A DNA stretch of 64,000 bases, taken from IMG/VR virus record IMGVR_UViG_3300031857_000010, positions 62,001 through 126,000 of that record; one strand, written 5' to 3'. The position numbers and the translations under genes were made by a program. Positions 1-64,000 of the stretch are shown piece after piece. The notes below the pieces were generated by a model. The model did no database searches, had not been told where the DNA came from, and was given only the letters and a program-made list of their open reading frames with translations. How positions within the stretch are numbered: position 1 is the first letter of the stretch; the number at the start of each line of letters is the position of its first letter.

Positions 1-2
1 CC

Positions 3-947
3 CTCAAAGAGAAATTGGCAGAGAAAGTTACTGCTACATTTAAAATGGTAGATTATGTGACCACAACTACTGATATTTTTGCAAGTCATATTAAGAGATA
101 TAATCCAAATGTAAAAGTCGTTCCAAATGCTATTGATATGGCACATCCTATGTGGGCTCAAGAGAATACAAAAAAAACAGACAGAGTTAGAATATCTTGG
201 ATTGGTGGTTCCAGTCATGCAAAAGATTTAGAGTTGCTTAAGAACTCTATGAATATATTGCACAATGACTCGAATTTGAGAAACAAATATCAAATTGTAA
301 TGTGTGGTTATGATATTCGTGGCTATATAACAGAAGTCGACCAAGATGGTAATGTAATTAATAACAGAAAAATAACTCCTCAAGAAACAATATGGAACGT
401 ATTTGAAGGAGTTTTTACAGATAATTATAATCCTAATTTTATATCAGAAGATTATAAAAAATATTTATTGAAGTGTGAAAACGCTCAATTTAAAGGATTT
501 GATGTTTATGAAGGACCATATGTTAGAAGGTGGACTCTTCCACTTACTCAGTATGGAAAACACTATAATTATTGTGATGTTTGTTTGGCTCCCTTAGCTG
601 AAAATACATTTAATGAAGTTAAGTCTGAATTGAAAATCATAGAAGCTGGTTTGACTAAGAAAGTTCTTATAGCACAAGAATATGGTATTTATAAAGAATT
701 GATAAAGAATGGTGAAAATGGAATTTTAATTCCTAAATCTAAAAACGTAAGAGGTTGGTATGAGGCAATTAGAAAGGTCGTAAACGATAAAGAATACAGA
801 GAGAAATTAGCGAACAATCTTTATGAATTTGTGAAAGACAAATATACTTTGGAGATAGTAACCGCAAATAGGGTTCAGTGGTATAAAGAAATTGTTGAAA
901 AAGCTCAAAAAAATAAACCAATTCTTCAAGAGTCTTACTCAAACTAA
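3..947 (+). CDS. Glycosyltransferase (GT-B/GT4-like), 5'-truncated by the window edge
   Basis: Frame is open from position 3. C-terminal GT-B signature DVCLAPL..N.FNEVKSELKIIEAG and ENGENGILI. Confidence 0.8.
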   Translation, partial: LKEKLAEKVTATFKMVDYVTTTTDIFASHIKRYNPNVKVVPNAIDMAHPMWAQENTKKTDRVRISWIGGSSHAKDLELLKNSMNILHNDSNLRNKYQIVMCGYDIRGYITEVDQDGNVINNRKITPQETIWNVFEGVFTDNYNPNFISEDYKKYLLKCENAQFKGFDVYEGPYVRRWTLPLTQYGKHYNYCDVCLAPLAENTFNEVKSELKIIEAGLTKKVLIAQEYGIYKELIKNGENGILIPKSKNVRGWYEAIRKVVNDKEYREKLANNLYEFVKDKYTLEIVTANRVQWYKEIVEKAQKNKPILQESYSN

Positions 948-983
948 TTAAATTTCTTAATATTTATAATTAAAAATATAATT

Positions 984-1799
984 ATGAAGAATATTAGTTT
1001 AAATTTTGGTTCTATAAAAGATACTATTTTTAGGTATTCATCGAAAACCATTATAAACGAAGGAAAAACATCCAGTTTTGTCGATTTATTTGTTGAAGAA
1101 TTAAAGAAAAAGCCAATTCTCAAACTTCAGTATTTGATCTATAAAAATATAGAAAATGCTAATTTTAAGAAAGAATACCTTGCTGAAAGATATTTGAATC
1201 AAAATATAAACTTGATAAAAGATTATAATTGGAATGATATTTTGAAGGAAAATAAAGATTTTAGAGTTGATATTCTTAAGAATTTCCATGTAGAATCTTC
1301 TCCGGAAAAAGCAGGTCTCTTTGAATCAATACATATTCTGATCAAATCTAAAACAATGAAAAATTTTAATGATTTAGATGATGAAAACAGGTCATATGAA
1401 ACAGTAATAAATTATTTGACCAGAGATATAGAAGTAGAAAAAAGCTCATTACAAGAAAATAAAACTAACGAAGAAATAGAGTTTCCTAAATTATTATCTT
1501 GGAAGTATGTGACTGAACTTGCAGTGAACAATTTTAACGAAAGATATTCTCACTTAAATGAATCAGAACAAAATTTAGTTAAAATTCTTATGTCTGAAGA
1601 AAATTACAAGGTAAATTATTTAGAGGATTTAAAACAAGAAAATCTTACATTGATAAATACTTTTCTCACTAATGCAGTTGATTCTGAAACAGCAAACAAT
1701 CTCAATAAATTTAAAAATAAAATAGAGAATTTAACGAACTCAAACTTAGATGAATCTATTATAAATCTCTATGAATTGAATTTGAACCTGAAAGATTAA
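984..1799 (+). CDS. Hypothetical phage protein
   Basis: 271-aa ORF with A-rich leader and a terminator just downstream. Confidence 0.75.
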   Translation: MKNISLNFGSIKDTIFRYSSKTIINEGKTSSFVDLFVEELKKKPILKLQYLIYKNIENANFKKEYLAERYLNQNINLIKDYNWNDILKENKDFRVDILKNFHVESSPEKAGLFESIHILIKSKTMKNFNDLDDENRSYETVINYLTRDIEVEKSSLQENKTNEEIEFPKLLSWKYVTELAVNNFNERYSHLNESEQNLVKILMSEENYKVNYLEDLKQENLTLINTFLTNAVDSETANNLNKFKNKIENLTNSNLDESIINLYELNLNLKD

Positions 1800-1817
1800 A
1801 AAGTTTTTTTTAAAAAT

Positions 1818-1842
1818 AAACCCCCTAATTGGGGGTTTTTTT
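1818..1842. terminator. Bidirectional intrinsic terminator
   Basis: AAACCCCC-TAATT-GGGGGTTT hairpin flanked by A and T tracts between convergent genes. Confidence 0.85.
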
Positions 1843-2677
1843 ATTGTAGGTTATACTTCTTTCTGTGTTCTACCATTAAATCAACTATTATTTTACGAGT
1901 TTGGGTTGTGAACTCACCCTTGGTCATAATCCAATCATAATAAGATTTATCTTTTTCAAGAACTAATGTTACTGATTGACCTTGATATTTGCCAAATCCA
2001 AATACAGGAATATTGTCAGTATTTAATTTAATTGTTCCAGCAAAATCTACACTATCAAAATCTTTTGTAAAATCAGATAAAGCTTGAACATCGTTAATAA
2101 CTGGTTCACTAATGACACTATCATCCTTTTCAACACAATCAATTCCAGAATAATGATCTAACATTGATTCTAATACCTCTACGGTGGCTTTTACGTCATT
2201 TAAAGCATCGTGGGCACCTTCTAGGTTCTTTTTACAATAAAATTGATATGCAGCCTTTAAATCACGTCTTTCCATTCTGTGGTAAATTCTTTTTACATCT
2301 ACACACCTTCTATCAGACATATCCAATTCAAAACCTGCCCTAGCAAATTCCTCCATTAACATAGGAATATCAAATCTATTGCCGTTAAAGGTGCAAAAAT
2401 CAGAATCTCCTATTAGATCAAACAAGGATTTAGCAATTCTATCGAATGTGGGTTGGTCTTTGACCATATCGTCAGTAATGTGATGGACATCACTGGCTTG
2501 TTTTGGAATCGGAATTTCGGGATTCACTAATCTAGATTTGACTAATTTTTCCCTGCCATCAGCAAAAATTTTGATTATTGCCAACTGAACAATTCTGTCG
2601 TTTTTAACACTTAATCCCGTAGATTCAATGTCAAAACAAATAAGGTCTTTTTCTAAATTTAATTTCATATTTGCCAT
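1841..2677 (-). CDS. DEDDh 3'-5' exonuclease (DnaQ/Pol III epsilon-like, Bacteroidota type)
   Basis: CFDIESTG, FNGNRFDIPML and HDALND motifs; C-terminal FGFGKYQG domain. Confidence 0.9.
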   Translation of the reverse strand: MANMKLNLEKDLICFDIESTGLSVKNDRIVQLAIIKIFADGREKLVKSRLVNPEIPIPKQASDVHHITDDMVKDQPTFDRIAKSLFDLIGDSDFCTFNGNRFDIPMLMEEFARAGFELDMSDRRCVDVKRIYHRMERRDLKAAYQFYCKKNLEGAHDALNDVKATVEVLESMLDHYSGIDCVEKDDSVISEPVINDVQALSDFTKDFDSVDFAGTIKLNTDNIPVFGFGKYQGQSVTLVLEKDKSYYDWIMTKGEFTTQTRKIIVDLMVEHRKKYNLQ

Positions 2678-2688
2678 TTTTATCCAAG

Positions 2689-2696
2689 CAAATATA
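2689..2696 (-). promoter_or_regulatory. Bacteroidota-type -7 promoter element (TAnnTTTG)
   Basis: TATATTTG on the minus strand, 11 nt upstream of the exonuclease start; no clear -33 element seen. Confidence 0.4.
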
Positions 2697-2707
2697 ATAA
2701 AAAAAAA

Positions 2708-3109
2708 TTAAATCTCAGTTATATCAAATTCATCAAGAAGACAACTTTCTCCATCCTCTCCGAAATTTCCAGTATTTTTGTCGGTAATCCAACCTCTGAA
2801 AAAAGCATAATATCCAGTTTTAATATTTCCGTCAGGATACGATTCTAAATAAGCCTCTGTACCTTGATCAAACCATTCGTTTGGTTTTGTAATAAATCTA
2901 TAGTTTTGTCTGTAGATCTTATAAGGATAATTATCGTCTAGTTTGAAGTAATCTATAAATCTATCCTCAAAAATATTGAACCATTTATTGTTAATAATAA
3001 TAAAATGTTCATAAGAACCCTTTCCATCATACCATAAATAAATGATATCATTATTTTTTAGTTCTTCAATTTTTATCTCTTGCCAAAAAGGTTTATTGAA
3101 TTCAATCAT
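2708..3109 (-). CDS. Hypothetical protein
   Basis: 133-aa ORF overlapping the topA stop by 4 nt. Confidence 0.65.
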   Translation of the reverse strand: MIEFNKPFWQEIKIEELKNNDIIYLWYDGKGSYEHFIIINNKWFNIFEDRFIDYFKLDDNYPYKIYRQNYRFITKPNEWFDQGTEAYLESYPDGNIKTGYYAFFRGWITDKNTGNFGEDGESCLLDEFDITEI

Positions 3110-5436
3110 TTTTTCTTAGCGTATTTTTTTGATTTTGATGAACTTTTACCCTCTCCGATTATTTCTTCACAATCTTTTTTAGTGATAGTTTCTATATCAT
3201 AAATAGCCGGAATCTTATAATTTTTATTTTTAAATTTAATGTATGGTCCATATTGACCATTCAATACTTTTATATCACCAAATTCTTTTGTAGATCCCGA
3301 TTTTTCATTACTTGAATTTTCCTTTATTAATTCTGAAGCTTCCTTTAGATTTATTTTTTCAGGATCATATTCTGTATTTGACAATCCAATAAACTTACCA
3401 TCATATTTTACATACGGTCCAAATTTACCAATCGCTACTTGAACAGGTTTTGATTTATATTCTCCTAGGTTTCTAGGCCATTTTAAAAGTTCCAATGCTT
3501 CTTCAAGAGTTATACTACCAACTTCTTTGTCTTTTGGTATAGATGCATATTTTAAATCTTCATCTCCTTTTTCTCCAAGTTGTACCATAGGTCCAAATCT
3601 TCCAAATCGAGAATAAACATTTTTCTTTGTAGATTTATCAACACCAATTAATCTTTCATTTGATGTTCCGATTTCACCAAGAGCAGATTTAACCTTTTTA
3701 TCAAAAGGAGAATAAAAATCTTTAAGCATTATTTTCCATTCTTTATTACCATCTGAAATTTCATCTAGTTGATTTTCTATTCCAGCAGTAAATTTATAAT
3801 CCATAATATCTGGAAAATTATCTGTTAGATAATCACAAACTACAATTCCAATTTCAGTAGGAATCATTTTAGCTTTTTCTGCACCAAATTTTTCATCTAA
3901 TTCATTAGTGGATAATTTATCATTTTTTAGACTGATATTTTTTACTTTTCTTGATTTAGCAGGCAGGTCTTTTTTCTCAACATATTCTCTTTTTTGAATA
4001 GTTGATAAAATTGATGCATATGTAGAAGGTCTTCCTATTCCAAGTTCTTCTAATTTTTTTACTAATGAAGCTTCATTGTATCTAGCTGCTGGTTTAGTAT
4101 AAATTTCTAACCCATCAATTTGTTCATAATCAAGAATTTGACCTTTCTCCATCTTCGGTAAAGTTCCATTTTCATCTTGATCATCTTGATTTTCTTCTTC
4201 TTCAGCATCTTCATTACTATATACCTTTAAAAAACCGTCAAATGTTATTACTTCGCCTTTTGCAACAAATAAATCTTTTTTACCACCTTTGGAACTTTCA
4301 ATTTCAATAGTGGTTTTATCCAATAAAGCATCTGACATCTGAGAAGCCACTGCTCTCCTCCAAATTAAACCATAAAGTTTCATTTCATCTTGTCCAGAAA
4401 CTACTTCTTCATGTTCAAAATGAGTTGGCCTTATTGCTTCGTGGGCCTCTTGAGCACTGGCGTTTTTATTCTTAAATTTTTTAGGATTAGAAAATTTATT
4501 ACCATACTTTTCAACTATAAATTGAGTTGCTGCCTGAACAGATTCCTCTGATAAATTTACACTGTCTGTACGATGATAAGATATATGACCTTGCTCATAA
4601 AGATTTTGAGCAGTTCTCATTGTTCTGTCTACACTAAATCCAAATTTTTTTGATGCTTCTTGTTGTAAACTTGAAGTTGTAAATGGTGCTGGAGAACTTC
4701 TTTTTCCGGGTTTAGTTTCAATCGAGCTTACACTGAATTCTGAACCAACTAATTTATTTAAGAATTTTTCAGTCTCTTCAAAATTTTTGAATCTTTTATT
4801 TAGTACAGCTTTTATTTTCTGTTTTTTACCACCTTTGTCAATTGAAAAAATTGCTACAACTTTATAATCAGAAGTAGAATCAAATGATTTATGTTCTTTT
4901 TCTCTTTCTACAAGAATTCTTAATGCAACACTTTGAACCCTTCCTGCAGATAAACCTAATTTTATTTTTTTCCAAAGCAATGGCGATAAATCAAACCCCA
5001 CTAAACGGTCCAACACCCTCCTTGCTTGTTGAGCATTGACCATATTCATATTAAGTGTTGTAGGATTATTTATAGCTTCATTAATAGCTTTTTCGGTGAT
5101 CTCTTTAAAAATAATTCTTTTGGTTTTTTTTACGTTTAAGCCAAGAACCTCTGCAACATGCCAAGAAATTGCTTCTCCTTCTAAATCGTAGTCACCTGCT
5201 AAAATAACTTCATCACATTTTTTTGCTAAATCTTTTAATTCTTTAACAACATCTTTTTTGTCAGTAGAAACCACATATGAAGGTTCAAAATCATTTTTTT
5301 TATCAATTCCTTCTTTACCTTTTTTTAATTCTCTAATGTGACCTATACTAGCTTTGACTATATAATCTTTTCCAAGATAAGATTGAATTTTCTTGATCTT
5401 ACCCGGACTTTCACATATTACTAATTTTTTTCCCAT
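3106..5436 (-). CDS. topA: DNA topoisomerase I (type IA)
   Basis: LVICESPGK Toprim, DYDLEGE, SAGRVQS, catalytic ISYHRTDS, GIGRPSTYA, and C-terminal GRFGP/GKFGPY repeats. Confidence 0.97.
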   Translation of the reverse strand: MGKKLVICESPGKIKKIQSYLGKDYIVKASIGHIRELKKGKEGIDKKNDFEPSYVVSTDKKDVVKELKDLAKKCDEVILAGDYDLEGEAISWHVAEVLGLNVKKTKRIIFKEITEKAINEAINNPTTLNMNMVNAQQARRVLDRLVGFDLSPLLWKKIKLGLSAGRVQSVALRILVEREKEHKSFDSTSDYKVVAIFSIDKGGKKQKIKAVLNKRFKNFEETEKFLNKLVGSEFSVSSIETKPGKRSSPAPFTTSSLQQEASKKFGFSVDRTMRTAQNLYEQGHISYHRTDSVNLSEESVQAATQFIVEKYGNKFSNPKKFKNKNASAQEAHEAIRPTHFEHEEVVSGQDEMKLYGLIWRRAVASQMSDALLDKTTIEIESSKGGKKDLFVAKGEVITFDGFLKVYSNEDAEEEENQDDQDENGTLPKMEKGQILDYEQIDGLEIYTKPAARYNEASLVKKLEELGIGRPSTYASILSTIQKREYVEKKDLPAKSRKVKNISLKNDKLSTNELDEKFGAEKAKMIPTEIGIVVCDYLTDNFPDIMDYKFTAGIENQLDEISDGNKEWKIMLKDFYSPFDKKVKSALGEIGTSNERLIGVDKSTKKNVYSRFGRFGPMVQLGEKGDEDLKYASIPKDKEVGSITLEEALELLKWPRNLGEYKSKPVQVAIGKFGPYVKYDGKFIGLSNTEYDPEKINLKEASELIKENSSNEKSGSTKEFGDIKVLNGQYGPYIKFKNKNYKIPAIYDIETITKKDCEEIIGEGKSSSKSKKYAKKK

Positions 5437-5442
5437 AATAAA

Positions 5443-5802
5443 TTATTTTATTTTTTTTGGCCTACCCCTCTTTTTTTTATTTTCAATTTCAACTGTAACA
5501 GTATCAATAATAATTTTTTTATTGTCTTTTAAATCAGATTCAAACCAAGTTTCCTTTAAATCTTTATTATGATCATCAAAATTCTTTTTTGTCCAAACTT
5601 GATTTTTTGTAATAGAATTTTTAGCCTGATCTTGTGTAATCCAAAATATTTTTTTTACATTTTGACCTTCATTAATTTCAACATTTAAATGTGGACCCTC
5701 TTTAAAGTTCATTCTTACAGAACTACCTTTATCTATTACTGTACCATCCATTAATTTAATATTTTCCAGTAACTTCATGTATGTTATTTTATTTTTTGCC
5801 AT
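5443..5802 (-). CDS. Hypothetical protein with C-terminal AT-hook-like KRGRPKK
   Basis: 119-aa ORF in operon; ends KKKRGRPKKIK. Confidence 0.65.
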   Translation of the reverse strand: MAKNKITYMKLLENIKLMDGTVIDKGSSVRMNFKEGPHLNVEINEGQNVKKIFWITQDQAKNSITKNQVWTKKNFDDHNKDLKETWFESDLKDNKKIIIDTVTVEIENKKKRGRPKKIK

Positions 5803-5804
5803 TT

Positions 5805-6668
5805 CTATATGTGTTGACGTAAAACTTTGCTATTCTTGTTACATTTTAATACTCTGATAGTCATATCTTTAATTTGACGAACTCTTTCTCTTGTTAAATC
5901 CAAATAGTCACCTATTTCTTCTAGAGTCATAGTTTGGTAACCCAAAATTCCATAATACATACAAACTATAACTCTTTGACGGGGTTGGAGACTTTTCAAA
6001 ATTTTCTCTAAATCATCGCAAAAAGATTCATTAATTAATTTTTCATCCGGTGATGTTATTTCTTTGTTGATCAAACAATCACTTAAAACCATATCCTCAC
6101 TGTCAGAAACAGGACTATCCAAAGAAGCAACCTTTCCAGTGTTACTTAGCATAGTATCTTTAATTTTAATTTCTGTTTCTTCAAGGACTTGAGCAATTTC
6201 CTGTTCAGTGGGTTCTCTTTCAAGTTTTATTTCTAATTGCTGTGCAGTTCTATTAATTTTATTTATTGCCAAATTTTGATTATTTGGTAGACGAATTAAT
6301 TTGCCGTTATCAGAAATTGATTGCATGATTGATTGACGAATCCACCAAACTGCGTAAGAAATAAATTTAAATCCTCTAGAATTGTCAAATCTCTCGGCTG
6401 CTTTAATTAAACCCAAATTTCCATCAGAAATCAAATCTTCCAAGCTCATACCTTGGTTTTGAAATTGCTTAGCTACAGAAACAACAAAACGGAGATTAGC
6501 TTTCACAATTTCATTTAGTGCAGCTTTATCTCCGTTTGCTATTCTCTCTAATAAATTATATTCTTCTTCTTCTGTTAGTAGTTTGATTTTTGATACTTCT
6601 GAGAAATAATAATCTAATGATTGACTCTCTCTCTTTGTGATTGATTTAGTGATTTTTAGTTGTCTCAT
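5805..6668 (-). CDS. RNA polymerase sigma-70 family factor (short Bacteroidota RpoD-like), copy 1
   Basis: MRQLKITKSIT N-terminus, ANLRFVVSVAK, GNLGLIKAAERFD, FKFISYAVWWIRQSI, TLEEIG..LDLTRERVRQI. Confidence 0.95.
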   Translation of the reverse strand: MRQLKITKSITKRESQSLDYYFSEVSKIKLLTEEEEYNLLERIANGDKAALNEIVKANLRFVVSVAKQFQNQGMSLEDLISDGNLGLIKAAERFDNSRGFKFISYAVWWIRQSIMQSISDNGKLIRLPNNQNLAINKINRTAQQLEIKLEREPTEQEIAQVLEETEIKIKDTMLSNTGKVASLDSPVSDSEDMVLSDCLINKEITSPDEKLINESFCDDLEKILKSLQPRQRVIVCMYYGILGYQTMTLEEIGDYLDLTRERVRQIKDMTIRVLKCNKNSKVLRQHI

Positions 6669-6705
6669 TTTGTTTGTGATTTTACTATAGATAAAAGTAA
6701 TCTCA

Positions 6706-6736
6706 CAAATATAAGAAATATGAACTATAAAGACAA
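6706..6736 (-). promoter_or_regulatory. Bacteroidota-type promoter (TTG-N20-TATATTTG) upstream of sigma copy 1
   Basis: Minus-strand TTG at 6736-6734 and TATATTTG at 6713-6706. Confidence 0.5.
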
Positions 6737-6773
6737 CACTTTTCTAATTTTTTATAATTTTTTATAATTTTTA

Positions 6774-7631
6774 TTAAAAACGAAGTTCTGAACCCAAATT
6801 TCTTTTCATGAAACCTCTCAATTTTCTGATTGCTTTATCTTTAATTTGCCTGATCCTTTCCGAAGAAAATTCAAGTTTGTGTGCAATTTCAGTGTTTGTT
6901 AATTCCAGATTTTTATCATTTAATCCATAACTGAGTTTTATTACCTCCTTTTCCATTTCTGAAAGACAAGAAAAAGCTAATTCAATCTGTTTTTTTCTAT
7001 AATTACCTGCAACGTAATCTTCAATATTCAAAACATCTTGATTGAGTACATCTAATAAAGTGGTTTCGCAATCAGGTGTTAATTTTGTATCTAAAGAAGA
7101 AGTCTTGTTTCCGACGTATAAAATATCGAATGTTTTATGATCAATATTTAATTCTTTACAAACTTCATCTATAGAGAAATAACCATTATTCTCTAATTTC
7201 TTTTTATTTATTAAATCTTTTAAATGATTTTGTTGTTGGATTTTATTTTGAGGTAATCTAACTAATTGTCCATGTTTAGCAATTGCTTCTAGTATTGATT
7301 GTCTTACCCAAGCTACAGCATAAGAAATAAATTTGAAACCTCTAGTTTCATCAAATCTTTGAGCTGCTTTTATTAAACCAACATTTCCTTCTGCTATCAG
7401 TTCCTCTAATGACAAACCACGATTCTGATATTTTTTTGCACATGAAATAACAAATCTTAAATTGGCTTTTACCAATTCATTTTCTGCGTTTTTATCTCCG
7501 GTTCTAATTTTTTGAGCTAATTCAACTTCCTTTTGTTGATCAATCATCGGAATTAAAGAAACATCATTGAAATATTTATCAATTATAAAAGTTCTATCCG
7601 TGATGGTTGCTGTAATCTTTAGGCTTCTCAT
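6774..7631 (-). CDS. RNA polymerase sigma-70 family factor, copy 2
   Basis: ANLRFVISCAKKY, GLIKAAQRFDETRGFKFISYAVAWVRQSI, SERIRQIKDKAIRKLR. Confidence 0.95.
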   Translation of the reverse strand: MRSLKITATITDRTFIIDKYFNDVSLIPMIDQQKEVELAQKIRTGDKNAENELVKANLRFVISCAKKYQNRGLSLEELIAEGNVGLIKAAQRFDETRGFKFISYAVAWVRQSILEAIAKHGQLVRLPQNKIQQQNHLKDLINKKKLENNGYFSIDEVCKELNIDHKTFDILYVGNKTSSLDTKLTPDCETTLLDVLNQDVLNIEDYVAGNYRKKQIELAFSCLSEMEKEVIKLSYGLNDKNLELTNTEIAHKLEFSSERIRQIKDKAIRKLRGFMKRNLGSELRF

Positions 7632-7689
7632 GTTTATAATTTGTTTTTTGTGGTTAATTAAAACGAAATTATAAAAAAAAAGTTACAAA

Positions 7690-8526
7690 TTACATTTTGC
7701 TTTTAATTTCATTTAAACGGTCACGAATTTTTGCACAGAATTCATATTGCTCCTTTTCTTCAGCATTTATTTTTAAAGCTTCTAAAAATTCTATGTTATT
7801 GATATTCTGTAGATTCTGTTCTGAAAAACCATCATAAAAGGTAAATCCAGAATTTTTAAAATAATCTTTTTCAAGATTTAAATTAAAACCATCTATAATA
7901 ATAAAAGATGGAGAATTAATATTATTTAAAATATTATTTATAAAAATATCTTGCTGTTCGTTATTTAATTGAGAAAATTTCTCAAATTCCTCTTTTTCTT
8001 TTTTTAATTGTTCTTGGGTTTTTTTATAAAAGTCATTACATAATTCTTCTATTTCTTTTGGAAGATTTTTATAATCTAATTTTACTACAATTAAATTATT
8101 CTTACTTTTTAAATCCAAGTCTTTGACGTGATTAACATTTTTTTTATTTGTGCCAATCAAAAAACATCCTGTAACATCATTCAATAAACCAAGTTTAGAA
8201 AAACATTTAGGTTCATTTTCTTTTTTATCTTTAATGTATTTCTCTACTTTATCTTTCTCTTCAATTAGTTTTTCTATATTTATAACATCATTTTTTTTGC
8301 CGGATTTTTTATCCAAAATGTTGTTGAAATTAAATTTTTTTTTTAAAATATTATCATATTCTAAGACGAAAAAATAATTTAATTTAGAAGCATCTTTAGT
8401 TCTTTTTATAGAGTTATGTTTATCAATATTTTGATCTTCTTTGAATTTATCAAAAATCGTAATTACCTTTTTGTGTTGAGGTAATTGCATTACTCTATTA
8501 TAGGTAATTTTCTTTACTAATTTCAT
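7690..8526 (-). CDS. Hypothetical protein with C-terminal UVR (UvrB/C) coiled-coil motif
   Basis: Ends LKINAEEKEQYEFCAKIRDRLNEIK, resembling the A...E.YE.AA.IRD UVR motif. Confidence 0.65.
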   Translation of the reverse strand: MKLVKKITYNRVMQLPQHKKVITIFDKFKEDQNIDKHNSIKRTKDASKLNYFFVLEYDNILKKKFNFNNILDKKSGKKNDVINIEKLIEEKDKVEKYIKDKKENEPKCFSKLGLLNDVTGCFLIGTNKKNVNHVKDLDLKSKNNLIVVKLDYKNLPKEIEELCNDFYKKTQEQLKKEKEEFEKFSQLNNEQQDIFINNILNNINSPSFIIIDGFNLNLEKDYFKNSGFTFYDGFSEQNLQNINNIEFLEALKINAEEKEQYEFCAKIRDRLNEIKSKM

Positions 8527-8537
8527 AAAAAAAATAA

Positions 8538-8837
8538 TTAACTATTCCAGTCAAGTTGATTAAAAAAATTCTTTATTGTTTCAAAGGCTTCCTCATTATC
8601 TATGTTTATGAATGCACTTTGTATTTGACCGGTTTTATGATTAACACCACTAAATGTTAAAGACAAATATCTCATAGAAACATTTTTTTCCCTGAATTGA
8701 ACAAGATCAATCTCTAGTTGACCATCTTGTTCATTACCTATGCATAAATAGGTTGAAGGTTCATCATTGTTTTCTCTATTGTTATTTTCTTCTTGCGGAA
8801 TAAGATTAGACTTGCTAATAAAATTGTTATCAGACAT
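8538..8837 (-). CDS. Hypothetical protein
   Basis: 99-aa ORF in operon. Confidence 0.65.
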   Translation of the reverse strand: MSDNNFISKSNLIPQEENNNRENNDEPSTYLCIGNEQDGQLEIDLVQFREKNVSMRYLSLTFSGVNHKTGQIQSAFINIDNEEAFETIKNFFNQLDWNS

Positions 8838-8888
8838 TTTTTCTATATTTTATAAAATAAAAATATGAAAATAAAATAACAAAGTAAA

Positions 8889-9113
8889 TTAATATTCAGA
8901 ATCAAATTCTTGACCTTGATGCATAATCCCAATACTTACTTTGTGAGCTAATTCTTTTAATCTAATTAGTTTTTTTCTTGCCCTTCTTCCAGCTTTTCTG
9001 TTTCTAGTAGGTCCAATAAATTTATATAAATCTTGTTCAGTTTGTTGAATTAAGAATTTTAATTTTTGAAAATTCTCATCAATATTATTATTATCGTTAA
9101 ATTGTGGTATCAT
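8889..9113 (-). CDS. Histone H1-like (Hc1 family) small basic protein
   Basis: NRKAGRRARKKL..LKEL..KVS resembles the Hc1-family GNKAAG.RARK motif. Confidence 0.6.
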   Translation of the reverse strand: MIPQFNDNNNIDENFQKLKFLIQQTEQDLYKFIGPTRNRKAGRRARKKLIRLKELAHKVSIGIMHQGQEFDSEY

Positions 9114-9118
9114 ATAAT

Positions 9119-12100
9119 TTATTCAGAATCACTATTCTCATCCTTGATCTTATTCAAATATGAGTCTATGCTTTTCATCATTTTTCTTGTTTGGATATCA
9201 AATTTTCTATTTTCAACAATTAATTTATTTTCAGTTAAAGGGGCACCAGCTTCAGCTTCTGCTCCGCCTGCTGCTGGTTCAGTTCCACCTGCTTCCGGTG
9301 CTGCTTCAGCTCCTCCTAATTCAGGGGTTGCTTCTGGTGTTGCTTCTGCACCACCTCCAAGACCACCTAATACGCTAGAACCTCCAAAACCTCCACTGGA
9401 CTCTTCTCCCCCTGATGATTCAGATCCACCTTCAGGTGTTGAACCACCATCACCAGCATCAAAATCTGGTTTTCTAAATTTTTCATCCAAATCTTTGAAT
9501 ATACCAGTATCCATATATTCATCATTTGCTCTCTCAATCTCAGAAAACATTTTCTTTTCAACTTTCTTTTGTCTAAGAATTTGTTTGATCTCTGACTTTG
9601 AAAAACCTAGAATATATTCCATTGCCCAAGAATAAGAAACAGGAGCAGTGGCATCACTTGAGAATAATTCTTTGAAAACTTCCATTCTTGCTTTCCAAGT
9701 TTCGAGTTTTAATAACTCTAGCTGTGTTGATGGATTTGTCAAAGTCAAAGTAAAATTATCTAAGTCATCTTCAAATCCTAAAAAGTATAAATGTACATTA
9801 GCTATTCTTCTTAATTCAAGAACTATCTGTTCTTGAATTCTGTTTATAGTTCTAGCAAATCTCAAATCAACTTGAGAAAGAGTTGAACCTCCCGGCATAG
9901 ATTCAGCATAGTTCAAATATGTTTTTGGAACTTTGATTGCAGCAAATAATTTGTTTTGTAAATATTCTATATCGGCTATGGCATCTAAATTAGAATTTTG
10001 TGTAAAAATGCCTACGGTTAAAGCAAAATTGTGAAAATTATGATATTGTTCAGGGCCATCAATTGTGATAGTTCCTGTATCTTGTTTATCGGATAAAAAT
10101 TCCACTGAAACAATTTTATGGTTGTAGCAATAAGCACTATTTTTGAATTCTCTCCAATTTTTGTATCCAAAATGTTTTACTAATTTATCTAAATTATTAT
10201 GTGTGATTCCTTTGCTTTTTAAAAATTGTTTATTATTTGAATTTAACTCATTAAAAATTTTATAAAATTCATTGTTTGAATCATTTATAATTGGTAAAAT
10301 ATCCTGAGTTTTATTAAAACCATTTTTTATCAAATCAGATAAAATAGAGATCATTCTTTCATCATATTTAATCCTTTGTGGACCAATAACACTTTCTACA
10401 TAATCTTTATTTTCCCATAATTTTTTTGAGTTTTGACTGTATCGAATTTTATTTTCTAACTTGTTTTTAGTTATTTTTGCTTTATTAGAAGTTCTTTTAA
10501 TTATTTCATCTTTTTTTGGATTACTTTTAAAAGTAGAAGCTGATTTTTTTCTTGATTTTAAACTGTTATCTATCGCTGTCTTTATTTTTTTATCAAGCTC
10601 TTCAGGGCTAAGGTTTTCAAAATATTTTACAAGTCCCTTTTTTCTTTCTTTTTTCCATGATTCAGTTATTTCATTTCCAAAAAATTTATACATTTCATCA
10701 ATTTTATCTTGGTGATAATAAAAATGATCTTTCGGATTCATAAAACATAAATTTTCGGGTGAATTGTTATATCTATTGAAGTCTTTGTGATGAATTGTGT
10801 TTTTTTCACTATCAAAATATTCATTTAGATATGAAAATATTTCATGTTCATTTAAATTTTTAAAATAATTAGCTACTAATCTATGTGTATATATCCATTC
10901 ATTTGAATTATGATCAAACACCATTTCATAAGTGTTTCTTTTTCTTTTTTTACCAGCTCCTTTAATTTTTTGAAATTTTTTATTGAATGACCACATAGAT
11001 TCACCTATTTGCAAATCCTTTGCTTGTTTAATTCCATTAAATTTAGTTGGAAATTTGTGATCAGGTGTTGTGGTAATTGTTTCACCATTATCTAATGTTA
11101 TTTTTACTACATCAGTATTTTTTCTAGTTAATCCAGCCCAAGTTATTTTTCCGGGAACTATTTCTCCTGTTTCTGGATTAATTGAATATGACCAAAGTTG
11201 TTTTCCATTTTCAAATTCAGAAATTATATCTTTTAGTTCTAGGCTTCTTCCATCTAATAATTCAATTTTTGTATCTAAAGCAAGACATGCTCCGGGTAAA
11301 GTTTCAATTTTAGAACTCTTATCCCCTCTTATTGGCAAGAAATAATCCTCTTCGTAAGTTATTGGATTGTATTTTAAATTTACTTGACCACTATTCGGAT
11401 CAACAACAGGAGATTTTTTAACATTCTTTTTTACCTGCTCAATTAATTGATAAACATCATTTGGATCTGTGTTCCCAACTTCAATATAAAATATTCTCCT
11501 CTCAGGTGCTCTGGATAAACGATAAACCAACATAGCGTCTTCTGCTAACTGTAATTGTTTCCAAAGTTTTCTTGCAGGATCTAACAAACTTCTACCATAA
11601 GGCAATCTTGAAGCATCAAATAATAAACAAAAGTGAGCAACTTGCCATTCCTCAAAAAACATATTGTTAATATCCCATTTGTATCTTGTCGATTTTGGAT
11701 TTCCATCATAACCAACTTCTTTATGAATTTCACCAACTGGTAAAATCATACAATCGTATATTCCTTGATCCTGATCAATTTCTAATTTCAAGAAACAATC
11801 TCCGTATTTACATAATTCTCTTGTCCAAAAACTTAAATTAAATTCAGCATTTAATGTATTATAAAATAATTCTTGTAAAATTTTCTTTATTCTTAAATTA
11901 TCAGAATATATTGTTATTACATGACCCCTTTCACTTCTAGTGCAAACTTCATCTGAGATTATATCTAAAGCAGCAGCGATTTCAGGAGACAAATCCATGG
12001 ACCTAAAATCGTTATATGCTGTAATTCTGTCTGAATCATAAAACAACGTTCTTGAATATAAATCTTGAGCAATTTTAACAGATTGTATGTCAAGATATTG

Positions 12101-12262
12101 TTGTTGTTTTTGCTGAATAAAATTAATATCAGAGGATTGTGTCGGAGGAGTACTGGATAATATATCCTTACTTTGTTCCAAAGACTTCATCGGGTCTTTT
12201 CGACCTCTTAAAGCCCTCATAACACCATAAAATACACTTTTTGGGTCTAATTCGTTTGCCAT
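9119..12262 (-). CDS. Portal protein (T4 gp20-like), intein-containing
   Basis: QLAEDAMLVYRLSRAPERRIFYIEVGN, EEDYFLP.RG, IETLPGA|SNL..IADIEYLQNKLFAAIKVP, and DLRFARTINRIQ. Confidence 0.93.
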   Translation of the reverse strand: MANELDPKSVFYGVMRALRGRKDPMKSLEQSKDILSSTPPTQSSDINFIQQKQQQYLDIQSVKIAQDLYSRTLFYDSDRITAYNDFRSMDLSPEIAAALDIISDEVCTRSERGHVITIYSDNLRIKKILQELFYNTLNAEFNLSFWTRELCKYGDCFLKLEIDQDQGIYDCMILPVGEIHKEVGYDGNPKSTRYKWDINNMFFEEWQVAHFCLLFDASRLPYGRSLLDPARKLWKQLQLAEDAMLVYRLSRAPERRIFYIEVGNTDPNDVYQLIEQVKKNVKKSPVVDPNSGQVNLKYNPITYEEDYFLPIRGDKSSKIETLPGACLALDTKIELLDGRSLELKDIISEFENGKQLWSYSINPETGEIVPGKITWAGLTRKNTDVVKITLDNGETITTTPDHKFPTKFNGIKQAKDLQIGESMWSFNKKFQKIKGAGKKRKRNTYEMVFDHNSNEWIYTHRLVANYFKNLNEHEIFSYLNEYFDSEKNTIHHKDFNRYNNSPENLCFMNPKDHFYYHQDKIDEMYKFFGNEITESWKKERKKGLVKYFENLSPEELDKKIKTAIDNSLKSRKKSASTFKSNPKKDEIIKRTSNKAKITKNKLENKIRYSQNSKKLWENKDYVESVIGPQRIKYDERMISILSDLIKNGFNKTQDILPIINDSNNEFYKIFNELNSNNKQFLKSKGITHNNLDKLVKHFGYKNWREFKNSAYCYNHKIVSVEFLSDKQDTGTITIDGPEQYHNFHNFALTVGIFTQNSNLDAIADIEYLQNKLFAAIKVPKTYLNYAESMPGGSTLSQVDLRFARTINRIQEQIVLELRRIANVHLYFLGFEDDLDNFTLTLTNPSTQLELLKLETWKARMEVFKELFSSDATAPVSYSWAMEYILGFSKSEIKQILRQKKVEKKMFSEIERANDEYMDTGIFKDLDEKFRKPDFDAGDGGSTPEGGSESSGGEESSGGFGGSSVLGGLGGGAEATPEATPELGGAEAAPEAGGTEPAAGGAEAEAGAPLTENKLIVENRKFDIQTRKMMKSIDSYLNKIKDENSDSE
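9995..11287 (-). mobile_element. Intein (431 aa) in portal, with HNH-type endonuclease
   Basis: Starts CLALDTKIELLDG; block B ITTTPDH; HNH segment THRLVA..IHHKDFNRYNNSPENL; ends HNFALTVGIFTQN followed by +1 Ser. Confidence 0.92.
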
Positions 12263-12321
12263 AATAATAAATATCTCTTAAATTAATTAAATTGATTAGC
12301 AAATCATATAATTATAGATTT

Positions 12322-15063
12322 TTATCCAGACATCAACCAGCTCAAATCATTATCATCGTCTGATTTTCTGTTTTGACTCGTCAAAATAATACCCTCTGTT
12401 GGTTTGGAATCAAAATCTATTTTATCTCCGATTTCAGTTTTTTGGTTCGAAATCGCACCAATCATAGCTTTGTATAAATCTCTACTGGCAAAATGTTTGA
12501 AATATTCAGTATCTCTTACAAAAAGTAATACTCCCAAAGCAAAAATTAAATCATCATTAAATCCATCAGCATGTTCTGGTTTATTGCCATTATATATAAA
12601 AGTATCAAATTCCTCCAGTAATCTCACTGAATTTATCTTAATCTTTCCTTCTCTCATATAAGAATTTAAACTGCTTATAATTAAAGGTCTTGTTACCTGA
12701 GTTGTTTGAATACCGGGAATATCATCATTCTCTTTGATTTTAACTTTTGCTACCGGATTTATAATGTCTTTTATTGATTTTGAATGATAAATTCTGTCTT
12801 CTGGATATTTAAGACTATTTTTTATATTCAAAGTTGTTGCTAAACCAAAACTATTACATTCGATTACCAAATAAGCATTATTATAATCACGTCCAACTTT
12901 ATCAATTAAGCTTCCAAATACATCTGGTGGAATTTTACCTTGATACTCTGCTACTTGTTCACATGTATCAGCGTCAAAAACTTGTAATGTTGAAAAGTCT
13001 TTTGAATCGCCTCTTGCAACGTCTCCGCCCACAATGTAGTTTTTTCCATATTCTGGTTTTTTCCAAACCCAAAAATTTGTTTTTGTATTGATAAATCTTT
13101 CTTCAGACCTTGTATAATCATAATAAAATTCTGGTTTTTCGTTTATAATAGATCTTTTGTATTTTTCAATAATAGCACTTTCAATAACCAATTGTCTTGA
13201 ACCCTCAAATGACAAATCTAACTCTTGTGCGATTTTTACCCTATCATACTGTAATCGTTCACATTCTTTTTCATACCATGGACTTGTCCAATATTTTTGA
13301 CCATAATCATTAATTTTTTCCTCCATTTCTTTACAATAAACAGGATGTTGAGTCCAATGTATTTCAAATGGTATAAAATCATTTTCACTCTTTTTTGTTC
13401 CAACCCAAGTTCTATGATATAGGTTCCCCGTGCCTTGTGGAGTGCTTATCATGATACATTTACCTTGTGTTGCAGATAAAGCAAGACCAGCAGCCATCCA
13501 AATATCTTCTGCATTCTCTATAAACGCAGTCTCATCCAATATCAACATTGTTAATGATTCTCCACGACCTGCATTTTTGGAACTTGCAACTGCTTTTACC
13601 CATGATATTTTACCTTCTGGATTTTTCAATGAAAAGAATTTTTCATTGTCTTTTTCAGATTGTGTATCTGGATCAAATAAAAATTTAGGAAGAAATTGAA
13701 AATATTGTTTAACGGTACTTAAAAAACGAATTGCTCCAGCACCATCGTTTGCAACAATTAATATTCTTTGGTCCATTTTGAACAATAACATCCAAACTAC
13801 AAAGCCTGCTGTGATTACAGAAAGTCCTGTATTGTGAACTAAAAGACCATCAATAAAGTAGTTTTCATTTTTAGTTACTGAAATGTCATAACAATTAATT
13901 TTTCCAACTCTCTCTATTTTTCTAACTTTTGATTGATCTTTTACATCATGTTTTCTTGAATTTGAAATTGAAACGTGTTCTGAATTTATTTTTTTATAAA
14001 TTCCTATATCATTAATAAATTTTGATATGCTTTTGGAGTGAGTTATTCTTAATTTAAAAAAAGGATTTTTTTGAAGTTTCATATTTTTAACTTCATAAAT
14101 ATTACATTTAATATCAAATTTTTTTAATAAAAATTTTACTTGTTCTAAAAATTCCTTGCTTGGGGAAGCTATTCCTATTTCTAATCTTTTATTTGTTTTT
14201 TTCTTTAAAATACTTATCCAACCATCTCCTGCAAACATTCTATTTAATAAAATAGATAATGAATTCTTATTCCAATAAAAAACTTCTTGAGGTAATATTT
14301 TATTTTCTGTTTTCTTTCCAGCTATTTTTTTATTTTCACACCATTCCATGATTGGACTTTTGGTATTAACCCCATGCTTTTGATGAGGTAAATAATCGAA
14401 TCCTTTTAGTTTTGGTATTTTTCTTAAACTTAATTCTGGAAAAATATAATTTATTGATTCTTCAAATTCTTTTAGATAATCAATATTGTTGTTTGTAAAT
14501 TTTACTTGTTTGATTGTACTTCCATCCGTTATGAGATAAGCTAACAATTTTATTTCATTTATATCAGCTTCAATTTCCCCAAATTGAAATTTTTGATCTA
14601 AAATTTCATCGTCAATTTCTAAATCTTTTGCTGATACCCATTTGTTTTTATTTTTTATGAAAAAAGGGTGATTTTCACCAACAACAATATTTCTTGAATC
14701 TTTTAATTTTATTTTTACAGATTCTATTTCTCCGCATTCCCAATGATCATAAACCGTATCTAATTCATATTTATTTTTATTTAAATTGAATGAATATACT
14801 ATATCTCCTTTGTTTATTTCACTTATTTTTTTTGGCCCATCTGGTGTACTTATAAAAGTATCTTCTGGTAAACATTGTCTTGATTTTAGAATAATATTAT
14901 TCTGATATTTTATGTAATTTTTCAATACATTCTCTTGATACTCAAAACAAGATAATTTATCTACTTTGCTTTTTCTAATATCATAAACATATCCATAGTT
15001 ATTTAGAAAATAAACTGGATCTTTTGCACATTTAATATATTCTTGTATCTCTTGAGGTGTCAT
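12322..15063 (-). CDS. terL: Terminase large subunit, intein-containing
   Basis: KSRQ|TGLS Walker A region, LILDETAFI Walker B, ISTPQG, nuclease GGDVARGDSKDFS and DGFNDDLIFA; adjacent to the portal. Confidence 0.95.
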   Translation of the reverse strand: MTPQEIQEYIKCAKDPVYFLNNYGYVYDIRKSKVDKLSCFEYQENVLKNYIKYQNNIILKSRQCLPEDTFISTPDGPKKISEINKGDIVYSFNLNKNKYELDTVYDHWECGEIESVKIKLKDSRNIVVGENHPFFIKNKNKWVSAKDLEIDDEILDQKFQFGEIEADINEIKLLAYLITDGSTIKQVKFTNNNIDYLKEFEESINYIFPELSLRKIPKLKGFDYLPHQKHGVNTKSPIMEWCENKKIAGKKTENKILPQEVFYWNKNSLSILLNRMFAGDGWISILKKKTNKRLEIGIASPSKEFLEQVKFLLKKFDIKCNIYEVKNMKLQKNPFFKLRITHSKSISKFINDIGIYKKINSEHVSISNSRKHDVKDQSKVRKIERVGKINCYDISVTKNENYFIDGLLVHNTGLSVITAGFVVWMLLFKMDQRILIVANDGAGAIRFLSTVKQYFQFLPKFLFDPDTQSEKDNEKFFSLKNPEGKISWVKAVASSKNAGRGESLTMLILDETAFIENAEDIWMAAGLALSATQGKCIMISTPQGTGNLYHRTWVGTKKSENDFIPFEIHWTQHPVYCKEMEEKINDYGQKYWTSPWYEKECERLQYDRVKIAQELDLSFEGSRQLVIESAIIEKYKRSIINEKPEFYYDYTRSEERFINTKTNFWVWKKPEYGKNYIVGGDVARGDSKDFSTLQVFDADTCEQVAEYQGKIPPDVFGSLIDKVGRDYNNAYLVIECNSFGLATTLNIKNSLKYPEDRIYHSKSIKDIINPVAKVKIKENDDIPGIQTTQVTRPLIISSLNSYMREGKIKINSVRLLEEFDTFIYNGNKPEHADGFNDDLIFALGVLLFVRDTEYFKHFASRDLYKAMIGAISNQKTEIGDKIDFDSKPTEGIILTSQNRKSDDDNDLSWLMSG
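13831..14874 (-). mobile_element. Intein (348 aa) in TerL with LAGLIDADG endonuclease
   Basis: CLPEDTFISTPDG start; LLAYLITDGS and LLNRMFAGDGWI motifs; ends CYDISV..NENYFIDGLLVHN followed by +1 Thr. Confidence 0.95.
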
Positions 15064-15071
15064 CTAAAATA

Positions 15072-15101
15072 AATAGCTCTATTATTAAAAATAGAGCTAT
15101 T
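15072..15101. terminator. 12-bp inverted repeat, probable terminator, just upstream of terL
   Basis: AATAGCTCTATT-N6-AATAGAGCTATT. Confidence 0.5.
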
Positions 15102-15118
15102 ATAGAAAAATTGAATGA

Positions 15119-15436
15119 TTATAAACCTACATATACTATAGGTTGAGAATTTACAGTTGCACCAGAATTAACATTGTATAATTCTGAAACATACATAACA
15201 TTTGTTGTTTGATTTCTCAAATAAAATTGATGATAACCATAAGTGTCAGAAGACCAACTTACCGAAAAAGTAGCAGCACTCTGATTTATTAGATTTATAT
15301 CAGGTATTATTGTGTTTGAGATTTGGCCATTCACATAGAAATTCAAATCAAAAGTTGCAGCAGATACCGGATTATTATTGGTATCAAACGATTGAACTAT
15401 TTCATAAACTGTTTGTCCTGTTGTTGCGTCTATCAT
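15119..15436 (-). CDS. Hypothetical virion-associated protein
   Basis: 105-aa beta-rich ORF downstream of the tail fibre gene. Confidence 0.6.
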   Translation of the reverse strand: MIDATTGQTVYEIVQSFDTNNNPVSAATFDLNFYVNGQISNTIIPDINLINQSAATFSVSWSSDTYGYHQFYLRNQTTNVMYVSELYNVNSGATVNSQPIVYVGL

Positions 15437-15456
15437 TTTAGTATTTATTTATTTTT

Positions 15457-18400
15457 TTAAGCAGGTTCATAGCTAATTGTATAAGAAAATTCTAAAGTAT
15501 TTCCCAAGGTATTATCTACTTGAAATCCCACATAAAGAAATGTTTCACATGCTAATAAATCTACCGGAGCATTTGCACTTACTGAAAAACATGCATGTCC
15601 ACTTGTTGAATTAAAACCTACGGGTGTTGCTTCATTGTCTGCTATTGCTTTTGTTGATCTTGCATCTATAGCAAAGTCGGAACATAATAGGTAAGACAAT
15701 TGAACTGTCAAATTTCTCGATACACCTACAGCTCCTCTTGAATAAGCCATTCCACAAACTTTAATTTTATAAGAGGTCCCAATATCTCTTGGTAAAGGAA
15801 CACCACAATTGAAATCTGAATTATCAGTTAAAGTTGCTGGGGCATTAATTCCTGCTTGTAAATCCCAAGGAACAGCATTCCAGCCTCCATCTATTGAATT
15901 ACCTACATAATATCTATTTGCATTAGGGTTGTTTATATAGCCAGAGTTTGCAGCTATTAATCCCTTATCTGTACCACTTGTACCAGAAGTTCCACTTGAT
16001 CCAGAGCTACCAGAAGAACCAGATGTACCACGACTCCCTGAACTACCAGAGGAACCTGATGTACCTGCTGCACCGGAACTACCAGAAGAGCCTGATGTAC
16101 CGCCACCACCTCCACTTGTTGAAGAATAAACATATCCATTAGCATCTATGGTAAGGAATTTTGTTCCACCGTTTGGTGTGTTCCTTATTCTAAGATAATC
16201 TACATATGTATGATTGTTATCATTTCCAGTTGATGATGAAGAAGGATTTGATAATGAAAGACCAGTGCTTCCTAAAATTACTGCGTTTGTTACATTTGAA
16301 TTTATAATATTTGCAGAACCTCCAACTATTGATGAATTAGTTGAACCTGCACTAACAGTATTTCCTGAACCATTTAGAATTGCTGATCTAATTGCATTTG
16401 TAATATTTTCTTGACCATTAACGACCGCTGAATATTGTCCTAGAGTTGTGTTTGAAAGACCATTTCCAATAAAACTTCCTATTCCAGTAGCTTTATTACT
16501 TATACCATTTATGGTTGATGAATATGTATTTATTGCTGTGTTTCCAGAACCATTTCCTATAAAACTACCAATTCCACTTGCTGTATTATTTTTACCGTTT
16601 ATTATAGTTGCATAAGTATTAAAGCCTGCTGTATTTCCAGACCCTTGAGCTATGAAAGTTTTTATTCCATTAGCTAAATTATATTCTCCATTTATAACTG
16701 TAGAATAAAAAGTTGTTGCTGAGTTTTTGAAACCATTTAAGATAGAGCCCCATTTTCTAACAACTTTATTTTGAACGCCATTAACAATTACATTATAGCC
16801 TTGATTTCCTTGATTTGCAAAAATACCAGCATAATTTTCAACTCCAGTACCTATAAATACATGTTTTGTAATAGCTGTATTTGCAACTCCGTTCACAATG
16901 GTTGTATAACCGGTTTTTGGCATATTGCCGTTACCGCCTCTCGATTCAATATAATTATCCTTACCATTTAGTATTGTACTGAATTTTGTTTTGTTTGTAT
17001 TTCCAGTACCATTCAAAATGGTTGCAAATTCAGGTTGGTAAATTGAGAATGGAAAACTATAACCAGCACCTCTTGTTGGTATTATTCTATTCAAAAATCC
17101 TTGGCCTATTAATGCAAATATATTTGTGGTATTCTGCCCACTTATATAATTACTTATACCACCAATTATAGAACTTTGTGTAGTCAATCGATGTGTGGTA
17201 TTTCCAGAACCATTTATAATTGTTGAATAACTAGAGAAAATTTCATTATCTTGTCCATTTCCAATTAAAGATGTTGCACCTGAAATTAAATTGCTTCTAC
17301 CATTACCAATAAAAGATTGACTTCCATAAACTGTATTTCCTGATCCATTGAAAATGCCAGAATAAGTTGAATTGAATGCATTGTTTTTGATAACTCTGTT
17401 AATTTTTCCATTTATTACGGATGAATAATTAGAGTAGACATCATTTGTAAAACCATTTAAAATTGCTGAAGTTGATCCCGATATTAAATTAGATGTACCA
17501 TTTCCAATAAATGATAAATCTCCAAAAACAGTATTTCCTGAACCATTGAAAATGCCAGAATAAGTAGAATTAAATGCGTTATTTTTGATAACTCTGTTAA
17601 TTTTACCATTTACAATTGCTGAATAATTTGAGTAAATATCATTTGTTAATCCATTTAGAATTGCTGAAGTTGATCCGGATATTAAATTAGATTTACCGTT
17701 TCCAATAATAGAAGTGCTTCCATAAACTGTATTTGCGGATCCACTAAAAATTGCAGAATAAGTAGAGTCTATTACACCTCTATCTTTACCTACTAAATTA
17801 ACTCTGCCGTTTATAATTGTAGTGAATTGAGTTCTTGCTGTGTTTATATATCCATTTAATACTTGAGAGAACTTAGTGTCATACCGTGTACCAGATGGTG
17901 TAGGACTAGAAAATCCTACCCTGTTTAACCAACCAGCTAAAACTGTATTAAATCCTAAGCTATTTGTTAATCTAGCATGATAAATAGTATTTTGTTTACC
18001 ACCACCAATTAAATTATATCCACCATTATTTAAAGTTATTAAATTATTAATTCCATTTAATATTGTACTGTGTCTATAATCAGCTATTTGATTGTTTCTG
18101 CCACCCAATATAGTATGACCCAAACTATACACATTTGGAGGTAATCCTGATCTTGTTCCAACGGTGTTTCCAGATCCACCAATAATTGAATTTTCAGATG
18201 AAAAACCAGCATTATTTGGTCTGATGAAATTATCATATCCATTTAAAATTGTTGATACTGATGGGCCTGCACTTATGAAATTTCCACGACCATTACCTAT
18301 TAAATGATATTTTCTACCATAATGTACTGTGTTTCCAGAACCGTTTATTACAGTAGAGAAACGCGAATTAGCTGTATTAAATCTTCCGCTTCCAATTAAA

Positions 18401-21400
18401 CTATAATATTTAGATGCTCTGTTGTGTTTTCCATTTATAATAGTATTAAAATCATAGGCTGATACTCCGTATGCTATATTGTGTTGACCATTTAAAATTA
18501 AACTATATGAAGTACTTGCTGTATTTCCAGAACCATTTACTATTGATGAAAAATTACCATTTATTATAAAGTTATTTCTACCATTATCGATAGTTGAATA
18601 ATCAGTTTTAATTGTGTTGCCAGTTCCATTAAAAATACTTGACTTCGATTTGCTATTTCCAATATAATTATATTCGCCATTAATTATAGTAGTATAGAAA
18701 CCATTTACGGCTGTATTAAATTTACCAGTTCCAAAGAAATTAAATCTACCAAAATTTGAAAAATTATTTTGTCCATTTCCTATAAACGAAAATCCAAAAT
18801 TTACATTAGATGTAAATGCCGTATTATTTTGTCCGTTTGTTATAACATTGAAAGCTCCTTTTGTTGTATTTCCAGAACCATTAAGTATTGTACTAAATGA
18901 AGAATTATTATCATAAGAATTTACATAGTTGTAAGCCCCATTACCTATAAAAGAATAAGCAAAATTTGTTAAATCTTTTGTGGAATTGTTTTTTCCATTT
19001 ACTATTGTTGAAAAACCTCCTTTGGCAGTATTTCCACTTCCATTTCCAATGAATTGATATCCTCTGGTCAGATAGGAACTTGCAAATGTTGAATTTTTAT
19101 ATCCTCCACCAATAATAAAAAATTTAGTTTTTCCTGAATTGTATTTACCGTTTACAATTGTGGCATATTGTGTAATCGCAGTATTTGAATTACCATTTAA
19201 AATTGATGTATAAGAATTATCTACGTAATTGTTATATCCATTTCCTATAAAAGAATGTTTTCCAGATGCTTTATTATCTCTTCCATTAACAATGGTTGGA
19301 AATAAAAATTGCGTAGCAGTATTTCCTGAGCCATTTATTATTGAAGAATATTTAGAATTAGCGTTGTTATATATTCCTTGATTAATTATAGAAAGTTCTC
19401 CATCTGCTACATTGTATTGTCCATTGATAATTGAAGCTCTGAATCCATCAGCAAGATTTGCTCTACCATTAATTATTATTGATGTAACTGTTTTTGCAGA
19501 ATTCTCAATTCCGTTTCCTATGAAAGATCTTAAACCGCTTGCTGTGTTTCCAGATCCATTAATTATCGTTGACCAATTACTAGATCCTGTATTTTTTATA
19601 CCTGAACCTATAAATGAATATTTCGAACCACTTTCAATTAAATTCTGATATCCACCTATGATAGTAGAATATTGTGATAATCCAGAGTTTGATTTTCCTG
19701 CTACAAGTGCAAAATTAGAAGAAGCTTGATTGTCTCCTTTTTGTAATTGTACAGCCATGGTTGCAGCAGCATATGTGCTAGTGCTTGTTCTTCCGCTTTC
19801 CCACAATGTGTGTCTAATACCAAAAGTATCATTAAGTGTAAGTCCTGTTACAATTTCTATTGCAGTTCCAGCTGAGATGTTAGGTGCTGTTTGACCAGTA
19901 ACATTTATTGTAATATAATTATTGTTAAGTGATCTTATTACTTGAACATTGGTACCGGCAGAAATTGTTCTTAAATATACTACCCCTAAGTTTTGATTAC
20001 TGTAAATATTTCCATCAGGAGATCCGGCATTACCTAGATTGTTAAAAGTCAGTCCGTATCCACCGGGTATTGTTATACCTGTTTTAAATACATATCCATT
20101 ATTGTCAATGGTTAAAAATTGAAAAGGTGTAGGTGGACCTTGGTATATATTTGTAATTCTTAAATATGGTACTGCAGTTGTATCTGCTGTTAATGCAATA
20201 GAAATGTTTTTGCCTCCGGTGATAGTAGATCCTGATTTAAATATACTATTGTTTAAACCATTTATTATTGTAGAATAATAAGTATTTCCAGTTGGAATGT
20301 AATTATTCTTACCATTAATAATTGAATTATATCTTGTTTCTAGATTTTTATCATTTGAATAAATTCTGTTGTTTGATCCATTAAAAATTGAATTGAAATA
20401 ACTATTTTTATTACAATTCAAAACTAAAGAACAATTAATACTTGATCCACTTATTAAATTATATACACCATTTTGTATTATTGAATAGAAACTTCCATAT
20501 ATTTTATTTTTATGACCGTTGCCAATTAAAGAATTTACACCTATATTTAAATTATTTGTTCCATTTAATATTGTTGTGAAACTACTAGTTGCAGTATTTT
20601 GAATACCATTTAAAATTGTTGAATTTACATTTGTTGTTAAAAGAAAATTTATACTAGGTGGATATACTAACTCATCTAAAGTTGGAGAAAAACTAAATAT
20701 TTGATTATACAAACCATTTAATATGGATGAATATCTTAATGTTTTATCATGATAAACTTTATCACCAATTTGATTGTAAATACCACTTCCTATTAATGAT
20801 TGCTTAGATTTTACAAAATTATATCTACCGTTTATAACGTTTGAATAACTTGAATAACCAGAATTAAATTTACCTGCTAAAATATTAGAGTGTTCTGGCA
20901 AACCAATACCACTGTATAGATATACTCTGCTTAATTTATTTTTATATCCATTAATTATATCAGCATAGTTAAATATACCTATATAATTCTGATTACCATT
21001 TTTTATTGAAGAATAATAAATTACATAACCTCTATTTTGTTTTCCGTTATCTATGGATGAATAATTAGAATACTTTACATAATTTTCTTTACCATTTAAA
21101 ATTGAAAAGAAATTTGTAGTAAGGGCAGAATTACTAGAACCATTTTTAATTGAGCTTTTTGAAGAATTTTTTATATAATTATCTGTACCCTGAATAATGG
21201 TATTAAAATAACCATCATCAATTGTATTGCCGCTACCATTAATTATTGTACCATAATCACTAGACGCACTTAAAGAATTATAAGCTCCATTTAATATTGA
21301 ACCAAATCTGGTGTTATTTTTTCCATATAAACCATTTCCTATAAAAGAATATGGTTTTGTTGAAATATTATTATAACCATTTGTTATAATTGAAAATCTT

Positions 21401-22485
21401 TCATTGGCTAAATTATTTGATCCATTAACAACAGTTGTGTATGCACTTAAGCCTGAATTAGAAAAACCATTACCTATTAAAGAAAAACCTCCATAAGATC
21501 TATTTCCAGAACCTCCAATTATAGAGGCAAAATTACTATAAGAATAATTTGAATTACCTCCAACTACTAAAGAAGAATTTCCGTTTGTATAGTTATTAAC
21601 TCCACCGCCTATAAAACTGGTAAATCCGGAAGATAAATTAGAATAACCACCAACAACTGTTGAATAGTATCCATATACACTATTTCCAGTTCCGTTTAAT
21701 ATAGAGGAAAATCTAGAGTTATTCGATATAAAATTTAAAGAACCATTTCCTATAAAAGAATATTGTGAAGTATATCCTGAATTATATGTTCCATTACCTA
21801 TAAAAGAATAAGTAGAAGATGATAGAAAGTTTTTTCTACCGCCTAAAATGTTGCCAAATTTGCTATAATTTGTATTTCCACTACCTGCCACTAAAGCCCA
21901 ATCTGCATCAGTAATATGATTGCCTCGTTGGAGTTGTACAGGCATAAAATAACTAGAATAACCACCTGTATTTGTTCTACCAGTTTCCCAAAGAGTATGT
22001 CTTATGGTTACTATGTTTGATCCACTTATTATCTCAATAGCTGTACCAGCAGATAAATTTGTATAAAAAACTGTGGTATTGGCACTAGTTGTAAGATTGC
22101 CAAAACAATCAAGAGTTACAATATCATTACAATTTCCACTTAAAGATGATACTTGAATAGTAGATGCAGTTAATCCGCTTACTGAAATATTTGGTTGTAA
22201 ATAATATGTTATTACATTTCCGGTTGAGATACCTAAATTTGTTCCTGCCGAAAAACTTCTAAAATAATATGTGACACCAGTTCTTCCCGCAAAAACAGGA
22301 AAACCATTACCTAGTGTTGAAATACTTACTGTTCCGGTCTTTCCTCCAGTACTTGCACTAAATTCATCCAAATAATATCTTAAAGAACGTAAATTTACAA
22401 CATCCTTATCGTGTAATGGATCTGCTGCATTTACACCTCTTCTTCCAAAAAAATTTACACCTTCTGGTCCTAAAAGTTCAACCAT
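15457..22485 (-). CDS. Very large tail fibre/spike-like protein with (I/V)(I/L)NGxxN beta-solenoid repeats
   Basis: 2342 aa, very many IINGxxN/FIGNG repeats, a GSS-rich linker, and structural-gene context. Confidence 0.75.
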   Translation of the reverse strand: MVELLGPEGVNFFGRRGVNAADPLHDKDVVNLRSLRYYLDEFSASTGGKTGTVSISTLGNGFPVFAGRTGVTYYFRSFSAGTNLGISTGNVITYYLQPNISVSGLTASTIQVSSLSGNCNDIVTLDCFGNLTTSANTTVFYTNLSAGTAIEIISGSNIVTIRHTLWETGRTNTGGYSSYFMPVQLQRGNHITDADWALVAGSGNTNYSKFGNILGGRKNFLSSSTYSFIGNGTYNSGYTSQYSFIGNGSLNFISNNSRFSSILNGTGNSVYGYYSTVVGGYSNLSSGFTSFIGGGVNNYTNGNSSLVVGGNSNYSYSNFASIIGGSGNRSYGGFSLIGNGFSNSGLSAYTTVVNGSNNLANERFSIITNGYNNISTKPYSFIGNGLYGKNNTRFGSILNGAYNSLSASSDYGTIINGSGNTIDDGYFNTIIQGTDNYIKNSSKSSIKNGSSNSALTTNFFSILNGKENYVKYSNYSSIDNGKQNRGYVIYYSSIKNGNQNYIGIFNYADIINGYKNKLSRVYLYSGIGLPEHSNILAGKFNSGYSSYSNVINGRYNFVKSKQSLIGSGIYNQIGDKVYHDKTLRYSSILNGLYNQIFSFSPTLDELVYPPSINFLLTTNVNSTILNGIQNTATSSFTTILNGTNNLNIGVNSLIGNGHKNKIYGSFYSIIQNGVYNLISGSSINCSLVLNCNKNSYFNSIFNGSNNRIYSNDKNLETRYNSIINGKNNYIPTGNTYYSTIINGLNNSIFKSGSTITGGKNISIALTADTTAVPYLRITNIYQGPPTPFQFLTIDNNGYVFKTGITIPGGYGLTFNNLGNAGSPDGNIYSNQNLGVVYLRTISAGTNVQVIRSLNNNYITINVTGQTAPNISAGTAIEIVTGLTLNDTFGIRHTLWESGRTSTSTYAAATMAVQLQKGDNQASSNFALVAGKSNSGLSQYSTIIGGYQNLIESGSKYSFIGSGIKNTGSSNWSTIINGSGNTASGLRSFIGNGIENSAKTVTSIIINGRANLADGFRASIINGQYNVADGELSIINQGIYNNANSKYSSIINGSGNTATQFLFPTIVNGRDNKASGKHSFIGNGYNNYVDNSYTSILNGNSNTAITQYATIVNGKYNSGKTKFFIIGGGYKNSTFASSYLTRGYQFIGNGSGNTAKGGFSTIVNGKNNSTKDLTNFAYSFIGNGAYNYVNSYDNNSSFSTILNGSGNTTKGAFNVITNGQNNTAFTSNVNFGFSFIGNGQNNFSNFGRFNFFGTGKFNTAVNGFYTTIINGEYNYIGNSKSKSSIFNGTGNTIKTDYSTIDNGRNNFIINGNFSSIVNGSGNTASTSYSLILNGQHNIAYGVSAYDFNTIINGKHNRASKYYSLIGSGRFNTANSRFSTVINGSGNTVHYGRKYHLIGNGRGNFISAGPSVSTILNGYDNFIRPNNAGFSSENSIIGGSGNTVGTRSGLPPNVYSLGHTILGGRNNQIADYRHSTILNGINNLITLNNGGYNLIGGGKQNTIYHARLTNSLGFNTVLAGWLNRVGFSSPTPSGTRYDTKFSQVLNGYINTARTQFTTIINGRVNLVGKDRGVIDSTYSAIFSGSANTVYGSTSIIGNGKSNLISGSTSAILNGLTNDIYSNYSAIVNGKINRVIKNNAFNSTYSGIFNGSGNTVFGDLSFIGNGTSNLISGSTSAILNGFTNDVYSNYSSVINGKINRVIKNNAFNSTYSGIFNGSGNTVYGSQSFIGNGRSNLISGATSLIGNGQDNEIFSSYSTIINGSGNTTHRLTTQSSIIGGISNYISGQNTTNIFALIGQGFLNRIIPTRGAGYSFPFSIYQPEFATILNGTGNTNKTKFSTILNGKDNYIESRGGNGNMPKTGYTTIVNGVANTAITKHVFIGTGVENYAGIFANQGNQGYNVIVNGVQNKVVRKWGSILNGFKNSATTFYSTVINGEYNLANGIKTFIAQGSGNTAGFNTYATIINGKNNTASGIGSFIGNGSGNTAINTYSSTINGISNKATGIGSFIGNGLSNTTLGQYSAVVNGQENITNAIRSAILNGSGNTVSAGSTNSSIVGGSANIINSNVTNAVILGSTGLSLSNPSSSSTGNDNNHTYVDYLRIRNTPNGGTKFLTIDANGYVYSSTSGGGGGTSGSSGSSGAAGTSGSSGSSGSRGTSGSSGSSGSSGTSGTSGTDKGLIAANSGYINNPNANRYYVGNSIDGGWNAVPWDLQAGINAPATLTDNSDFNCGVPLPRDIGTSYKIKVCGMAYSRGAVGVSRNLTVQLSYLLCSDFAIDARSTKAIADNEATPVGFNSTSGHACFSVSANAPVDLLACETFLYVGFQVDNTLGNTLEFSYTISYEPA
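17330..17725. repeat. 198-nt (66-aa) tandem duplication within the fibre gene
   Basis: GTATTTCCTGA.CCATTGAAAATGCCAGAATAAGT occurs at 17333 and 17531; protein repeat NRVIKNNAFNSTYSGIFNGSGNTV appears twice. Confidence 0.85.
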
Positions 22486-22556
22486 TTTAATTAAATACTA
22501 TATCTCAAGATAAATAGTATTTAAAATAAAACGAACTTAAAAATAATCAATAAAAA

Positions 22557-24098
22557 TTATTTGAAAAATATAAGAACAATACCATAATTACCATCAAAAT
22601 CTTTAAATTTATTTAATACAGGATAAGTTGTTCCGTTTTTGGCCATTCCTGTGTTTGTATCAACATCAACGAAATTCCCAGTTATTTGTTCTGAGGTTCT
22701 GACACGTAATTTTCCTAATAAACCAACAACATCCCACTCTTTTCTCTTGTCTCTTGGAATGTAATTTATTGAATGATTATAATTCGGATTGAAAATTTCT
22801 TGCTCTCTTTCTTTCACAAAAATTCCATTTTTCTTATCTAAACCATCTATAATAATTTTATTTGTATTTTCTGGGCAAGGAATATTTTCATAACAAATTT
22901 CATTTTCATCATAAAAAACAGTTTTTGTTTCGCCGTTTATTTCAAAATTATATTCATAATACTTTTCTATAAGTACATTACCCCATTCATCTTTCAAATG
23001 CATTTCATTCCAATAATCTTGATTAGAATCTCCTATGAATGCAGTAGTTGTAGAAATAATACCTATGGTATTTAAATTGTCAGATATTTTTATTTTTCCA
23101 TTAGATAAACCAACAAAATACCCAACTCTTTTTTCATCATTTTGATTTCCATCTTCCCATTCAAAAAATTCTCCGTAGTCAGCACCTGATTGGTTAAAAC
23201 TTCCCGGGCCTATTAAATTTATACTTGATGGAGATGTTCCAAATTCAATTCTTATCCTTCTTGTTGCACTAGTTCCCATTATCATGGAGTAACTATTAAC
23301 AGGTCTTAGGGGAGTTGAAGAATTTGAACCTCTTCCAAACATGTGAATATCATTTTTAGGTGTCGAAGAATTATATAAATTCGTCAAAAAAATACCATGA
23401 AATGTTGATGCTCCTCCTCTATAAATCCTATTATCTCCACCAACCACTGAATTATAATTAGAGAAACTTGCTGTAGCAGTACCTCCGGGTAAAGTATTTA
23501 CAACTACATTATTTATACCTATAACAAGATTATCTCTTACAGTACTACTTCCAGAAACTACGTTTCCATCTCCGACTATAAAGTTTCTTGATGGATTGCT
23601 TGCAGATTTTTTTATTTTATTATTAGCTCCAAAAACTAAATTACTTGTTCCGTATATTGTATTGCCATTTCCATTAGCAATGTTATAGTTTCCTCCGTAT
23701 ATTTTATTTGTTTTTCCGTTTATTACTGTACTATACTTACTTAATGTTGTTATTCCTATTTGATTAGCTGAACCATTTAAAATAGAACTGTAAGTAGAAG
23801 AAGCATTTCTTATTTGATTGTTTACTCCATTTCCTATTAAATTAAATGAGGCTCTTGTATAATTTGTTTTACCACCTATTAAACAACTATAATCTCCTGT
23901 AACAGCAGAATTATTTACACCTACAACTAAACCATAATTGCCAAAGGCAAAATTATAATTACTACCACCTATTCTACTAAAAATAGAATAATTTATAGTA
24001 TCAGAAGACCAAACACCAGTAGTGGAGTTAACAAAACTATTAACTTTTATTCTTCCTTGATCTAGGGTATCTGTGGATAATATTAATTCGTATGGCAT
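22557..24098 (-). CDS. Tail fibre/appendage protein with C-terminal Peptidase_G2 intramolecular chaperone
   Basis: GADYGEFFEWEDG..AFIGDS..DEWG..YIPRDKRKEWDVVGLLGKLRVR, as in phi29 gp12-type chaperone domains; the N-terminal part has NGxxN repeats. Confidence 0.8.
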   Translation of the reverse strand: MPYELILSTDTLDQGRIKVNSFVNSTTGVWSSDTINYSIFSRIGGSNYNFAFGNYGLVVGVNNSAVTGDYSCLIGGKTNYTRASFNLIGNGVNNQIRNASSTYSSILNGSANQIGITTLSKYSTVINGKTNKIYGGNYNIANGNGNTIYGTSNLVFGANNKIKKSASNPSRNFIVGDGNVVSGSSTVRDNLVIGINNVVVNTLPGGTATASFSNYNSVVGGDNRIYRGGASTFHGIFLTNLYNSSTPKNDIHMFGRGSNSSTPLRPVNSYSMIMGTSATRRIRIEFGTSPSSINLIGPGSFNQSGADYGEFFEWEDGNQNDEKRVGYFVGLSNGKIKISDNLNTIGIISTTTAFIGDSNQDYWNEMHLKDEWGNVLIEKYYEYNFEINGETKTVFYDENEICYENIPCPENTNKIIIDGLDKKNGIFVKEREQEIFNPNYNHSINYIPRDKRKEWDVVGLLGKLRVRTSEQITGNFVDVDTNTGMAKNGTTYPVLNKFKDFDGNYGIVLIFFK

Positions 24099-24131
24099 TT
24101 TTTTTTTAAATAAATAGTTTACTAAAGTTTT

Positions 24132-25928
24132 TTACAAAAATGTTTCATTAGATAAATTATCAAATGTAAATGTTTGATTTCCCCAAATTATATAAAAAAT
24201 TAAATTTAAACCAAGGTCCGAATCAATAGTTATATAAGTGTCTATAGGTTCGTAAGCAGCATAAGCAGGTGAAGGTTGTGCTACCAATCTATAATAGCCA
24301 CCATTTAAAAATCCAAAATCAAAATATCCATCTGAGCCAGAGGTTCTATTAAATATTTGTCCACTTGAAGTTCCTACATAATCTTCAGTAACAGTTTCAG
24401 CAACAAGAGATGACGATATTCTATCAATTCTTAAATCTAAATTTGTATTATTATATATGTTCGTCAAAGTCAAAGTCACATCTGGCATAGCTTGAGTTAC
24501 AGTGCTAAATGAAAATGATGAATCAGTAATACCTGTATTTGGACTACCATCAACTACATAAAGTCCAAGATTCGACCAATTTGTTGCACTATAAACAGCA
24601 TTAACCCAATCTTGAGTATATAGTGTTCCAGTATAATCGATTGTCACAGTATTTATACCATCAGTAGCAGCTGAAATTGTATTAGGTAGCATAGTCACAC
24701 CCACATCTGTTGTTGTAAATGTAAATGTTGATGCATCTGGAGTGCTTCCCCCGATGGTCATACCAGAAATTTGATAAGAACCATTAAAAGTATTGCTAAC
24801 ATAATTTCTCCACGTATATCCAGAAAAATAATATTGTCCAGAAGATTCAATTCTTGTATAAATTTCGTCAGACCAACTTGTAATACTTTGTTTATTTCCA
24901 AAAATATTTATTATTTCTTTAGTATTTCCTATTCTATAATTAAAGTCATCATTAGCTCTTAGCGGAGTTGAAAAAACTCTCACAAATTCAGCATCTCCAA
25001 CTTGTTTATTAATAGTATAAGTATAAATTTCAGTACCCGAAAAAGGTGTATCTAAAATATCATAATTTACTTGCAATTGATAATAATCACCATCATCAAC
25101 ATTTGAAAAATTGAAGGTCGGGCTTAAGTTGTTTTGAACACCTTGAACTGCTATTAATTGTCTTCCACCAGATACATTTAAATTTGGCTTTTTAGGAGGA
25201 ACAAAATAAGTGAAAAATGCACCATTGATTGTAATTCCTGTAAATGGAGTATCTCCTGTTATTTCAAATGGACCTATATTTGAACTATAAATGGTTGTTG
25301 CACTAGGTTCCATATATAAAAATACAGGAGTATTGTTAAGAGAATCATAATAATATGCATCTCCTAAAGTTAAGTCGTTACTGCTCTCAAAAGTAAAAAC
25401 AGTATCTAATAAAAACTGATCTTTATCATTGAATATAGGTTGAGTATATTGTCCTACATCTTTGTAAAGTGTCGGAAAGCTATATGTATAAGCACTATTA
25501 AAAATTGTTAATGCAGAAACACTTTCAACAACTGACACTAATTTATTTTCGAAGAAACTTTCTATGTCACCAACTTCTTCAGTTTGAGGATTATTATAAT
25601 ATATTGTATACGCTGTAAATGGTAATCTATATAAATCATGAGAAATAGTTGTATTTCCCGTATAATCAATTACAGATGTTGTTGATTCACCTGAAAAAAA
25701 TAAAGTATATATTTTTCCGTTTGTTATATCGTAACTAATTGAATTATAATCTTCTCCATAATAATCTAAAGTAGCTCCCTCTATTTTATAAACAGGATAT
25801 AAATATGTAAAACAACTACCCAAAGAAATCTGATTAAAATAACCTGATGCATTAGATGTTAAGACTTGAGAAGATGTGTCTTGATTACCTGTTGTTTGTG
25901 ATAAATTTGTAAATATTCCTGATGGCAT
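24132..25928 (-). CDS. Putative virion structural protein
   Basis: 598-aa T/S/Y-rich beta protein inside the tail block. Confidence 0.6.
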   Translation of the reverse strand: MPSGIFTNLSQTTGNQDTSSQVLTSNASGYFNQISLGSCFTYLYPVYKIEGATLDYYGEDYNSISYDITNGKIYTLFFSGESTTSVIDYTGNTTISHDLYRLPFTAYTIYYNNPQTEEVGDIESFFENKLVSVVESVSALTIFNSAYTYSFPTLYKDVGQYTQPIFNDKDQFLLDTVFTFESSNDLTLGDAYYYDSLNNTPVFLYMEPSATTIYSSNIGPFEITGDTPFTGITINGAFFTYFVPPKKPNLNVSGGRQLIAVQGVQNNLSPTFNFSNVDDGDYYQLQVNYDILDTPFSGTEIYTYTINKQVGDAEFVRVFSTPLRANDDFNYRIGNTKEIINIFGNKQSITSWSDEIYTRIESSGQYYFSGYTWRNYVSNTFNGSYQISGMTIGGSTPDASTFTFTTTDVGVTMLPNTISAATDGINTVTIDYTGTLYTQDWVNAVYSATNWSNLGLYVVDGSPNTGITDSSFSFSTVTQAMPDVTLTLTNIYNNTNLDLRIDRISSSLVAETVTEDYVGTSSGQIFNRTSGSDGYFDFGFLNGGYYRLVAQPSPAYAAYEPIDTYITIDSDLGLNLIFYIIWGNQTFTFDNLSNETFL

Positions 25929-25941
25929 TTATTTATTTTTT

Positions 25942-28506
25942 TTATTCTGAAGGTGGAACTACTGGAGAAGGTCCTACTGATCCACCGGAACCTGTGTTAC
26001 CTGTATATAATTGAGGTATCGGAGGAGGAGTTCCAAACGGAATTCCAGATAGTGGGAATATTATGGGTGTTCCAAAAAAACCAACTTTTTGTGTGTTTAG
26101 TGTGACAGCACTTAATATATTTGATGTCACTGATACAGCATTTACTGTCATTTGCAATGGTGTTGAAACAGTTCCTATTGCTTGAACAACATTCATATTT
26201 AAGTTAATGCTATTTTTTAAATTAGACGATACGAAAGCACCAACAATATTTGCTTTGAAAATATTGTTAACGCTAGAAGTTACTACTGCACCATTTATTT
26301 GATTGTAAAATTGTGCTGGTAGTTTTGTTTGAAATTCTGAACCATCATTTATTCCTTTTGGATATACAAATTTTTGTCTATTAAATACTGTATTTCTATA
26401 AATTGTTGAAACACCTTCAAAAATGGTTGTTGCAGGTATTATTTGTTCAAAATAAACAAATATCTTAGATTCAACAAATCTTATAAATTGCTCTAATTTT
26501 CTAAAAGTTACTTGACTAGAAATTTCATAAGATGGTGCTGTCACATTCCAATAATAATAAGTCAAATATATTTTTCGCAAATTTGGATAAAAGAAATTAT
26601 GATGAGGATCAAAATAAGTTTTTCTATTTTTTACGTCTATACTATTATTATATACAAAATTCAACCATTCACTTATAGTATATCCAGAAATTTCTGGAGG
26701 TGCTACCAAATCTTCATTTGTTAATTTATAATCTGAAGGTAAATTTACACTTGTATTTCCGGTATAAAAGAAACCTAATTTGTACCAATCAAATACATCG
26801 CACTCTATAGCTGAAGCAGGATCTAATCCAATACTAACTTCTTTACTATTGACTAAATTTTCCGTTCCATAATAATTTGGATCTCCAGTATAAACTTTAA
26901 CATTGTCAACTGTTTTTATAGGATCGAATTCAGGTTGCCATTGATTTATATAATCTTGTCCATTTCCTCTACCCGGTCCACCTTCTTGAAAAGCTAAAAA
27001 ACTTTCATCGAAATTGATGTATCCGTTTTCATTAACTTTTCCAATTGGTACTGGTATAAAAGCTGTTGTTCCATCCCACCCACTTGTCGTTTGATCAGTA
27101 AGGCTTATGTTTGCATTTCTTTGAATTTTATAAACAAATTCATCAAAATTAACCATACAATCAGGTGCTCCAATAACTTTAAAAATAAACATTATTGCTT
27201 CTCTAGTACCTTTTCTTTTGTATAACCAATTTATATTGGTCAAGATTCTTCTCCAGAGATCTAAATTATAGTCTTCTAATGTTTTATTACTATCATCTTC
27301 TTGTCCTAAGTATTCAAAAAAATCAGTATCAGTGAAATTAATCGGTTGTTTCCATCCTAATAATTCTGTTAATCTACCAATGAATTTATTTGATACTGTT
27401 TCAGACTCAGTATAATTAATTGAGTGTGAAAAAGCTAAGTTATCTATATATCCTTTAATTTTATCGAATTCCTCAGCATAAGTTTGGATGAATTTATTAT
27501 ATATTTGACCATCAGAATCTAATTCTAAATAATTTTCCGGTATAATTGTTCTAACCATCCAATTTGTTTTTAATTGGTCGGTTAAAGTAGCATATTTTAG
27601 AATTTCATCTAAATAATTATCGAAATTTGTTCCATAACTGTCAGGTGCAAAACCATCAATAGTTCTTGGCCACTCTATCAATTTATCAAAAAATTTATCG
27701 TTTTCTGGATTTGGAACGCTAAATTTTCCAACTTCTAATAACTGGTATTGTAAATTATCAAGACTTCTTTTATATTGAAAATACCTTTTTTTTGATGGTC
27801 TAATATAAATTGCATCAGTTGTGTTCGCAGTAAAAATACCTGAAACCTTAAAATTAAGATGATAATAATTTGAGAATGCACTAAAATTATATGATAAAAT
27901 TGGATAAGAAGGGGAAGTATTTAAAGTTGTTGAACTTAATTGTATCTCAAATTTATCATAATTATCATATAAAGTTAGGGTATTAGAACTCAATGCATTG
28001 TAACTATTTCCTGAAGTAAAAATTATATTTCCTTGATTAGTAAGTGCAGAACTGATAATTGTTATTTCTGTATAACTTAATTGTGTACTTGATAATGTTA
28101 TAAAATTAGTTTCACCAACATTTCCATCATAAGCTAATAGGGCGTATGGAAAATTGTCTATGATTTTATTTATAGTATTTGCTAGTTTTGAATAATATGA
28201 ACCAAAGTATGAATAAGAATTGGGATCTGAAAGATCCAAATTCAAATCATTTATAGTTAAACCAATTGCTTCTCCAGCATTAAAATTTGAAGAAGTTAAT
28301 GAGGTTAAACTTTGTAACCTATCAAAACTTAGTGATCTAGGATCACCATCAACAATATTTGGATTAAGATCTCTACTTATTCTGAAATCTCCAAATGTAA
28401 AAATAGATTCAGTGTTCGTGTTCTGGTACAGCTTATCCTGTCCGGGAACACTTCGAACTGATAAAGTGTTCCTCACAAAAATATCTTCCGGTTCAAGCAA
28501 TACCAT
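25942..28506 (-). CDS. Putative baseplate wedge/tail protein
   Basis: RRILTNINWLYKRKGTREAI resembles the KGT motif of P2 gpI-like wedge domains. Confidence 0.6.
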   Translation of the reverse strand: MVLLEPEDIFVRNTLSVRSVPGQDKLYQNTNTESIFTFGDFRISRDLNPNIVDGDPRSLSFDRLQSLTSLTSSNFNAGEAIGLTINDLNLDLSDPNSYSYFGSYYSKLANTINKIIDNFPYALLAYDGNVGETNFITLSSTQLSYTEITIISSALTNQGNIIFTSGNSYNALSSNTLTLYDNYDKFEIQLSSTTLNTSPSYPILSYNFSAFSNYYHLNFKVSGIFTANTTDAIYIRPSKKRYFQYKRSLDNLQYQLLEVGKFSVPNPENDKFFDKLIEWPRTIDGFAPDSYGTNFDNYLDEILKYATLTDQLKTNWMVRTIIPENYLELDSDGQIYNKFIQTYAEEFDKIKGYIDNLAFSHSINYTESETVSNKFIGRLTELLGWKQPINFTDTDFFEYLGQEDDSNKTLEDYNLDLWRRILTNINWLYKRKGTREAIMFIFKVIGAPDCMVNFDEFVYKIQRNANISLTDQTTSGWDGTTAFIPVPIGKVNENGYINFDESFLAFQEGGPGRGNGQDYINQWQPEFDPIKTVDNVKVYTGDPNYYGTENLVNSKEVSIGLDPASAIECDVFDWYKLGFFYTGNTSVNLPSDYKLTNEDLVAPPEISGYTISEWLNFVYNNSIDVKNRKTYFDPHHNFFYPNLRKIYLTYYYWNVTAPSYEISSQVTFRKLEQFIRFVESKIFVYFEQIIPATTIFEGVSTIYRNTVFNRQKFVYPKGINDGSEFQTKLPAQFYNQINGAVVTSSVNNIFKANIVGAFVSSNLKNSINLNMNVVQAIGTVSTPLQMTVNAVSVTSNILSAVTLNTQKVGFFGTPIIFPLSGIPFGTPPPIPQLYTGNTGSGGSVGPSPVVPPSE

Positions 28507-28656
28507 ATTTTACTAATTTAATGTCTTTGTTTTTAAATTAAATTTTAAAATAAATAGACTTTCAAATTTTTTACAATAAAACTTTTATAATATTTTATTT
28601 TTTTTTTCTAAATCTATTTACTTTAAGTATTAAAAAAATATCTTTAAAAACAAAAA

Positions 28657-30696
28657 ATGCCATTTTTACCACCAGAATCAACGACATATATTAATGTTAA
28701 GCTAACTGATGCTGGCCGAAGATTACTTTCTTTGGGGCAATTACAGTTTTCTAAAGCTGTAGTTTCTGATAGAGAGATAGATTATAATATAGATAGGGAT
28801 AGAGTTAACGGATTATCTACTTACGATATTTTAAATAATAGAGTGTTAGCCCCAGTTGGAGATTATCCGAATATAGATCCCGTCAATTTAGATGGTACAA
28901 ATCCAATTGAATTAACAAACCAAACAATTCAATCTGTAAAACAGTTCGCGACTGCACAAACTGCAACTTATGGTATGTTTTCAGGATACTCTAATAACTG
29001 GTATTTCTTGGATGATAATCAACATATTTTGGCAAGAAGTATTGGTGTTGAAGGGGCTACAACAACTTTTGGTACAAATAATATTCAAATTACAGCACCT
29101 GTTGGTTACACAATTAAAGAAGGTGATAATATATACATATTATGGGTTCCGGATGCATATCCAACAGCTTCTGCTTTGAATCCAAATACCTCAGCTGATT
29201 TAATTTATTCTGGAACTCCTTTTAATGGTCTTTGGTATAAAGTTTATTCGGCTATTACAAACACAAATATTGATTTAGATAGAGCAATACCAAATATAGG
29301 TGGTGCTAAAACTAGATATCCACTATTCATTTATCCAGATAATGCCGTTGAATCATATTTTGGTTCAGGATATACTCAGCAAACAAAATTTTGGAACATG
29401 AATATTGTAAGACCATACGATGTTGCTGGTACGGATGTTACAATTGATGGAGTTTCCGGTTATTCATCATATGGTTCAATAGAATATGCTGGAACTAAGA
29501 CTTATTTGGGTTTTGATGAAAGTTATCCTGCTTTAGGATTGATTCACTATACCAATAAATTTAGTGGATTAACTTATGGAGAACAGTTGATAGAGAAATC
29601 AGTAATAATGAATATGCCAACATTGATGTGGCATGGATTCCCTGCAAATAATGGACAAGGTACAGAATATGGATTAACATTATATGATTCATATGGGAAT
29701 TCTTTTTATGATTCTGCAGCAAAAACAACATATAGAGAATTAAGAGACGGTATTCAATCAACAAATAAAGTTGTTGGTAGAGTATATCATAAATTACAAT
29801 TATTTGTAATTACTGATCAGGATTTATTAATGGCTATGTCTTACAAAGGAAATAGATCTTATACTTTACCAGAACCTATTGTAAATCTTGTTACTAATCC
29901 AGCTCCACCATTAACTACAAATGATGTGAATGGTTTGTGTGAATCTGGAAAAACATACTTTGTTACATATTTGATGGAAGTTGATCCTGCAAGTGTAGCG
30001 GGTTATGGTTATGATTATCCGATTCATTGTGGAAGTATAAAGCAAATAGATGGAGCTGTTGATATTAATGGTAACCCTCAATATTTATCTGTTCAATTTC
30101 CGACTAATAGTTTTCCATACATGAGGAATTCAACAGAATTAGCAAATGGTACAGGTTGGAATGCTCAGAGAGTTAAAATTTTAGTAAACGAACAAGATAA
30201 ATCATTTGATTATAAACCGGGTAATGTACCAGCAACTGACTGGGTTGTTTTATCTGGTCAGGGGATTTATGATTGCACAACTTTAGTTGTGCCAGATACT
30301 ACAATTGACCCAGTAGCTTTAAATTCTCATCAATTTATTGTTTCTAGAGAAGATTATAATTCTGGTGCTACAAGTGGAAATTATGTAATGTGGTCTGGAC
30401 ATACTTCTAATGGAGATATTTGTAATTTTGGAGGCGAATCTTTCTTTTTTGGTACTATAGATGCCCAAGTATTGACAACAACTTATAAAACAATCATAAC
30501 AGTTATAGCAGCTAATTATCAATATAATGATTCAAATAATGAAACTTTTGATTCACTAGTTGATGAAAATACATATATAACTGAAGTAGCAATTCTAGAT
30601 AATCAAAACAATACAGTGGCTGTTGGTAAACCTACATACCCACTGAAAAAAGCTAATTCTAGATATTTAGCTTTTCAATTAATAATAGATTTTTAA
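28657..30696 (+). CDS. Putative baseplate/tail structural protein
   Basis: N-terminal LTDAGRRLL and C-terminal YITEVAILD..NTVAVGK motifs shared with neighbouring genes. Confidence 0.6.
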   Translation: MPFLPPESTTYINVKLTDAGRRLLSLGQLQFSKAVVSDREIDYNIDRDRVNGLSTYDILNNRVLAPVGDYPNIDPVNLDGTNPIELTNQTIQSVKQFATAQTATYGMFSGYSNNWYFLDDNQHILARSIGVEGATTTFGTNNIQITAPVGYTIKEGDNIYILWVPDAYPTASALNPNTSADLIYSGTPFNGLWYKVYSAITNTNIDLDRAIPNIGGAKTRYPLFIYPDNAVESYFGSGYTQQTKFWNMNIVRPYDVAGTDVTIDGVSGYSSYGSIEYAGTKTYLGFDESYPALGLIHYTNKFSGLTYGEQLIEKSVIMNMPTLMWHGFPANNGQGTEYGLTLYDSYGNSFYDSAAKTTYRELRDGIQSTNKVVGRVYHKLQLFVITDQDLLMAMSYKGNRSYTLPEPIVNLVTNPAPPLTTNDVNGLCESGKTYFVTYLMEVDPASVAGYGYDYPIHCGSIKQIDGAVDINGNPQYLSVQFPTNSFPYMRNSTELANGTGWNAQRVKILVNEQDKSFDYKPGNVPATDWVVLSGQGIYDCTTLVVPDTTIDPVALNSHQFIVSREDYNSGATSGNYVMWSGHTSNGDICNFGGESFFFGTIDAQVLTTTYKTIITVIAANYQYNDSNNETFDSLVDENTYITEVAILDNQNNTVAVGKPTYPLKKANSRYLAFQLIIDF

Positions 30697-30708
30697 AAAA
30701 GTAAAAAA

Positions 30709-31431
30709 ATGGGATTAATACCAAGTGCAACAACTGTTTATGCAAGAGCCTATCTTACTGAATTAGGAAGACAATATCTATTTGACAGTTTGTCAAAACC
30801 CAGATATATTCAACTTCCTAATGGAGTTACTGTAGATAGATTAAAAATTACACGTTTCTCATTGGGTGATCCAGATGTAAATTATACTCTTCCACTTCCT
30901 TTATTATCTGGAGAAATACCAGATTTATCAGGCGAAAATGAAAATGCAGTAACTGGTGCAAAGGGAAGAACATTGGATAATTTGATTAGTCCTACTACAT
31001 CAACAATTCCGGCAGAATCAATTGAAACAGTTGAGTATAAAACAACATATCAAAGTATTAATTTTAATTCAAATGTTGCTCCAACAACTTTTCCAGTTGT
31101 AACTACTCAACAATTACAAACATTTGTTGATGGTGCTTTGGTTAATGATGGAGTTTATGTAGTGTCTCCAACTAGTTATGGTCCAAATGTCATCAATAAT
31201 AATGAATTAATTATTCCTTTAAAACAACCTACAGCAACAGCTCCCGGTTATAGATTAAGAATATTCTTCCCTTCAACTGGAAGTAATTATAATAAAATTA
31301 CTTTTCAATTTGAAAAAGCAAATCAAATTCAGGGAACACCAACGACACAAGTATCTACAGGTTTAAATCCCTTGGTTAATCCTACTTTAAACGTAGCACA
31401 AACAAATATAGGTGCAACAGCTGCAGAATAA
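30709..31431 (+). CDS. Putative structural protein
   Basis: N-terminal YLTELGRQYL..ITRFSLGDPDVNY resembles the N-terminus of 28657. Confidence 0.6.
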   Translation: MGLIPSATTVYARAYLTELGRQYLFDSLSKPRYIQLPNGVTVDRLKITRFSLGDPDVNYTLPLPLLSGEIPDLSGENENAVTGAKGRTLDNLISPTTSTIPAESIETVEYKTTYQSINFNSNVAPTTFPVVTTQQLQTFVDGALVNDGVYVVSPTSYGPNVINNNELIIPLKQPTATAPGYRLRIFFPSTGSNYNKITFQFEKANQIQGTPTTQVSTGLNPLVNPTLNVAQTNIGATAAE

Positions 31432-31455
31432 TAATAAAATATAAATCAATAAATA

Positions 31456-31860
31456 ATGGCAAGAGCATTAGTAAACAAAGATTTATCAGCAAGATTGACT
31501 GAAAATAATTTTTCAGAATTACAATCTCAAGTGACACTAGGACCAAGTTTAAGTACAGCGACCGTACAAGGAGAAGCTATTGCTGCCAATGTAAATGATG
31601 CAGTATCGGTAAATCAATGGGTTGCTATGACTCAAGCAGATCAAGGTTTATTGAATGCAATATATGACTTTGTTAATACCACGAAAGAAGGTGCAAGTGT
31701 CATACCTGATAATAGATTTGGCAGAACAAAAAAACTATTCTTTAATTTTTATGGTACTATGGGTAAGTCCATAAAACCCGGAGAAATAGGTCAATTTGAA
31801 GTTAATTTTAGTTATCCACCAAGATCTTTAACAGATACTGGTTCATCCGCAGCACTTTAA
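31456..31860 (+). CDS. Hypothetical protein, tandem duplicate copy A
   Basis: 134 aa; 130 of 134 residues identical to the next ORF. Confidence 0.8.
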   Translation: MARALVNKDLSARLTENNFSELQSQVTLGPSLSTATVQGEAIAANVNDAVSVNQWVAMTQADQGLLNAIYDFVNTTKEGASVIPDNRFGRTKKLFFNFYGTMGKSIKPGEIGQFEVNFSYPPRSLTDTGSSAAL

Positions 31861-31890
31861 ATTCAAAAAACAACTATAAGTAAATAAAAA

Positions 31891-32295
31891 ATGGGAAGAG
31901 CAATAGTCAACAAAGATTTATCAGCAAGATTGACTGAAAATAATTTTTCAGAATTACAATCTGAAGTTACTTTGGGTCCAAGTTTAAGTACAGCGACCGT
32001 ACAAGGAGAAGCTGTTGCTGCCAATGTAAATGATGCAGTATCGGTAAATCAATGGGTCGCAATGACTCAAGCAGATCAAGGTTTATTGAATGCAATATAT
32101 GACTTTGTTAATACCACAAAAGAGGGTGCCAGTGTAATACCTGATAATAGATTTGGAAGAACGAAAAAATTATTCTTTAATTTCTACGGGACTATGGGAA
32201 AATCTATAAAGCCCGGAGAAATAGGTCAATTTGAAGTTAATTTTAGTTATCCACCAAGATCTTTAACAGATACTGGTTCATCCGCAGCACTTTAA
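31891..32295 (+). CDS. Hypothetical protein, tandem duplicate copy B
   Basis: 134 aa; near-identical to the previous ORF. Confidence 0.8.
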   Translation: MGRAIVNKDLSARLTENNFSELQSEVTLGPSLSTATVQGEAVAANVNDAVSVNQWVAMTQADQGLLNAIYDFVNTTKEGASVIPDNRFGRTKKLFFNFYGTMGKSIKPGEIGQFEVNFSYPPRSLTDTGSSAAL

Positions 32296-32314
32296 AAAAT
32301 AATAAAAAAAAGAA

Positions 32315-33502
32315 ATGAGTACAATTGATCCACGTTTTACAAAATTAGTAAGTTCATCGCTTACAGTTCAAGCTGAAACATTAGATAATAAAATAGTTTC
32401 AAATGAAGAATTATTTTTCACTGAATGTGACAGAAATTCAGTTGCAGATAATAAGGGAAATTATTTTGTTTCTTTTAATCTCCCAACTTCTGATGATGAT
32501 TTAAGTACAAGTTCAACTATAGCAAAATATTTTCCAGAGCTTTATCAGTTAAATAATGAAAAGATTGTTTTTTGTTCTATACCCCCAACTGAATATTCAG
32601 AATTTATAGACGGAAGATCTATAACTCTTTTTGTACCAACAAGTGGTACAGCACCCGGACCTTTTGATGGAGTAAAGATTTATTCTTCAACATATTCATC
32701 TGATAAACCATTGAAATATGGCGAAACAAATCAACTGTTAGGTGATAATATTTGTTTTTTATTTTGTGATGATATAAATATTCCTTATACTGGATTTACT
32801 GCAAATGAAATTGGAGTAAGAACTAATATGTCAGCTAATACAACTTGGGAACCAGATCCAACTGATTATACGAAGAGACCATCTGCTGTTTCATACAGAG
32901 AGGTTTTAGGTGGAGGAATTTCTTCTGTATTGAATCCTAATAATAGGCCAAACGGATTAAATACTGATACAAGATCAGGAAGTTATTCTATAACACCTCC
33001 TACTAATTTTCCAGACGGAGTTGCAGGTTATAATTACGATGTTCCAGTAGGTTTTTGTTATTTAGATATGGGTATTTGTGTTTTAACTCATACTGCCATA
33101 ACACAAAATATTGTATGGACAGAGGGTACTGGTGGCCCCGGATCAGGTGACTTAAACTATACTTCTGGAAGAACAAATGTTTATTTTTCTGGATTAAATA
33201 TTGATGATGATCCAGCAGCTTATTTGGAATACACCGATATTAACACATCTTTCAAAATTTCCGCAGTTTGTTTGGCAATGCCTACTGAGTTCTGGATCTC
33301 TAATAATTCTACTTGGGATAGAACTAGTGCTCTCAACAATATTAATTCTCAAACAGGTATAATTACATTAGATCCAGTTTATGTAACTGAAGTTGGATTA
33401 TACAATAGAATGAATGAATTAATAGCTGTTGCTAAACTTTCGGAATACGTTGAAAAAAACTATATAAATTTAGTTACTTTCAATATTGATATAGATATGT
33501 AA
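32315..33502 (+). CDS. Putative structural protein (paralog A)
   Basis: C-terminal YVTEVGLYN..NELIAVAKLS; paralogous to 33539. Confidence 0.65.
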   Translation: MSTIDPRFTKLVSSSLTVQAETLDNKIVSNEELFFTECDRNSVADNKGNYFVSFNLPTSDDDLSTSSTIAKYFPELYQLNNEKIVFCSIPPTEYSEFIDGRSITLFVPTSGTAPGPFDGVKIYSSTYSSDKPLKYGETNQLLGDNICFLFCDDINIPYTGFTANEIGVRTNMSANTTWEPDPTDYTKRPSAVSYREVLGGGISSVLNPNNRPNGLNTDTRSGSYSITPPTNFPDGVAGYNYDVPVGFCYLDMGICVLTHTAITQNIVWTEGTGGPGSGDLNYTSGRTNVYFSGLNIDDDPAAYLEYTDINTSFKISAVCLAMPTEFWISNNSTWDRTSALNNINSQTGIITLDPVYVTEVGLYNRMNELIAVAKLSEYVEKNYINLVTFNIDIDM

Positions 33503-33538
33503 TTCTATTTGATATTGAAAGTCATTTAGAATTACATT

Positions 33539-34969
33539 ATGATTGATCCTAAATTCACAAGTCCTGTTAGTGGTTTTCTCTATATAAATGAAGAGAACGA
33601 AATTCCAATTTCGTTGTCAGGAGATAGTGTTTCTTTAAGTTTGTGTGATAGAACTGGTATAACAAATAATTTAGGTAATTATTTTGTTTCTTTAAATTTA
33701 CCAACTGATAAAGATAAATTTCCAACAAATTCATCTTTATCTTTTTTTTATCCCGAATTACAACAATTAAATGTTGATAAAATATTATTAATAAAAATAC
33801 CAAATACTGCTTATACTGAATTTATAGATGCTAGATCTATAAAATTAAATGTACCCGGTACTGGTAGTTCAGCTAATTTCTATACTTTATTTTCTTCGAC
33901 TTATTCTGATAGTACACCCGACAAATATGGCGAAAGAAGTCCTTTGCTAGGAGATAATATTACTTATTTATTTAGTGATAGTGTTAATTTGCCATATACA
34001 GGATTAAGTGTAAATCAGATTGGACAAATTATATCAAATTCCGCTGTAACATCTTGGAATCCCATAGATAGAAGATATCAAGATAGACCTTCAGCAACTT
34101 CATATGCAGAAACAAAATTAAGTAATGATTCAATAAATACTGATAGAAGATATAGAATAAATAAATCTGTTTTTGTTGATGGGTTATATAATGATTATAG
34201 GGGTCAAGCAATAGGATATTATGATTCATATTTTGACGCAGGTGATGTTGGTTTTGTAGTTTTACCAGATCGTAATTACTTTTCTGTAGGAGATTCAATA
34301 ACAATTGATGAATTTGACCATACTTTAAACCCTACTTATTCTGGAAATGTTCAAGTTACTAGTATTATAAAAAATTATTATCAATCTGGATTAATATATG
34401 CCCCAGATGGTTATGATGGACCATTTGATGTAATAGTAACAAATAAAGCTTTTGCAGCAACTACTAGTAATGAAGCTGGAATTTTATATATTAGTGGAGG
34501 AACATATTATAATTATGATATTCCTGTTGGTTTTGTTGTTCTTGATAAAGGTTTAATTGCAATTACTCATACAGATATAGTAAATTCAATAGATTGGGTA
34601 TCTGGTTTTCTACCTGATGGCAGTCCAAATTCAGGTGGCGAAACAACCAATATTTATTTTGATACTACTGATACTTCAATATATGGAGATGAAGAACCTA
34701 TATGTTCACTAGATTTCACATCTTTAGATACAGTTTTTAAATTAAGAACAACTTGTAATAGTTTATTGGGTCAATTTTATATTTCAAATAACGCTACTTG
34801 GGATAATGCATTAGCAAGCAATCCTTATGCAGCTAATCAACAAGTTTCAATTACTGAGGTTGGTTTATATAATGAATTAAATGAATTAGTTGCGGTTGCA
34901 AAATTTTCAGAACCAATTTATAAAGGTGCTTTAGATTTATTCACTTTTGAAATAGATATAAATCTTTAA
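33539..34969 (+). CDS. Putative structural protein (paralog B, with insertion)
   Basis: Shares CDR..GNYFVSLNLPT, YPELQQLN, EFIDARSI, YNYDIPVGF and ITEVGLYN with 32315. Confidence 0.65.
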   Translation: MIDPKFTSPVSGFLYINEENEIPISLSGDSVSLSLCDRTGITNNLGNYFVSLNLPTDKDKFPTNSSLSFFYPELQQLNVDKILLIKIPNTAYTEFIDARSIKLNVPGTGSSANFYTLFSSTYSDSTPDKYGERSPLLGDNITYLFSDSVNLPYTGLSVNQIGQIISNSAVTSWNPIDRRYQDRPSATSYAETKLSNDSINTDRRYRINKSVFVDGLYNDYRGQAIGYYDSYFDAGDVGFVVLPDRNYFSVGDSITIDEFDHTLNPTYSGNVQVTSIIKNYYQSGLIYAPDGYDGPFDVIVTNKAFAATTSNEAGILYISGGTYYNYDIPVGFVVLDKGLIAITHTDIVNSIDWVSGFLPDGSPNSGGETTNIYFDTTDTSIYGDEEPICSLDFTSLDTVFKLRTTCNSLLGQFYISNNATWDNALASNPYAANQQVSITEVGLYNELNELVAVAKFSEPIYKGALDLFTFEIDINL

Positions 34970-34998
34970 TTTTTTTATTTAATTTTTATTTTAATTTT

Positions 34999-35547
34999 AT
35001 GATTTTAGCATTAGATATTTCTACCTCTGTAATAGGTGTTGCACTTTTTGGTTTAGAAAATGATAATTACAAACTTCATGAATTATCATATAAAAAATTT
35101 AAACCTAAACATAATCTTTTTGAAAAATACGATGATTTTGTAGAATTTTTCAAGGATTACCAAGATATAAAATTTACTGATATAAGCATTGAAGAACCTT
35201 TGAAAAAATTTAAGGGTAAATTTTCAAATGCAGATACAATTCAAAAATTAACTCAGATGAATTCAATGATAAGTTTATTTTTGTATCAGAAAACCGGTAT
35301 TCAACCTACTTATTATAACGTTTCTGCTGCTAGGGGAATTGTTTTTCCGGACTTAAAAATTCCTAAATCACATCCAAATAAAAAATATTTAATTTGGGAG
35401 GCAGTAGACAGAGCTGAGCCAAAAGTTATATGGAAATATAGCAAAACAACTCATAAGTTAATTGATGAAAATTTTGATATGGCGGATGCTTGGGTGGTTG
35501 GAATGGCACATGTTTGTTCTAAAATAAACTCAAAACAATTAGTATAA
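34999..35547 (+). CDS. RuvC-like Holliday junction resolvase
   Basis: ILALDISTSVIG, IEEPL, DMADA. Confidence 0.75.
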   Translation: MILALDISTSVIGVALFGLENDNYKLHELSYKKFKPKHNLFEKYDDFVEFFKDYQDIKFTDISIEEPLKKFKGKFSNADTIQKLTQMNSMISLFLYQKTGIQPTYYNVSAARGIVFPDLKIPKSHPNKKYLIWEAVDRAEPKVIWKYSKTTHKLIDENFDMADAWVVGMAHVCSKINSKQLV

Positions 35548-35575
35548 TTTATAATTTTTTATTATTTTTGCTCAA

Positions 35576-36637
35576 ATGGTCTCTGGCGAAAATAATATTG
35601 TCATTAATTCTATTCTGAAAAGGATCCTTGGTGATCCAAAAGATGAATACGATAATATCATACAATTCGAATATAATTGTCCAAGTTCATATTGTAGAAG
35701 TGATATAGATAAATTTAATTTAGGCTACAATTCAGAATTAAATATTTTTCATTGCTGGAAGTGTAAATATAAGGGTTTTGTTAAGAGAGTTATAGAAGAT
35801 TTTGGAACAGAAGATGAGAATGAAAAAATAAAATTAATTTTTCCTAAATCCTCTAAAAATTATTTACAAAACAACAACAACATTACTAATAATAAAATTG
35901 TTGTAGACCAAAATTTAATCTGTGAACTTCCGGAGGGTTTTAAGCCACTTTCTCAAACTTATAGTAGTTTGAATTATAGAAAAGCAATAAAATATTTACA
36001 ATCTAGAAAAGTTGATTTTGAAACAATAAAAAAATACAATATAGGTTATACCGAAGACGGTCCAAGAAAATTTAGAATTATAATTCCATCTTATAATGTC
36101 GATGGTAAAATAAATTATTATGAAGCAAGGAGTTATTTACCTAATATAAAACCCACATATTTAAAACCTGATTTTCCTGATAAACAAGATATAATTTTTA
36201 ATGTTAAAAACATAAATTTTAATTTGCCAGTTTATCTTGTTGAAGGTGTATTTGATATGTTTCCAATATTGAATGCTATTCCTTTATTGGGTAAGACTAT
36301 TTCTGATCTTTTGCTGACCAAGCTTTTAGAATTTAAATCTAAAATTGTCATTTGTTTAGATGAAGACGCAAAAAAAGATGCATATAATCTATATTTTAAA
36401 TTAGAAAGTTTGGGTTTAGACGTTTATTATGTTGATATTAAAGGAGATATAGCAAAATATTATGAGCAAAATGGAAGAGAAGAATTGATTAAAATTCTAA
36501 GAAATCATAAAAAAATAGATTTTAATCATATTTTTGTTGATAAATTGAAAGGTAGAAAAAAAGGTTATTTAAAAAATATAAATCCTGATTTTGCAAAGAG
36601 GGAATTTGAGAGGTTAAAAAATAAAATAAATGAATAA
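35576..36637 (+). CDS. DNA primase (Zn finger plus Toprim)
   Basis: CPSSYC..HCWKC; LVEGVFD; CLDEDA. Confidence 0.85.
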   Translation: MVSGENNIVINSILKRILGDPKDEYDNIIQFEYNCPSSYCRSDIDKFNLGYNSELNIFHCWKCKYKGFVKRVIEDFGTEDENEKIKLIFPKSSKNYLQNNNNITNNKIVVDQNLICELPEGFKPLSQTYSSLNYRKAIKYLQSRKVDFETIKKYNIGYTEDGPRKFRIIIPSYNVDGKINYYEARSYLPNIKPTYLKPDFPDKQDIIFNVKNINFNLPVYLVEGVFDMFPILNAIPLLGKTISDLLLTKLLEFKSKIVICLDEDAKKDAYNLYFKLESLGLDVYYVDIKGDIAKYYEQNGREELIKILRNHKKIDFNHIFVDKLKGRKKGYLKNINPDFAKREFERLKNKINE

Positions 36638-39600
36638 TAAAATTGCACACATAGCTGATCTACATATTAGATTCGGTTCAAGACATCAAGAATATAAAAC
36701 TGTATTTAACAGACTTATAAAAGATTTAAAAAATGAACAACCAAGAAGAATAGTTGTTGCTGGAGATATTTTTCACCTGAAAATAAATATGTCTCCAACG
36801 TCTATTGATATTGCCGGTAATTTATTGAGGGCCTTATCCAAAATAGCACCAGTTGATTTGATTATTGGAAATCACGATTTTAATCAACAAGATTTAACTC
36901 AGGGCGATGCAATTTCTCCATTAATTGATTTATTAGAGAATGGTTTTATTGTCACAAAAGAAAATCCAGAATTGATAATTCCCAAGGATGGCAATGGTGT
37001 ATACTTTTTCAAGGATTCTGGTTTATATGAAATTGAAGAAGATATTATTTATGGTGTTTATTCTTTATTAGATAACGAGATATTAACTTTAACTGAAAAA
37101 GAAAAAAACAAAAAATATATAGCTCTTTACCACGGTCCTGTTTATGGATGCGTAAATGACAATGGATATCAACTGAAGGGTGATGAATTAATGAAAATTA
37201 CAGCCTTTAACAATTTTGACATTGTTATACTCGGTGATATACACGAACACCAATCATTTGAAAGAAAAAATGGAGATACTGCAGCTTATTCCGGCAGTTT
37301 AATTCAACAAAATTTCGGTGAGTCAATTGAAAAAGGATATTTGATTTGGGACTTAAATTCAAATGAATTTGAGAGAAAACATATCCCAAATGATTATGGG
37401 TATTGTAAGTTAAATATCACTAAAGGTGAAATTGTTGAAGAAAGATTACAGGATTTAAAGTTTTCTTTAGATAAGAAAAAAACTAGAGTTTATATCGAGA
37501 TTGAGGATGATGCTGAAAACGAAAATGTTGAAAAGAAGTCACAAGTAAGAAAATGGATTAAAGACATTCATGGCTGCGAAAATGTAACCGTTGAATTTAA
37601 ACCCATTATCAAGGATAAGGTTTTAGAATCAGATGAGGATGATTTTTCTTATGAAAATTCCGAAAGCTTTGAGAAGCTTTTGATTGATTATTTAAATCAA
37701 AATTCTTACGAAAATATTCAGGATGTTATTGAATTGAGCAAGGAAATTGATTCTAAAATAAATTTAGAATCGAATGATAAGAAGGGTATTGAATGGGATT
37801 TGAATAAAATGGAAACCTTTAATATTTTTTCTCATCCAGCACAAACAAATGAATTTGATTTTGACAAATTAAATGGAATCACCGGTATATTTGGAAAAAA
37901 CTACTCAGGAAAATCCAATTTAATAAAAGCTTTAGTGTGGGGATTATATGAAAAGATTTTGGGAGGAGGAGATAATCACAAGGTTGTTAATCTTTACACA
38001 GGTGTTAACAAGTCTTGGGTGAGAATTTACATTACAATAGCAGGTATTAAATATAGAATTGAAAGAGGTATAACTGTTTCATCCAAAAGAGATGGAACAA
38101 CCAAAGCTGCATATTCTGTCAAATATGAATATTTATCTCACGATGAAGATGGTGAAGAAATTTGGATCAATGAAGATTCTGATCGTGCTGCTAAAGAGAA
38201 AAAAGAGTTTAAAAAACTAATAATTGATAGTATAGGAACTTTCGATGATTTTACAAAAATATCACTTCAGACACAAGGTGGAAAAGATGATTATTTAAGT
38301 TTACAACAACAACCAAAGAATGATTTGATAAGAAAGTTTTTTGGTTTGGAGGTTTTTGACATCAAATATGAATTCGCTAATAAAATTTTTAATCAAATAA
38401 AGTCTGTACAAAAACAACTTGGAGACCCATCTGAAATCGAAAAACAGATTGAAGAATTGAAGGATAAAAATTCTAATGATAAAATACATCTTGACTCTCT
38501 ACAAAAGGATAAAGATGAAAATGATGAACAGATAGAAATTCACAATTCTGAAATTTTAGAACTCACAAAAAAAATATTGCAATTAGAAGAAACTACTGAA
38601 AAAAATATAACTGAAGTAGAACAAAAAATAGAGAAAAATAATTCAGAAATTAATAAATTTTCTGAAAATATAAATTCATTATCTGATTGGACATCTAAAA
38701 ACTTTCTTAAGGAAACACCTCAAGAAATTGCTGGATTAAAATCAAATGACCTAGAAAATAAAATAGAGTCTATAAAAACACGATTCCAAAAAAATAAAAA
38801 TTTATATCTTGAATTTGAGAAATGGATTAAGGAAAATCCTAAACTTACTGTTGAGGAATCAAAACCATATGAAGATGAATTAGATTCTAAACGAAAAGAT
38901 AAATTAAATTTAGATAATGATCTAAAGGTTTCTAGAGGAGAAAAGTGCCCAACTTGTAAACAAACCACTAAACAAGCTAATCCAGAAGTTGAGCAAGAAT
39001 GTATTGTGAAGATTTCTTCAATCACATCAGAAATAAACGGATTACAAGAAAAAATAAATTCGATAAAAAGTGCTTCTACTCATAATATAAATTTTGATGG
39101 TCAAAAAAATAAGTTAGACTCTCTTAAAATATCATTACAATCTGATAAAAATGAAATGGATTCATTGAAAGTCAATTTAGAAAAATTGAAACAAGCCGAA
39201 ACTGACATCTTGCATAATGAGGAGGTAAAAAATAAAAACAGAGATTTGGAGGATCAAAAAAATAAATTGAAGAGTTTTGAAGATAAAAATAAAGACCTCA
39301 AAGAACAAATTTCTAAAATAAAATCAAACGAAACCAAGATATCATCTAATAGTAAAATTGATAACAAAATTGAAGCTTTAAAACAAAGTATAAAAGAATA
39401 CAAGATTGTTATTCATCAACTTGATAATAAAATAAAAGATTTTTCCGGTACAATAAAAGTTAATCAAAACAATATCGAAAACTTGATTGATAAATTAAAT
39501 CAGATAAAAGAATCAGTTAGAATATATGCTAAATATTCTGTTTATTTACAGGCTGTTTCAAGAGATGGAATACCAGCTCAGATAATTAAAAAGAAACTTC

Positions 39601-40061
39601 CAATTGTTAATTATAGAATCAACTCAATTCTATCAAATATTGTTAACTTCAGAATTGATATGTTCATTAAAAACAATGGAGATGTTCAAGAAATATTTTA
39701 TTTCAGTCCAGACAAAATAGATTCGCTTCCTTTATCTATGGGTTCTGGATCTCAGAAATTTGTTGGTAGTATAGCAATTACCGATGCATTACACTCTGTA
39801 AGCTGTTTGATGAAACCAAGTCTAAGGATTATAGATGAAGGTTTTGGTACGCTTGATGAAGATAAGACAGCAGACATTGGAAAGGTCTTTTCTTATTTAA
39901 GTAACAGATATAAAAATATTCTTATAATAACTCATAGAACAGAAATAAAAGATTTTGTAAATAACATTATACAAGTTACCAAATCTAATTCCGGGTTGAT
40001 TAAAGAACAGGTTGAGGCCAATCCTGATGCAGGAATTTCACAGTTTTCTATAACTTCATAA
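36630..40061 (+). CDS. Fused SbcD/Mre11 nuclease and SbcC/Rad50 ATPase (gp47-gp46-like)
   Basis: HIADLH, GDIFH, GNHD, GDIHEHQ; then GKNYSGKS, CPTC zinc hook, SMGSGSQ, IIDEGFGTLD, ILIITH, all in one ORF. Confidence 0.92.
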   Translation: MNNKIAHIADLHIRFGSRHQEYKTVFNRLIKDLKNEQPRRIVVAGDIFHLKINMSPTSIDIAGNLLRALSKIAPVDLIIGNHDFNQQDLTQGDAISPLIDLLENGFIVTKENPELIIPKDGNGVYFFKDSGLYEIEEDIIYGVYSLLDNEILTLTEKEKNKKYIALYHGPVYGCVNDNGYQLKGDELMKITAFNNFDIVILGDIHEHQSFERKNGDTAAYSGSLIQQNFGESIEKGYLIWDLNSNEFERKHIPNDYGYCKLNITKGEIVEERLQDLKFSLDKKKTRVYIEIEDDAENENVEKKSQVRKWIKDIHGCENVTVEFKPIIKDKVLESDEDDFSYENSESFEKLLIDYLNQNSYENIQDVIELSKEIDSKINLESNDKKGIEWDLNKMETFNIFSHPAQTNEFDFDKLNGITGIFGKNYSGKSNLIKALVWGLYEKILGGGDNHKVVNLYTGVNKSWVRIYITIAGIKYRIERGITVSSKRDGTTKAAYSVKYEYLSHDEDGEEIWINEDSDRAAKEKKEFKKLIIDSIGTFDDFTKISLQTQGGKDDYLSLQQQPKNDLIRKFFGLEVFDIKYEFANKIFNQIKSVQKQLGDPSEIEKQIEELKDKNSNDKIHLDSLQKDKDENDEQIEIHNSEILELTKKILQLEETTEKNITEVEQKIEKNNSEINKFSENINSLSDWTSKNFLKETPQEIAGLKSNDLENKIESIKTRFQKNKNLYLEFEKWIKENPKLTVEESKPYEDELDSKRKDKLNLDNDLKVSRGEKCPTCKQTTKQANPEVEQECIVKISSITSEINGLQEKINSIKSASTHNINFDGQKNKLDSLKISLQSDKNEMDSLKVNLEKLKQAETDILHNEEVKNKNRDLEDQKNKLKSFEDKNKDLKEQISKIKSNETKISSNSKIDNKIEALKQSIKEYKIVIHQLDNKIKDFSGTIKVNQNNIENLIDKLNQIKESVRIYAKYSVYLQAVSRDGIPAQIIKKKLPIVNYRINSILSNIVNFRIDMFIKNNGDVQEIFYFSPDKIDSLPLSMGSGSQKFVGSIAITDALHSVSCLMKPSLRIIDEGFGTLDEDKTADIGKVFSYLSNRYKNILIITHRTEIKDFVNNIIQVTKSNSGLIKEQVEANPDAGISQFSITS

Positions 40062-40063
40062 TA

Positions 40064-41479
40064 ATGGAAAAAACTAAAAACAAATATACAGAGGAACAAT
40101 TATCATTTATCAATGCTAATATAAAATCAAATATTATTTTAAGAGCAACCGCAGGTTCGGGAAAAACCTTTTCAGCAGTCGAAAGAGTAAGGTATTTAAT
40201 TTCACAAGGTGTAGATCCTTCAAAAATTTTATTTTTCTCTTACACTAAATCTGCTGTAGAAGAATTCAGATCAAGGCTTCAGAATGATGAAATTAAAATA
40301 ACTACAATCCATGCTTTTTGCCAAGGAATGTTGTCAAAAATGAAAAAGTTTAAAAAGGTAGTAGAGATATATGAATTTATTTCTTGGTATAAAGAAAAAA
40401 ATAGACCTAAGCCGAGTGCATCTAATGAGCTTAAAATTAAATTCTATGAATTATTAAACGATATGTATGAGAATGCACAATACATAAGTGCTGAAATAAC
40501 TTCATTCAAATTACAATCTGCAGAGGGCATTAAGTGTAAAAAACCAAATTTTATAGATGAATATAATAAATTCAAAAAGGAAACTAAAACCAGAGATTTT
40601 TCAGATATGTTGATTGAGATAAGGGATCTGTTAAAGGAAAATAAATGGCTCGTGATGTTTAGGAATAAATATGATTATATTCTCATAGATGAATTTCAAG
40701 ATACCTCTGCAATTCAAATGGATATATTACTAAAATTGAATGCAAAATACTATACACTCATAGGAGATATAGGTCAATCTATTTTTGGTTATAGTGGTGC
40801 TAATGCTTTCAGGGTAATGGATATGTTGAAAAAAAGAAGACAGGTTGATGAAATGACACTTAGTATAAATTTCAGAAGTTCAATTTCAATTGTAGAAAAT
40901 TCAAATAATTATTCGACATTAAAAGCTATACCATCTAAAACAGAACAAGGTGTTGTTAATAAAAAAATTATGAAATTTGAAAATTTCATGAAAATGATAG
41001 ATAATTACAGTGAGATTGTAATTTTGTGTAGAACTAATAATGTAATCAAAGAAATAGAAAGGGAGTTTTTAGTTAAGAAATATCCCATGAATTATAAAAA
41101 TTATTTTTCTGAATCTGAGATAGAGGGGATAAAAAAAGGTAATATAAGTGTAACTACACAAAATAAAATAACTTATGTTTTGCCGGTTTTTGGAAATGTA
41201 GAAAATATTATTAATTTTATAGAATCTAATAGAGAAAGTAGGAAATTTTTATTGACTATACACAAATCTAAAGGGTTGGAATTTGATAATTGTGTAGTCG
41301 TCAATTGTTTTGCTCCAGATCTATTGGAATTTAACAACGTAAAAAACCTAACAGACGAACAAAAGAAAAAATATTCTTTTGATCCTGATGATGAAGAAGA
41401 TTTTGAATCAAAAAATGTTTTTTACGTTGCCATAACCAGACCAAAAAATTCTTTACACTTCATGGCATATAAAATCTAA
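40064..41479 (+). CDS. UvrD/Rep-like SF1 helicase
   Basis: ATAGSGKT, TIHAFC, LIDEFQDTS, IGDIGQSIFG, NFRS, TIHKSKGLEF, YVAITR. Confidence 0.93.
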   Translation: MEKTKNKYTEEQLSFINANIKSNIILRATAGSGKTFSAVERVRYLISQGVDPSKILFFSYTKSAVEEFRSRLQNDEIKITTIHAFCQGMLSKMKKFKKVVEIYEFISWYKEKNRPKPSASNELKIKFYELLNDMYENAQYISAEITSFKLQSAEGIKCKKPNFIDEYNKFKKETKTRDFSDMLIEIRDLLKENKWLVMFRNKYDYILIDEFQDTSAIQMDILLKLNAKYYTLIGDIGQSIFGYSGANAFRVMDMLKKRRQVDEMTLSINFRSSISIVENSNNYSTLKAIPSKTEQGVVNKKIMKFENFMKMIDNYSEIVILCRTNNVIKEIEREFLVKKYPMNYKNYFSESEIEGIKKGNISVTTQNKITYVLPVFGNVENIINFIESNRESRKFLLTIHKSKGLEFDNCVVVNCFAPDLLEFNNVKNLTDEQKKKYSFDPDDEEDFESKNVFYVAITRPKNSLHFMAYKI

Positions 41480-41483
41480 TAAA

Positions 41484-41717
41484 ATGGAACACAAAGTCGA
41501 ATTTAAAAATCTTATAGATAATTTTTTAGAGAAACATTCTCCATTCAAGATAAATGATTTGGTGTTTGTAAAATCTTTTGGACCTAGTAAAAGACCATAT
41601 CAAGTTACTAAAGTTTCCGTTAGCGAAGATGGAGAAATTTACTATCAATTAACTTCTCCAAGAAGCCATTCTTCATTACCTAATAGATTCAAAATCAGTG
41701 ATTTAGAAAGATTTTGA
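41484..41717 (+). CDS. Hypothetical protein
   Basis: 77-aa ORF in operon. Confidence 0.6.
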   Translation: MEHKVEFKNLIDNFLEKHSPFKINDLVFVKSFGPSKRPYQVTKVSVSEDGEIYYQLTSPRSHSSLPNRFKISDLERF

Positions 41718-41804
41718 TTATAGGAAAATCCTATTAAATATATTAGTTGTAACTTTGGAAACGAGTATTTCGTTTAAATACAAAAAACTCCAAAAAACAC
41801 CATC

Positions 41805-42653
41805 ATGTCTAAGAAATTGGATAAAAATGTTGATTCTGTTCCTGACACCATCTTTCAAGTTAAAGAAATGGGCAAGAGAATCAAATTTATATTAAAACAG
41901 GAAAATCTTTATCAGAACCGTGAAGATGTAAATGGTTATTTATGTGGAAAAATATCTGAGGACAATCCTGTTTTCAGTATTAAATTGAATGACCCATCTA
42001 AAATAAAATTTATTATAGATTTACTTACTAAAAAATACAATTACATAACTGAGGTTGGTGGTGAAAATGATGAATTAATAATTAAAAACAAATCTATTTT
42101 AGATCCCTCTGACATTGAAATAGATGGTGAGATACAAAAAGAGATAAAAGAAAGTTTCGATCATTTTGATGAAGAGCAAGATGATGATCCAAAATTAAAT
42201 TTGTTGAGGTCTCGATATAAGAGAATAATTGGAGCTATACGCAGTAATTTTCCTATGAGTTACGGCTTCAATCAAAACAGTCCTAATGGATACAAGGCCA
42301 GTAGGATTAAAAATGCTGATCAGAAATCATTTATGATGCAATTTCCCACATCAGAATTTACTGATTCGGTTAGTCATTTTCTATACAAGAATGGTCACAA
42401 GGCAATTAAAACAGATTCCAACACTTTAGAAATATTTGTTGTTGATGTGCCGGAGGAAAGTCCAATATTGAAAAATTTAGTAGATCAAGATTTCTCTCCT
42501 GAACAACTTGTTAAAATTTGGGATTTGTTAAACACAAATGGATTGGTATTGGTCGATGTAAATAATCAATTTTCTACCTTGGATCTTTTTAATGGTAAGG
42601 GTCTTCCACAAATCAATAAAGAAGAATTTATAAAAATAATTAAAAACCAATAA
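41805..42653 (+). CDS. Hypothetical protein
   Basis: 282-aa ORF. Confidence 0.7.
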   Translation: MSKKLDKNVDSVPDTIFQVKEMGKRIKFILKQENLYQNREDVNGYLCGKISEDNPVFSIKLNDPSKIKFIIDLLTKKYNYITEVGGENDELIIKNKSILDPSDIEIDGEIQKEIKESFDHFDEEQDDDPKLNLLRSRYKRIIGAIRSNFPMSYGFNQNSPNGYKASRIKNADQKSFMMQFPTSEFTDSVSHFLYKNGHKAIKTDSNTLEIFVVDVPEESPILKNLVDQDFSPEQLVKIWDLLNTNGLVLVDVNNQFSTLDLFNGKGLPQINKEEFIKIIKNQ

Positions 42654-42658
42654 GACAC

Positions 42659-43153
42659 ATGAAAGAATTACCATTATCAAATGGGCAGGTAGCTTTAGTA
42701 GATGAGAATGACTATTACAAGTTGTTAAAATACAAATGGGTGGCAACATCATTTTATACTGGAAGGTATTATGCCAGAAATCAAAAGTATGGACTTTTGC
42801 ATAAGTTTATTATGAAAGATGATCCTAACGAAGTTTTCAACATAACATTTAAAAATGGCAATACCTTAGATTGTCGTAGAGAAAACATGGTTAAAACAAA
42901 CGTTAAAATAGTGTCTCCTGAAATGCAGATTATCAAAAAAGACGCACAGCTTGGACTTTTTAATCCTGAAAAAACATCTGATGATAAGGTAAAAAACATC
43001 ATTTCAGATAATTCTAGTGGTGTCAAAGAAAAAATTGTTTTTGAAGCTAAGTACATCAGTCCTGAGGGTCGTGTTTTTAATTTTGGAACATATGAAACCA
43101 AAGAAGAGGCTCAAGAGAACTATGACAGGATGATAAAAATGATCCCTAGGTAA
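42659..43153 (+). CDS. Degenerate HNH-AP2 endonuclease-like protein
   Basis: MKELPLSNGQVALVD..DY..L.KYKW, LHKFIM, KNGNTLDCRRENM, and AP2-like FGTYETKEEA. Confidence 0.7.
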   Translation: MKELPLSNGQVALVDENDYYKLLKYKWVATSFYTGRYYARNQKYGLLHKFIMKDDPNEVFNITFKNGNTLDCRRENMVKTNVKIVSPEMQIIKKDAQLGLFNPEKTSDDKVKNIISDNSSGVKEKIVFEAKYISPEGRVFNFGTYETKEEAQENYDRMIKMIPR

Positions 43154-43176
43154 TAAAACATTATTTTTAAAATAAT

Positions 43177-43207
43177 AAAGGTGAACTTTGATAGTTCACC
43201 TTTTTTT
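43177..43207. terminator. Bidirectional intrinsic terminator
   Basis: AAAGGTGAACT-TTGAT-AGTTCACCTTT plus T tract, between convergent genes. Confidence 0.85.
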
Positions 43208-43634
43208 ATTTCATTTTATTTATAATCTTTTTAAGGTCATCGCCTCTTGTTTCAAACATCAATTTACATGCTGGTAACAAATCTTCCGGTAATTCATCTA
43301 AGGAAAACCACCCATAATCAGTATTTTCTTCATTAAGGATGGGTACAAACTTGTTATCAAAAAACCCTATGTAAGTGTAAAATTTAAGGTATTTATTTTC
43401 GTTTATAAAGAATGGGAGTTTGCTGAGTTGATAAGAGGTGTCTGGTTGAACTTCTTCCTTAAATTCTCTTATCGCTGCCACTCTAGTATTTTCATCTTCT
43501 GGATCTTTTTTACCTCCTACAACTGCCCATTTATTGGGGTTGGGTACTAAATTGCTTCTTTTAATAAGTAAAATTTCACCTGTATTCTTATCTACGGCTA
43601 ATATTCCGGCAGCTATTAACTTTTTGTTGTTCAT
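43206..43634 (-). CDS. NUDIX hydrolase
   Basis: Nudix box GGKKDPEDENTRVAAIREFKEE. Confidence 0.88.
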   Translation of the reverse strand: MNNKKLIAAGILAVDKNTGEILLIKRSNLVPNPNKWAVVGGKKDPEDENTRVAAIREFKEEVQPDTSYQLSKLPFFINENKYLKFYTYIGFFDNKFVPILNEENTDYGWFSLDELPEDLLPACKLMFETRGDDLKKIINKMK

Positions 43635-43702
43635 AACAATAAATATATCGTATTTATGTAAATTTTATAATTTTTAAATATGTTTGTCAAAAATATTTAT
43701 TA

Positions 43703-44125
43703 ATGGAAAAAACTAAAGAGATTTTAATCAAATTATATTTGAATTTTTCAGAAAATGAATTTTCGAATTTTGGTGATGATTTATTTAATCAATCAGATTT
43801 AAGATCCGCTATTTGTGAAGTTCTGGATAATCAGGAAATTTTTATTATTGATTTAGCTGTTTACATAAATCAAATAAAGAAGAAAATTGATTATGAAGAG
43901 GATGATAAAGCGTATATGAAAAAATTACGTTCACTATGGGATAGTTTTTCTGTAAATGATTTATATGATTTAAAAGATAAGTGTGATAATAATTCCATAA
44001 AAAATATCATACAAAAAATGATAATTCTTAAAAATGCTTTCAAAAAATTTAATCAAGAAGTTGTAGATATAGATTATGAAGATTACTTTTATGAACAAAA
44101 TAAATTAATCAATTTAATTCTATGA
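43703..44125 (+). CDS. Hypothetical protein
   Basis: 140-aa ORF. Confidence 0.65.
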   Translation: MEKTKEILIKLYLNFSENEFSNFGDDLFNQSDLRSAICEVLDNQEIFIIDLAVYINQIKKKIDYEEDDKAYMKKLRSLWDSFSVNDLYDLKDKCDNNSIKNIIQKMIILKNAFKKFNQEVVDIDYEDYFYEQNKLINLIL

Positions 44126-44418
44126 ACGAAAAAACTTATCCGAAAATTTATAGAGATAAGCTAAATAGAATTAATTACATACTACAAAACGAGTTTCAAA
44201 AAATTATCTATACATTTTATGGAGAAACAAAAAACATAAAAATTAAATATGTTTATTTCAGGAAAAATGTATATTTTGATGCTTTCTCAAAATCTGGACA
44301 CTTGATATTTTCTACATTCGAAGATAATTACAGTTCCACAGTTGAAAAAAAATATGATGGAACAATAAGTTTTATCATTCATCCAGAAAAAATTAAAATC
44401 ATAAACCAAATAAAATAA
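44122..44418 (+). CDS. Hypothetical protein
   Basis: 98-aa ORF, ATGA-coupled to the previous gene. Confidence 0.6.
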   Translation: MNEKTYPKIYRDKLNRINYILQNEFQKIIYTFYGETKNIKIKYVYFRKNVYFDAFSKSGHLIFSTFEDNYSSTVEKKYDGTISFIIHPEKIKIINQIK

Positions 44419-44419
44419 T

Positions 44420-44845
44420 ATGTTAATCAAAATTAAAAAATTAGACCCCAACGCAATTATTCCAAGTTATGCTAAAATGGGTGATGCAGGAATGGATTTG
44501 ACTGCATTATCTTTAACTGTAGATCCCAATGGATTCTATACTGAGTATGGAACTGGATTAGCGATTGAAATTCCTGATGGTTATGCTGGATTTATTTTTC
44601 CTCGAAGCTCTGCAAGTAAAACTTCTCAAATTCAAGCTAATTGTGTTGGTGTAATAGATTCGGGTTATCGTGGTGAGATTAAAGTAAGATTGAAAGAACT
44701 TGGTAATCCTCGGAAATTATATCAAATAGGTGATAGAATTGCTCAAATAATTATTATGCCTGTTCCAAATGTAATTTTTGAAGAGGTTGATGAATTGAAT
44801 ACTACTGATAGAGGAGAAGGTGGTTTTGGTAGCACAGGCAACTAA
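44420..44845 (+). CDS. dut: dUTPase (trimeric)
   Basis: AGMDL, PRSS, GVIDSGYRGEI, RIAQII, RGEGGFGSTG. Confidence 0.97.
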   Translation: MLIKIKKLDPNAIIPSYAKMGDAGMDLTALSLTVDPNGFYTEYGTGLAIEIPDGYAGFIFPRSSASKTSQIQANCVGVIDSGYRGEIKVRLKELGNPRKLYQIGDRIAQIIIMPVPNVIFEEVDELNTTDRGEGGFGSTGN

Positions 44846-44889
44846 ACTACAAATTTCAAAATATTAATTTAAATTTAAAAATAAAAAAT

Positions 44890-46230
44890 ATGGCTATAGA
44901 AGATTTGGATGACTCTAAATTATTATTTCCTTCTGATGGGAATAACAATAAAAAAAATAGATCAAACACTCCGCTGTTAGATAATTTTGGAAAAGATATT
45001 ACAAAATTAGCTGCTTCTGGAAAAATTGAACCTGCAGTAGGAAGAGAAAATGAAGTAGATAGAATTATTCAAATTTTAAGTAGAAAGAAAAAGAATAATC
45101 CTGTATTAGTTGGTCAACCCGGTGTAGGTAAAACTGCGATTGTAGAATCTCTTGCAAATAAAATAGTTGATAAAAAGGTTAGTGTTGTTCTTCATGATAA
45201 AAGAATAGTAAGCTTAGATATTTCACTCATAGTTGCCGGAACAAAATACAGAGGTCAGTTTGAGGAAAGGATGAAAGCAATTATGGATGAAATTGAAAAT
45301 AATCCTAACATTATTTTATTTATTGATGAATTACACACCATAATTGGTGCTGGTAATTCTGCTGGATCTTTAGATGTTTCTAATATTATAAAACCTGCTC
45401 TTGCAAGAGGTACAATGCAAATTATAGGTGCTACAACAATTGAAGAATATAAAAAATCGATTGAAAAAGATGGGGCTATGGAAAGAAGGTTTCAAAAAGT
45501 AATGATTGAGGAACCCTCTATTGAAGAAACTAAAACTATTCTTAATAACATTAAAGGAATTTATGAGGATTTTCATAATGTTACTTTTGATGCCGAAGCA
45601 ATAACATCTGCAGTAGATTATTCTGTTAGATATATTACCAATAGATTTTTACCAGATAAAGCGATCGATATTATTGATGAAGCAGGTGCTAGATTACATT
45701 TGGATAATCTCCACTTACCAGTAGAATTAGAAGTTCTTGAAAATAAATTGAATGATCTTAAGAACGAAAAAAACGAAGTAATAAAATCTCAAAAATATGA
45801 GCAAGCTGCTAAGATCAGAGACAAGGAGAGAGATTTAATAAAAGAAATAGAGATTTTTAAATACAACTGGCAAAATCAACAAAAAACCAAAAGGGTTCCT
45901 GTCACAGAACATGATATTGCGAGAGTCGTTTCAAAAATGATTGGAATTCCGGTAACTCAAATCACAGAAAGTGAAGGTGTTCGTCTAATGAAAATGGGTG
46001 AAGAGTTGAAAAAAAGGGTTATTGGACAGGATGAAGCAATTGAAAAAATATCCGAATCTATTCAGCGATCAAGATCTGGATTGAGTAATCCAAAAAAACC
46101 TATTGCAAGTTTTTTGTTTCTTGGTTCAACTGGTATTGGTAAGTGTTTAGGAAAAAATACAGAAATAACAATAATGGCTGATGATATTTTAATAAATAAA
46201 ATATTAGAAAACAGAAAAAACAAAAATTAA
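44890..46230 (+). CDS. clpC: ClpC-type AAA+ ATPase, N-half (NBD1, UVR M-domain, start of NBD2), fused to a split-intein N-part
   Basis: GRENEV, NNPVLVGQPGVGKT, LFIDELH, RFLPDKAIDIIDEA, KYEQAAKIRD; ends FLFLGSTGIGK-CLGKNTEI. Confidence 0.93.
   Translation: MAIEDLDDSKLLFPSDGNNNKKNRSNTPLLDNFGKDITKLAASGKIEPAVGRENEVDRIIQILSRKKKNNPVLVGQPGVGKTAIVESLANKIVDKKVSVVLHDKRIVSLDISLIVAGTKYRGQFEERMKAIMDEIENNPNIILFIDELHTIIGAGNSAGSLDVSNIIKPALARGTMQIIGATTIEEYKKSIEKDGAMERRFQKVMIEEPSIEETKTILNNIKGIYEDFHNVTFDAEAITSAVDYSVRYITNRFLPDKAIDIIDEAGARLHLDNLHLPVELEVLENKLNDLKNEKNEVIKSQKYEQAAKIRDKERDLIKEIEIFKYNWQNQQKTKRVPVTEHDIARVVSKMIGIPVTQITESEGVRLMKMGEELKKRVIGQDEAIEKISESIQRSRSGLSNPKKPIASFLFLGSTGIGKCLGKNTEITIMADDILINKILENRKNKN
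46144..46227 (+). mobile_element. Split intein N-fragment (28 aa)
   Basis: CLGKNTEITIM block A begins directly after the Walker A GK and is followed by a stop codon. Confidence 0.85.
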
Positions 46231-46235
46231 CACTA

Positions 46236-46282
46236 TTTAGGTTTAACAGGGATAGGAAAATTAGTATCCCTGTATTCCTAAA
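46236..46282 (+). promoter_or_regulatory. RNA hairpin covering the endonuclease translation start region
   Basis: ACAGGGATA/TATCCCTGT 9-bp stem, plus an outer TTTAGG/CCTAAA pairing that reaches the A of the ATG. Confidence 0.5.
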
Positions 46283-47379
46283 TGATAATTAAAAGTAGAA
46301 AAAAAGTATTGTTCAATATCGAATCAATAGAAGAGTTTGAAAAATATTTAAGTAAAGAGATTAAGAATTTCAAAAATTTAAATAATTTAGAAAAAGGACA
46401 AAGAGAAAATCTTATAGTTGCTCTTTCAGAAAAAAATGAAATAGGTATAAAAAAATTCAGAAATATATTTGTAAAAAATTATATTAATTGTAAAACACTT
46501 TTTAATAAAAAATATTGGTTAGAAAGGGGTTATTCTCACGAAGAGGCAGTTAGTGAAATTTTTAAAATTCAAAAAATTAACAACATAAAAGCGGTTGAAG
46601 TAATGCAAGATTTAAAAAAATATGATCTTAATAATTACAAAAAAAAAAGAAATATCTATGTTGAGTATTGGATAGAAAAAGGATTCACTATTGAAGAAGC
46701 AAAAATAAAATTAAAAGAAAGACAATCAACTTTTTCACTTGAAAAACTTAAATTAAAATATGGCGAGAAAGAAGGTTTAATCAAATTCAATCAACGTAAT
46801 GATAAGTGGCAAAATAGTCTTTATAGTAAAATGACTTTTGAACAAAAAAATGAATTTGAAAAAAGCAAGTGTATAACCAAAGATAAAATGGTTTCTAAGT
46901 ACGGTGAAAAATTGGCTACAGAAAAATGGGAAAATTATATTAAGACTCACTCAAATATGTGGAATGCGTCTGGTATATCAAAAAAATACATTGATGAAAT
47001 TCTATCTATTATTGGACCTGATGAAATTGAAACTGAAACCATATTTTACGGTTCAGATATAAAAAGTGAATTTTACCTATATGACAAAGAAACGATGTCT
47101 TTGTATTGGTATGATCTCACTTTTTTTGATAGAAAAAAAATAATAGAATTTGACGGTATTCACGTACATCCGGATCCAAATGCTCTTGAAAATGAACGTT
47201 TAAATTGGAAACAAGCGTACACAAATAAAAGTTATGAAGAAGCTTTGTCAAAAGATATAGCTAAAGAACAATTTGCAATAAAAAATGGTTTTGAAGTACT
47301 TAGAATTAGATTACCAAAACATTCAACAAATACAATAAAAGAGTCTATTGATAAATGCATAAAATTTATAAAAAAATAA
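46282..47379 (+). CDS. Free-standing Vsr-like/PD-(D/E)XK homing endonuclease
   Basis: C-terminal YDL....KIIEFDGIHVH...K...A.KNGFEVLRI; N-terminal YW.E.G..EEA and KYGE repeats. Confidence 0.7.
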   Translation: MIIKSRKKVLFNIESIEEFEKYLSKEIKNFKNLNNLEKGQRENLIVALSEKNEIGIKKFRNIFVKNYINCKTLFNKKYWLERGYSHEEAVSEIFKIQKINNIKAVEVMQDLKKYDLNNYKKKRNIYVEYWIEKGFTIEEAKIKLKERQSTFSLEKLKLKYGEKEGLIKFNQRNDKWQNSLYSKMTFEQKNEFEKSKCITKDKMVSKYGEKLATEKWENYIKTHSNMWNASGISKKYIDEILSIIGPDEIETETIFYGSDIKSEFYLYDKETMSLYWYDLTFFDRKKIIEFDGIHVHPDPNALENERLNWKQAYTNKSYEEALSKDIAKEQFAIKNGFEVLRIRLPKHSTNTIKESIDKCIKFIKK

Positions 47380-47383
47380 TAAA

Positions 47384-47800
47384 ATGATTGAATTAAAAGT
47401 AAAAATAGAAGAGATATTCGAAGCAGTTTCTCAATTAGAAGCTCAAGAATTTATTCCAGAAAAAGAGATTTTTCAAAAATCTAAAATAATGGTCAAAAAC
47501 GAATTTGGTAAATGGATAAATGTTTTAGGTATGATCACAAAAAAAGATCAAGTTCGTGAAATTAAATTTTCTGATGGAAGCTTCTGTGTAGTTGCAGATA
47601 ATCACAAAATACGTAAAGAAAAGAATGAATGTTGTTTAGTTTCTAATTTGTTGATCGGAGATTTTGTTGAAAAGGCAGATGAAAGTAAAATTTCTGTAAT
47701 TAGCAACAATTTAACAGGTGAAATTGAAACTGTTTTTGATATGCACGTTGATTCTGAAACTCATTTATATCAAACAGAAAATGGAATTGTACATCACAAC
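47384..47800 (+). mobile_element. Split intein C-fragment (139 aa)
   Basis: Block B VADNH, block F TVFDMHV, block G GIVHHN, +1 Thr. Confidence 0.88.
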
Positions 47801-48643
47801 ACAGAATTATCTAAAGCACTATCTGAATATTTATTTAATGATGAAGATTCGCTAATTAGAATTGACATGAGTGAATATATGGAACCACATAGTGTATCAA
47901 AATTAATAGGTGCTCCTCCGGGATATGTTGGTCATGGTGATGGCGGTCAATTGACTGAAAAAGTTAGAAATAAACCTTATAGTATTGTTTTATTTGATGA
48001 AATAGAAAAGGGTCATAAAGATGTGATAAATATTTTATTACAGCTTTTGGATGAAGGAAAATTGACTGATGGAGACGGTGTTGAAATTAATTTTAAAAAT
48101 ACTGTGGTTATTATGACATCAAATATTGGAACGCAAGAAATTACTGAAAACAAACCAGTAGGATTCAATTCAGATCTTTTGAAAAATAATCTTGAAAACC
48201 AAAGGATAATTGAAAAGGCATTAAAAAAACATTTCAGACCGGAGTTGCTTAATAGAATTGATGATGTTGTTATATTCCAAAAATTGACCCAAGATAATGT
48301 ATTAGATATCGTAAAAATTCATTTAAGAAACTTTGAAAAAAATGTTATTTCTCAAGGAATAAATGTTGAATTTACAGATAAAATGATTGATTTTATTGGT
48401 GAAGAAGGTTATTCTGACGAATATGGAGCAAGGCCTATTCTTAGAGTTATAACAAAATTTGTTGAAACTCCTTTGTCTAAAGAATTACTTCTCAAAAAAA
48501 TTATAAAAGGTGATGATATTATCATTGATTTTGACAAAGAAAAAGGAACTTTAATTTCTAAAAGAGAAGAAAAAAAAGAAACCAAAGTTAAAAATGTTGT
48601 CAAAAAAAAGGTTACGAGAAAAAAGAAAGAGGATAATATTTAA
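47384..48643 (+). CDS. clpC: Split-intein C-part fused to ClpC C-half (rest of NBD2)
   Basis: HHN|TELSKAL, RIDMSEYMEPHSVSKLIGAPPGYVG, LFDEIEK, IMTSNIG, VGF loop, FRPELLNRID, YGARP. Confidence 0.93.
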   Translation: MIELKVKIEEIFEAVSQLEAQEFIPEKEIFQKSKIMVKNEFGKWINVLGMITKKDQVREIKFSDGSFCVVADNHKIRKEKNECCLVSNLLIGDFVEKADESKISVISNNLTGEIETVFDMHVDSETHLYQTENGIVHHNTELSKALSEYLFNDEDSLIRIDMSEYMEPHSVSKLIGAPPGYVGHGDGGQLTEKVRNKPYSIVLFDEIEKGHKDVINILLQLLDEGKLTDGDGVEINFKNTVVIMTSNIGTQEITENKPVGFNSDLLKNNLENQRIIEKALKKHFRPELLNRIDDVVIFQKLTQDNVLDIVKIHLRNFEKNVISQGINVEFTDKMIDFIGEEGYSDEYGARPILRVITKFVETPLSKELLLKKIIKGDDIIIDFDKEKGTLISKREEKKETKVKNVVKKKVTRKKKEDNI

Positions 48644-48683
48644 TATTTTATTTCTCGGTTCATTCTATTATTTTTATTAAATA

Positions 48684-49802
48684 ATGAATGATGATTTTTA
48701 CACATTATTGGGTTTAACTAAGGATGCCAGTCAGGATGATATAAAAAAAGCTTATAGATCTTTAAGTAAAAAATATCATCCTGATTTAAACCCTAACAAT
48801 AAAGAAGCCGAAGAAAAATTTAAAAAAATTAACGAGGCTTATTCTGTTTTAAGCGAACCAGAAAAAAGAAAACAATACGATAATAGAGGTTCTGGTTTTG
48901 GGAATTTTTCAAATTTCAACCAAGGTTTTTCAAACTTCGATTTTTTCTCTGATTTCTTTAATTTTAGAAATAATAATCAGAGACCTCAACAACAAAACCA
49001 AAAAGGTTCTGACTTAAGAATCAAATTGTCTTTTTCTTTAGAGGAAGTTGTACATGGTTCTAGAAAAACAATTAAATATAATAGAAATGTTTGTTGTTCA
49101 TCTTGCAAAGGAAATGGTTCTAAAGAAGGTATTTCTTTGAAAACATGTAATAATTGTAACGGACAAGGAAGTGTTATTAATGTTGTACAAACTCCTTTTG
49201 GTAGAATTCAAACTTCGAACCATTGCAATATTTGTAATGGTGCAGGAAAAATAATAAATGAAATTTGTAATAGTTGTGGAGCTAGAGGAATAAAAGAAAA
49301 CTTTGAAAATATTGAAATAAACGTACCTCCCGGAATTACTGAAGGATTTGTTTATAAGATCGAGAATGGTGGAAACTTTAATAATTCTCCTAACTCAATT
49401 CCCGGTGATTTGATAATACTTTGCACAATATCAGAACACATTATTTATAAAAAATTCAATAATGATATTCATAGAGATGTATTTATAAATTTTATTGATG
49501 CTATAACGGGAACTGATAATTTTATTATAAATGTTTTTGGTGAGGACATAAGAATTAAGATTGATCCAAATACTGACAATGGTAAAATATTAAGACTAAA
49601 AGGAAAAGGATTGCCCAATAACGGAAGTTATGGAGATTTATACGTTCATATAAATGTTTTTGTTCCAAAAAATTTAGATGTGAATACCTTAAATGTACTT
49701 TCACAAATAAAAGAAAAAATAGAACCTACCATTGAAAATATTAATCCAGAAATTGGCTTTTTAAACAAATCATTGAAAATCAATTCACTGTATAATAATT
49801 AA
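48684..49802 (+). CDS. dnaJ: DnaJ chaperone (class A)
   Basis: J-domain HPD, G/F-rich region, four CxxC(x)GxG-type repeats, GDLYV. Confidence 0.95.
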   Translation: MNDDFYTLLGLTKDASQDDIKKAYRSLSKKYHPDLNPNNKEAEEKFKKINEAYSVLSEPEKRKQYDNRGSGFGNFSNFNQGFSNFDFFSDFFNFRNNNQRPQQQNQKGSDLRIKLSFSLEEVVHGSRKTIKYNRNVCCSSCKGNGSKEGISLKTCNNCNGQGSVINVVQTPFGRIQTSNHCNICNGAGKIINEICNSCGARGIKENFENIEINVPPGITEGFVYKIENGGNFNNSPNSIPGDLIILCTISEHIIYKKFNNDIHRDVFINFIDAITGTDNFIINVFGEDIRIKIDPNTDNGKILRLKGKGLPNNGSYGDLYVHINVFVPKNLDVNTLNVLSQIKEKIEPTIENINPEIGFLNKSLKINSLYNN

Positions 49803-49842
49803 AAAAAAATAAAATAATATTTATTATAAAACACTTAAAAAA

Positions 49843-50166
49843 ATGGAAAAAATAAACAAAATTTTAGGTAAGTATGGAATAATCATGCTTCTTGTGTTCA
49901 GTATTTTGACATTCTTTAACACTTGTGGAACAAAAAGTTCAATAAAGCAAACAAATAAAAGAATTGATGAATTAGAGAAAAGAGATTCTTTGAATATGGA
50001 AATTCTCTCAATTGAAAGAGAAATAAGTATTTTGAAAACATCAAGAGAAATTGTCTATACTAATAATGCAATTGTTAGAACAACAGCTAGGCCGGATGAT
50101 GTAATGAATGACTATTCTAGAAAAATAGATGAGTTACAGAAAAAATTAGATAAGTTGAAGAAATGA
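49843..50166 (+). CDS. Membrane-anchored coiled-coil protein (possible lipoprotein)
   Basis: N-terminal hydrophobic helix ending NTCG, then coiled coil. Confidence 0.6.
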   Translation: MEKINKILGKYGIIMLLVFSILTFFNTCGTKSSIKQTNKRIDELEKRDSLNMEILSIEREISILKTSREIVYTNNAIVRTTARPDDVMNDYSRKIDELQKKLDKLKK

Positions 50167-50969
50167 TAATTTACAAAACTACAAATCTTTTAAATGGTAA
50201 GATATATATAGGTAAGGATAAGAAAAATAATAAAAATTATTTGGGTAGTGGAGTTGCCTTAAAAGAGAGTATAAAAAAATACGGAAAAAATAATTTTAAA
50301 AAAGAAATTATTTGTTTTTGTAATAATTTAGAAGAGTTGAATGAAAAAGAAAAATATTATATTAAATTTTACAATTCTCAAGATAAAAATATTGGATATA
50401 ATATAACTGAAGGGGGCGATGGTAATAGTTTGAGTTGGAATGGTCCAAAATTGACTGATTCTCATAAACAAAATATATCAGATGGTTTAAAAAAATCAGA
50501 TAAATTTAAGAAAATGTGGGAAGGCGATGAACACAAGAAAAAATTAAAGGAATCTAGGGCAAAATCAGAAAAAGTTAAGAAAATTATAGAATCTCAAGAT
50601 TGGAAAAATAAAATTAGTGAATCAGTGAAAAATTCAGAAAAATTTAAGGAGGCTATTAAAAACCCAGAAAGATCTCAAAAAATTAGTAAATCAATGTTGG
50701 AATCAGAAATTTTAAAAAAATCTAGATCGTCTAATGAATTTAAGGAAAAATGTAGTGTATGGCAAAAAGGCAAGAAAAGATCACCGGAATTTTTAAAAAA
50801 ATTTAATGAATCAAGAGCTAAAACATTCGAAGCAAAAAATAAAGAAAAAAAAGATAATTTGTTAAAAATATTACAAGAAAATGATTTTGATATTTTAGAT
50901 ACTTCAAAAAAACTAAATATAACAACCTTTTCTGTATATAGATTAATTAAAAAATTTAATTTAAGATGA
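50163..50969 (+). CDS. Free-standing GIY-YIG (Seg-like) homing endonuclease
   Basis: MIIYKTTNLLNGKIYIGK, YLGSG, EKYYI, GYNITEGGDG, and basic NUMOD-like repeats. Confidence 0.88.
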   Translation: MIIYKTTNLLNGKIYIGKDKKNNKNYLGSGVALKESIKKYGKNNFKKEIICFCNNLEELNEKEKYYIKFYNSQDKNIGYNITEGGDGNSLSWNGPKLTDSHKQNISDGLKKSDKFKKMWEGDEHKKKLKESRAKSEKVKKIIESQDWKNKISESVKNSEKFKEAIKNPERSQKISKSMLESEILKKSRSSNEFKEKCSVWQKGKKRSPEFLKKFNESRAKTFEAKNKEKKDNLLKILQENDFDILDTSKKLNITTFSVYRLIKKFNLR

Positions 50970-51934
50970 ATAAAAATTCTATTTCAAAAATGACTTGGCT
51001 AATAATAATATCTTTCTTATTAGTTCCAATTTGTGTAAGTGTAATTAGTACGATTCACGTTATTAATTTCTTTTCACTGTCAAACGGTTTTGGTCTTGCA
51101 TTAACTTTAGCTATTGCTTTTGAAATTGGTGCATTATCTGCATTGGCTGGTTTGGTTGCTTTGGGTAAAATAAATAAAAATGTTGTTTGGTTTATATTTA
51201 TTTTGTTAACTATTTTTCAAGTTAATGGAAATACATATTACGCTTATGATGTTTTGACACAGAAAATGGTTATTGAACCAAATTTGATTAAAAATTGGGC
51301 TGAATTATTTGGTTTGGCAGATGAAGATCCAATTTTTATAAAAAGAATAATAGCATTGATATCTGGTGGTATTTTACCAATAGTTTCTCTTGCTTTTTTA
51401 GATTTATTAGTTGATTACATCAGAAAAACATTTGGTATTGAAGAAAACAAATTACCTGAAAATATAGATTTGAAAAAAAATACTGAAGTTAATTTAGAAG
51501 ATACTCCATCAAGTCAAATAGTAGTAGAAAGTAAAGAAGAGAAAAGTGTAATTGAAGAAGAAAATATTGACTTGGATGAAAAGTTAGATTCGATAATTTC
51601 AGATGGTAAAGTCGAAACTCATGAAGAAGAAAATTTTCAAAAAATTCTAGATGAAAAAAAGAAAAGATTAGATGATATGAGACAACCAAATATGGATATG
51701 TTGAGTGTTCTTTATGATGATGGTAAAATACAATCTGGAATGGAGTTGGCAAGTTATAATGATTTCATTAATAAGTTAGAGAAAAACAGGTACTCTCAAA
51801 AAGAAATAAATTTATTTTTGACATTGTGTAATTATTTAGAGATTTTTAAAGTTTCTTACACACAAAAAATTGCTTTAAAAAGTTATGATGAAGCAAAAGA
51901 AATATTATCTAACTACTTAACACTGGGTGAATAA
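50966..51934 (+). CDS. Multi-pass membrane protein with acidic cytoplasmic C-terminus
   Basis: About four hydrophobic helices in the N-terminal half. Confidence 0.7.
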   Translation: MNKNSISKMTWLIIISFLLVPICVSVISTIHVINFFSLSNGFGLALTLAIAFEIGALSALAGLVALGKINKNVVWFIFILLTIFQVNGNTYYAYDVLTQKMVIEPNLIKNWAELFGLADEDPIFIKRIIALISGGILPIVSLAFLDLLVDYIRKTFGIEENKLPENIDLKKNTEVNLEDTPSSQIVVESKEEKSVIEEENIDLDEKLDSIISDGKVETHEEENFQKILDEKKKRLDDMRQPNMDMLSVLYDDGKIQSGMELASYNDFINKLEKNRYSQKEINLFLTLCNYLEIFKVSYTQKIALKSYDEAKEILSNYLTLGE

Positions 51935-51954
51935 ATAACGTATATTGCAAAAAG

Positions 51955-51983
51955 AAAGGCGATCATTTTTGATCGCCTTTTTT
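51955..51983. terminator. Bidirectional intrinsic terminator
   Basis: AAAGGCGATCA-TTTT-TGATCGCCTTT between convergent genes. Confidence 0.88.
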
Positions 51984-52000
51984 AATTTAAAAAATTAAAG

Positions 52001-54064
52001 TTAATTTTTTTCACCCGGTTCAACATCGGTGTGAACGTTATCACCCAAACCATGTTTGTTCTTAAATTTATTAATCATTGTATTTAAAGCAAAGGTTGAT
52101 AATCCATGAGTGTCTTGAGCGGGTCTCATATCTTTTTTATGTTGGTTTGTTGGTTCATTAATTGTTCCATCATCTAATACATAATTACTAGTGTTGTGAT
52201 ACCATTTATCATCAAACCATACATAAGCTGGAAACTGTTCACCGTAAGAATAAGCAACATACATTTTTCCTAGACCCCCTAAATCTTCACCATAAATGTG
52301 AGATCCAATAAAGTTTTCTCTTTTTTTAACAAAATCTTTTGAATCAGGATTAGTTATTCTTTCTTCTTCTAAATCATCCTCTTCTAAATTAAATTTTTTT
52401 TTTGACTCAGAGAGAAAAGGTCTTATAGAATTTTTAATATTCTTTACTTTAAAAATCAATTTCTCAAGCTCTTCAATAAGAGGTTCAATCGATTCTTGTA
52501 ATTTTTCTGAAACTTCAGGATATTCAAATTTTATATCATTACTAACAATTTCCAATTCATTCAACATGTAATTGGCTTTATTCAAACCATCTACTGTATT
52601 GTTTATATAATTATAAATATCTTGATCAAGATCCTTCACAGCAACATCATATCCCTCATTAATATAGTTATTGATCTTGCTTATTTTGTCTAAAGTATTA
52701 TTTATTTTATTGAATCTAAAATTGAAATTATCATTTATATCTTGAATGTTTTCTAGCATAACTTCAGATAAATTTCTTTTACTTTTTCGAATAACTTTTC
52801 CTTTATCGTCTAAAGGTAGAGGTTTGCCAAATTCATCATAAGCTGTTCCAGAGGTTGGTTTTAAACTTTTATCTAATTCTTCATAATCCTTGGAGGAAAT
52901 TTTTTTCCATTCACGACCTTTAGTTCCTGTACCTTTCAAAATATCTAAGTTTTTTTCTGACCAATCTTCTATACCCATAATTTCTTTAAATCTAGGATCT
53001 CTAAACAATGCTATTAATTTAGGTCTTAATTGAGAAACTTTAGACTTTAAATTACTTTCTGTAGCTTCTGAATATTCAATACCTAATTCTTTTCCTATGT
53101 AATCATACATACTTTCTTTTCCTTTGGAAGAAATATCTTCAACGTCTATTTCGCTTATATCACCGTCAACATCATATACAGCATCTATAAGTTTTGAAGC
53201 TGCTGCTTCTTCATTTTTTGTTTCAGAAAAAATAAAGTTGAAGAATCCTTGTAATACTTTTCTTTCAGTTTCATTTAATTGGTCTAATATTAATTGAAAT
53301 TTATCTTTATCTTTCTTTAATGAATATTCAACATCTGATGCACCATATGTAGATGCAACGTCTAATTCCTCATCTTCATCTCCAGAGACAGTTGAACTTT
53401 TAACAATAGGATCTATATTAATATCTTTTCTTCTTTGTTTTTTTGAAAATATATCCATTATATCTTGAGGCCAAGCTACTTTTACAAAAGAATAATCAAA
53501 AGGGGAAGAATTTGGATTGTATTTTTTGTTTACTAACTGTTCTTGTATTGCTTTGGTAAAACCATCTAAAACTAGATCAATGTCTATTTTTAAAGGATCT
53601 ATACCGGGAACTCCACTAGCAGCTCTATATCCTACATTGCTAAGTCTGCCTTGACTGCCATAAGGATTGTAAAAACTCAATAAAAATTCAAATATTTTTT
53701 GCTGATTAACAGTGTCTGGTTTCCAGTCATCTACTATTTCGTCTTGTTTAACATATTCAGTGGCTAGTATTGTAGTTATAGCATCTTGGGTTTTGTTTGG
53801 AAAACCCTCAGTTGGATGTTTCATTTGTTTTGAAGATCCATTAACAACTTTGTCAACGTAGTTTATAACAAAAATTTTTTCAAGATCGCTCAAAATTTCG
53901 AAACGAGATTTTGGTGCAGCATATCTTGTGTAATAATTCACCATTCTTTTATATTCAGGGTCATCTACTGAATTTATATCTTCTTTAATTAGGAAAAGTT
54001 CATTGTCTGTAGAAGCTCCTAAAATATCTTCTAAAAGAAATTTTATTATTTGATCTTTTGTCAT
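52001..54064 (-). CDS. Large hypothetical protein with sigma70 region 2/4-like segments
   Basis: DLVLDGFTKAIQ..KYNP..SPF; LDQLNETERKVL; YIGKELGI...SNLKSKVSQLRPKL. Confidence 0.6.
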   Translation of the reverse strand: MTKDQIIKFLLEDILGASTDNELFLIKEDINSVDDPEYKRMVNYYTRYAAPKSRFEILSDLEKIFVINYVDKVVNGSSKQMKHPTEGFPNKTQDAITTILATEYVKQDEIVDDWKPDTVNQQKIFEFLLSFYNPYGSQGRLSNVGYRAASGVPGIDPLKIDIDLVLDGFTKAIQEQLVNKKYNPNSSPFDYSFVKVAWPQDIMDIFSKKQRRKDINIDPIVKSSTVSGDEDEELDVASTYGASDVEYSLKKDKDKFQLILDQLNETERKVLQGFFNFIFSETKNEEAAASKLIDAVYDVDGDISEIDVEDISSKGKESMYDYIGKELGIEYSEATESNLKSKVSQLRPKLIALFRDPRFKEIMGIEDWSEKNLDILKGTGTKGREWKKISSKDYEELDKSLKPTSGTAYDEFGKPLPLDDKGKVIRKSKRNLSEVMLENIQDINDNFNFRFNKINNTLDKISKINNYINEGYDVAVKDLDQDIYNYINNTVDGLNKANYMLNELEIVSNDIKFEYPEVSEKLQESIEPLIEELEKLIFKVKNIKNSIRPFLSESKKKFNLEEDDLEEERITNPDSKDFVKKRENFIGSHIYGEDLGGLGKMYVAYSYGEQFPAYVWFDDKWYHNTSNYVLDDGTINEPTNQHKKDMRPAQDTHGLSTFALNTMINKFKNKHGLGDNVHTDVEPGEKN

Positions 54065-54068
54065 TTTT

Positions 54069-56318
54069 TTAAATATTAAAACTTTTTAATAATTTGTTGT
54101 TATAATTATCGAATTCATTTTTTAATTCGTTAATTAATTTCTGTATTTTATTCATACTCTCATCTAATCTTGCTTGTGGTGAATTTCCCAATTCTGTTCC
54201 CGAAGGTAATTGCTTGAGTAATGAATATACATTTCTAAGATAGGAAGGATTCTGCAATAAGAATCCTTTGGATGATAATAGTTTTTTAAATTCTTCAGAT
54301 TCTTCTTCTCCTGCTTTGAAATATTTTTCTAGCTCTCTGCCCTCTGCACCAGAACCCAAAGTTACTTTTTTAAGCAATTGTATGAATTCTCTTATTGGTA
54401 TATTTTTCTTACCTAATTTATTTGTTACTTCAGAAGGTAAGCCTTGTCCAAGATAGTTATTATCTTGTAATGATAATATAAAATCATCTAGATATAATTC
54501 TGGTTTTGTCATCCAATCATAAGTTCCTTTCGGGCTTGATGGTTTTAAACCAGCTTTAATTTCTTTATCTCTTTGTCTTTTTTCCTTAATAGACTCTTTT
54601 TCAACAAATTTATAAATACCATAACCAAACATTCTTAATAAAATAGATGTGGCTAAATCTTTATTGAAAGATATGAAAGATTTTATTTTATTTTGACCAT
54701 ACTTTTCAGAATCAGGTTCATTTATTATTTTTTCAATGATGTCTTTTGCAACATTTGATAAATTACCTTTTATTTTATCTACTATACTGGCTGCTAATAA
54801 TTCTGCTTCCTTTTTTTCAATATTTGTCGGCATTTCAACGGCTTCCTCTTCTGATGGTAAATATTTTTTAACAGAAGTCATAAAGTTGCCCCTGAATGTA
54901 TCAGAAACATTTTTATAAAAAAGTGGGTTGTTGGGTTGGTATATGGCTTTTCTACCTCTGGTCTCTTCTCCTTTTTCTTTAGGAGATCTAACATCATATT
55001 CAAATCCATTAGCTTTTTGCAAATCTTCAAGAAAAGATTGTTTATCATCATATGTATAAACAAAATAAGCTTTACCAGTTCTCTTGTCTTGCTTTTCTTC
55101 TGATTTAGTAAAATTACCTATTGCTTTATCTGTAGGTACTTTTGAAATAAAAGAGAATGGAAATGAAAGTCCAGATGCTAAATCAGCAGCCTTTGAATTA
55201 TCAAATAATAAATCTGTAAATCCTTTTAATTGATCTATTGCATAATTCCTTACAACAGTATAAGTCCAAGCACCAATGTTAGCATAATTAAAATCATATT
55301 TTCCTTCTGAAATTTCATCTGATACCTCATCAATACCTATTAATTTTCTTAATGCTTTTTGTACTCCTTCGTATGCATATTCTTGAACATTCTCAAATTT
55401 TAATAATGGTTGTAAAACCTTTTCTACAACTAGAATCATATATACCTCTAGAATAGATTTACATCTATCTGCTATTTTGCCTTTTAATCTACCATCACCT
55501 AAATTTAACAAAAACGTTTCTTGTTCTTCAGCTAATCCTCTACTGATACCACTATCCATTTGAATATTAGATGGTATTTCCAAAGTGGTATTCATATTTT
55601 TTTCAGCAGCATAATACATTCTTGCTAAAAATTCTAATTCTCCGGCACCCTGTGGTGTTATAGTTCCCTTTAAGTTACTTGAGCTAATTGCATTTGCCAT
55701 TTTAGCTCTATTAAATGGAATCCAAGTTCTACTTATTTCTTTCTTAATTCCATCTTTTTCTTCTGTACTCAAAGTATAAGTTACTGGAATCTTTTTTTGA
55801 CCTGAAAATTGTTTACTAGTTGCTAATGATAAATCTTTCAATGCACCAGAATATTTCAGACGCATTTGACCAATTTTTTCATCCGATCCCGGTTGCCCTG
55901 TGTCTATTTGCCCTTTTTCTCTTTCATAAGGCATAACATTTTTTTCAAAATTTAATATTTTTTTAGTTTCATCACTCAAACCCTCATTTTCTATTAAATC
56001 CAAAACTTCTAATTGAAATTCTTCTAGTTCTCCAAAACACAAAGCTGCTTTCATTCCAAAAGGAGGATCAACAACACTTTTTTGAGTGACAGTGCTGGTT
56101 GATAAGTCTTTTTGTAATTTTTCTTTTCCAGATATTTGACTAGTAGGTTGGAATCCAAAAAGGTCAAATTTATTTTCTTCTTCTTTAATTAATTCGGTAA
56201 CAAATGCTTGAATAAATAATTTTTTAGCTTTTTCATTGGATGGATTTCTTAAAAATACATCCTGAGCCTTTAATCTTATTTCATTCAAAGATAAATTACT
56301 ATTGTTTAATAGTGCCAT
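54069..56318 (-). CDS. Large hypothetical protein with sigma70 region 2-like segment
   Basis: YAYEGVQKALRKL...GAWTYTVVRNYAIDQL. Confidence 0.6.
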   Translation of the reverse strand: MALLNNSNLSLNEIRLKAQDVFLRNPSNEKAKKLFIQAFVTELIKEEENKFDLFGFQPTSQISGKEKLQKDLSTSTVTQKSVVDPPFGMKAALCFGELEEFQLEVLDLIENEGLSDETKKILNFEKNVMPYEREKGQIDTGQPGSDEKIGQMRLKYSGALKDLSLATSKQFSGQKKIPVTYTLSTEEKDGIKKEISRTWIPFNRAKMANAISSSNLKGTITPQGAGELEFLARMYYAAEKNMNTTLEIPSNIQMDSGISRGLAEEQETFLLNLGDGRLKGKIADRCKSILEVYMILVVEKVLQPLLKFENVQEYAYEGVQKALRKLIGIDEVSDEISEGKYDFNYANIGAWTYTVVRNYAIDQLKGFTDLLFDNSKAADLASGLSFPFSFISKVPTDKAIGNFTKSEEKQDKRTGKAYFVYTYDDKQSFLEDLQKANGFEYDVRSPKEKGEETRGRKAIYQPNNPLFYKNVSDTFRGNFMTSVKKYLPSEEEAVEMPTNIEKKEAELLAASIVDKIKGNLSNVAKDIIEKIINEPDSEKYGQNKIKSFISFNKDLATSILLRMFGYGIYKFVEKESIKEKRQRDKEIKAGLKPSSPKGTYDWMTKPELYLDDFILSLQDNNYLGQGLPSEVTNKLGKKNIPIREFIQLLKKVTLGSGAEGRELEKYFKAGEEESEEFKKLLSSKGFLLQNPSYLRNVYSLLKQLPSGTELGNSPQARLDESMNKIQKLINELKNEFDNYNNKLLKSFNI

Positions 56319-56407
56319 TATTGATTTTCTTTTATTTAATAAATAGCCAATAATTTGAAAAAATCATTCAAATTTCTTATATTTACTAAGTCAAAAAACA
56401 GATAAAA

Positions 56408-58393
56408 ATGAATAATTATTCTTTTATTGTAGATTTGGGTAAAAATCAAAAATCCGATCGTCTCTATAGTCAAATATTGTTTTGCTCGTGCGGGAATAAA
56501 CAAAAAAGCAAAATAACGGTAAAAAGAACAATCTTAAAAAATACAGAAACCCTTTATGAGGATAAATATAGCATTGAGCAAATAAAATGTTCTAACTGTA
56601 ATTTGGTTTTTGACATAATGAATAATTTGTATGGAATCAAAATAAATCAAAAATTATTAGTGGAAGTTTCTTTTATAAAAGAAGATTTATTAATAAATGA
56701 TAAAACCATCAAAATTCTTAAAAAAAATAAACTTTTTTACTATTATGATCTAAAAAATGATGAGTTAAAGAATTTTGTTTTGACTGATTATATAATTTAT
56801 GACGATAAAACCAAAGAAATAAATTTTTTTCTTGATGAGTCTGTTTTAGATTTCAATTTGTTCGGCAAAATTGATGAAAAAAGTGATATTGATTATTTGA
56901 ATGTAAATTCAAAACAGAACAAAATGAGAACATTTAATCTAGATGAAAGTGATTTTGCAGATTATTTTTTTGATTTCGAGGAAACAATAAACTATAAAAA
57001 TTTAGAAATATGTTTTAATTATTATGATGAAATTCTGAAACAGACCTACGATTATGAGGGTTTGAATAATGAAAAGTTCTTGATAAACTTTAAAGTTTCA
57101 AGTAAAATTTTCGAAATTAAAGAAAAAGGAAAAGTATCATTTTTTGTTAATCAAAGAGATCCTTTTGGTTCAGATAAATTAATAAAAAAGAAATTAAATG
57201 TTGGAGATTATTTGAATAAATTAATAAAATTCTCAAATATCACCTCTATATTTATAACTTTTCCACCTATCTCAACTTTATATAAAACAAAAGGTCTTGA
57301 TTTTATTCTAAATGCTTTTGATAATGATTTTTTCTGTCCACAAATAGTTTTAGAACATAATGGTGCCACTAATACTTCCAAAATACTGGAATTTTGTTCA
57401 AAATATTACTACTGTAAAAATAATTTTAAGCCATACCAAAATAATTTAAAAAATGATGTTGATAGTTTAGAATTCAAATTAAGTCCAATAATAATTAAAA
57501 GTATAACAGATTCTGATGATGTTTTAGTTATATATCAATTTTTTAGCAAACAGAATTTATCAAAATCAGAAGTTGAACTTTTATTCTCTAAATTTTCAAG
57601 TGAAGATGTAATAAAAGTCATGTCCAAAATTGTATCTGGAGCCAATATAAGGAATGTTAAATTAGATCTTAAACACCTCCAACACATTCTTAAAAATAAA
57701 TTGTTTGAAGGTAGTGATGAGTGGTTAACAATGTATTATGACACAATTAACACCTTAAATTTGATTGTAGAAATACTTGAAAACAAAAAAAATAGAAATC
57801 TAACTAACAATAAATATAATAATCTGACAAGAATTTCTGAGGCTAAATTATTCGAATCAAAAAATTATGACAAATTAAAGGAACTTCATGATGAAATGTT
57901 TGCCATATATAGGGCGATGGAAGATGAAAATAAGGATTTAATTTTTAGAGATATAGTTAAAAAATATAGAAATTTAAACAACTCAATGAATTTATTTGAG
58001 TTCAAAGTAATACCAAATCTAAAAGAATTGAGTCAAGAAGGCCTTATAATGAAACACTGCATTTATACATATCTTAATGATATAATTAAGGGTTCATATT
58101 TGGCTATCAGGATTAAGGACACAATTTCAAAAGAAAAAGCTACTATGGGTTTAAAAATTGAGGATGGTAAATTGTTTCTACAACAATTGAAAGGATATGA
58201 AAACAGTCGCCCTACTGCTTTGTTGATTGGAACAGTCCTTGGATTTTGTAAAGAAAATGAGATATCCACCGATAGTAATCATTTACATAAGATTGATATT
58301 CAATCAAATGAATCACTTGAAAAAAGAATGAAAAATTATGTTCCTAAATTAAAAGCCCATGAAATAAGAAAAAAAATATTGAGTGAAAAATAA
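56408..58393 (+). CDS. PcfJ-like domain protein
   Basis: C-terminal LKELSQEGLIMKHCIYTY...QQLKGYEN. Confidence 0.7.
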   Translation: MNNYSFIVDLGKNQKSDRLYSQILFCSCGNKQKSKITVKRTILKNTETLYEDKYSIEQIKCSNCNLVFDIMNNLYGIKINQKLLVEVSFIKEDLLINDKTIKILKKNKLFYYYDLKNDELKNFVLTDYIIYDDKTKEINFFLDESVLDFNLFGKIDEKSDIDYLNVNSKQNKMRTFNLDESDFADYFFDFEETINYKNLEICFNYYDEILKQTYDYEGLNNEKFLINFKVSSKIFEIKEKGKVSFFVNQRDPFGSDKLIKKKLNVGDYLNKLIKFSNITSIFITFPPISTLYKTKGLDFILNAFDNDFFCPQIVLEHNGATNTSKILEFCSKYYYCKNNFKPYQNNLKNDVDSLEFKLSPIIIKSITDSDDVLVIYQFFSKQNLSKSEVELLFSKFSSEDVIKVMSKIVSGANIRNVKLDLKHLQHILKNKLFEGSDEWLTMYYDTINTLNLIVEILENKKNRNLTNNKYNNLTRISEAKLFESKNYDKLKELHDEMFAIYRAMEDENKDLIFRDIVKKYRNLNNSMNLFEFKVIPNLKELSQEGLIMKHCIYTYLNDIIKGSYLAIRIKDTISKEKATMGLKIEDGKLFLQQLKGYENSRPTALLIGTVLGFCKENEISTDSNHLHKIDIQSNESLEKRMKNYVPKLKAHEIRKKILSEK

Positions 58394-58424
58394 TTTGTTT
58401 TTCATAAAATAATTAGTATATTTG
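58394..58424 (+). promoter_or_regulatory. Bacteroidota-type promoter TTTG-N19-TATATTTG upstream of ssb
   Basis: Exact match to the -33/-7 consensus with a 19-nt spacer. Confidence 0.65.
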
Positions 58425-58458
58425 AATAAATTAATTAAACAATTAAAATTATAAAATC

Positions 58459-58929
58459 ATGTCGTTAAACAAAGTTATGCTCATAGGAAATGTGGGCAAG
58501 GATCCGGAAGTAACCACACTTGATAAGGGTGGTAAAGTAGCAAAGTTCACTTTAGCAACAAGTGAAAAATACACTGATAAGTCAGGTAACAAGACAGAAA
58601 GAACTGATTGGCACAATATTGTGGCTTGGGGTCCTCTTGCTGATCTGGTTGAAAAATATGTAACAAAAGGAAAACAATTATATCTTGAAGGTCAAATCAG
58701 AAATCGTTCTTGGGAGCAAGACGGTGTCAAGAAGTTTGCAACCGACATAAATATTACTCAACTTGTATTCTTGTCTAACGGTGGAAATGGCGGTAACAAG
58801 GAACAATCTTCTTCTGCTTCTTCTGAAGCACCAAAATCATCAACTGCAAAAAAATCTACTAGTTCAAAATCTCCAGAACCAGTAGTAGCACCAGCAATGG
58901 ATGATACTGATGAAGATCTTCCTTTCTAA
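58459..58929 (+). CDS. ssb: Single-stranded DNA-binding protein
   Basis: MSLNKVMLIGNVGKDPEV, TDWHNIVAW, acidic tail DEDLPF. Confidence 0.97.
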   Translation: MSLNKVMLIGNVGKDPEVTTLDKGGKVAKFTLATSEKYTDKSGNKTERTDWHNIVAWGPLADLVEKYVTKGKQLYLEGQIRNRSWEQDGVKKFATDINITQLVFLSNGGNGGNKEQSSSASSEAPKSSTAKKSTSSKSPEPVVAPAMDDTDEDLPF

Positions 58930-58947
58930 TATAAATTAAATTGAAAG

Positions 58948-58983
58948 AAACACCTTAAAGTTCACTTTAGGGTGTTTTTTTTT
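58948..58983 (+). terminator. Intrinsic terminator after ssb
   Basis: AAACACCTTAAAG-TTCA-CTTTAGGGTGTTT plus T tract. Confidence 0.85.
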
Positions 58984-58995
58984 ATATTTAATAGT

Positions 58996-59724
58996 ATGAC
59001 TAGAGATTCCTTTGAAATATTATTAAATGATTTATATGATATTTATAATTCATCAAAAAAATCAGATATACCAAGCATATTAGATAAATATAATGGACAA
59101 GAATATGATGCCATTTATCAGCTTCTTTTTAAATATAATTATCCTAGAAATCCGATTTATAACCCTGATGTAACTTCTCCAAAATTCATAAAACTACTAA
59201 TAGATACATATTCTGGTGGTAGAAGAATTCTGAAAGATGAAGATTTTTTAATTAAGAATTATAATCAGAATTTAAAATTCGAAGGTCTAGTTGAGGCAAA
59301 AGTTAGTGATGTAAAAGATCAAATAACCAAGGATTTCGATGTTAAATTAGATGATAAATTAAATGCTACTATTGAGAAGTATAATTTCAAGATCAATGAA
59401 ATACAAAATGAATTTGACAAAAAAATAGAACAAATTGGAAAATTTTTAGAGGACTATAAAAATAAAATTCCAGAGCTTTTAAAAAGCTCATCTAAAGATG
59501 ATAACGATAATATTGAAATTAAATTGAACATTCTTTGGACTGAGCACGAAATAAACATTCCATCCAATCTGAAATACTGTACTGCTGGAGACAGAATTAT
59601 TACTACTGATAACAATGGAAATGTTATCGGATTAGAGATAAAAGATATCTATTGGGATTGTGTTTCAATTCCAAATAAAATAATTAAAGAAATTACAATA
59701 GATAAATTAACAAGTAATTTTTAA
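58996..59724 (+). CDS. Hypothetical protein (ATG at 58996 preferred over GTG at 58972, which lies in the terminator)
   Basis: 242-aa ORF with a central coiled coil. Confidence 0.65.
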   Translation: MTRDSFEILLNDLYDIYNSSKKSDIPSILDKYNGQEYDAIYQLLFKYNYPRNPIYNPDVTSPKFIKLLIDTYSGGRRILKDEDFLIKNYNQNLKFEGLVEAKVSDVKDQITKDFDVKLDDKLNATIEKYNFKINEIQNEFDKKIEQIGKFLEDYKNKIPELLKSSSKDDNDNIEIKLNILWTEHEINIPSNLKYCTAGDRIITTDNNGNVIGLEIKDIYWDCVSIPNKIIKEITIDKLTSNF

Positions 59725-59963
59725 ATTTCATCATCTTTAATATTCTTATTCAATCTCAAGATTGAATTATAGAAATCTAGATCTATTAAATTAATTATTA
59801 TTATTTTTCCATTGTGATTTTCATCAACATGTTCAACTTCAAATTTTGAAGCTGGATAAATCAATCTGATATCATCCCAGATTTTATCAAACCCTAATCT
59901 TCCAATTTCTTCAGAAGTTAGTTCTATGATAACTTTATCCATTTTTTTCTCTAGCACTTTCAT
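59721..59963 (-). CDS. Hypothetical protein
   Basis: 80-aa ORF directly downstream of prsW. Confidence 0.55.
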   Translation of the reverse strand: MKVLEKKMDKVIIELTSEEIGRLGFDKIWDDIRLIYPASKFEVEHVDENHNGKIIIINLIDLDFYNSILRLNKNIKDDEI

Positions 59964-59964
59964 T

Positions 59965-60777
59965 TTAATTCATTTTACAGAATCTTTTTACTCTACTTTC
60001 CTTTATTAGGTTGTTGATCATAAAGTGTCCTATGATCAAGCCAAATGATATAATGAAAACTGTAAAAAGAGTCTTGTAGTTATTGTCTGGTAACATTAAA
60101 TTTAAATCATATACTCCATGATATATGGAAGCGAACATTATTCCAATAAAAATGTATATTTTATTAGAAAAATTAAAATCATGTTCGAATAGTTTTGTTG
60201 ATGTTTTAACCTTGTTGCTCATTTCTATTGATTTAGAAATGAAATAACCAATAATCACACCACATATCATATGCATTATCACTGCAGTCAATGATCTACT
60301 TAAAGATAATTTTAGCATAGATAAATTTAATTGCGTGTTTGATATAAAAGGATCAAACGAATTATTTTGATATAAAGCAATTAAATAACTTATATTCTCC
60401 GTCAAAGCAAATCCCAGTGAAGTCATAAGACTATAATAAAGCGTTGCAATTGGTAAATCATGTTTCCTACTAATCCTTTCACTTGAAACCCATTGAAATA
60501 TTGAATACTTACTGAATTCTTCCAATAATCCTATTTGTATGACCGTAAAAAATACGTAATCAAAAAGGAAGTTTACATTTAATTGTTTCCCCCAATTTGG
60601 AAAAATGAAATAAACCAAAAAAATCAAAAAAGGGGACATTAGTCCAGAAATCAAGTATCTTCTGCCCCTGTCCAAACTTACGAAGGACTTTGGTATCATA
60701 TAATATACGAGGAAAACGTATAAAATAATAGGGATTAAGGCAAAAATTACAATAAAAAAGTTATTTGTAATATTCAT
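59965..60777 (-). CDS. prsW: PrsW-family intramembrane metalloprotease
   Basis: GLLEEFSKY, GFALTENISY, HMICG and IYHGVYD motifs; multiple transmembrane helices. Confidence 0.85.
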   Translation of the reverse strand: MNITNNFFIVIFALIPIILYVFLVYYMIPKSFVSLDRGRRYLISGLMSPFLIFLVYFIFPNWGKQLNVNFLFDYVFFTVIQIGLLEEFSKYSIFQWVSSERISRKHDLPIATLYYSLMTSLGFALTENISYLIALYQNNSFDPFISNTQLNLSMLKLSLSRSLTAVIMHMICGVIIGYFISKSIEMSNKVKTSTKLFEHDFNFSNKIYIFIGIMFASIYHGVYDLNLMLPDNNYKTLFTVFIISFGLIIGHFMINNLIKESRVKRFCKMN

Positions 60778-60865
60778 AGTGTTCTTTTACTATAAATATT
60801 AAGAAATAAGGTTAAAATATGTAACTTTTTTGCCCTTTTTTCGTTTAAATTAGAAAATTAGAGCT

Positions 60866-61777
60866 ATGAAAAGCAAGTTATTCGGTGATATCAAGGTTGT
60901 AAATGAAAAAACAATTATGACCGGCAATCAAATGTTCGATAAGTGGTTTTCAAAAGACGGAGGTATTGTTCCCGGTTCTATCATTTTTGTTACTGGTACT
61001 TCTGGTGCTGGCAAGACCACCCTTATGATCAATTTGATGAATTGGCTTAAGAATAATAAGAGTTCATTCTATTCAAGGGAAATGAGCATAAGCTCTTTGA
61101 AGCAACAAGTAAAGGATTATAATTTTAAAAATAATAATGCTTATTTTGTTGATGATGAAGATTGCCCCCACATAAACGATTATTTCAAAGAACTTGACGT
61201 TATTAAGCCAGAAGTTGTCATCGTGGATTCTCTACAAGCTATAGCAAGTGCTGATTTTCCTGAAATGAGCGAAGAAAAAGCCTCGGTTATAGTTCGTCAA
61301 AAACTTGAGCAATGGTGTAAAGCAAATGGATCGACCTTATTTTTGATTGGACATAATACAAAGGATAATGAGTTTGCTGGGAAAAACACTAACATGCAAA
61401 TGGTCGATGCTCATATGGTTTTAGAGTATGATAAAAAAACAGAAACTCGTAGAATTTTTTGGGGTAAGAAAAATAGAAAAGGTCCTATGGGAGAACTTTT
61501 CTATAAAATTGTAAATGGATCTATAGAATTCATGGAAAATAAAGAAGACACATCAAATTCAAAAAAAGAAGTCAAATTTACTGAAGAATTTTTTCAGTTC
61601 ATATTAGGTTATCTTGATAAAGTAAAAACATCTGATAAAAATGATGAAATAATCAAGGATGAAATTAATTCTATTTCAGATAAATTATATGATAGGTTTA
61701 ACAGTGATGGATATACCTATATGGTCAATCTTTTGCCAGCCATCTACCATATATTAAATAAATATAAAAAGCTTTAA
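60866..61777 (+). CDS. RadA/Sms-like RecA-family ATPase (core only)
   Basis: DGGIVPGS, GTSGAGKTT, VIVDSLQ, LIGHNTKD..FAG...MVDA. Confidence 0.75.
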   Translation: MKSKLFGDIKVVNEKTIMTGNQMFDKWFSKDGGIVPGSIIFVTGTSGAGKTTLMINLMNWLKNNKSSFYSREMSISSLKQQVKDYNFKNNNAYFVDDEDCPHINDYFKELDVIKPEVVIVDSLQAIASADFPEMSEEKASVIVRQKLEQWCKANGSTLFLIGHNTKDNEFAGKNTNMQMVDAHMVLEYDKKTETRRIFWGKKNRKGPMGELFYKIVNGSIEFMENKEDTSNSKKEVKFTEEFFQFILGYLDKVKTSDKNDEIIKDEINSISDKLYDRFNSDGYTYMVNLLPAIYHILNKYKKL

Positions 61778-62481
61778 ATAAAATCTAATCCTGAATTTTC
61801 GTTATCTAGGTCTTTGAAAGCATTTAAGAGGTTTCTCTTATGTTTTCTCACTAATGATAAAAGTTCCTTATATTCTTTGTCTGATATATATTTTTTCTGC
61901 TCTTTAATATCGTTTTCAAATAGTCCACAAATGAAATATCCTATAGAAGATAATATTTTTTTATGATAAATAAAGAAACTTACTAAATTTAAATTAGAGT
62001 AAGCACACAATGGATGTAATTGAATATAATCGTCTAAATCAAAATTCCCTACTCCAATGAATGGGTAGTTGAATTCCGGACGCACAAAATTTCCAGAATA
62101 AGATTGAGCAAGCATTACATTGGAACAAAATTGTTCAAAATTTAATAGCTCAGTGTTTACAAATAAAAGTTCAACAGTCTTAGTTATTTCGATTTTATTA
62201 TTTTGTTTATCATCCTCATAAATAAAATATGAATCATAAACATAGCAATTCAATGTATCACTTAATTTATGATTTATTTTAAGATCGTTGTAGCAAACAA
62301 ATTGATCATTGTCTAATAGTGCTGTAATTTCTTTGAGAAGCTTTTTGTCTTTTCTGTCTTTTGAATTATAAAATTGTTTAGCAAGTATGTTTCCATCTGG
62401 TGCTACATTAACATTAAATATGTCAGCAACCGGAACCTCCAATTCAAGACCACTTCTTATATTAATACCTGTTAATATCAT
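61774..62481 (-). CDS. Hypothetical protein
   Basis: 235-aa ORF. Confidence 0.65.
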   Translation of the reverse strand: MILTGINIRSGLELEVPVADIFNVNVAPDGNILAKQFYNSKDRKDKKLLKEITALLDNDQFVCYNDLKINHKLSDTLNCYVYDSYFIYEDDKQNNKIEITKTVELLFVNTELLNFEQFCSNVMLAQSYSGNFVRPEFNYPFIGVGNFDLDDYIQLHPLCAYSNLNLVSFFIYHKKILSSIGYFICGLFENDIKEQKKYISDKEYKELLSLVRKHKRNLLNAFKDLDNENSGLDFI

Positions 62482-62809
62482 TTTTATTTAAGTTATTATA
62501 AAGTTCTTTTTTGAAATTCTTAATTAAGAATTTCTTTTTCCCACCTTCAAATCTCAGGCAATTATCAGAATTGTCAGGATGAAAAACTATTTTGTATTTG
62601 GTTCCAATCATTCCAGTGTTCTTATCAAAATAAACTATACTGTTGAAAATATCAAAATATTTTTTTGGAGACTCAATCAGTATTGGACTTTCTTTGATAT
62701 TAAACCTTTCTACGAACTCATTTAATTTATAGATTAATGTTTTGTTCCAATCTGTCTGAGTGCTATACAAACAGTTTTCTTTTTTAAAACTAAAATCCCA
62801 GTTATACAT
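62462..62809 (-). CDS. Hypothetical protein
   Basis: 115-aa ORF. Confidence 0.6.
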   Translation of the reverse strand: MYNWDFSFKKENCLYSTQTDWNKTLIYKLNEFVERFNIKESPILIESPKKYFDIFNSIVYFDKNTGMIGTKYKIVFHPDNSDNCLRFEGGKKKFLIKNFKKELYNNLNKNDINRY

Positions 62810-62814
62810 GTGTC

Positions 62815-63096
62815 TTAGAAAATATCGTCGACAAATATAGGAGTTTTTTCTCCCATATAAGCACCTTTTATATTATAGTAAAAATGTTCCAAAGCATCTT
62901 CATATTCCATTTCATCATCTTCCATTAAAATGGATAAAACCTTTTTTGTAGAATATATTATAATCATTTTATCATCATCAACACCTAGTATCGCTCTCTC
63001 AAAACCATCTGCAGAAAGAAATTCTTCGTCTGGATATTTATCATAAATAGCTTGTAAATTGATGCTATCGGATAAAAGTTCATTTAAAAATGGCAT
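62815..63096 (-). CDS. Conserved-looking phage hypothetical protein
   Basis: ADGFERAILGV...EDALEHFYYNI.GAYMGEKTPIFV pattern recalled from phage small proteins. Confidence 0.65.
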   Translation of the reverse strand: MPFLNELLSDSINLQAIYDKYPDEEFLSADGFERAILGVDDDKMIIIYSTKKVLSILMEDDEMEYEDALEHFYYNIKGAYMGEKTPIFVDDIF

Positions 63097-63143
63097 AAAT
63101 AAATTTTTGAAAAATAAAGATAAGTAAAAATGTTTTGAAAAAC

Positions 63144-63167
63144 AAAACCCCCAATTATTTGGGGGTT
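63144..63167 (-). terminator. Intrinsic terminator overlapping the infC stop codon
   Basis: AACCCCCAA-N4-TTGGGGGTT with the TAA stop in the loop and a T-rich tract downstream on the minus strand. Confidence 0.7.
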
Positions 63168-63694
63168 ATAATTACAAACATATTTTTACCTTCTAATTTA
63201 GGTAAGCTTTCTGGTTTACCTATATCGCTTAACGATTCTATGAATTTAAGTAGAATAAGTTCTCCTTGTTCTTTATAAACTATTTCCCTTCCTTTAAATT
63301 GTATATAAGCTTTAACTTTATCACCGTGTTCTAGAAATTTTCTTGTATTTTTTAATTTAAAATCAACATCATGTTGTTGAATGTGGGCACCAAGCTTTAC
63401 TTCTTTTAAAGTATGTTTGTTAGAGTTTTTCTTTTCTTTATCTTTTTTCTTTTTTTCATAAAGAAATTTAGAATAGTCACATACTTTACAAATTACTGGA
63501 TTAGAAGTGCTGTTGATTTCAACTAGATCAAGACCAAGTTGTTCTGATATGTTTAAAGCTTCTTGTAATGACACTATTTTACTTTCAATGTCATCACCTA
63601 TTATTCTTACTGTTTGTGAGGTAATAGCCCGGTTTATTTTAAAAAGAGGCTCTTTTGTAAATCTTTTTCTTTGAAAATTGGGATTTTGACTCAT
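63155..63694 (-). CDS. infC: Translation initiation factor IF-3
   Basis: INRAI...VRIIG, LGLDLVEI, PVICKVCDYSKFLYE, HDVDFK, GDKVK...FKGRE, KLEGKNM. Confidence 0.95.
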   Translation of the reverse strand: MSQNPNFQRKRFTKEPLFKINRAITSQTVRIIGDDIESKIVSLQEALNISEQLGLDLVEINSTSNPVICKVCDYSKFLYEKKKKDKEKKNSNKHTLKEVKLGAHIQQHDVDFKLKNTRKFLEHGDKVKAYIQFKGREIVYKEQGELILLKFIESLSDIGKPESLPKLEGKNMFVIITPK

Positions 63695-63999
63695 CGATTA
63701 TATTTATTTTCTTTCAATATTTCTTCATGCATAATTTCTGCAACCTCTTCGTTTATCTGCCCAATCAATGATTCAATATTAGTAGAAAATTTGTAAAATA
63801 AAAAAAGATCATCATAATCGGTTTTATAGTCATAATCGATTTCATTGTGATTAAAATCATGAAACCTTGCTTTATAAACCTTACAGATAAATACGTTTGG
63901 ATAGTTTTTGATAAAATATTCAACCTGAGTACCATTTTGGTACTGTTCCAGAACATCTTGGAGAATATTTTCATCATTGTCTTCAAAAAGACATTCCCA
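63691..63999 (-). CDS. Hypothetical protein, 5'-truncated by the window edge (not in the ORF track)
   Basis: Open frame WECLFEDNDENILQDVLEQY...EEILKENKYNR-stop; its TGA overlaps the infC ATG (ATGA). Confidence 0.6.
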   Translation of the reverse strand, partial: WECLFEDNDENILQDVLEQYQNGTQVEYFIKNYPNVFICKVYKARFHDFNHNEIDYDYKTDYDDLFLFYKFSTNIESLIGQINEEVAEIMHEEILKENKYNR

Positions 64000-64000
64000 G

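What the first reader, a model, noticed from the sequence alone, without database searches (positions are those of the whole stretch)
9995..11287. Intein in the portal protein, carrying an HNH endonuclease and a non-canonical Gln-Asn C-terminus
A 431-aa intein sits in the conserved TLPG(A)-x-NL motif of a T4-type portal. Inteins usually occupy nucleotide-handling enzymes, so a structural portal host is unusual. The internal nuclease is HNH-type (HHKDFNRYNNSPENL) instead of the usual LAGLIDADG. The penultimate residue is Gln rather than His (TQN|S). Head assembly would depend on splicing.
Basis: partly seen in the sequence, partly recalled or inferred. Interest (0 to 1): 0.6.

Follow-up and report, generated by a model that had tools for sequence, protein, structure and literature searches.

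The report
HNH intein in phage portal gene
The portal (DNA-entry) protein gene of a large freshwater phage is interrupted by a real, probably still mobile, self-splicing intein carrying an HNH nuclease; such inteins are common among this phage's relatives, so it is a good example of a known kind, not a new one.

Summary
Window 9995..11287 (- strand) encodes a 431-aa in-frame insert in a 1047-aa T4-gp20-type portal, with junctions TLPGA|CLALD...FTQN|SNLDA.

It is a class-1 intein:
- The Pfam portal profile is cut cleanly (positions 3-277 and 279-431).
- Cys1, block B TxxH, Asn431 and Ser+1 are invariant in relatives.
- The AlphaFold model has a Hint fold (Z 21.8 to the NrdJ-1 intein).

An HNH motif is invariant, and its weak best structural match is I-HmuI.

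An otherwise identical intein-less allele exists (3,475 flanking nt identical; only the +1 Ser codon differs). Both alleles occur in one lake metagenome.

Among the 120 nearest portals ranked on the N-extein alone, 20 carry this intein, 15 carry inteins only at other sites, and 82 have none. Intein and extein similarities are decoupled. dN/dS is about 0.09.

The site maps to the DNA-contacting channel loop (T4 gp20 A353|D354).

Portal inteins, HNH inteins and phage inteins without a penultimate His are all published. None of the site-sharing relatives checked has His there.

Splicing and cleavage were not tested.

Verdict: new member of a known kind, modest interest.

The parts
9119..12262 (-). 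Portal precursor gene (1047 aa plus stop), T4 gp20 type
   Evidence: ORF list. Pfam Portal_T4 6.4e-61 in two pieces. PHROG 213 portal protein. Sequence match to T4 gp20 structures 3ja7 and 6uzc at about 1e-22, obtained with the natural intein-less allele P0012.
11288..12262 (-). N-extein (portal residues 1-325), ending ...ETLPGA
   Evidence: Portal_T4 profile positions 3-277. 975/975 nt identical to the intein-less contig L034.
9995..11287 (-). Intein, 431 aa, class 1 (Cys1 ... Gln430-Asn431)
   Evidence: Coordinates checked. AlphaFold2 model pLDDT 86.2, pTM 0.70. All 31 structural matches with Z>=8 are Hint domains; the best is the NrdJ-1 intein 8ubs_A, Z 21.8, rmsd 1.4 A over 139 residues. 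Foldseek's best-ranked PDB hits are likewise Hint-domain structures, almost all inteins.
10967..11287 (-). Hint N-lobe (intein residues 1-107). Holds block A Cys1 (11285..11287) and block B T74-P-D-H77 (11057..11068).
   Evidence: C1, T74 and H77 are identical in 92/92 inteins at this site. The profile matches the NrdJ-1 intein at 1.2e-9. DSSP shows beta strands through residue 107.
10679..10942 (-). HNH nuclease module (intein residues about 116-203). The motif H166-H167...N175...N179...H188...H192 lies at 10712..10792.
   Evidence: Pfam HNH_3 20-21 bits, below the 24.8 cutoff. PHROG HNH 5.6e-8. Two strands (164-167 and 180-183) followed by a helix (185-203) in the model, as in a beta-beta-alpha-metal motif. 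Best structural match of the separately folded insert is I-HmuI 1u3e_M: Z 5.3, rmsd 2.8 A over 69 residues, 26% identity. That is weak. H167, N179 and H192 are intact in 74/74 full-length relatives. dN/dS 0.07.
10127..10675 (-). All-helical region (intein residues 205-387). Function not shown; inferred to be the DNA-recognition part of the endonuclease.
   Evidence: Helices only in both models, with pLDDT mostly 75-95 when folded alone. No significant fold or sequence match. dN/dS 0.14, so it is constrained. It is lost together with the HNH in the mini-intein relatives.
9995..10123 (-). Hint C-lobe (intein residues 389-431): block F ...TGTITIDG...HNFHNF..., block G ...GIFTQN. Gln430-Asn431 lies at 9995..10000.
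   Evidence: Of 88 aligned inteins at this site: T406 in 87, D410 in 87, H419 in 88, N431 in 88. Residue 430 is K, Q, Y, R, S, N, F, L or V, never H.
9992..9994 (-). +1 Ser codon (TCT), first residue of the C-extein and the second splicing nucleophile
   Evidence: Ser in every intein-bearing relative. It is the only codon that differs from the isogenic empty allele, which has AGC, also Ser.
9122..9994 (-). C-extein (portal residues 757-1047), with a Gly/Ala/Glu/Pro-rich low-complexity tail
   Evidence: Portal_T4 profile positions 279-431. GC rises to 0.41-0.46 over 9100..9550.

Best explanation
This is a full-length class-1 intein that carries its own homing endonuclease. It is inserted in the portal gene of a freshwater tailed phage of at least 217 kb.

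The insertion point corresponds to T4 gp20 A353|D354. That lies inside the conserved channel loop that lines the narrowest part of the DNA channel.

Inferred mechanism:
1. The 1047-aa precursor is translated.
2. The Hint domain (residues 1-107 and 389-431) splices itself out: an N-S acyl shift at Cys1, transfer of the N-extein to Ser+1, cyclisation of Asn431, then an O-N shift.
3. This gives a 616-aa portal with the junction ...TLPGA-SNLDA..., which can then form the dodecamer.
4. Asn cyclisation proceeds without the usual penultimate His. The invariant block-F residues His419 and His416 are the likely substitutes.
5. The released intein, or the precursor, acts through its I-HmuI-like HNH module and a helical DNA-binding region. 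It nicks or cuts intein-less portal alleles of co-infecting relatives, and recombinational repair then copies the intein in (homing).

Shown here: the insertion, the fold, conservation of the catalytic residues, purifying selection, presence/absence polymorphism in an isogenic background, and a patchy, extein-discordant distribution.

Inferred only: that splicing occurs, that the nuclease is active, and what it cuts.
For: Clean insertion:
- The Portal_T4 profile is cut between positions 277 and 279.

Splicing residues and fold:
- C1, T74 and H77 are identical in 92/92 inteins at this site. H419 and N431 are identical in 88/88 aligned, and T406 and D410 in 87/88.
- Ser+1 is present in all of them.
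- The Hint fold matches at Z 21.8, rmsd 1.4 A over 139 residues (Foldseek).

Empty alleles:
- IMG/VR contig L034 is identical over 2,500 nt upstream plus 975 nt of N-extein. In the next 123 nt it differs only in the +1 codon, AGC instead of TCT.
- In lake-metagenome run X12, contigs bridge both intein junctions (depth 5.8-6.8). A separate contig joins 9991 to 11288 with GCT between, which is the AGC allele on the - strand (depth 3.9).
- Intein-free portals of 614-618 aa are 95-99% identical to the N-extein.

Sporadic distribution:
- Of the 120 nearest portal clusters ranked by N-extein alone, 20 have this intein, 15 have inteins only at other sites, and 82 have none.

Horizontal movement:
- Extein and intein identities are weakly coupled (Spearman 0.25).
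- The window's intein is 60% identical to inteins in portals only 39-41% identical to its own, but 43% identical to the intein in a portal that is 72% identical.

Functional constraint:
- dN/dS against the P0001 lineage is 0.09 for the whole intein, 0.07 for the HNH and 0.14 for the helical part, at dS of about 1.
- The HNH triad is intact in 74/74 full-length relatives. About ten mini-inteins at the same site have lost the nuclease, which is the expected decay stage.

Site:
- It maps to the gp20 channel loop, residues 350-359. T349 is the T of TLPGA (PMC4493910).

The phage is thriving:
- 20 runs from 15 studies hold the stretch, 11 of them flagged as possible sources of this DNA.
Against: - No direct evidence of splicing, such as protein data. 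No RNA run holds the stretch.
- The penultimate His is absent. By my manual alignment the usual block-F Asp (F:4) is an invariant Thr406, so the chemistry of the last steps is not the textbook one.
- Pfam HNH_3 is below its cutoff on this copy. The structural match to I-HmuI is weak (Z 5.3, inside the tool's stated noise range). Foldseek finds nothing significant for the insert.
- The empty-allele joint in X12 rests on one contig with only 30 letters on its shorter side.
- dS of about 1 is close to saturation, so the dN/dS values are rough.
- Equal dS in intein and exteins shows long vertical co-inheritance with the P0001 lineage. Recent homing in this particular lineage is therefore not proven.
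Confidence: 0.85

Rival explanations
1. The splicing domain works, but the HNH nuclease is no longer an active homing enzyme. The intein would then be a vertically inherited passenger that persists only because imprecise loss would destroy an essential gene.
For: dS is the same in intein and exteins against the P0001 lineage, which means long co-inheritance. Pfam HNH_3 is below its cutoff on this copy. Mini-inteins at the same site show that the nuclease can be lost.
Against: - HNH dN/dS is 0.07. H167, N179 and H192 are intact in 74/74 full-length relatives spanning 39-88% identity. A dead nuclease should decay.
- Intein and extein similarity are discordant.
- An isogenic empty allele coexists in the same lake sample.
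Confidence: 0.2
2. The insert is a permanent, non-splicing domain of the mature portal: a Hint-like decoration kept in the virion.
For: There are no protein data, the penultimate His is missing, and the block-F Asp is apparently missing.
Against: - Otherwise identical phages make the portal without the insert, and most close relatives lack it.
- The site is the loop that forms a channel constriction of about 28 A (PMC4493910). Twelve 49-kDa inserts could not fit there. This is inference.
- Every residue needed only for splicing (C1, TxxH, terminal Asn, Ser+1) is invariant.
Confidence: 0.03
3. The intein is splicing-dead and the gene is a pseudogene in a defective or assembly-chimeric contig.
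For: The window comes from a metagenome-assembled record estimated to be 83% complete.
Against: - The frame is open over 1047 codons.
- Four IMG/VR contigs encode a portal 100% identical in protein to the window's, and 20 runs from 15 studies hold the stretch.
- Contigs from independent runs bridge both junctions without differences.
- Purifying selection acts on the whole intein.
Confidence: 0.02

Closest known systems
Portal-protein inteins of mycobacteriophages and actinobacteriophages (Kelley et al. 2016, PMC5050341; bioRxiv 10.1101/2025.01.02.630785) and of prophage SPP1-gp6-like portals (Novikova et al. 2015, PMC4760082)
   Same: A class-1 intein interrupts the phage portal gene. Distribution is sporadic. 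Phage inteins often lack the penultimate His. The neighbouring terminase gene is often invaded as well.
   Different: Those portals belong to other families (InterPro IPR009279; COG2369 SPP1 gp6-like), not T4 gp20 (PF07230). Most of their endonucleases are LAGLIDADG. I found no published description of the channel-loop site after TLPGA in the library I could search.
In-frame HNH inteins (Dalgaard et al. 1997, as cited; actinophage examples in the 2025 preprint)
   Same: An HNH nuclease is nested in frame between the two lobes of the Hint domain.
   Different: The host genes differ. Here the HNH is followed by a helical region of about 185 aa with no recognisable family.
Third intein of the portal of uncultured huge phage LR756508.1 (locus L001)
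   Same: It is the closest relative among deposited phage genomes: 29% identity over the full 431 aa, 1e-36. It has the same Hint-HNH-helical layout, sits in a gp20-type portal, and has a non-His penultimate residue (Lys).
   Different: It sits about 40 residues further downstream (...ELEGK|C...LKN|STLSQ). That portal also carries two mini-inteins upstream.
I-HmuI (PDB 1u3e), an intron-encoded HNH homing endonuclease
   Same: It is the best structural match of the nuclease module: Z 5.3, rmsd 2.8 A over 69 residues, 26% identity, covering the catalytic core of I-HmuI.
   Different: The match is weak. I-HmuI is free-standing and intron-encoded, and from my own knowledge it is a nickase from Bacillus phage SPO1. 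The DNA-binding parts do not match.
NrdJ-1 intein (PDB 8ubs) and other mini-inteins
   Same: The splicing domain superposes at Z 21.8, rmsd 1.4 A over 139 residues, 27% identity. The profile match is 1.2e-9.
   Different: NrdJ-1 is a split or mini intein with no endonuclease and sits in a ribonucleotide reductase.
Phage inteins with a non-His penultimate residue, for example the Bethlehem gp51 RDF intein, which has a penultimate Gly (PMC5050341)
   Same: Class-1 inteins without His at the penultimate position can splice. An upstream block-F His is proposed to take over its role.
   Different: Here the residue is Gln and varies freely across the family. By manual alignment the block-F Asp is also replaced, by Thr.

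Membership tests
Intein (class 1, Hint superfamily) | In-frame insertion in a conserved host protein that is absent from orthologues | tested here: met
   The Portal_T4 profile is cut between positions 277 and 279. Intein-less alleles match 95-99% in protein and 100% in flanking DNA.
Intein (class 1, Hint superfamily) | Nucleophile (Cys/Ser/Thr) as first residue, and block B Thr-x-x-His | tested here: met
   Cys1 and T74-P-D-H77 are identical in 92/92 inteins at this site.
Intein (class 1, Hint superfamily) | C-terminal Asn followed by Ser/Thr/Cys at +1 | tested here: met
   Asn431 is present in 88/88 aligned sequences. Ser+1 is present in all.
Intein (class 1, Hint superfamily) | Penultimate His in block G (typical, not obligatory) | tested here: not met
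   It is Gln430 here. Across relatives it is K, Q, Y, R, S, N, F, L or V, never His. Exceptions that still splice are published (PMC5050341), so this does not exclude membership.
Intein (class 1, Hint superfamily) | Block F Asp (F:4) and block F His | tested here: inconclusive
   His419 is invariant. By manual alignment with the neighbouring TerL intein and the textbook consensus, F:4 is the invariant Thr406, and an invariant Asp410 lies four residues later. No residue-level structural superposition was available to settle the register.
Intein (class 1, Hint superfamily) | Hint fold | tested here: met
   AlphaFold2 pLDDT 86.2. 31 matches with Z>=8, all Hint domains, best Z 21.8. The best-ranked Foldseek hits are Hint-domain structures.
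Intein (class 1, Hint superfamily) | Protein splicing actually occurs | not testable with these tools
   This needs a reporter assay or mass spectrometry.
Class 3 intein | No N-terminal nucleophile, and Cys at block F position 4 (WCT motif) | tested here: not met
   Cys1 is present and the block-F position is Thr. Class-3-like inteins do occur at other sites of relatives' portals.
HNH homing endonuclease (beta-beta-alpha-metal; Pfam HNH_3; I-HmuI-like) | HNH motif residues | tested here: met
   H166, H167, N175, N179, H188 and H192 are invariant in the alignments. The triad is intact in 74/74 full-length relatives.
HNH homing endonuclease (beta-beta-alpha-metal; Pfam HNH_3; I-HmuI-like) | Family profile match above the curated cutoff | tested here: not met
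   HNH_3 scores 20-21 bits against a cutoff of 24.8 on the window copy. It passes in the relatives P0253 (35.4 bits) and P0211 (28.3 bits). PHROG HNH scores 5.6e-8.
HNH homing endonuclease (beta-beta-alpha-metal; Pfam HNH_3; I-HmuI-like) | Beta-beta-alpha-metal fold | tested here: inconclusive
   The model has two strands and a helix carrying the motif. The top structural match is I-HmuI, but only at Z 5.3. Foldseek finds nothing significant.
HNH homing endonuclease (beta-beta-alpha-metal; Pfam HNH_3; I-HmuI-like) | Site-specific cleavage of the empty allele, and homing | not testable with these tools
   The evidence is indirect only: an isogenic empty allele, a patchy distribution, and intein/extein discordance.
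T4 gp20-type portal protein (PF07230) | Profile match over both exteins, and homology to solved gp20 | tested here: met
   6.4e-61. Matches to 3ja7 and 6uzc at about 1e-22.

The most novel reading that the evidence does not exclude
The gp20-type portal of this freshwater/huge-phage clade may be an exceptional intein hotspot. It has at least nine insertion sites, up to four or five inserts in one gene, and both class-1 and class-3-like inteins.

Its channel-loop intein family has no penultimate His in any member seen and an invariant Thr where block F usually has Asp. It may therefore use a distinct Asn-cyclisation chemistry. That chemistry could be slow or conditional, so that splicing times portal dodecamer formation and hence head assembly.

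A related possibility is that the AGC-for-TCT swap of the +1 Ser codon in the isogenic empty allele is a homing-immunity allele selected in the wild.
Probability: 0.12. Interest if true: 0.6.

Novelty: new member of a known kind. Interest (0 to 1): 0.3.

Why it matters
For annotation, the portal should be described as a 616-aa mature protein plus an intein. The neighbouring terminase gene has an intein of its own. Gene callers and family searches otherwise report an oversized hypothetical protein.

For intein biology, it offers three things:
- a large natural series: hundreds of sequence clusters at one site, from full-length to mini, all without a penultimate His;
- an isogenic pair of alleles, with and without the intein, coexisting in a lake, which suits measuring homing and loss in nature;
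- a compact HNH-type intein endonuclease, of which few have been characterised.

It also shows that the most conserved DNA-contacting loop of a virion protein is a preferred intein target. This extends the rule that inteins sit in conserved, nucleic-acid-binding sites rather than breaking it.

Tried and rejected
- blastn of the portal gene against deposited phages gave only 71-nt matches to cyanophage portals, so no close cultured relative was found.
- The search for related loci with the single intein protein found only 7 loci. An alignment query was needed to reach more.
- The 80 loci were found partly through an intein-derived peptide pattern, and the full-length query includes the intein. 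Their intein frequencies are therefore biased. I replaced them with a search scored on the N-extein alone.
- Foldseek against the PDB, and a PDB profile search with the insert alone, gave nothing significant. The helical region stays unassigned.
- Raw-read run X21 laid no reads, so it is no test. No RNA run holds the stretch.
- A search of the window's own genome with the intein profile found no second copy.
- Class 3 intein, bacterial intein-like domain, a permanent structural domain and a pseudogene were all considered and rejected (see membership test and rivals).
- The +1 codon family (TCN versus AGY) does not separate intein-bearing from empty alleles across the clade. It is therefore not a general marker.
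- I did not build or search a joined extein model. The exteins were searched separately by reference, and the natural intein-less alleles P0012 and L034 served as the spliced comparator.
Full report
**1. Observation**

The - strand ORF at window 9119..12262 encodes 1047 aa. Residues 326-756, which are window 9995..11287 and 431 aa, begin with Cys after ...ETLPGA and end with Gln-Asn before Ser-Asn-Leu.

Pfam Portal_T4 matches the N-extein at profile positions 3-277 and the C-extein at 279-431. The portal family profile is therefore interrupted at one point by the whole insert. The insert matches Intein_splicing at the family cutoff, weakly matches HNH_3, and matches a PHROG HNH family at 5.6e-8.

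The window lies in an IMG/VR virus record of 216,699 bases, estimated to be 83% complete. Twenty runs from 15 studies hold the stretch, and 11 of them are flagged as possible sources of this DNA. Their labels are lake water, freshwater, or (for nine runs) 'fungus metagenome'.

**2. Anatomy**

In an alignment of 25 inteins from the same site (39-60% identical to the window's), the invariant residues are:
- C1;
- T74-P-D-H77 (block B);
- H166, H167, N175, N179, H188 and H192 (HNH);
- T404, G405, T406, T408, D410, G411 and H419 (block F);
- N431.

The same pattern holds over 92 inteins.

AlphaFold2 on that alignment gives pLDDT 86.2 and pTM 0.70. Residues 1-107 and 389-431 form a Hint domain. VIA-align gives Z 21.8 and rmsd 1.4 A over 139 residues to the NrdJ-1 intein, and all 31 matches with Z>=8 are Hint domains. 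Foldseek agrees.

Two parts lie between the lobes. The first is a small beta-rich module whose two strands and helix (164-167, 180-183, 185-203) carry the HNH residues. The second is an all-helical region of about 185 aa.

Folded alone (pLDDT 89.6), the insert's best PDB match is the HNH homing endonuclease I-HmuI, at Z 5.3, rmsd 2.8 A over 69 residues and 26% identity. That is suggestive but within the tool's noise range. Foldseek and a profile search find nothing significant. The helical part therefore has no assigned family. I infer DNA recognition from its position and from its loss together with the HNH in mini-inteins.

**3. Is it removable?**

- IMG/VR contig L034 carries the same phage segment without the insert. 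The 2,500 nt upstream are 2,500/2,500 identical, and they include part of the terminase intein. The N-extein is 975/975 identical. In the next 123 nt only the +1 Ser codon differs: AGC against TCT.
- In one freshwater run (X12), contigs bridge both intein junctions at depth 5.8-6.8. Another contig joins 9991 directly to 11288 with GCT between, which is the AGC allele on the - strand, at depth 3.9. This rests on a single contig with 30 letters on its shorter side, but it reproduces L034 exactly.
- Protein clusters of 614-618 aa are 95-99% identical to the N-extein and lack the insert. One of them lies on a contig where the terminase is intein-free as well.

**4. Distribution and mobility**

I ranked portals on the N-extein alone so that the intein would not bias the list. 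Of the 120 nearest clusters, 20 have an intein at this site, 15 have inteins only at other sites, 82 have none and 3 are undetermined.

A phmmer scan with the intein alone over 1.84 billion cluster representatives gives 3,451 hits at E<=1e-3 and 491 at E<=1e-30. Of the best 150, 142 match the portal exteins. Seven of the other eight match Pfam Portal_T4, and the last is a short fragment.

Extein and intein identities are only weakly coupled (Spearman 0.25). The window's intein is 60% identical to inteins in portals that are 39-41% identical to its own. It is only 43% identical to the intein of a portal that is 72% identical.

About ten relatives carry mini-inteins of 149-212 aa at the same site. 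These have lost the nuclease and helical parts but keep the splicing residues.

Against the P0001 lineage, dN/dS is 0.09 for the whole intein, 0.07 for the HNH, 0.14 for the helical region and 0.02-0.03 for the exteins, with dS of about 1 throughout. The nuclease is therefore under purifying selection. In this lineage the intein has also been inherited together with its host gene for a long time.

Taken together this is the expected picture of a homing cycle: invasion, persistence, nuclease decay and loss, with empty alleles still present in the population.

**5. Where in the portal**

The natural intein-less allele P0012 aligns to T4 gp20 (3ja7, 6uzc). TLPGA lies on gp20 T349-A353 and the next residue on D354.

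The T4 structure paper defines residues 350-359 as the channel loop between the clip domain and stem helix alpha-7. That loop is one of three DNA contacts, forms a constriction of about 28 A, and is exceptionally well conserved. The SPP1 equivalent of T349 affects packaging when mutated (PMC4493910).

From this I infer that an unspliced 49-kDa insert here is incompatible with a functional dodecamer, so the phage depends on splicing. It also means the host site is a conserved nucleic-acid-contacting motif, which is the usual kind of intein site.

**6. Comparison with what is known**

- Portal inteins are published for prophage SPP1-gp6-like portals (PMC4760082) and for mycobacteriophage and actinobacteriophage portals (PMC5050341; bioRxiv 10.1101/2025.01.02.630785).
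- In-frame HNH inteins are also known; the same sources cite Dalgaard et al. 1997.
- Poor conservation of the penultimate His in phage class-1 inteins is described, along with evidence that such inteins splice and that a block-F His may compensate (PMC5050341).
- I found no paper describing inteins in T4 gp20-type portals or at this loop. That search covers open-access text only.
- The closest deposited phage sequence is the third of three inteins in the portal of huge phage LR756508.1. It is 29% identical and sits about 40 residues further downstream.

My conclusion is that this is a new allele family of a known kind.

**7. What is a little unusual**

(a) The penultimate residue is never His in any member seen. 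By manual alignment the block-F Asp is an invariant Thr, so the last splicing steps may differ from the textbook scheme.

(b) The isogenic empty allele differs only by a three-base swap between the two Ser codon families, exactly at the insertion point. Across the clade both codon families occur with and without the intein, so I cannot tell whether this reflects co-conversion or a cleavage-resistant allele.

(c) The portal gene of this clade has at least nine intein sites and up to four or five inserts in one gene. Some of these inteins look like class 3.

**8. Limits**

Splicing, nuclease activity and target were not tested and cannot be tested here.

I built and searched no joined extein model. 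The exteins were handled separately by reference, and natural empty alleles served as the spliced form.

Noticed in passing
window 13831..14874 (-), inside the terminase large subunit gene 12322..15063: A second intein of 348 aa in the neighbouring TerL gene, with junctions ...LKSRQ|CLPED...LLVHN|TGLSV. It is LAGLIDADG-type (Pfam LAGLIDADG_3 5.9e-13, Intein_splicing 5e-13) and has the canonical His-Asn end. A relative (L099) has an intein-free TerL of 565 aa with the same junction, LKSRQ-TG.
   Followed up: partly
window 9992..9994 (-) versus L034:3476-3478: The +1 Ser codon is TCT in the intein-bearing allele and AGC in the otherwise identical empty allele, so all three bases differ. The same AGC form is seen as a joint in run X12. 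This is unexplained. It could be co-conversion during homing or a nuclease-resistant empty allele.
   Followed up: partly
relatives' portals, e.g. P0076, P0082, P0114 (site near P0012 residue 301) and P0072, P0100 (site near residue 150): Inteins at other portal sites start with Pro instead of Cys and have Cys in block F (DVYCMTV). This looks like class 3 inteins. At least nine insertion sites exist in this portal clade, with up to four or five inserts in one gene (P0046).
   Followed up: partly
L001 (LR756508.1 144500-151500), portal ORF 1264..5424: The portal of a 484-kb uncultured phage carries three inteins: two mini-inteins and one HNH type. The ORF upstream of it ends with a LAGLIDADG intein.
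   Followed up: partly
window 8889..9113 (-): The 74-aa gene directly downstream of the portal matches the histone H1-like protein Hc1 (PF07432, 2.4e-7, above the cutoff). It is conserved in the same position in relatives (L094-L099).
   Followed up: partly
window 5805..6668 (-) and 6774..7631 (-): Two adjacent full-length sigma-70 family genes (regions 1.2, 2, 3 and 4) lie in the structural gene neighbourhood. They are also present in relative L099.
   Followed up: no
window about 9150..9560: The portal's C-terminal tail is Gly/Ala/Glu/Pro-rich low-complexity sequence. GC is 0.41-0.46 here, in a genome of about 0.25-0.30 GC. The 189-aa antisense ORF 9066..9635 is probably a by-product of this composition.
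   Followed up: no
window 15457..22485 (-): A 2342-aa ORF lies next to the terminase gene. Its only Pfam hit is a weak collagen-repeat match, and its function is unknown.
   Followed up: no

Follow-up and report, generated by a model that had tools for sequence, protein, structure and literature searches.

Natural split inteins with a short N-terminal part (IntN) are called rare in reviews and are wanted for protein semisynthesis and labelling; to our knowledge only a handful have been characterised, namely AceL-TerL, GOS-TerL, VidaL and PolB16.

The fractured genes described by Dassa, London, Stoddard and Pietrokovski (2009; PMC2677866) have as hosts gp41, IMPDH, DnaE, NrdA, NrdJ, ligase and terminase, and at 15 of the 16 fractured loci a hairpin lies ahead of the endonuclease start. 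VidaL, with an IntN of 16 aa, and PolB16 OarG, with one of 15 aa, are natural split inteins of the S1 type (PDB 6VGV and 8CPN; PMC10189870, PMC13014065); S1 and S2 are used below as defined in PMC13014065. The clustering of inteins at ATP-binding sites is well documented for the P-loops of ATPases such as DnaB, MCM, RFC, RecA and RadA (Novikova et al. 2016, PMC4760082).

Here we analyse a clpC locus in a stretch of 64,000 nucleotides (the window). We consider it likely that this is a fractured clpC, in which a free-standing homing-endonuclease gene has divided an intein situated in the Walker A motif of NBD2 (between GIGK and T), and that the two halves trans-splice. The layout is already known, but a Clp chaperone as its host is not reported in the literature that we found, and our search returned no publication on a Clp intein.

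Layout of the divided clpC gene

Three open reading frames lie on one strand. In ORF1 (44890-46230, 446 aa) residues 1-418 end with FLFLGSTGIGK, and residues 419-446 (46144-46227) are the intein part CLGKNTEITIMADDILINKILENRKNKN, closed by TAA at 46228-46230. ORF2 encodes 365 aa, and its stop adjoins the start of ORF3 (47384-48643, 419 aa) with a gap of 4 nt. Residues 1-139 of ORF3 end with GIVHHN, and from residue 140 (47801) it continues with TELSKALSEYLF. Translation agrees to the base with the coordinates and sequences given for both clpC ORFs in an earlier sequence-only reading of this DNA. The features are as follows.

44890..46143, + strand: ClpC N-extein, 418 aa (Pfam, phrog_4871, translation)
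46144..46230, + strand: IntN, 28 codons and TAA stop (translation; same architecture in relatives)
46234..46284, + strand: RNA hairpin in the 5' leader of the endonuclease gene (folding against shuffles)
46282..47379, + strand: free-standing homing-endonuclease-like gene, 365 aa (homologues in the same position; weak structure and profile matches)
47384..47800, + strand: IntC, 139 aa (AF2, Foldseek, family consensus, PDB profile matches)
47801..48643, + strand: ClpC C-extein, 280 aa and stop (Pfam, phrog_4871)

This clpC belongs to a phage of roughly 217 kb. A ClpC carried by two genes, with a free-standing endonuclease gene between them, is a fractured gene in the sense of Dassa et al. (2009; PMC2677866), as the sequence-only reading had recognised.

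Judged by its sequence matches, the host is an AAA+ protein of the two-ring ClpC type, and the interruption falls exactly within the Walker A of NBD2. The N-extein takes in NBD1, an M-domain that is short and carries a UVR motif, and the first part of NBD2 as far as GSTGIGK (Pfam AAA at residues 72-201 of ORF1, AAA_lid_9 at 210-312 with E 1e-31, UVR at 284-315). The C-extein supplies the +1 Thr of Walker A (TELSKAL), Walker B (DEIEK), the pore loop GYVG, the VGF loop for ClpP docking and D2-small (Pfam AAA_2 at residues 139-294 of ORF3 with E 5e-57, ClpB_D2-small at 301-380); the docking loop, KPVGFNS, is of the PhiGF type defined in PMC12521514. The ATPase motifs of both halves are all intact. 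Residues 18-418 of ORF1 match positions 163-509 of the phrog_4871 profile (E 3.6e-136) and residues 140-397 of ORF3 match positions 510-761 (E 4.6e-97), so that the extein junction is exact, passing from 509 to 510 without a gap in a match far beyond chance. Joining the exteins (418 + 280 = 698 aa) thus restores the canonical Walker A, in a protein of the size that had been predicted.

The window protein is ClpC-like but lacks the N-domain, because Pfam finds no Clp_N domain in ORF1, the start lies only about 50 residues ahead of NBD1, and a dUTPase gene is situated directly upstream. By eye, a Clp_N domain is apparently present in the relatives L005, L008, L009 and L078. No clpP gene is found among the ORFs scanned in the 64-kb window; in the relative L081 clpP lies directly downstream of clpC.

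That the divided gene results from assembly or sequencing, as a chimeric contig or as a contiguous intein gene with spurious stops, seems to us scarcely credible. The window is metagenomic and one related short contig (L087) looks chimeric, but the same three-gene layout recurs in at least six divergent loci, and four IMG/VR contigs from different samples match the window at 100% identity, over 13,257 nt in three cases and over 7,973 nt in the fourth. Because these independent metagenome contigs are identical over up to 13,257 nt, misassembly, a doubt that the sequence-only reading had itself raised, is excluded.

It is also very improbable that the interruption is dealt with at the level of nucleic acid, removed as a group I or group II intron that carries the endonuclease ORF, or bypassed by readthrough or frameshifting into a long precursor with a contiguous endonuclease-containing intein. 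Vsr-like endonucleases are known inside group I introns too (Dassa et al. 2009, PMC2677866), but an Rfam scan of 44000-49500 with permissive E-value filters, which serves at the sequence level as the intron check called for earlier, gives no intron and no match, and the flanks encode complete and ordered intein blocks for which an intron has no need. ORF1 and ORF2 share one frame, which would suit this reading, but two in-frame TAA codons (46228 and 46279) stand between them, and ORF3 is in a different frame behind TAATAA.

The two intein parts

The IntN, CLGKNTEITIM followed by ADDILINKILENRKNKN, begins with Cys1, whose TGT codon at 46144 comes directly after GIGK, and contains the strands of block A together with a conserved amphipathic helix that ends in a basic tail. 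It reaches 28 aa because this helix and tail come after the two strands. Its first residues, CLGKNTEITI, fit the N-part pattern C-[LV]-x-x-x-[TS]-x-[IV]-x-[IV] of the contiguous family members, in which C-L-x-x-x-T-x-I-x-I and a linker helix precede an I-x-I-x-x-L-F segment. The same architecture is also seen in L081 (CLEGSTLLNLKVDEELAKKIQEIQNRKK), in L082, in the RecA of L083 and in contiguous family members such as P0077 (CLGKETKIRIMVLNDIAKLIQSL...), and throughout the family IntN may be built in this way, from two strands with an amphipathic helix and a basic tail.

The IntC contains strand beta3 and helix alpha1, followed by blocks B (H74), F (D119, H127) and G (H138, N139). Its AF2 model (pLDDT 97.4, pTM 0.87) opens with 7 residues of coil, followed by a helix at 8-19, and the top 50 Foldseek matches in the PDB are all inteins or intein-like HINT/BIL domains with prob 1.00. 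On this model the intein is cut in the loop that follows strand beta2, and because the split falls after beta2 and before alpha1 the IntC is a nearly complete HINT domain; a split at this modelled position is an atypical one of the S1 type. The sequence-only reading was thus right to call the split atypical, with a 28-aa N-part starting with Cys and a 139-aa C-part that carries blocks B, F and G and is followed by a +1 Thr. The net charge is +1 for IntN (tail +1) and -8 for IntC, of which -5 lies in the first 30 residues.

The catalytic set is complete (Cys1, H74, D119, H127, H138, N139 and Thr+1). In an alignment of 105 family sequences H74 and N139 are each conserved at 100%, H138 at 99%, H127 at 87%, D119 at 84% and T140 at 79%, while the usual Thr of block B is replaced by Ala (ADNH), in the window and in the family. 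The IntC family profile matches the window IntC with E 2e-51 and, among solved inteins, gp41-1 (1.5e-8), VidaL (5e-6), PolB16 (9e-6) and CatC (1.5e-5), with RadA also matched; the best single-sequence match of the window IntC in the PDB is CatC (E 0.022). By block residues, HINT fold and in-frame insertion at a conserved site, the 28-aa and 139-aa parts together have the marks of a class 1 intein, and on sequence grounds we regard them as a putative trans-splicing system that is real and probably functional.

We think it unlikely that the intein parts no longer splice, whether they persist as a non-covalent docking pair, like the mobE-split NrdA of phage Aeh1, or as a decaying remnant in a phage that does without ClpC. 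Assembly of an endonuclease-fractured gene without splicing is on record (PMC3045599), and both the change of the block B Thr to Ala and the allele of L087, which lacks the first ~92 residues of IntC and could represent decay, would fit such a reading. However, L087 is a 1.2-kb contig that may be chimeric, and the full set of residues from Cys1 to Thr+1, which a docking module would not need, is kept here and in more than 100 family clusters. A Walker A broken between GK and T would, moreover, be unable to bind ATP normally unless it is re-ligated, and both ClpC halves with their ATPase motifs are intact even in relatives that share only 45-57% identity.

The gene between the halves and the proposed mechanism

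The N-terminal part of the ORF2 protein has helical repeats, YWIE(K/R)G(Y/F)..EEA, and the C-terminal part forms a putative nuclease domain of the Vsr-like (EDxHD) type, with the residues D278, E289, H296 and D326. GC falls to 0.20 within the gene. Homologues occupy the same position in L005, L007, L008, L009, L081 and L082, and D278, E289 and H296 do not vary among five homologues. The ORF2 protein has no match in Pfam and no sequence match in the PDB; its profile match is phrog_22677 (2e-6), of unknown function, and the homologues in L007 and L008 give weak DUF559/MTES_1575 matches. The structural model is poor overall (pLDDT 57), with C-terminal blocks at 67-90. The best Foldseek matches, which are weak, are to the Vsr-like domain of AbaSI (E 0.03, prob 0.99) and to 1vsr (E 0.22), and a weak hhalign alignment (E 0.013, probability 3%) places D278/E289/H296/D326 on D51/F62/H69/D97 of E. 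coli Vsr. Earlier, a Vsr-like endonuclease had been read between the halves: the gene is there, and from these weak matches ORF2 is probably a Vsr-like homing endonuclease.

The hairpin at 46234..46284 has a folding energy of -21 kcal/mol (z -5.06), and none of 200 shuffled sequences folds as well. Since its outer stem pairs UAUUUAGG with CCUAAAUG, the AUG of ORF2 (46282-46284) lies within the stem. Equivalent hairpins are significant in L081 (z -5.7), L082 (z -9.4) and L005 (z -5.5), making four of the five loci tested; the endonuclease leader of L007 has no significant hairpin (z -1.9). There is no clear copy of a late-promoter box TATAAATA.

A plausible sequence of events is that the three genes would be read from one strand, with the hairpin keeping the endonuclease low by burying its AUG, to give two polypeptides, ClpC(1-418)-IntN(28 aa) and IntC(139 aa)-ClpC(280 aa). 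The short IntN, with its two strands, amphipathic helix and basic tail, would dock into the near-complete acidic IntC and so finish the HINT fold. Class 1 splicing could then proceed through a thioester at Cys1, transfer to Thr+1, cyclisation of Asn139 and an O-to-N shift, and the product would be the 698-aa ClpC with its GSTGIGKT P-loop restored. In this model the restored ClpC would form hexamers and feed a ClpP peptidase via the VGF loop, and in co-infected cells the endonuclease would carry the element into alleles that lack the endonuclease or the intein. Gating of the unfoldase by splicing and a modulator role for the N-half, both raised in the sequence-only reading, are speculative.

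Other alleles of the site, and comparison with described systems

The sequence-only reading had proposed a search for other clpC alleles, and intact, contiguous-intein and independent split alleles are all present among the relatives. The GxGK/T site is uninterrupted in 65 of 81 homologous phage loci, L078 has a contiguous mini-intein there, L041/L043 a LAGLIDADG intein, and L005, L007, L008 and L009 have S2-type split inteins with an IntN of 31-35 aa. In L081 the order is dUTPase, ClpC-N, endonuclease gene and ClpC-C, with both halves open and an IntC about 46% identical to that of the window; the order of N-half, endonuclease and C-half is kept, again with both halves open, in L082, L005, L007, L008 and L009. 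In close relatives we found no intein-free or endonuclease-free allele; the intact ClpC closest to that of the window has about 50% identity. The states found at the phage ClpC site are empty, mini-intein, LAGLIDADG intein, S2 split, S1 split and endonuclease-less split, and from these sequences the site may host the whole of the life cycle proposed for inteins. For L008 we predict that two splicing events may build one ClpC from three pieces.

That no Clp example was known, as had been said from the sequence, holds for publications but not for sequence databases, in which such cases are common: inteins occur at 15 of the 81 phage ClpC loci, and 22 of the 96 scanned members of the window intein's family are at Clp. 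At 50% identity this family falls into at least 128 clusters, in about 108 of which IntC begins the protein, and it is found in the P-loops of many ATPases. It appears to hop among unrelated ATPases (ClpC/ClpA/ClpX, RecA, SF2 helicases, PhoH, DnaB, terminase, ABC) and to be paired with different free-standing endonucleases. Tentatively, and with doubts slightly outweighing our confidence, we suggest that the window intein is a member of a large natural S1-split family, apparently undescribed in the searchable literature, that is specialised for the site between GK and T/S and moves between ATPases.

This locus and the related ones are a source of many natural IntN/IntC pairs that belong to a separate lineage and have predicted Cys1/Thr+1 chemistry, in a defined extein context of -1 Lys and +1 Thr, and they extend fractured genes from enzymes of DNA metabolism and packaging to a motor of protein quality control. 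At a single site they also provide a compact natural series (empty, contiguous, S2-split, S1-split and three-piece) in which to test the way homing endonucleases break inteins, and the same series could be used for asking whether the timing of splicing matters to a phage-encoded Clp protease.

As at the loci of Dassa et al. (2009), an N-extein with IntN, an endonuclease ORF and an IntC with C-extein follow one another on one strand in a phage, the endonuclease has a resemblance of the Vsr-like type (weak here), a hairpin lies just upstream of its start codon, and its stop is next to the downstream start. Unlike those loci, the host here is a ClpC unfoldase and the break is near the intein N-terminus rather than at the usual endonuclease-domain site; their terminase locus alone is atypical, and it breaks later than the window intein, after alpha1. 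With regard to the nuclease, the C-terminal pattern of ORF2, D...IIEFDGxxxH...D...G(F/Y)xVL, appears to resemble I-Bth0305I and the Vsr-like EDxHD enzymes (PMC3239194), the alignment being made against E. coli Vsr, with the Glu at the F62 position; ORF2 differs from these enzymes in lacking a significant Pfam or PDB sequence match and in its long N-terminal repeat region.

Insertion in Walker A between GK and T/S is shared with the P-loop inteins of Novikova et al. (2016, PMC4760082), although Clp/Hsp100 unfoldases are outside the top-15 hosts listed in that survey and most of those inteins are contiguous. AceL-TerL, GOS-TerL and Cat (S2-type, phage terminases, PDB 6DSL) are likewise natural split inteins of phages with a short IntN, but the window has alpha1 in IntC rather than in IntN, a different host and a different insertion site. 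Like VidaL and PolB16, the window intein is split after beta2 and before alpha1, and the folds of the VidaL and window IntC match very well (TM 0.76/0.73, rmsd 2.3 over 140 columns). The kinship is nevertheless distant, with profile matches (E 5e-6 and 9e-6) of partial coverage and 16-22% identity in the fold alignments; the window IntN, at 28 aa, differs in its amphipathic helix and basic tail, and the predicted nucleophiles are Cys1/Thr+1 as against Ser1/Ser+1 in PolB16. On these comparisons the window intein is predicted to work like VidaL and PolB16, yet it is of a separate lineage.

The fractured clpC gene and its surroundings

The window is phage DNA, with genes for a T4-like portal, large terminase, SSB, UvrD-like helicase, topoisomerase and dUTPase. 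A megablast search with 24 kb of it found no match among GenBank phages, and more distant blastn matches were confined to ClpC-like genes, the matched pieces spanning no more than about 1.5 kb; uncultured phages of 630–640 kb provide examples. Over up to 13,257 nt the window is 100% identical to four IMG/VR contigs, which come from different samples and of which one measures 216.7 kb; this argues against the interruption of clpC being an assembly artefact, an explanation to which we attach practically no weight.

Features of the clpC region
44890-46230: ORF1; 418 ClpC residues to FLFLGSTGIGK, then CLGKNTEITIMADDILINKILENRKNKN and TAA
46234-46284: RNA hairpin whose outer stem includes the ORF2 AUG (-21 kcal/mol, z -5.1)
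46282-47379: ORF2; 365 aa
47384-48643: ORF3; 139 residues to GIVHHN, then TELSKALSEYLF
48684-49802, + strand: DnaJ homologue (J domain, zinc-finger region, C-terminal domain), directly 3' of clpC
50163-50969, + strand: free-standing GIY-YIG (SegE-like) homing endonuclease (phrog_314 at 4e-32), two genes 3' of clpC

The sequence-only reading had described ORF1 to ORF3 as a ClpC gene fractured by a split intein; its coordinates and sequences are exact, and its interpretation is supported, the feature being real. Pfam identifies AAA, AAA_lid_9 and UVR in ORF1, and AAA_2 with ClpB_D2-small in ORF3 from residue 139. On the PHROG profile of phage Clp ATPases ORF1 reaches position 509 and ORF3 resumes at 510, so the interruption is exact, and joining the two parts gives a protein of 698 residues. 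An alternative at the RNA level, in which the insert is removed or bypassed, or else recoding, appears very improbable; an Rfam search of 44000-49500 at a permissive threshold returned no intron.

The joined protein has GQPGVGKT, DELH and a KYRG pore loop in NBD1, a short UVR-containing M-domain, DEIEK and GYVG in NBD2, and a VGF tripeptide where the PhiGF ClpP-docking loop sits; a Clp_N domain is absent. Because of these domains and motifs, together with the lack of Clp_N, we predict an N-domain-less, ClpC-like, ClpP-coupled unfoldase and not ClpB. No clpP was seen among the window ORFs scanned. With the adjoining full DnaJ, clpC forms a small chaperone cluster on the phage, whereas in the related locus L081 (gene order dUTPase, ClpC-N, endonuclease, ClpC-C, clpP) it is clpP that lies directly 3' of clpC.

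The intein and its split position

Comparison of IntC, the 139-residue intein part opening ORF3, with 1.84 billion representative proteins gave 128 clusters, in about 108 of which the homologous segment begins within the first 25 residues. Nearly all members end in ...NG-x-(I/V)-H-H-N, followed by T or S (rarely C) and then by the sequence normal downstream of the Walker A lysine. The window IntC has all the strongly conserved residues of the family, namely F12, K53, the block B residue H74, D119 and H127 of block F, H138 and N139 of block G, and T140, the +1 nucleophile. A 71-member profile matches the solved inteins gp41-1 (1.5e-8), Pho RadA (4.6e-6), VidaL (5.2e-6), PolB16 (9e-6) and CatC (1.5e-5). 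The AlphaFold2 model of IntC, made with the family alignment, has a pLDDT of 97.4, and its top 50 Foldseek matches in the PDB are all inteins or intein-like HINT/BIL domains, VidaL aligning with TM 0.76/0.73 and rmsd 2.3 Å.

About a dozen members are contiguous and show GK, C-[LV]-x-x-x-[TS]-x-[IV]-x-[IV], a short helix-like linker and an IntC-like segment. The contiguous member P0077, for instance, reads CLGKETKIRIMVLNDIAKLIQSL... and the window CLGKNTEITIMADDILINKILEN..., and since contiguous members show the same N-part, the 28 residues ending ORF1 (IntN) are the genuine N-part of this family. It is likely, in our judgement, that the two halves undergo protein trans-splicing, which would join them, restore the Walker A motif and so activate NBD2; conserved residues and the modelled fold suggest the chemical steps that such splicing would follow. 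The further ideas of the sequence-only reading, that splicing gates the unfoldase and that the unspliced N-half is a modulator, are speculative.

The IntC model opens with a 7-residue coil, followed by a helix at residues 8-19 that corresponds to HINT alpha1, and the break therefore falls between beta2 and alpha1. In the published nomenclature this is S1, where VidaL and PolB16 are also split, whereas AceL-TerL and GOS-TerL are split at S2, past alpha1 (PMC13014065). The 17 extra residues of IntN are not junk, because its amphipathic helix and basic tail are kept in the two closest relatives, L081 (...VDEELAKKIQEIQNRKK) and L082 (...VSDELFDEIMRNRKK); contiguous members also have a helix at the corresponding place. 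The tail is slightly basic and IntC has a net charge of -8 (-5 in its first 30 residues), and electrostatic steering of IntN onto IntC may be envisaged. In a further family member, P0002, residues 130-310 hold IntN, the tail and a Met-initiated IntC (…NGKNN-MKKIKIKIGDLF) within a single ORF, which looks as if a split intein had been re-fused after loss of the endonuclease.

The intervening ORF and its hairpin

A Vsr-like endonuclease had been proposed to lie between the halves, and ORF2 probably is one. Homologues occupy the same position in six related loci (L005, L007, L008, L009, L081 and L082). Pfam, PDB phmmer and PDB profile searches gave no significant match, and tblastn against phages returned hypothetical proteins only, so that ORF2 is assigned on the strength of a partial match in fold and of aligned motifs. 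The structure model of ORF2 is poor overall (pLDDT 57) and better in the C-terminal domain. In the PDB the fold of this domain comes closest to the Vsr-like cleavage domain of AbaSI (E 0.03, prob 0.99) and to E. coli Vsr (E 0.22). Invariant in this domain are D278, K286-I-I-E289, G292, H296 and G336-x-x-V-L-x-I. A weak profile-sequence alignment to E. coli Vsr (E 0.013) places D278/H296/D326 on the catalytic D51/H69/D97 and E289 on Phe62, the position of an invariant Glu in the Vsr-like homing endonucleases of Dassa et al. (PMC2677866). GC is 0.20 across the 5' half of ORF2, compared with about 0.30 in clpC.

L081, L082 and L005 have a hairpin equivalent to that at the ORF2 start, likewise 5' of the endonuclease gene and with z between -5.5 and -9.4; L007 is not clear. 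Dassa et al. (PMC2677866) reported hairpins of this kind at 15 of their 16 fractured loci and connected them with repression of translation, as with the nrdA endonuclease of Aeh1. By-eye inspection of the window hairpin found no convincing copy of the late-promoter box TATAAATA reported by Dassa 2009 (PMC2677866).

No second copy of the clpC intein or of the ORF2 endonuclease was found in the window, the portal intein alone giving a partial match.

Other elements in the window
9119-12262, - strand: T4-like portal (Portal_T4, phrog_213), interrupted at about residues 341-743 by an intein that carries an HNH-endonuclease-like insert
12322-15063, - strand: large terminase (phrog_36964, phrog_2); at about residues 77-410 an intein that includes a LAGLIDADG endonuclease domain
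36630-40061, + strand: 1143-aa ORF, Metallophos (SbcD/Mre11-like nuclease) and AAA_23 (SbcC/Rad50-like)

Portal-protein inteins are discussed less often than terminase ones. The two inteins, the fractured clpC and the GIY-YIG gene thus make four mobile elements in 64 kb. The 1143-aa ORF looks like a fusion of genes that are usually separate.

States of the insertion site and comparison with known systems

Intact and contiguous-intein alleles, which the sequence-only reading had suggested seeking in relatives, both exist. We examined ClpC homologues at 81 loci from IMG/VR and assemblies, reading the Walker A by in-frame look-back from the tblastn match. GxGK|T, with the bar marking the insertion bond, is uninterrupted in 65, and in 15 an intein ends exactly at this site. 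The last, L061, lacks an intein signature and has an in-frame stop near 6001, only some codons short of the Thr of Walker A; a frameshift may account for it, or the gene may be a pseudogene. The inteins fall into three lineages, labelled here by their endings.

Intein states at the ClpC site
...HHN, S1-split: window phage (four contigs), L081, L082
...ILSHN, S2-split with Vsr-like endonuclease: L005/L010, L007, L008, L009
...ILSHN, contiguous 173-aa mini-intein: L078, 4003-7059, 1019-aa ORF
...ILSHN, IntC half alone: L006
...TVTHN, contiguous LAGLIDADG intein: L041 and L043, 3310-6855, 1182-aa ORF

Divergent split loci, with extein identities of 45-57% and IntC identities of 35-46%, keep both halves open with complete motifs, which argues for function and against decay. 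That the gene is decaying, or that its halves dock without splicing, is in our opinion unlikely.

Three loci show further arrangements. In L008 (1837-7065) ClpC is in three pieces with two split inteins, the one in the NBD1 Walker A lacking an endonuclease and having a gap of just 48 nt, and the other, which closely resembles it and sits in the Walker A of NBD2, carrying a Vsr-like endonuclease; this poses the question of how mis-pairing between the two pairs is avoided. In L006 (1355-2638) unrelated small genes lie 5' of IntC and the ClpC C-half, and the N-half and endonuclease are not there; either the two halves are unlinked in that genome, perhaps, or the 8.8-kb contig stops short of the N-half. 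L087 (1-1241; protein P0021) has 83% nucleotide identity to window 47659-48486, but its first 258 nt are unrelated and its IntC therefore lacks the first ~92 residues, so that either the assembly is chimeric or the allele has decayed.

Pfam scans of the C-exteins of 96 family members found Clp-type AAA_2 in 22 (16 with D2-small), RecA in 8, SF2 helicase domains in 8, PhoH and DnaB in 2 each, and terminase, ABC transporter, ClpX zinc finger and others once each. In L083 (2298-4817) and L084 this S1-type lineage also fractures RecA, at SAGK|T in the Walker A; there IntN has 33 aa (CLTYETYTNLMVEDDFYQYLKSRG...), and the intervening 289-aa ORF encodes a different endonuclease, which has NUMOD3 and is not of the Vsr-like type. 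Given these varied hosts and the fractured RecA, the lineage targets GK|T/S of P-loops generally and is typically S1-split.

The fractured-gene layout, Vsr-like endonuclease and hairpin (PMC2677866), atypically split inteins of the S1 and S2 kinds (PMC10189870, PMC13014065) and P-loop insertion of inteins (PMC4760082) are all established. No paper in the literature searched has the Clp intein phrase, although the VidaL/Cat mining supplements may list the family. For both intein biology and protein engineering the clpC split intein is of moderate to good interest. What appears to be new in print, set beside these systems, is a Clp protein as host of an intein, this S1-split lineage with its helical IntN extension, and the series of intein states at one site.

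What the first reader, a model, noticed from the sequence alone, without database searches (positions are those of the whole stretch)
52001..56318. Two giant adjacent proteins containing hidden sigma-factor-like segments and LxE maturation motifs
The 749-aa protein has YAYEGVQKALRKL..GAWTYTVVRNYAIDQL (about 55220-55400), resembling ECF sigma region 2 (W..T.ARN.AID). The 687-aa protein has a region-2-like DLVLDGFTKAIQ..KYNP, a region-4-like LDQLNETERKVL, and an HTH-like YIGKELGI..SNLKSKVSQLRPKL. Both are rich in (L/I)xE motifs typical of head-protease-processed internal proteins, and they follow a late-type motif. Hypothesis: virion-packaged, proteolytically matured sigma-like factors injected to direct or sabotage host RNAP at the start of infection. 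The similarity is by eye and remote.
Basis: inference. Interest (0 to 1): 0.65.

Follow-up and report, generated by a model that had tools for sequence, protein, structure and literature searches.

The report
Late-expressed tandem sigma-like phage proteins
Two adjacent genes of an uncultured freshwater jumbo phage encode large proteins that really do contain diverged sigma-factor modules and are switched on with the structural genes, so they probably act on the host RNA polymerase; that they are packed into the virion and cut at LxE sites is not shown.

Summary
The two ORFs exist as described: 749 aa at 54069-56318 and 687 aa at 52001-54064, both on the minus strand and 4 nt apart.

**749-aa protein.** It holds a genuine sigma domain 2 at residues 204-368.
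- Pfam Sigma70_r2 hits the same spot, below threshold, in 15 of 25 family members.

**687-aa protein.** It is probably a second, more degenerate sigma-like module (sigma2-like, region-3.2-like acidic linker, region-4-like). A coiled coil and a nearly invariant DUF8033-like C-terminal domain follow. The support is weaker and partly transitive.

**Link between the two.**
- In distant relatives both sigma-like modules sit in one 941-1204-aa protein.
- In those relatives the C-terminal domain is a short separate gene, so the pair is one functional unit.

**Regulation.** The operon carries the phage's CTATTTAT promoter, shared with terminase and tail-type genes. The motif is conserved upstream of homologues in divergent phages.

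**Not supported or untested.**
- LxE enrichment is not specific to these proteins.
- No T4-type prohead protease was found.
- Virion packaging and RNAP binding are untested.

Best reading: a late-expressed bipartite sigma-like factor that targets host RNAP.

The parts
54069..56318 (-). P0002, a 749-aa protein and first gene of the operon. It has a conserved N-terminal region, sigma domain 2, a beta-rich region (about residues 370-485) and a helical C-terminal part.
   Evidence: ORF list and translation. It has about 17 close and about 20 distant homologues, all unannotated.
55215..55709 (-). Sigma domain 2 (regions 1.2 to 2.4) of P0002, residues 204-368. The ECF-like motif W351..V355..N358..D362..K365 is invariant or nearly so in the family.
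52001..54064 (-). P0001, a 687-aa protein and second gene. It starts 4 nt after the P0002 stop, so the two are probably translationally coupled.
   Evidence: Adjacency is conserved in relatives.
53420..53977 (-). P0001 N-terminal helical domain (residues about 30-215, pLDDT 85-95). Its last two helices (about 161-211) are sigma region 2.2-2.4-like.
   Evidence: AF2 model. hhalign of A5 against the P0002 sigma-2 profile: prob 57%, E 1.1e-4. It is homologous to the second domain of the fused relatives (hhalign E 5e-5; HMM i-E 1.5e-4), and that domain gets weak Sigma70_r2 hits. Sigma-A chains recur among the sub-threshold Foldseek hits.
53315..53431 (-). Acidic linker DINIDPIVK...GDEDEE (residues about 212-250), resembling sigma region 3.2.
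   Evidence: Alignment A2. Fused relatives have S[IL]D[AE]P[IL]G.[DE][DE]DG at this place. The A7 profile's only PDB hits are RpoS, matched colinearly over regions 2.2-2.4 and 3.2 at E 0.33.
52985..53317 (-). Region-4-like segment of P0001 (residues about 250-360): LDQLNETERKVLQGFF, an insert, then the HTH-like MYDYIGKELGI...KSKVSQLRPKL.
   Evidence: Pfam Sigma70_r4 gives E 0.08 at residues 260-275. hhalign of A6 against the phage's own RpoD-like sigmas: prob 72%, E 3.4e-5 over regions 3.2/4.1. Only 1 of 13 members hits Sigma70_r4_2, so this part is inconclusive.
52412..52777 (-). Three-helix coiled-coil or spectrin-like bundle of P0001 (residues about 430-551).
52004..52381 (-). Nearly invariant C-terminal domain of P0001 (residues about 562-687) with a DUF8033-like fold. 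It ends in the conserved tail HTDVEPGEKN.
   Evidence: Invariant columns. It occurs as a stand-alone 144-157-aa gene or in 272-385-aa proteins in other phages. Atlas structure matches reach TM 0.92-0.94 (by row) to 87-95-aa viral proteins, and one of those clusters is 34% PF26096. 34 of 96 conserved codons differ synonymously from L006.
56339..56346 (-). CTATTTAT, the single-block late-type promoter motif, 20 nt upstream of the P0002 ATG.
   Evidence: The 8-mer is 27-fold enriched upstream of genes. It sits before TerL, the 2342-aa, 513-aa and 854-aa genes and others. It is conserved before homologues in L006, L007 and L010-L012, and before stand-alone C-domain genes.
51949..51980 (.). GC-rich hairpin (GGCGATC...GATCGCC) flanked by A and T runs. 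It is an intrinsic, probably bidirectional, terminator between P0001 and the convergent 322-aa ORF.
   Evidence: Read directly from the sequence.

Best explanation
The two genes form one late-transcribed operon. Together they encode a bipartite sigma-like factor of a freshwater jumbo phage that has no RNA polymerase of its own.

**Shown:**
- P0002 carries a bona fide ECF/gp55-like sigma domain 2.
- The pair is one evolutionary unit: it is fused in relatives and adjacent everywhere.
- It carries the (C)TATTTAT promoter of the structural genes.

**Probable:** the N-terminal half of P0001 is a second, degenerate sigma module (sigma2-like, 3.2-like linker, region-4-like HTH). A coiled coil and a DUF8033-like domain follow it.

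**Inferred mechanism:**
- The P0002 sigma-2 domain docks on the beta-prime clamp helices of the host RNAP core. The host is probably a member of the Bacteroidota.
- The P0001 module contributes the linker and flap-side contacts.
- The complex thereby captures or re-programmes host RNAP late in infection.
- Whether it then acts in the dying cell or is carried in the virion to the next cell is open.
For: **Sigma-2 fold in P0002.**
- 24 of the top 26 rows of the exhaustive search are sigma-2.
- Recurrent Sigma70_r2 hits: 15 of 25 members, the six-frame hit, relatives at 21.8 and 22.9 bits.
- ECF SigE is the best PDB sequence hit.

**The pair is one unit.**
- The genes are 4 nt apart.
- Homologues are adjacent on shared contigs.
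- The 941-1204-aa relatives carry the P0002-type sigma-2 plus a second domain homologous to the P0001 N-domain.
- Their downstream partner keeps only the coiled coil and the C-domain.

**Sigma-like P0001.**

**Late promoter.**, with conservation across phages.

**Genome context.**
- No beta, beta-prime or T7-type RNAP was found in the phage.
- It has three canonical sigma genes.
Against: - No hit reaches a curated threshold: Sigma70_r2 scores 12-13 bits in P0002 against a cut-off of 24.
- Evidence for P0001 is transitive and weak: hhalign probabilities are 57-72%, and region 4 is seen in 1 of 13 members.
- Whole-model Foldseek searches gave nothing significant.
- Two sigma-2-like domains cannot occupy the same clamp-helix site together, so the proposed docking is incomplete.
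- The phage already has three canonical sigmas, and Bacteroidota-type TAnnTTTG motifs lie before some genes. A further sigma is therefore not obviously needed.
- RNAP binding was not shown.
Confidence: 0.55

Rival explanations
1. The pair is packaged in the capsid, possibly after proteolytic maturation. It is injected with the DNA, so that host RNAP is programmed for phage promoters from the first minute of infection.
For: - The operon is driven by the same promoter motif as terminase and tail-type genes, and this is conserved across divergent phages. Known virion-delivered transcription proteins, namely N4 and crAss-like vRNAPs, phiKZ vRNAP and T4 Alt, are late products (general knowledge; PMC4496689, PMC7598289, PMC5512222).
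- A transcription factor made only at the end of the cascade has little obvious use in the same cell.
- Both proteins have an [LI]xE within residues 10-13.
Against: - There are no proteomic data.
- The genes lie outside the structural module, between the ClpB/DnaJ and PcfJ/SSB genes.
- [LI]xE content is not special, and an N-terminal [LI]xE occurs in 14% of all ORFs of this phage.
- No Peptidase_S77 prohead protease was found.
- Host-type TAnnTTTG motifs exist before some genes, including a sigma gene, so early transcription may need no injected factor.
- My literature searches found no phage reported to package a sigma factor.
Confidence: 0.22
2. The pair is a sigma mimic or decoy. The sigma-2 domain is kept only as an RNAP-binding handle, and the complex sequesters or inactivates host RNAP late in infection. 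That could serve host shut-off, clearing DNA of RNAP before packaging, or blocking a superinfecting phage. It would not direct initiation.
For: - Region 4 is degenerate and the second sigma-2 is divergent.
- Large extra domains unrelated to sigma are present: a coiled coil and a DUF8033-like domain.
- Timing is late.
- The C-domain is extremely conserved, which suggests a conserved protein partner.
Against: - The loop and helix that in ECF sigmas contact the -10 element (N.GAW...V..N...D) are the best conserved part of the family. That fits DNA recognition as well as it fits simple docking.
- No anti-sigma or inhibitor fold was detected.
Confidence: 0.15
3. The sigma resemblance is a generic helical-bundle similarity. 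The proteins are then structural, scaffold or otherwise unrelated late proteins.
For: - BFVD hits of P0001 are tape-measure-like coiled coils.
Against: - Sequence and structure point independently to the same 50 residues.
- 15 of 25 members hit the same Pfam model, while no other family recurs.
- Sigma chains fill the top of two structure lists, with a clear gap to the unrelated chains below them.
- A region-3.2-like motif lies colinear in the fused relatives.
Confidence: 0.08

Closest known systems
ECF (group 4) sigma factors, e.g. R. sphaeroides SigE (2q1z), M. tuberculosis SigC sigma-2 (2o7g), BldN (6dxo)
   Same: - The motif F/I..W...[IV]..N...D..[RK] is shared.
- These are the best sequence-level PDB hits.
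- The P0001 half and the second half of the fused relatives show the sigma2, acidic linker, HTH order of an ECF sigma.
   Different: - ECF sigmas are about 170-200 aa single proteins. Here the modules are embedded in 687-1204-aa proteins with about 200 unrelated N-terminal residues, a beta-rich region, a coiled coil and a DUF8033-like domain.
- There are two sigma-2-like domains per unit.
- No member reaches the Pfam threshold.
T4 gp55 late sigma (with gp33 and gp45), PDB 7d7d chain F
   Same: - The phage has a T4-type portal and terminase.
- It uses a single-block A/T-rich late promoter (CTATTTAT, against T4's TATAAATA).
   Different: - gp55 is 185 aa and is made before late genes so that it can turn them on. 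P0002 is 749 aa and sits behind the late-type promoter itself.
- No gp33 or gp45 link was examined.
Virion-delivered transcription machinery: N4 and crAss-like vRNAP, phiKZ virion RNAP, T4 Alt
   Same: These are late-expressed proteins that act on transcription at the start of the next infection (PMC4496689, PMC7598289, PMC5512222). The timing signal matches.
   Different: Those are polymerases or an ADP-ribosyltransferase with proteomic proof of packaging. Here the proteins are sigma-like, without catalytic domains, and packaging is unknown.
DUF8033 (PF26096) small phage proteins
   Same: - The C-terminal domain of P0001 matches 87-95-aa viral proteins at TM 0.92-0.94 by row, and one of those clusters is 34% DUF8033.
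- The same domain occurs as a stand-alone 144-157-aa gene in related phages.
   Different: - There is no Pfam hit at E <= 1.
- It has a longer N-terminal LEEERITNP segment and a conserved HTDVEPGEK tail.
- The function of DUF8033 is unknown, and no paper in the library mentions it.

Membership tests
Sigma-70 family (P0002) | Sigma domain 2 fold (regions 1.2 to 2.4 helical bundle). | tested here: met
   - 24 of the top 26 and 29 of the top 30 rows are sigma chains.
- The model pLDDT over this stretch is mostly 75-90.
Sigma-70 family (P0002) | Pfam Sigma70_r2 (PF04542) at the gathering score of 24 bits. | tested here: not met
   - P0002 scores 12.4-13.2 bits.
- Relatives reach 21.8 and 22.9 bits.
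- 15 of 25 members hit at E <= 1 at the same position.
Sigma-70 family (P0002) | Conserved region 2.3/2.4 residues of the ECF pattern (W...[IV]..N...D..[RK]). | tested here: met
   - W351, V355, N358 and D362 are invariant, and K365 is nearly invariant, in A1.
- The same pattern is found in distant members.
Sigma-70 family (P0002 and P0001) | Region 4 HTH (-35 recognition, beta-flap binding). | tested here: inconclusive
   - None was detected in P0002.
- In P0001, Sigma70_r4 gives E 0.08 at residues 260-275.
- hhalign against the phage's own sigmas gives E 3.4e-5, prob 72%, over regions 3.2/4.1.
- Only 1 of 13 members hits r4_2.
Sigma-70 family (P0002 and P0001) | Binds RNAP core (beta-prime clamp helices) and confers promoter-specific initiation. 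| tested here: inconclusive
   - The complex prediction with B. thetaiotaomicron beta-prime residues 150-420 gave no verdict.
- The host is not identified.
- Biochemistry cannot be done here.
Sigma-70 family (P0001 N-domain) | Homology of residues about 160-211 to sigma regions 2.2-2.4. | tested here: inconclusive
   - hhalign of A5 against A3: prob 57%, E 1.1e-4.
- The homologous domain of the fused relatives gets Sigma70_r2 at E 0.035 and 0.062.
- The A7 profile hits only RpoS, at E 0.33.
T4 gp55-type late sigma | A small sigma-2-only protein expressed before, and required for, late promoters. | tested here: not met
   - The protein is 749 aa, and its own promoter is the late-type motif.
T4-type head-internal proteins (IPs, Alt) processed by the prohead protease | Cleavage at (L/I)xE by a gp21-type protease, an N-terminal capsid-targeting peptide, and presence in virions. 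| tested here: not met
   - [LI]xE counts are not specific: z is 0.6 and 2.6, like DnaJ, GIY-YIG and PcfJ.
- An N-terminal [LI]xE occurs in 14% of ORFs.
- There is no Peptidase_S77 in the 83%-complete genome.
- Presence in virions cannot be tested here.
DUF8033 (PF26096), P0001 C-domain | Pfam model match and fold. | tested here: inconclusive
   - No Pfam hit.
- The Atlas structure search gives TM 0.92-0.94 by row to small viral proteins that are partly DUF8033.
- My own AF2 model of this part has low confidence, pLDDT below 50.

The most novel reading that the evidence does not exclude
The pair is a virion-delivered sigma factor. It would be made late, packed into the head and injected with the DNA, so that host core RNAP is recruited to phage-specific promoters at the moment of genome entry. 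This would be the first case of a phage that carries a sigma factor rather than a polymerase in its particle. The DUF8033-like C-domain might serve as the packaging or ejection handle.
Probability: 0.2. Interest if true: 0.85.

Novelty: new variant of a known kind. Interest (0 to 1): 0.6.

Why it matters
Phages are known to redirect host RNA polymerase with small sigma factors made early or in the middle of infection. They are also known to bring their own polymerase in the virion.

This family differs in several ways:
- It consists of 650-1200-aa proteins with one or two diverged sigma modules.
- The proteins are tied to a DUF8033-like domain.
- They are always placed behind the structural-gene promoter.

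That architecture and timing are undescribed, and my literature searches found nothing comparable.

If the proteins bind RNAP, they define a new late or carry-over step in phage transcription programmes, in an abundant group of freshwater phages that probably infect Bacteroidota. They would also give a first functional context to the widespread orphan domain DUF8033.

Tried and rejected
- **Pfam and PHROGs on the whole proteins:** nothing.
- **Isolated-phage records:** megablast and tblastn of P0002 and of the distant relative P0041 found no match.
- **Foldseek with whole models:** nothing at E <= 0.001 against PDB. BFVD returned only tape-measure-like coiled coils for P0001.
- **ESM Atlas shape search of the P0001 model:** meaningless rows with TM below 0.2.
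- **VIA-align on the P0001 model:** both lists were filled by the coiled coil (MukF, spectrin, CorA), so the N-domain was not tested.
- **hhalign A1 against A2:** nothing. The P0002 sigma-2 profile against the phage's own RpoD-like sigmas also gave nothing, prob 0.2%.
- **Complex prediction:** the P0002 sigma-2 region with B. thetaiotaomicron beta-prime 150-420 scored 0.00, which is no verdict. It is neither support nor evidence against.
- **Host inference from the phage DnaJ:** 31-39% identity to many phyla, uninformative.
- **A3 profile word search for shorter, annotated relatives:** nothing new.
- **Rejected: T4-style LxE maturation as a supported feature**.
- **Rejected: P0002 as the factor that starts late transcription.** It sits behind the late motif itself.
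- **Not used: read laying.** Only DNA runs hold the locus.


Full report
**Setting.** The window is bases 62001-126000 of a 216,699-bp IMG/VR virus record, about 83% complete.
- GC is about 28%.
- It has a T4-type portal and large terminase, both carrying inteins. It also has a 2342-aa collagen-repeat protein, a fused SbcCD, ClpB, DnaJ, SSB and a PcfJ-like gene.
- The terminase is only about 24% identical to those of T4-like phages.
- The same DNA occurs in lake and freshwater metagenomes of at least 14 studies. No RNA run holds it.
- Only about 3% of genes have a Shine-Dalgarno-like motif and the leaders are A-rich.
- No beta, beta-prime or T7-type RNA polymerase domain was found.
- Three canonical sigma genes are present: two RpoD-like of about 285 aa at window 5805-6668 and 6774-7631, and one ECF-like outside the window.

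**The observation.** Both ORFs are exact: P0002 is 749 aa at 54069-56318 (-) and P0001 is 687 aa at 52001-54064 (-).
- They are 4 nt apart.
- A GC hairpin terminator follows P0001.
- A 90-bp divergent intergenic region precedes P0002.

**P0002 contains a sigma domain 2.** Whole-protein Pfam and PHROGs searches were empty. Four lines of evidence still converge on residues 204-368.
1. The six-frame Pfam search of the genome with Sigma70_r2 found the three canonical sigmas.
2. A profile of the family has ECF SigE (2q1z) among its few PDB hits, at that segment. E is 2.2 with the close family and 0.099 with a broader alignment.
3. An exhaustive search of 1.84 billion representatives found only 26 clusters. 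About 20 are distant 626-1204-aa proteins sharing this region. Scanned one by one, 15 of 25 members hit Sigma70_r2 at the same position (best E 6.3e-5), while every other Pfam family hit a single member.
4. The AlphaFold model has mean pLDDT 64 and is mostly 75-90 in this stretch. It was aligned to 48,161 PDB representatives without any prefilter.
   - 24 of the top 26 rows are sigma domain 2.

The ECF-type residues W351, V355, N358 and D362 are invariant in the family. No curated threshold is reached, so this is a divergent sigma-2 and not a canonical family member.

**P0001 is probably a second sigma-like module plus two other domains.** The model shows five parts:
- a confident helical N-domain (residues 30-215, pLDDT 85-95);
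- a disordered acidic linker;
- a helical region (250-380);
- a three-helix coiled coil (430-551);
- a poorly modelled C-domain.

Evidence for sigma likeness:
- About 15 of the top 50 Foldseek PDB rows, all below threshold, are sigma-A chains of holoenzymes.
- The Atlas feature and structure searches each bring up a sigma cluster.
- hhalign of the N-domain alignment against the P0002 sigma-2 profile aligns P0001 161-211 with P0002 311-370 (prob 57%, E 1.1e-4).
- Sigma70_r4 gives E 0.08 exactly at LDQLNETERKVL.
- hhalign of the 240-385 region against a profile of the phage's own RpoD-like sigmas gives prob 72%, E 3.4e-5 over regions 3.2/4.1.

Region 4 remains inconclusive, because only 1 of 13 members hits Sigma70_r4_2. 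The VIA lists for this model were swamped by the coiled coil, so the N-domain fold was not tested directly.

**The two genes are one unit.**
- Homologues of both lie on the same contigs.
- A 34%-identical P0002 homologue is followed by a 38%-identical P0001 homologue.
- Relatives of 941-1204 aa (P0041, P0054 and the large ORFs of L010, L011, L012, L017) contain the P0002-type sigma-2 at about 150-390 (E 1e-36 to 1e-91).
- The same relatives contain a second domain at about 690-950 that matches the P0001 N-domain (hhalign E 5e-5; HMM i-E 1.5e-4 to 0.05).
- That second domain gets its own weak Sigma70_r2 hits.
- It is followed by a motif S[IL]D[AE]P[IL]G.[DE][DE]DG, which looks like sigma region 3.2, and then by a short HTH-like tail.
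- A profile of this half hits only RpoS in the PDB. The match is colinear over regions 2.2-2.4 and 3.2, but E is 0.33.
- In these phages the downstream or nearby partner gene is short (144-385 aa) and keeps only the coiled coil and/or the C-domain.
- The same domain set is therefore cut at different points in different phages. This is classic evidence that the parts work together.

**The C-domain.** Residues about 562-687 are almost invariant among proteins that are otherwise 52-83% identical.
- Many conserved codons differ synonymously, so the constraint is on the protein.
- The Atlas's own model matches 87-95-aa viral proteins at TM 0.92-0.94 (by row), and one cluster is partly PF26096 DUF8033.
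- Pfam itself gives no hit, and no paper in the library mentions DUF8033.
- Its function is unknown. The extreme conservation suggests a conserved partner.

**Regulation.** Three upstream motif classes emerge from the whole genome.

| Class | Motif | Where it occurs |
|---|---|---|
| A | TGTAACTT-N14/15-CGTTTAAAT (ECF-like) | Before about 12 mostly small genes and one sigma gene |
| B | Single block CTATTTAT, 5-43 nt before the ATG | TerL, the 2342-aa, 513-aa (pre-neck-appendage-like) and 854-aa genes, several others, and P0002 |
| Host-type | Bacteroidota-type TAnnTTTG | Before 16 of 128 genes, a twofold enrichment, including SSB and a sigma gene |

- Class B sits before 11 of the 128 genes that have an upstream gap of 30 nt or more, against 0.4% of random 100-mers.
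- The (C)TATTTAT motif is conserved at the same distance upstream of P0002 homologues in L006, L007 and L010-L012. It is also conserved upstream of separately transcribed C-domain genes in L010, L012, L013, L014 and L017.
- That class B is temporally late is inferred from the genes it precedes. It was not measured.

**What is not supported.**
- [LI]xE counts are ordinary.
- An N-terminal [LI]xE occurs in 14% of ORFs.
- No Peptidase_S77 prohead protease was found.
- Packaging, injection and RNAP binding are untested. The single complex prediction gave no verdict and is reported only under Tried and rejected.

**Interpretation.** The best-supported reading (confidence about 0.55) is a late-expressed bipartite sigma-like factor that targets host RNAP.

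| Step | Status |
|---|---|
| Sigma-2 fold in P0002 | Shown |
| Unity of the pair | Shown |
| Late-type promoter | Shown |
| Sigma-like P0001 | Probable |
| RNAP docking and its consequence | Inferred |

It would be unprecedented, and I give it about 0.2.
- A late RNAP decoy or sequestration role gets about 0.15.
- A chance helical resemblance gets about 0.08.

**Comparison and novelty.**
- The closest known things are ECF sigmas and T4 gp55 for the fold, and virion-delivered transcription proteins for the timing.
- The architecture was not found in isolated-phage records. It also was not found in the literature searched. That architecture is one or two sigma-like modules inside 650-1200-aa proteins, linked to a DUF8033-like domain and regulated with the structural genes.
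- I class it as a new variant of a known kind.

Noticed in passing
window 44890-46230, 46282-47379, 47384-48643 (+): ClpB is split into two ORFs: an N-terminal AAA and lid part of 446 aa, and a C-terminal AAA_2 and D2-small part of 419 aa. A 365-aa ORF of unknown function (phrog_22677) lies between them. A related phage (L013 8518-10533) has an uninterrupted 671-aa ClpB. This may be a mobile insertion or a gene split by an invading element.
   Followed up: partly
window 9119-12262 (-) and 12322-15063 (-): Both the T4-type portal (Intein_splicing plus an HNH endonuclease) and the large terminase (Intein_splicing plus LAGLIDADG_3 and PT-HINT) carry inteins.
   Followed up: no
whole phage genome; in the window e.g. 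7680, 41748, 60820 (TGTAACTT) with CGTTTAAAT 14-15 nt downstream: A two-block ECF-like promoter, TGTAACTT-N14/15-CGTTTAAAT, precedes about 12 mostly small genes and the sigma gene at 6774-7631. It is probably read by the phage's own ECF-like sigma at G000 199979-200656.
   Followed up: partly
window 5805-6668 (-) and 6774-7631 (-): Two tandem RpoD-like sigma genes (287 and 285 aa, with regions 2 and 4 over the Pfam thresholds). The same tandem pair is conserved in related phages (L098, L099). One is preceded by TAnnTTTG and the other by the class A promoter, which suggests a sigma cascade.
   Followed up: partly
window 31456-31860 and 31891-32295 (+): Two adjacent 134-aa paralogues with nearly identical N-termini (MARALVNKDLSARLTENNFSEL and MGRAIVNKDLSARLTENNFSEL). 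Function unknown.
   Followed up: no
window 15457-22485 (-): A 2342-aa ORF with a weak collagen-repeat hit near residue 2150 and only 1.2% Glu. It sits behind a CTATTTAT motif and is probably a fibre or other tail-type protein.
   Followed up: no
window 36630-40061 (+): A single 1143-aa ORF fuses an SbcD-like metallophosphoesterase to an SbcC-like ATPase.
   Followed up: no
window 56408-58393 (+): A 661-aa protein with a C-terminal PcfJ-like domain (PF14284) is transcribed divergently from P0002. SSB follows it. The same neighbour appears in the identical contig L008.
   Followed up: no
whole genome (279 called ORFs): Only about 3% of genes have a Shine-Dalgarno-like motif. Positions -13 to -10 and -6 to -2 are about 60% A. 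This is a Bacteroidota-like translation-initiation signature.
   Followed up: yes
[not shown]
   Followed up: no
window 50163-50969 (+): A GIY-YIG homing endonuclease gene overlaps its neighbours' ends. It adds to the inteins and the split ClpB as a sign of heavy invasion by mobile elements.
   Followed up: no
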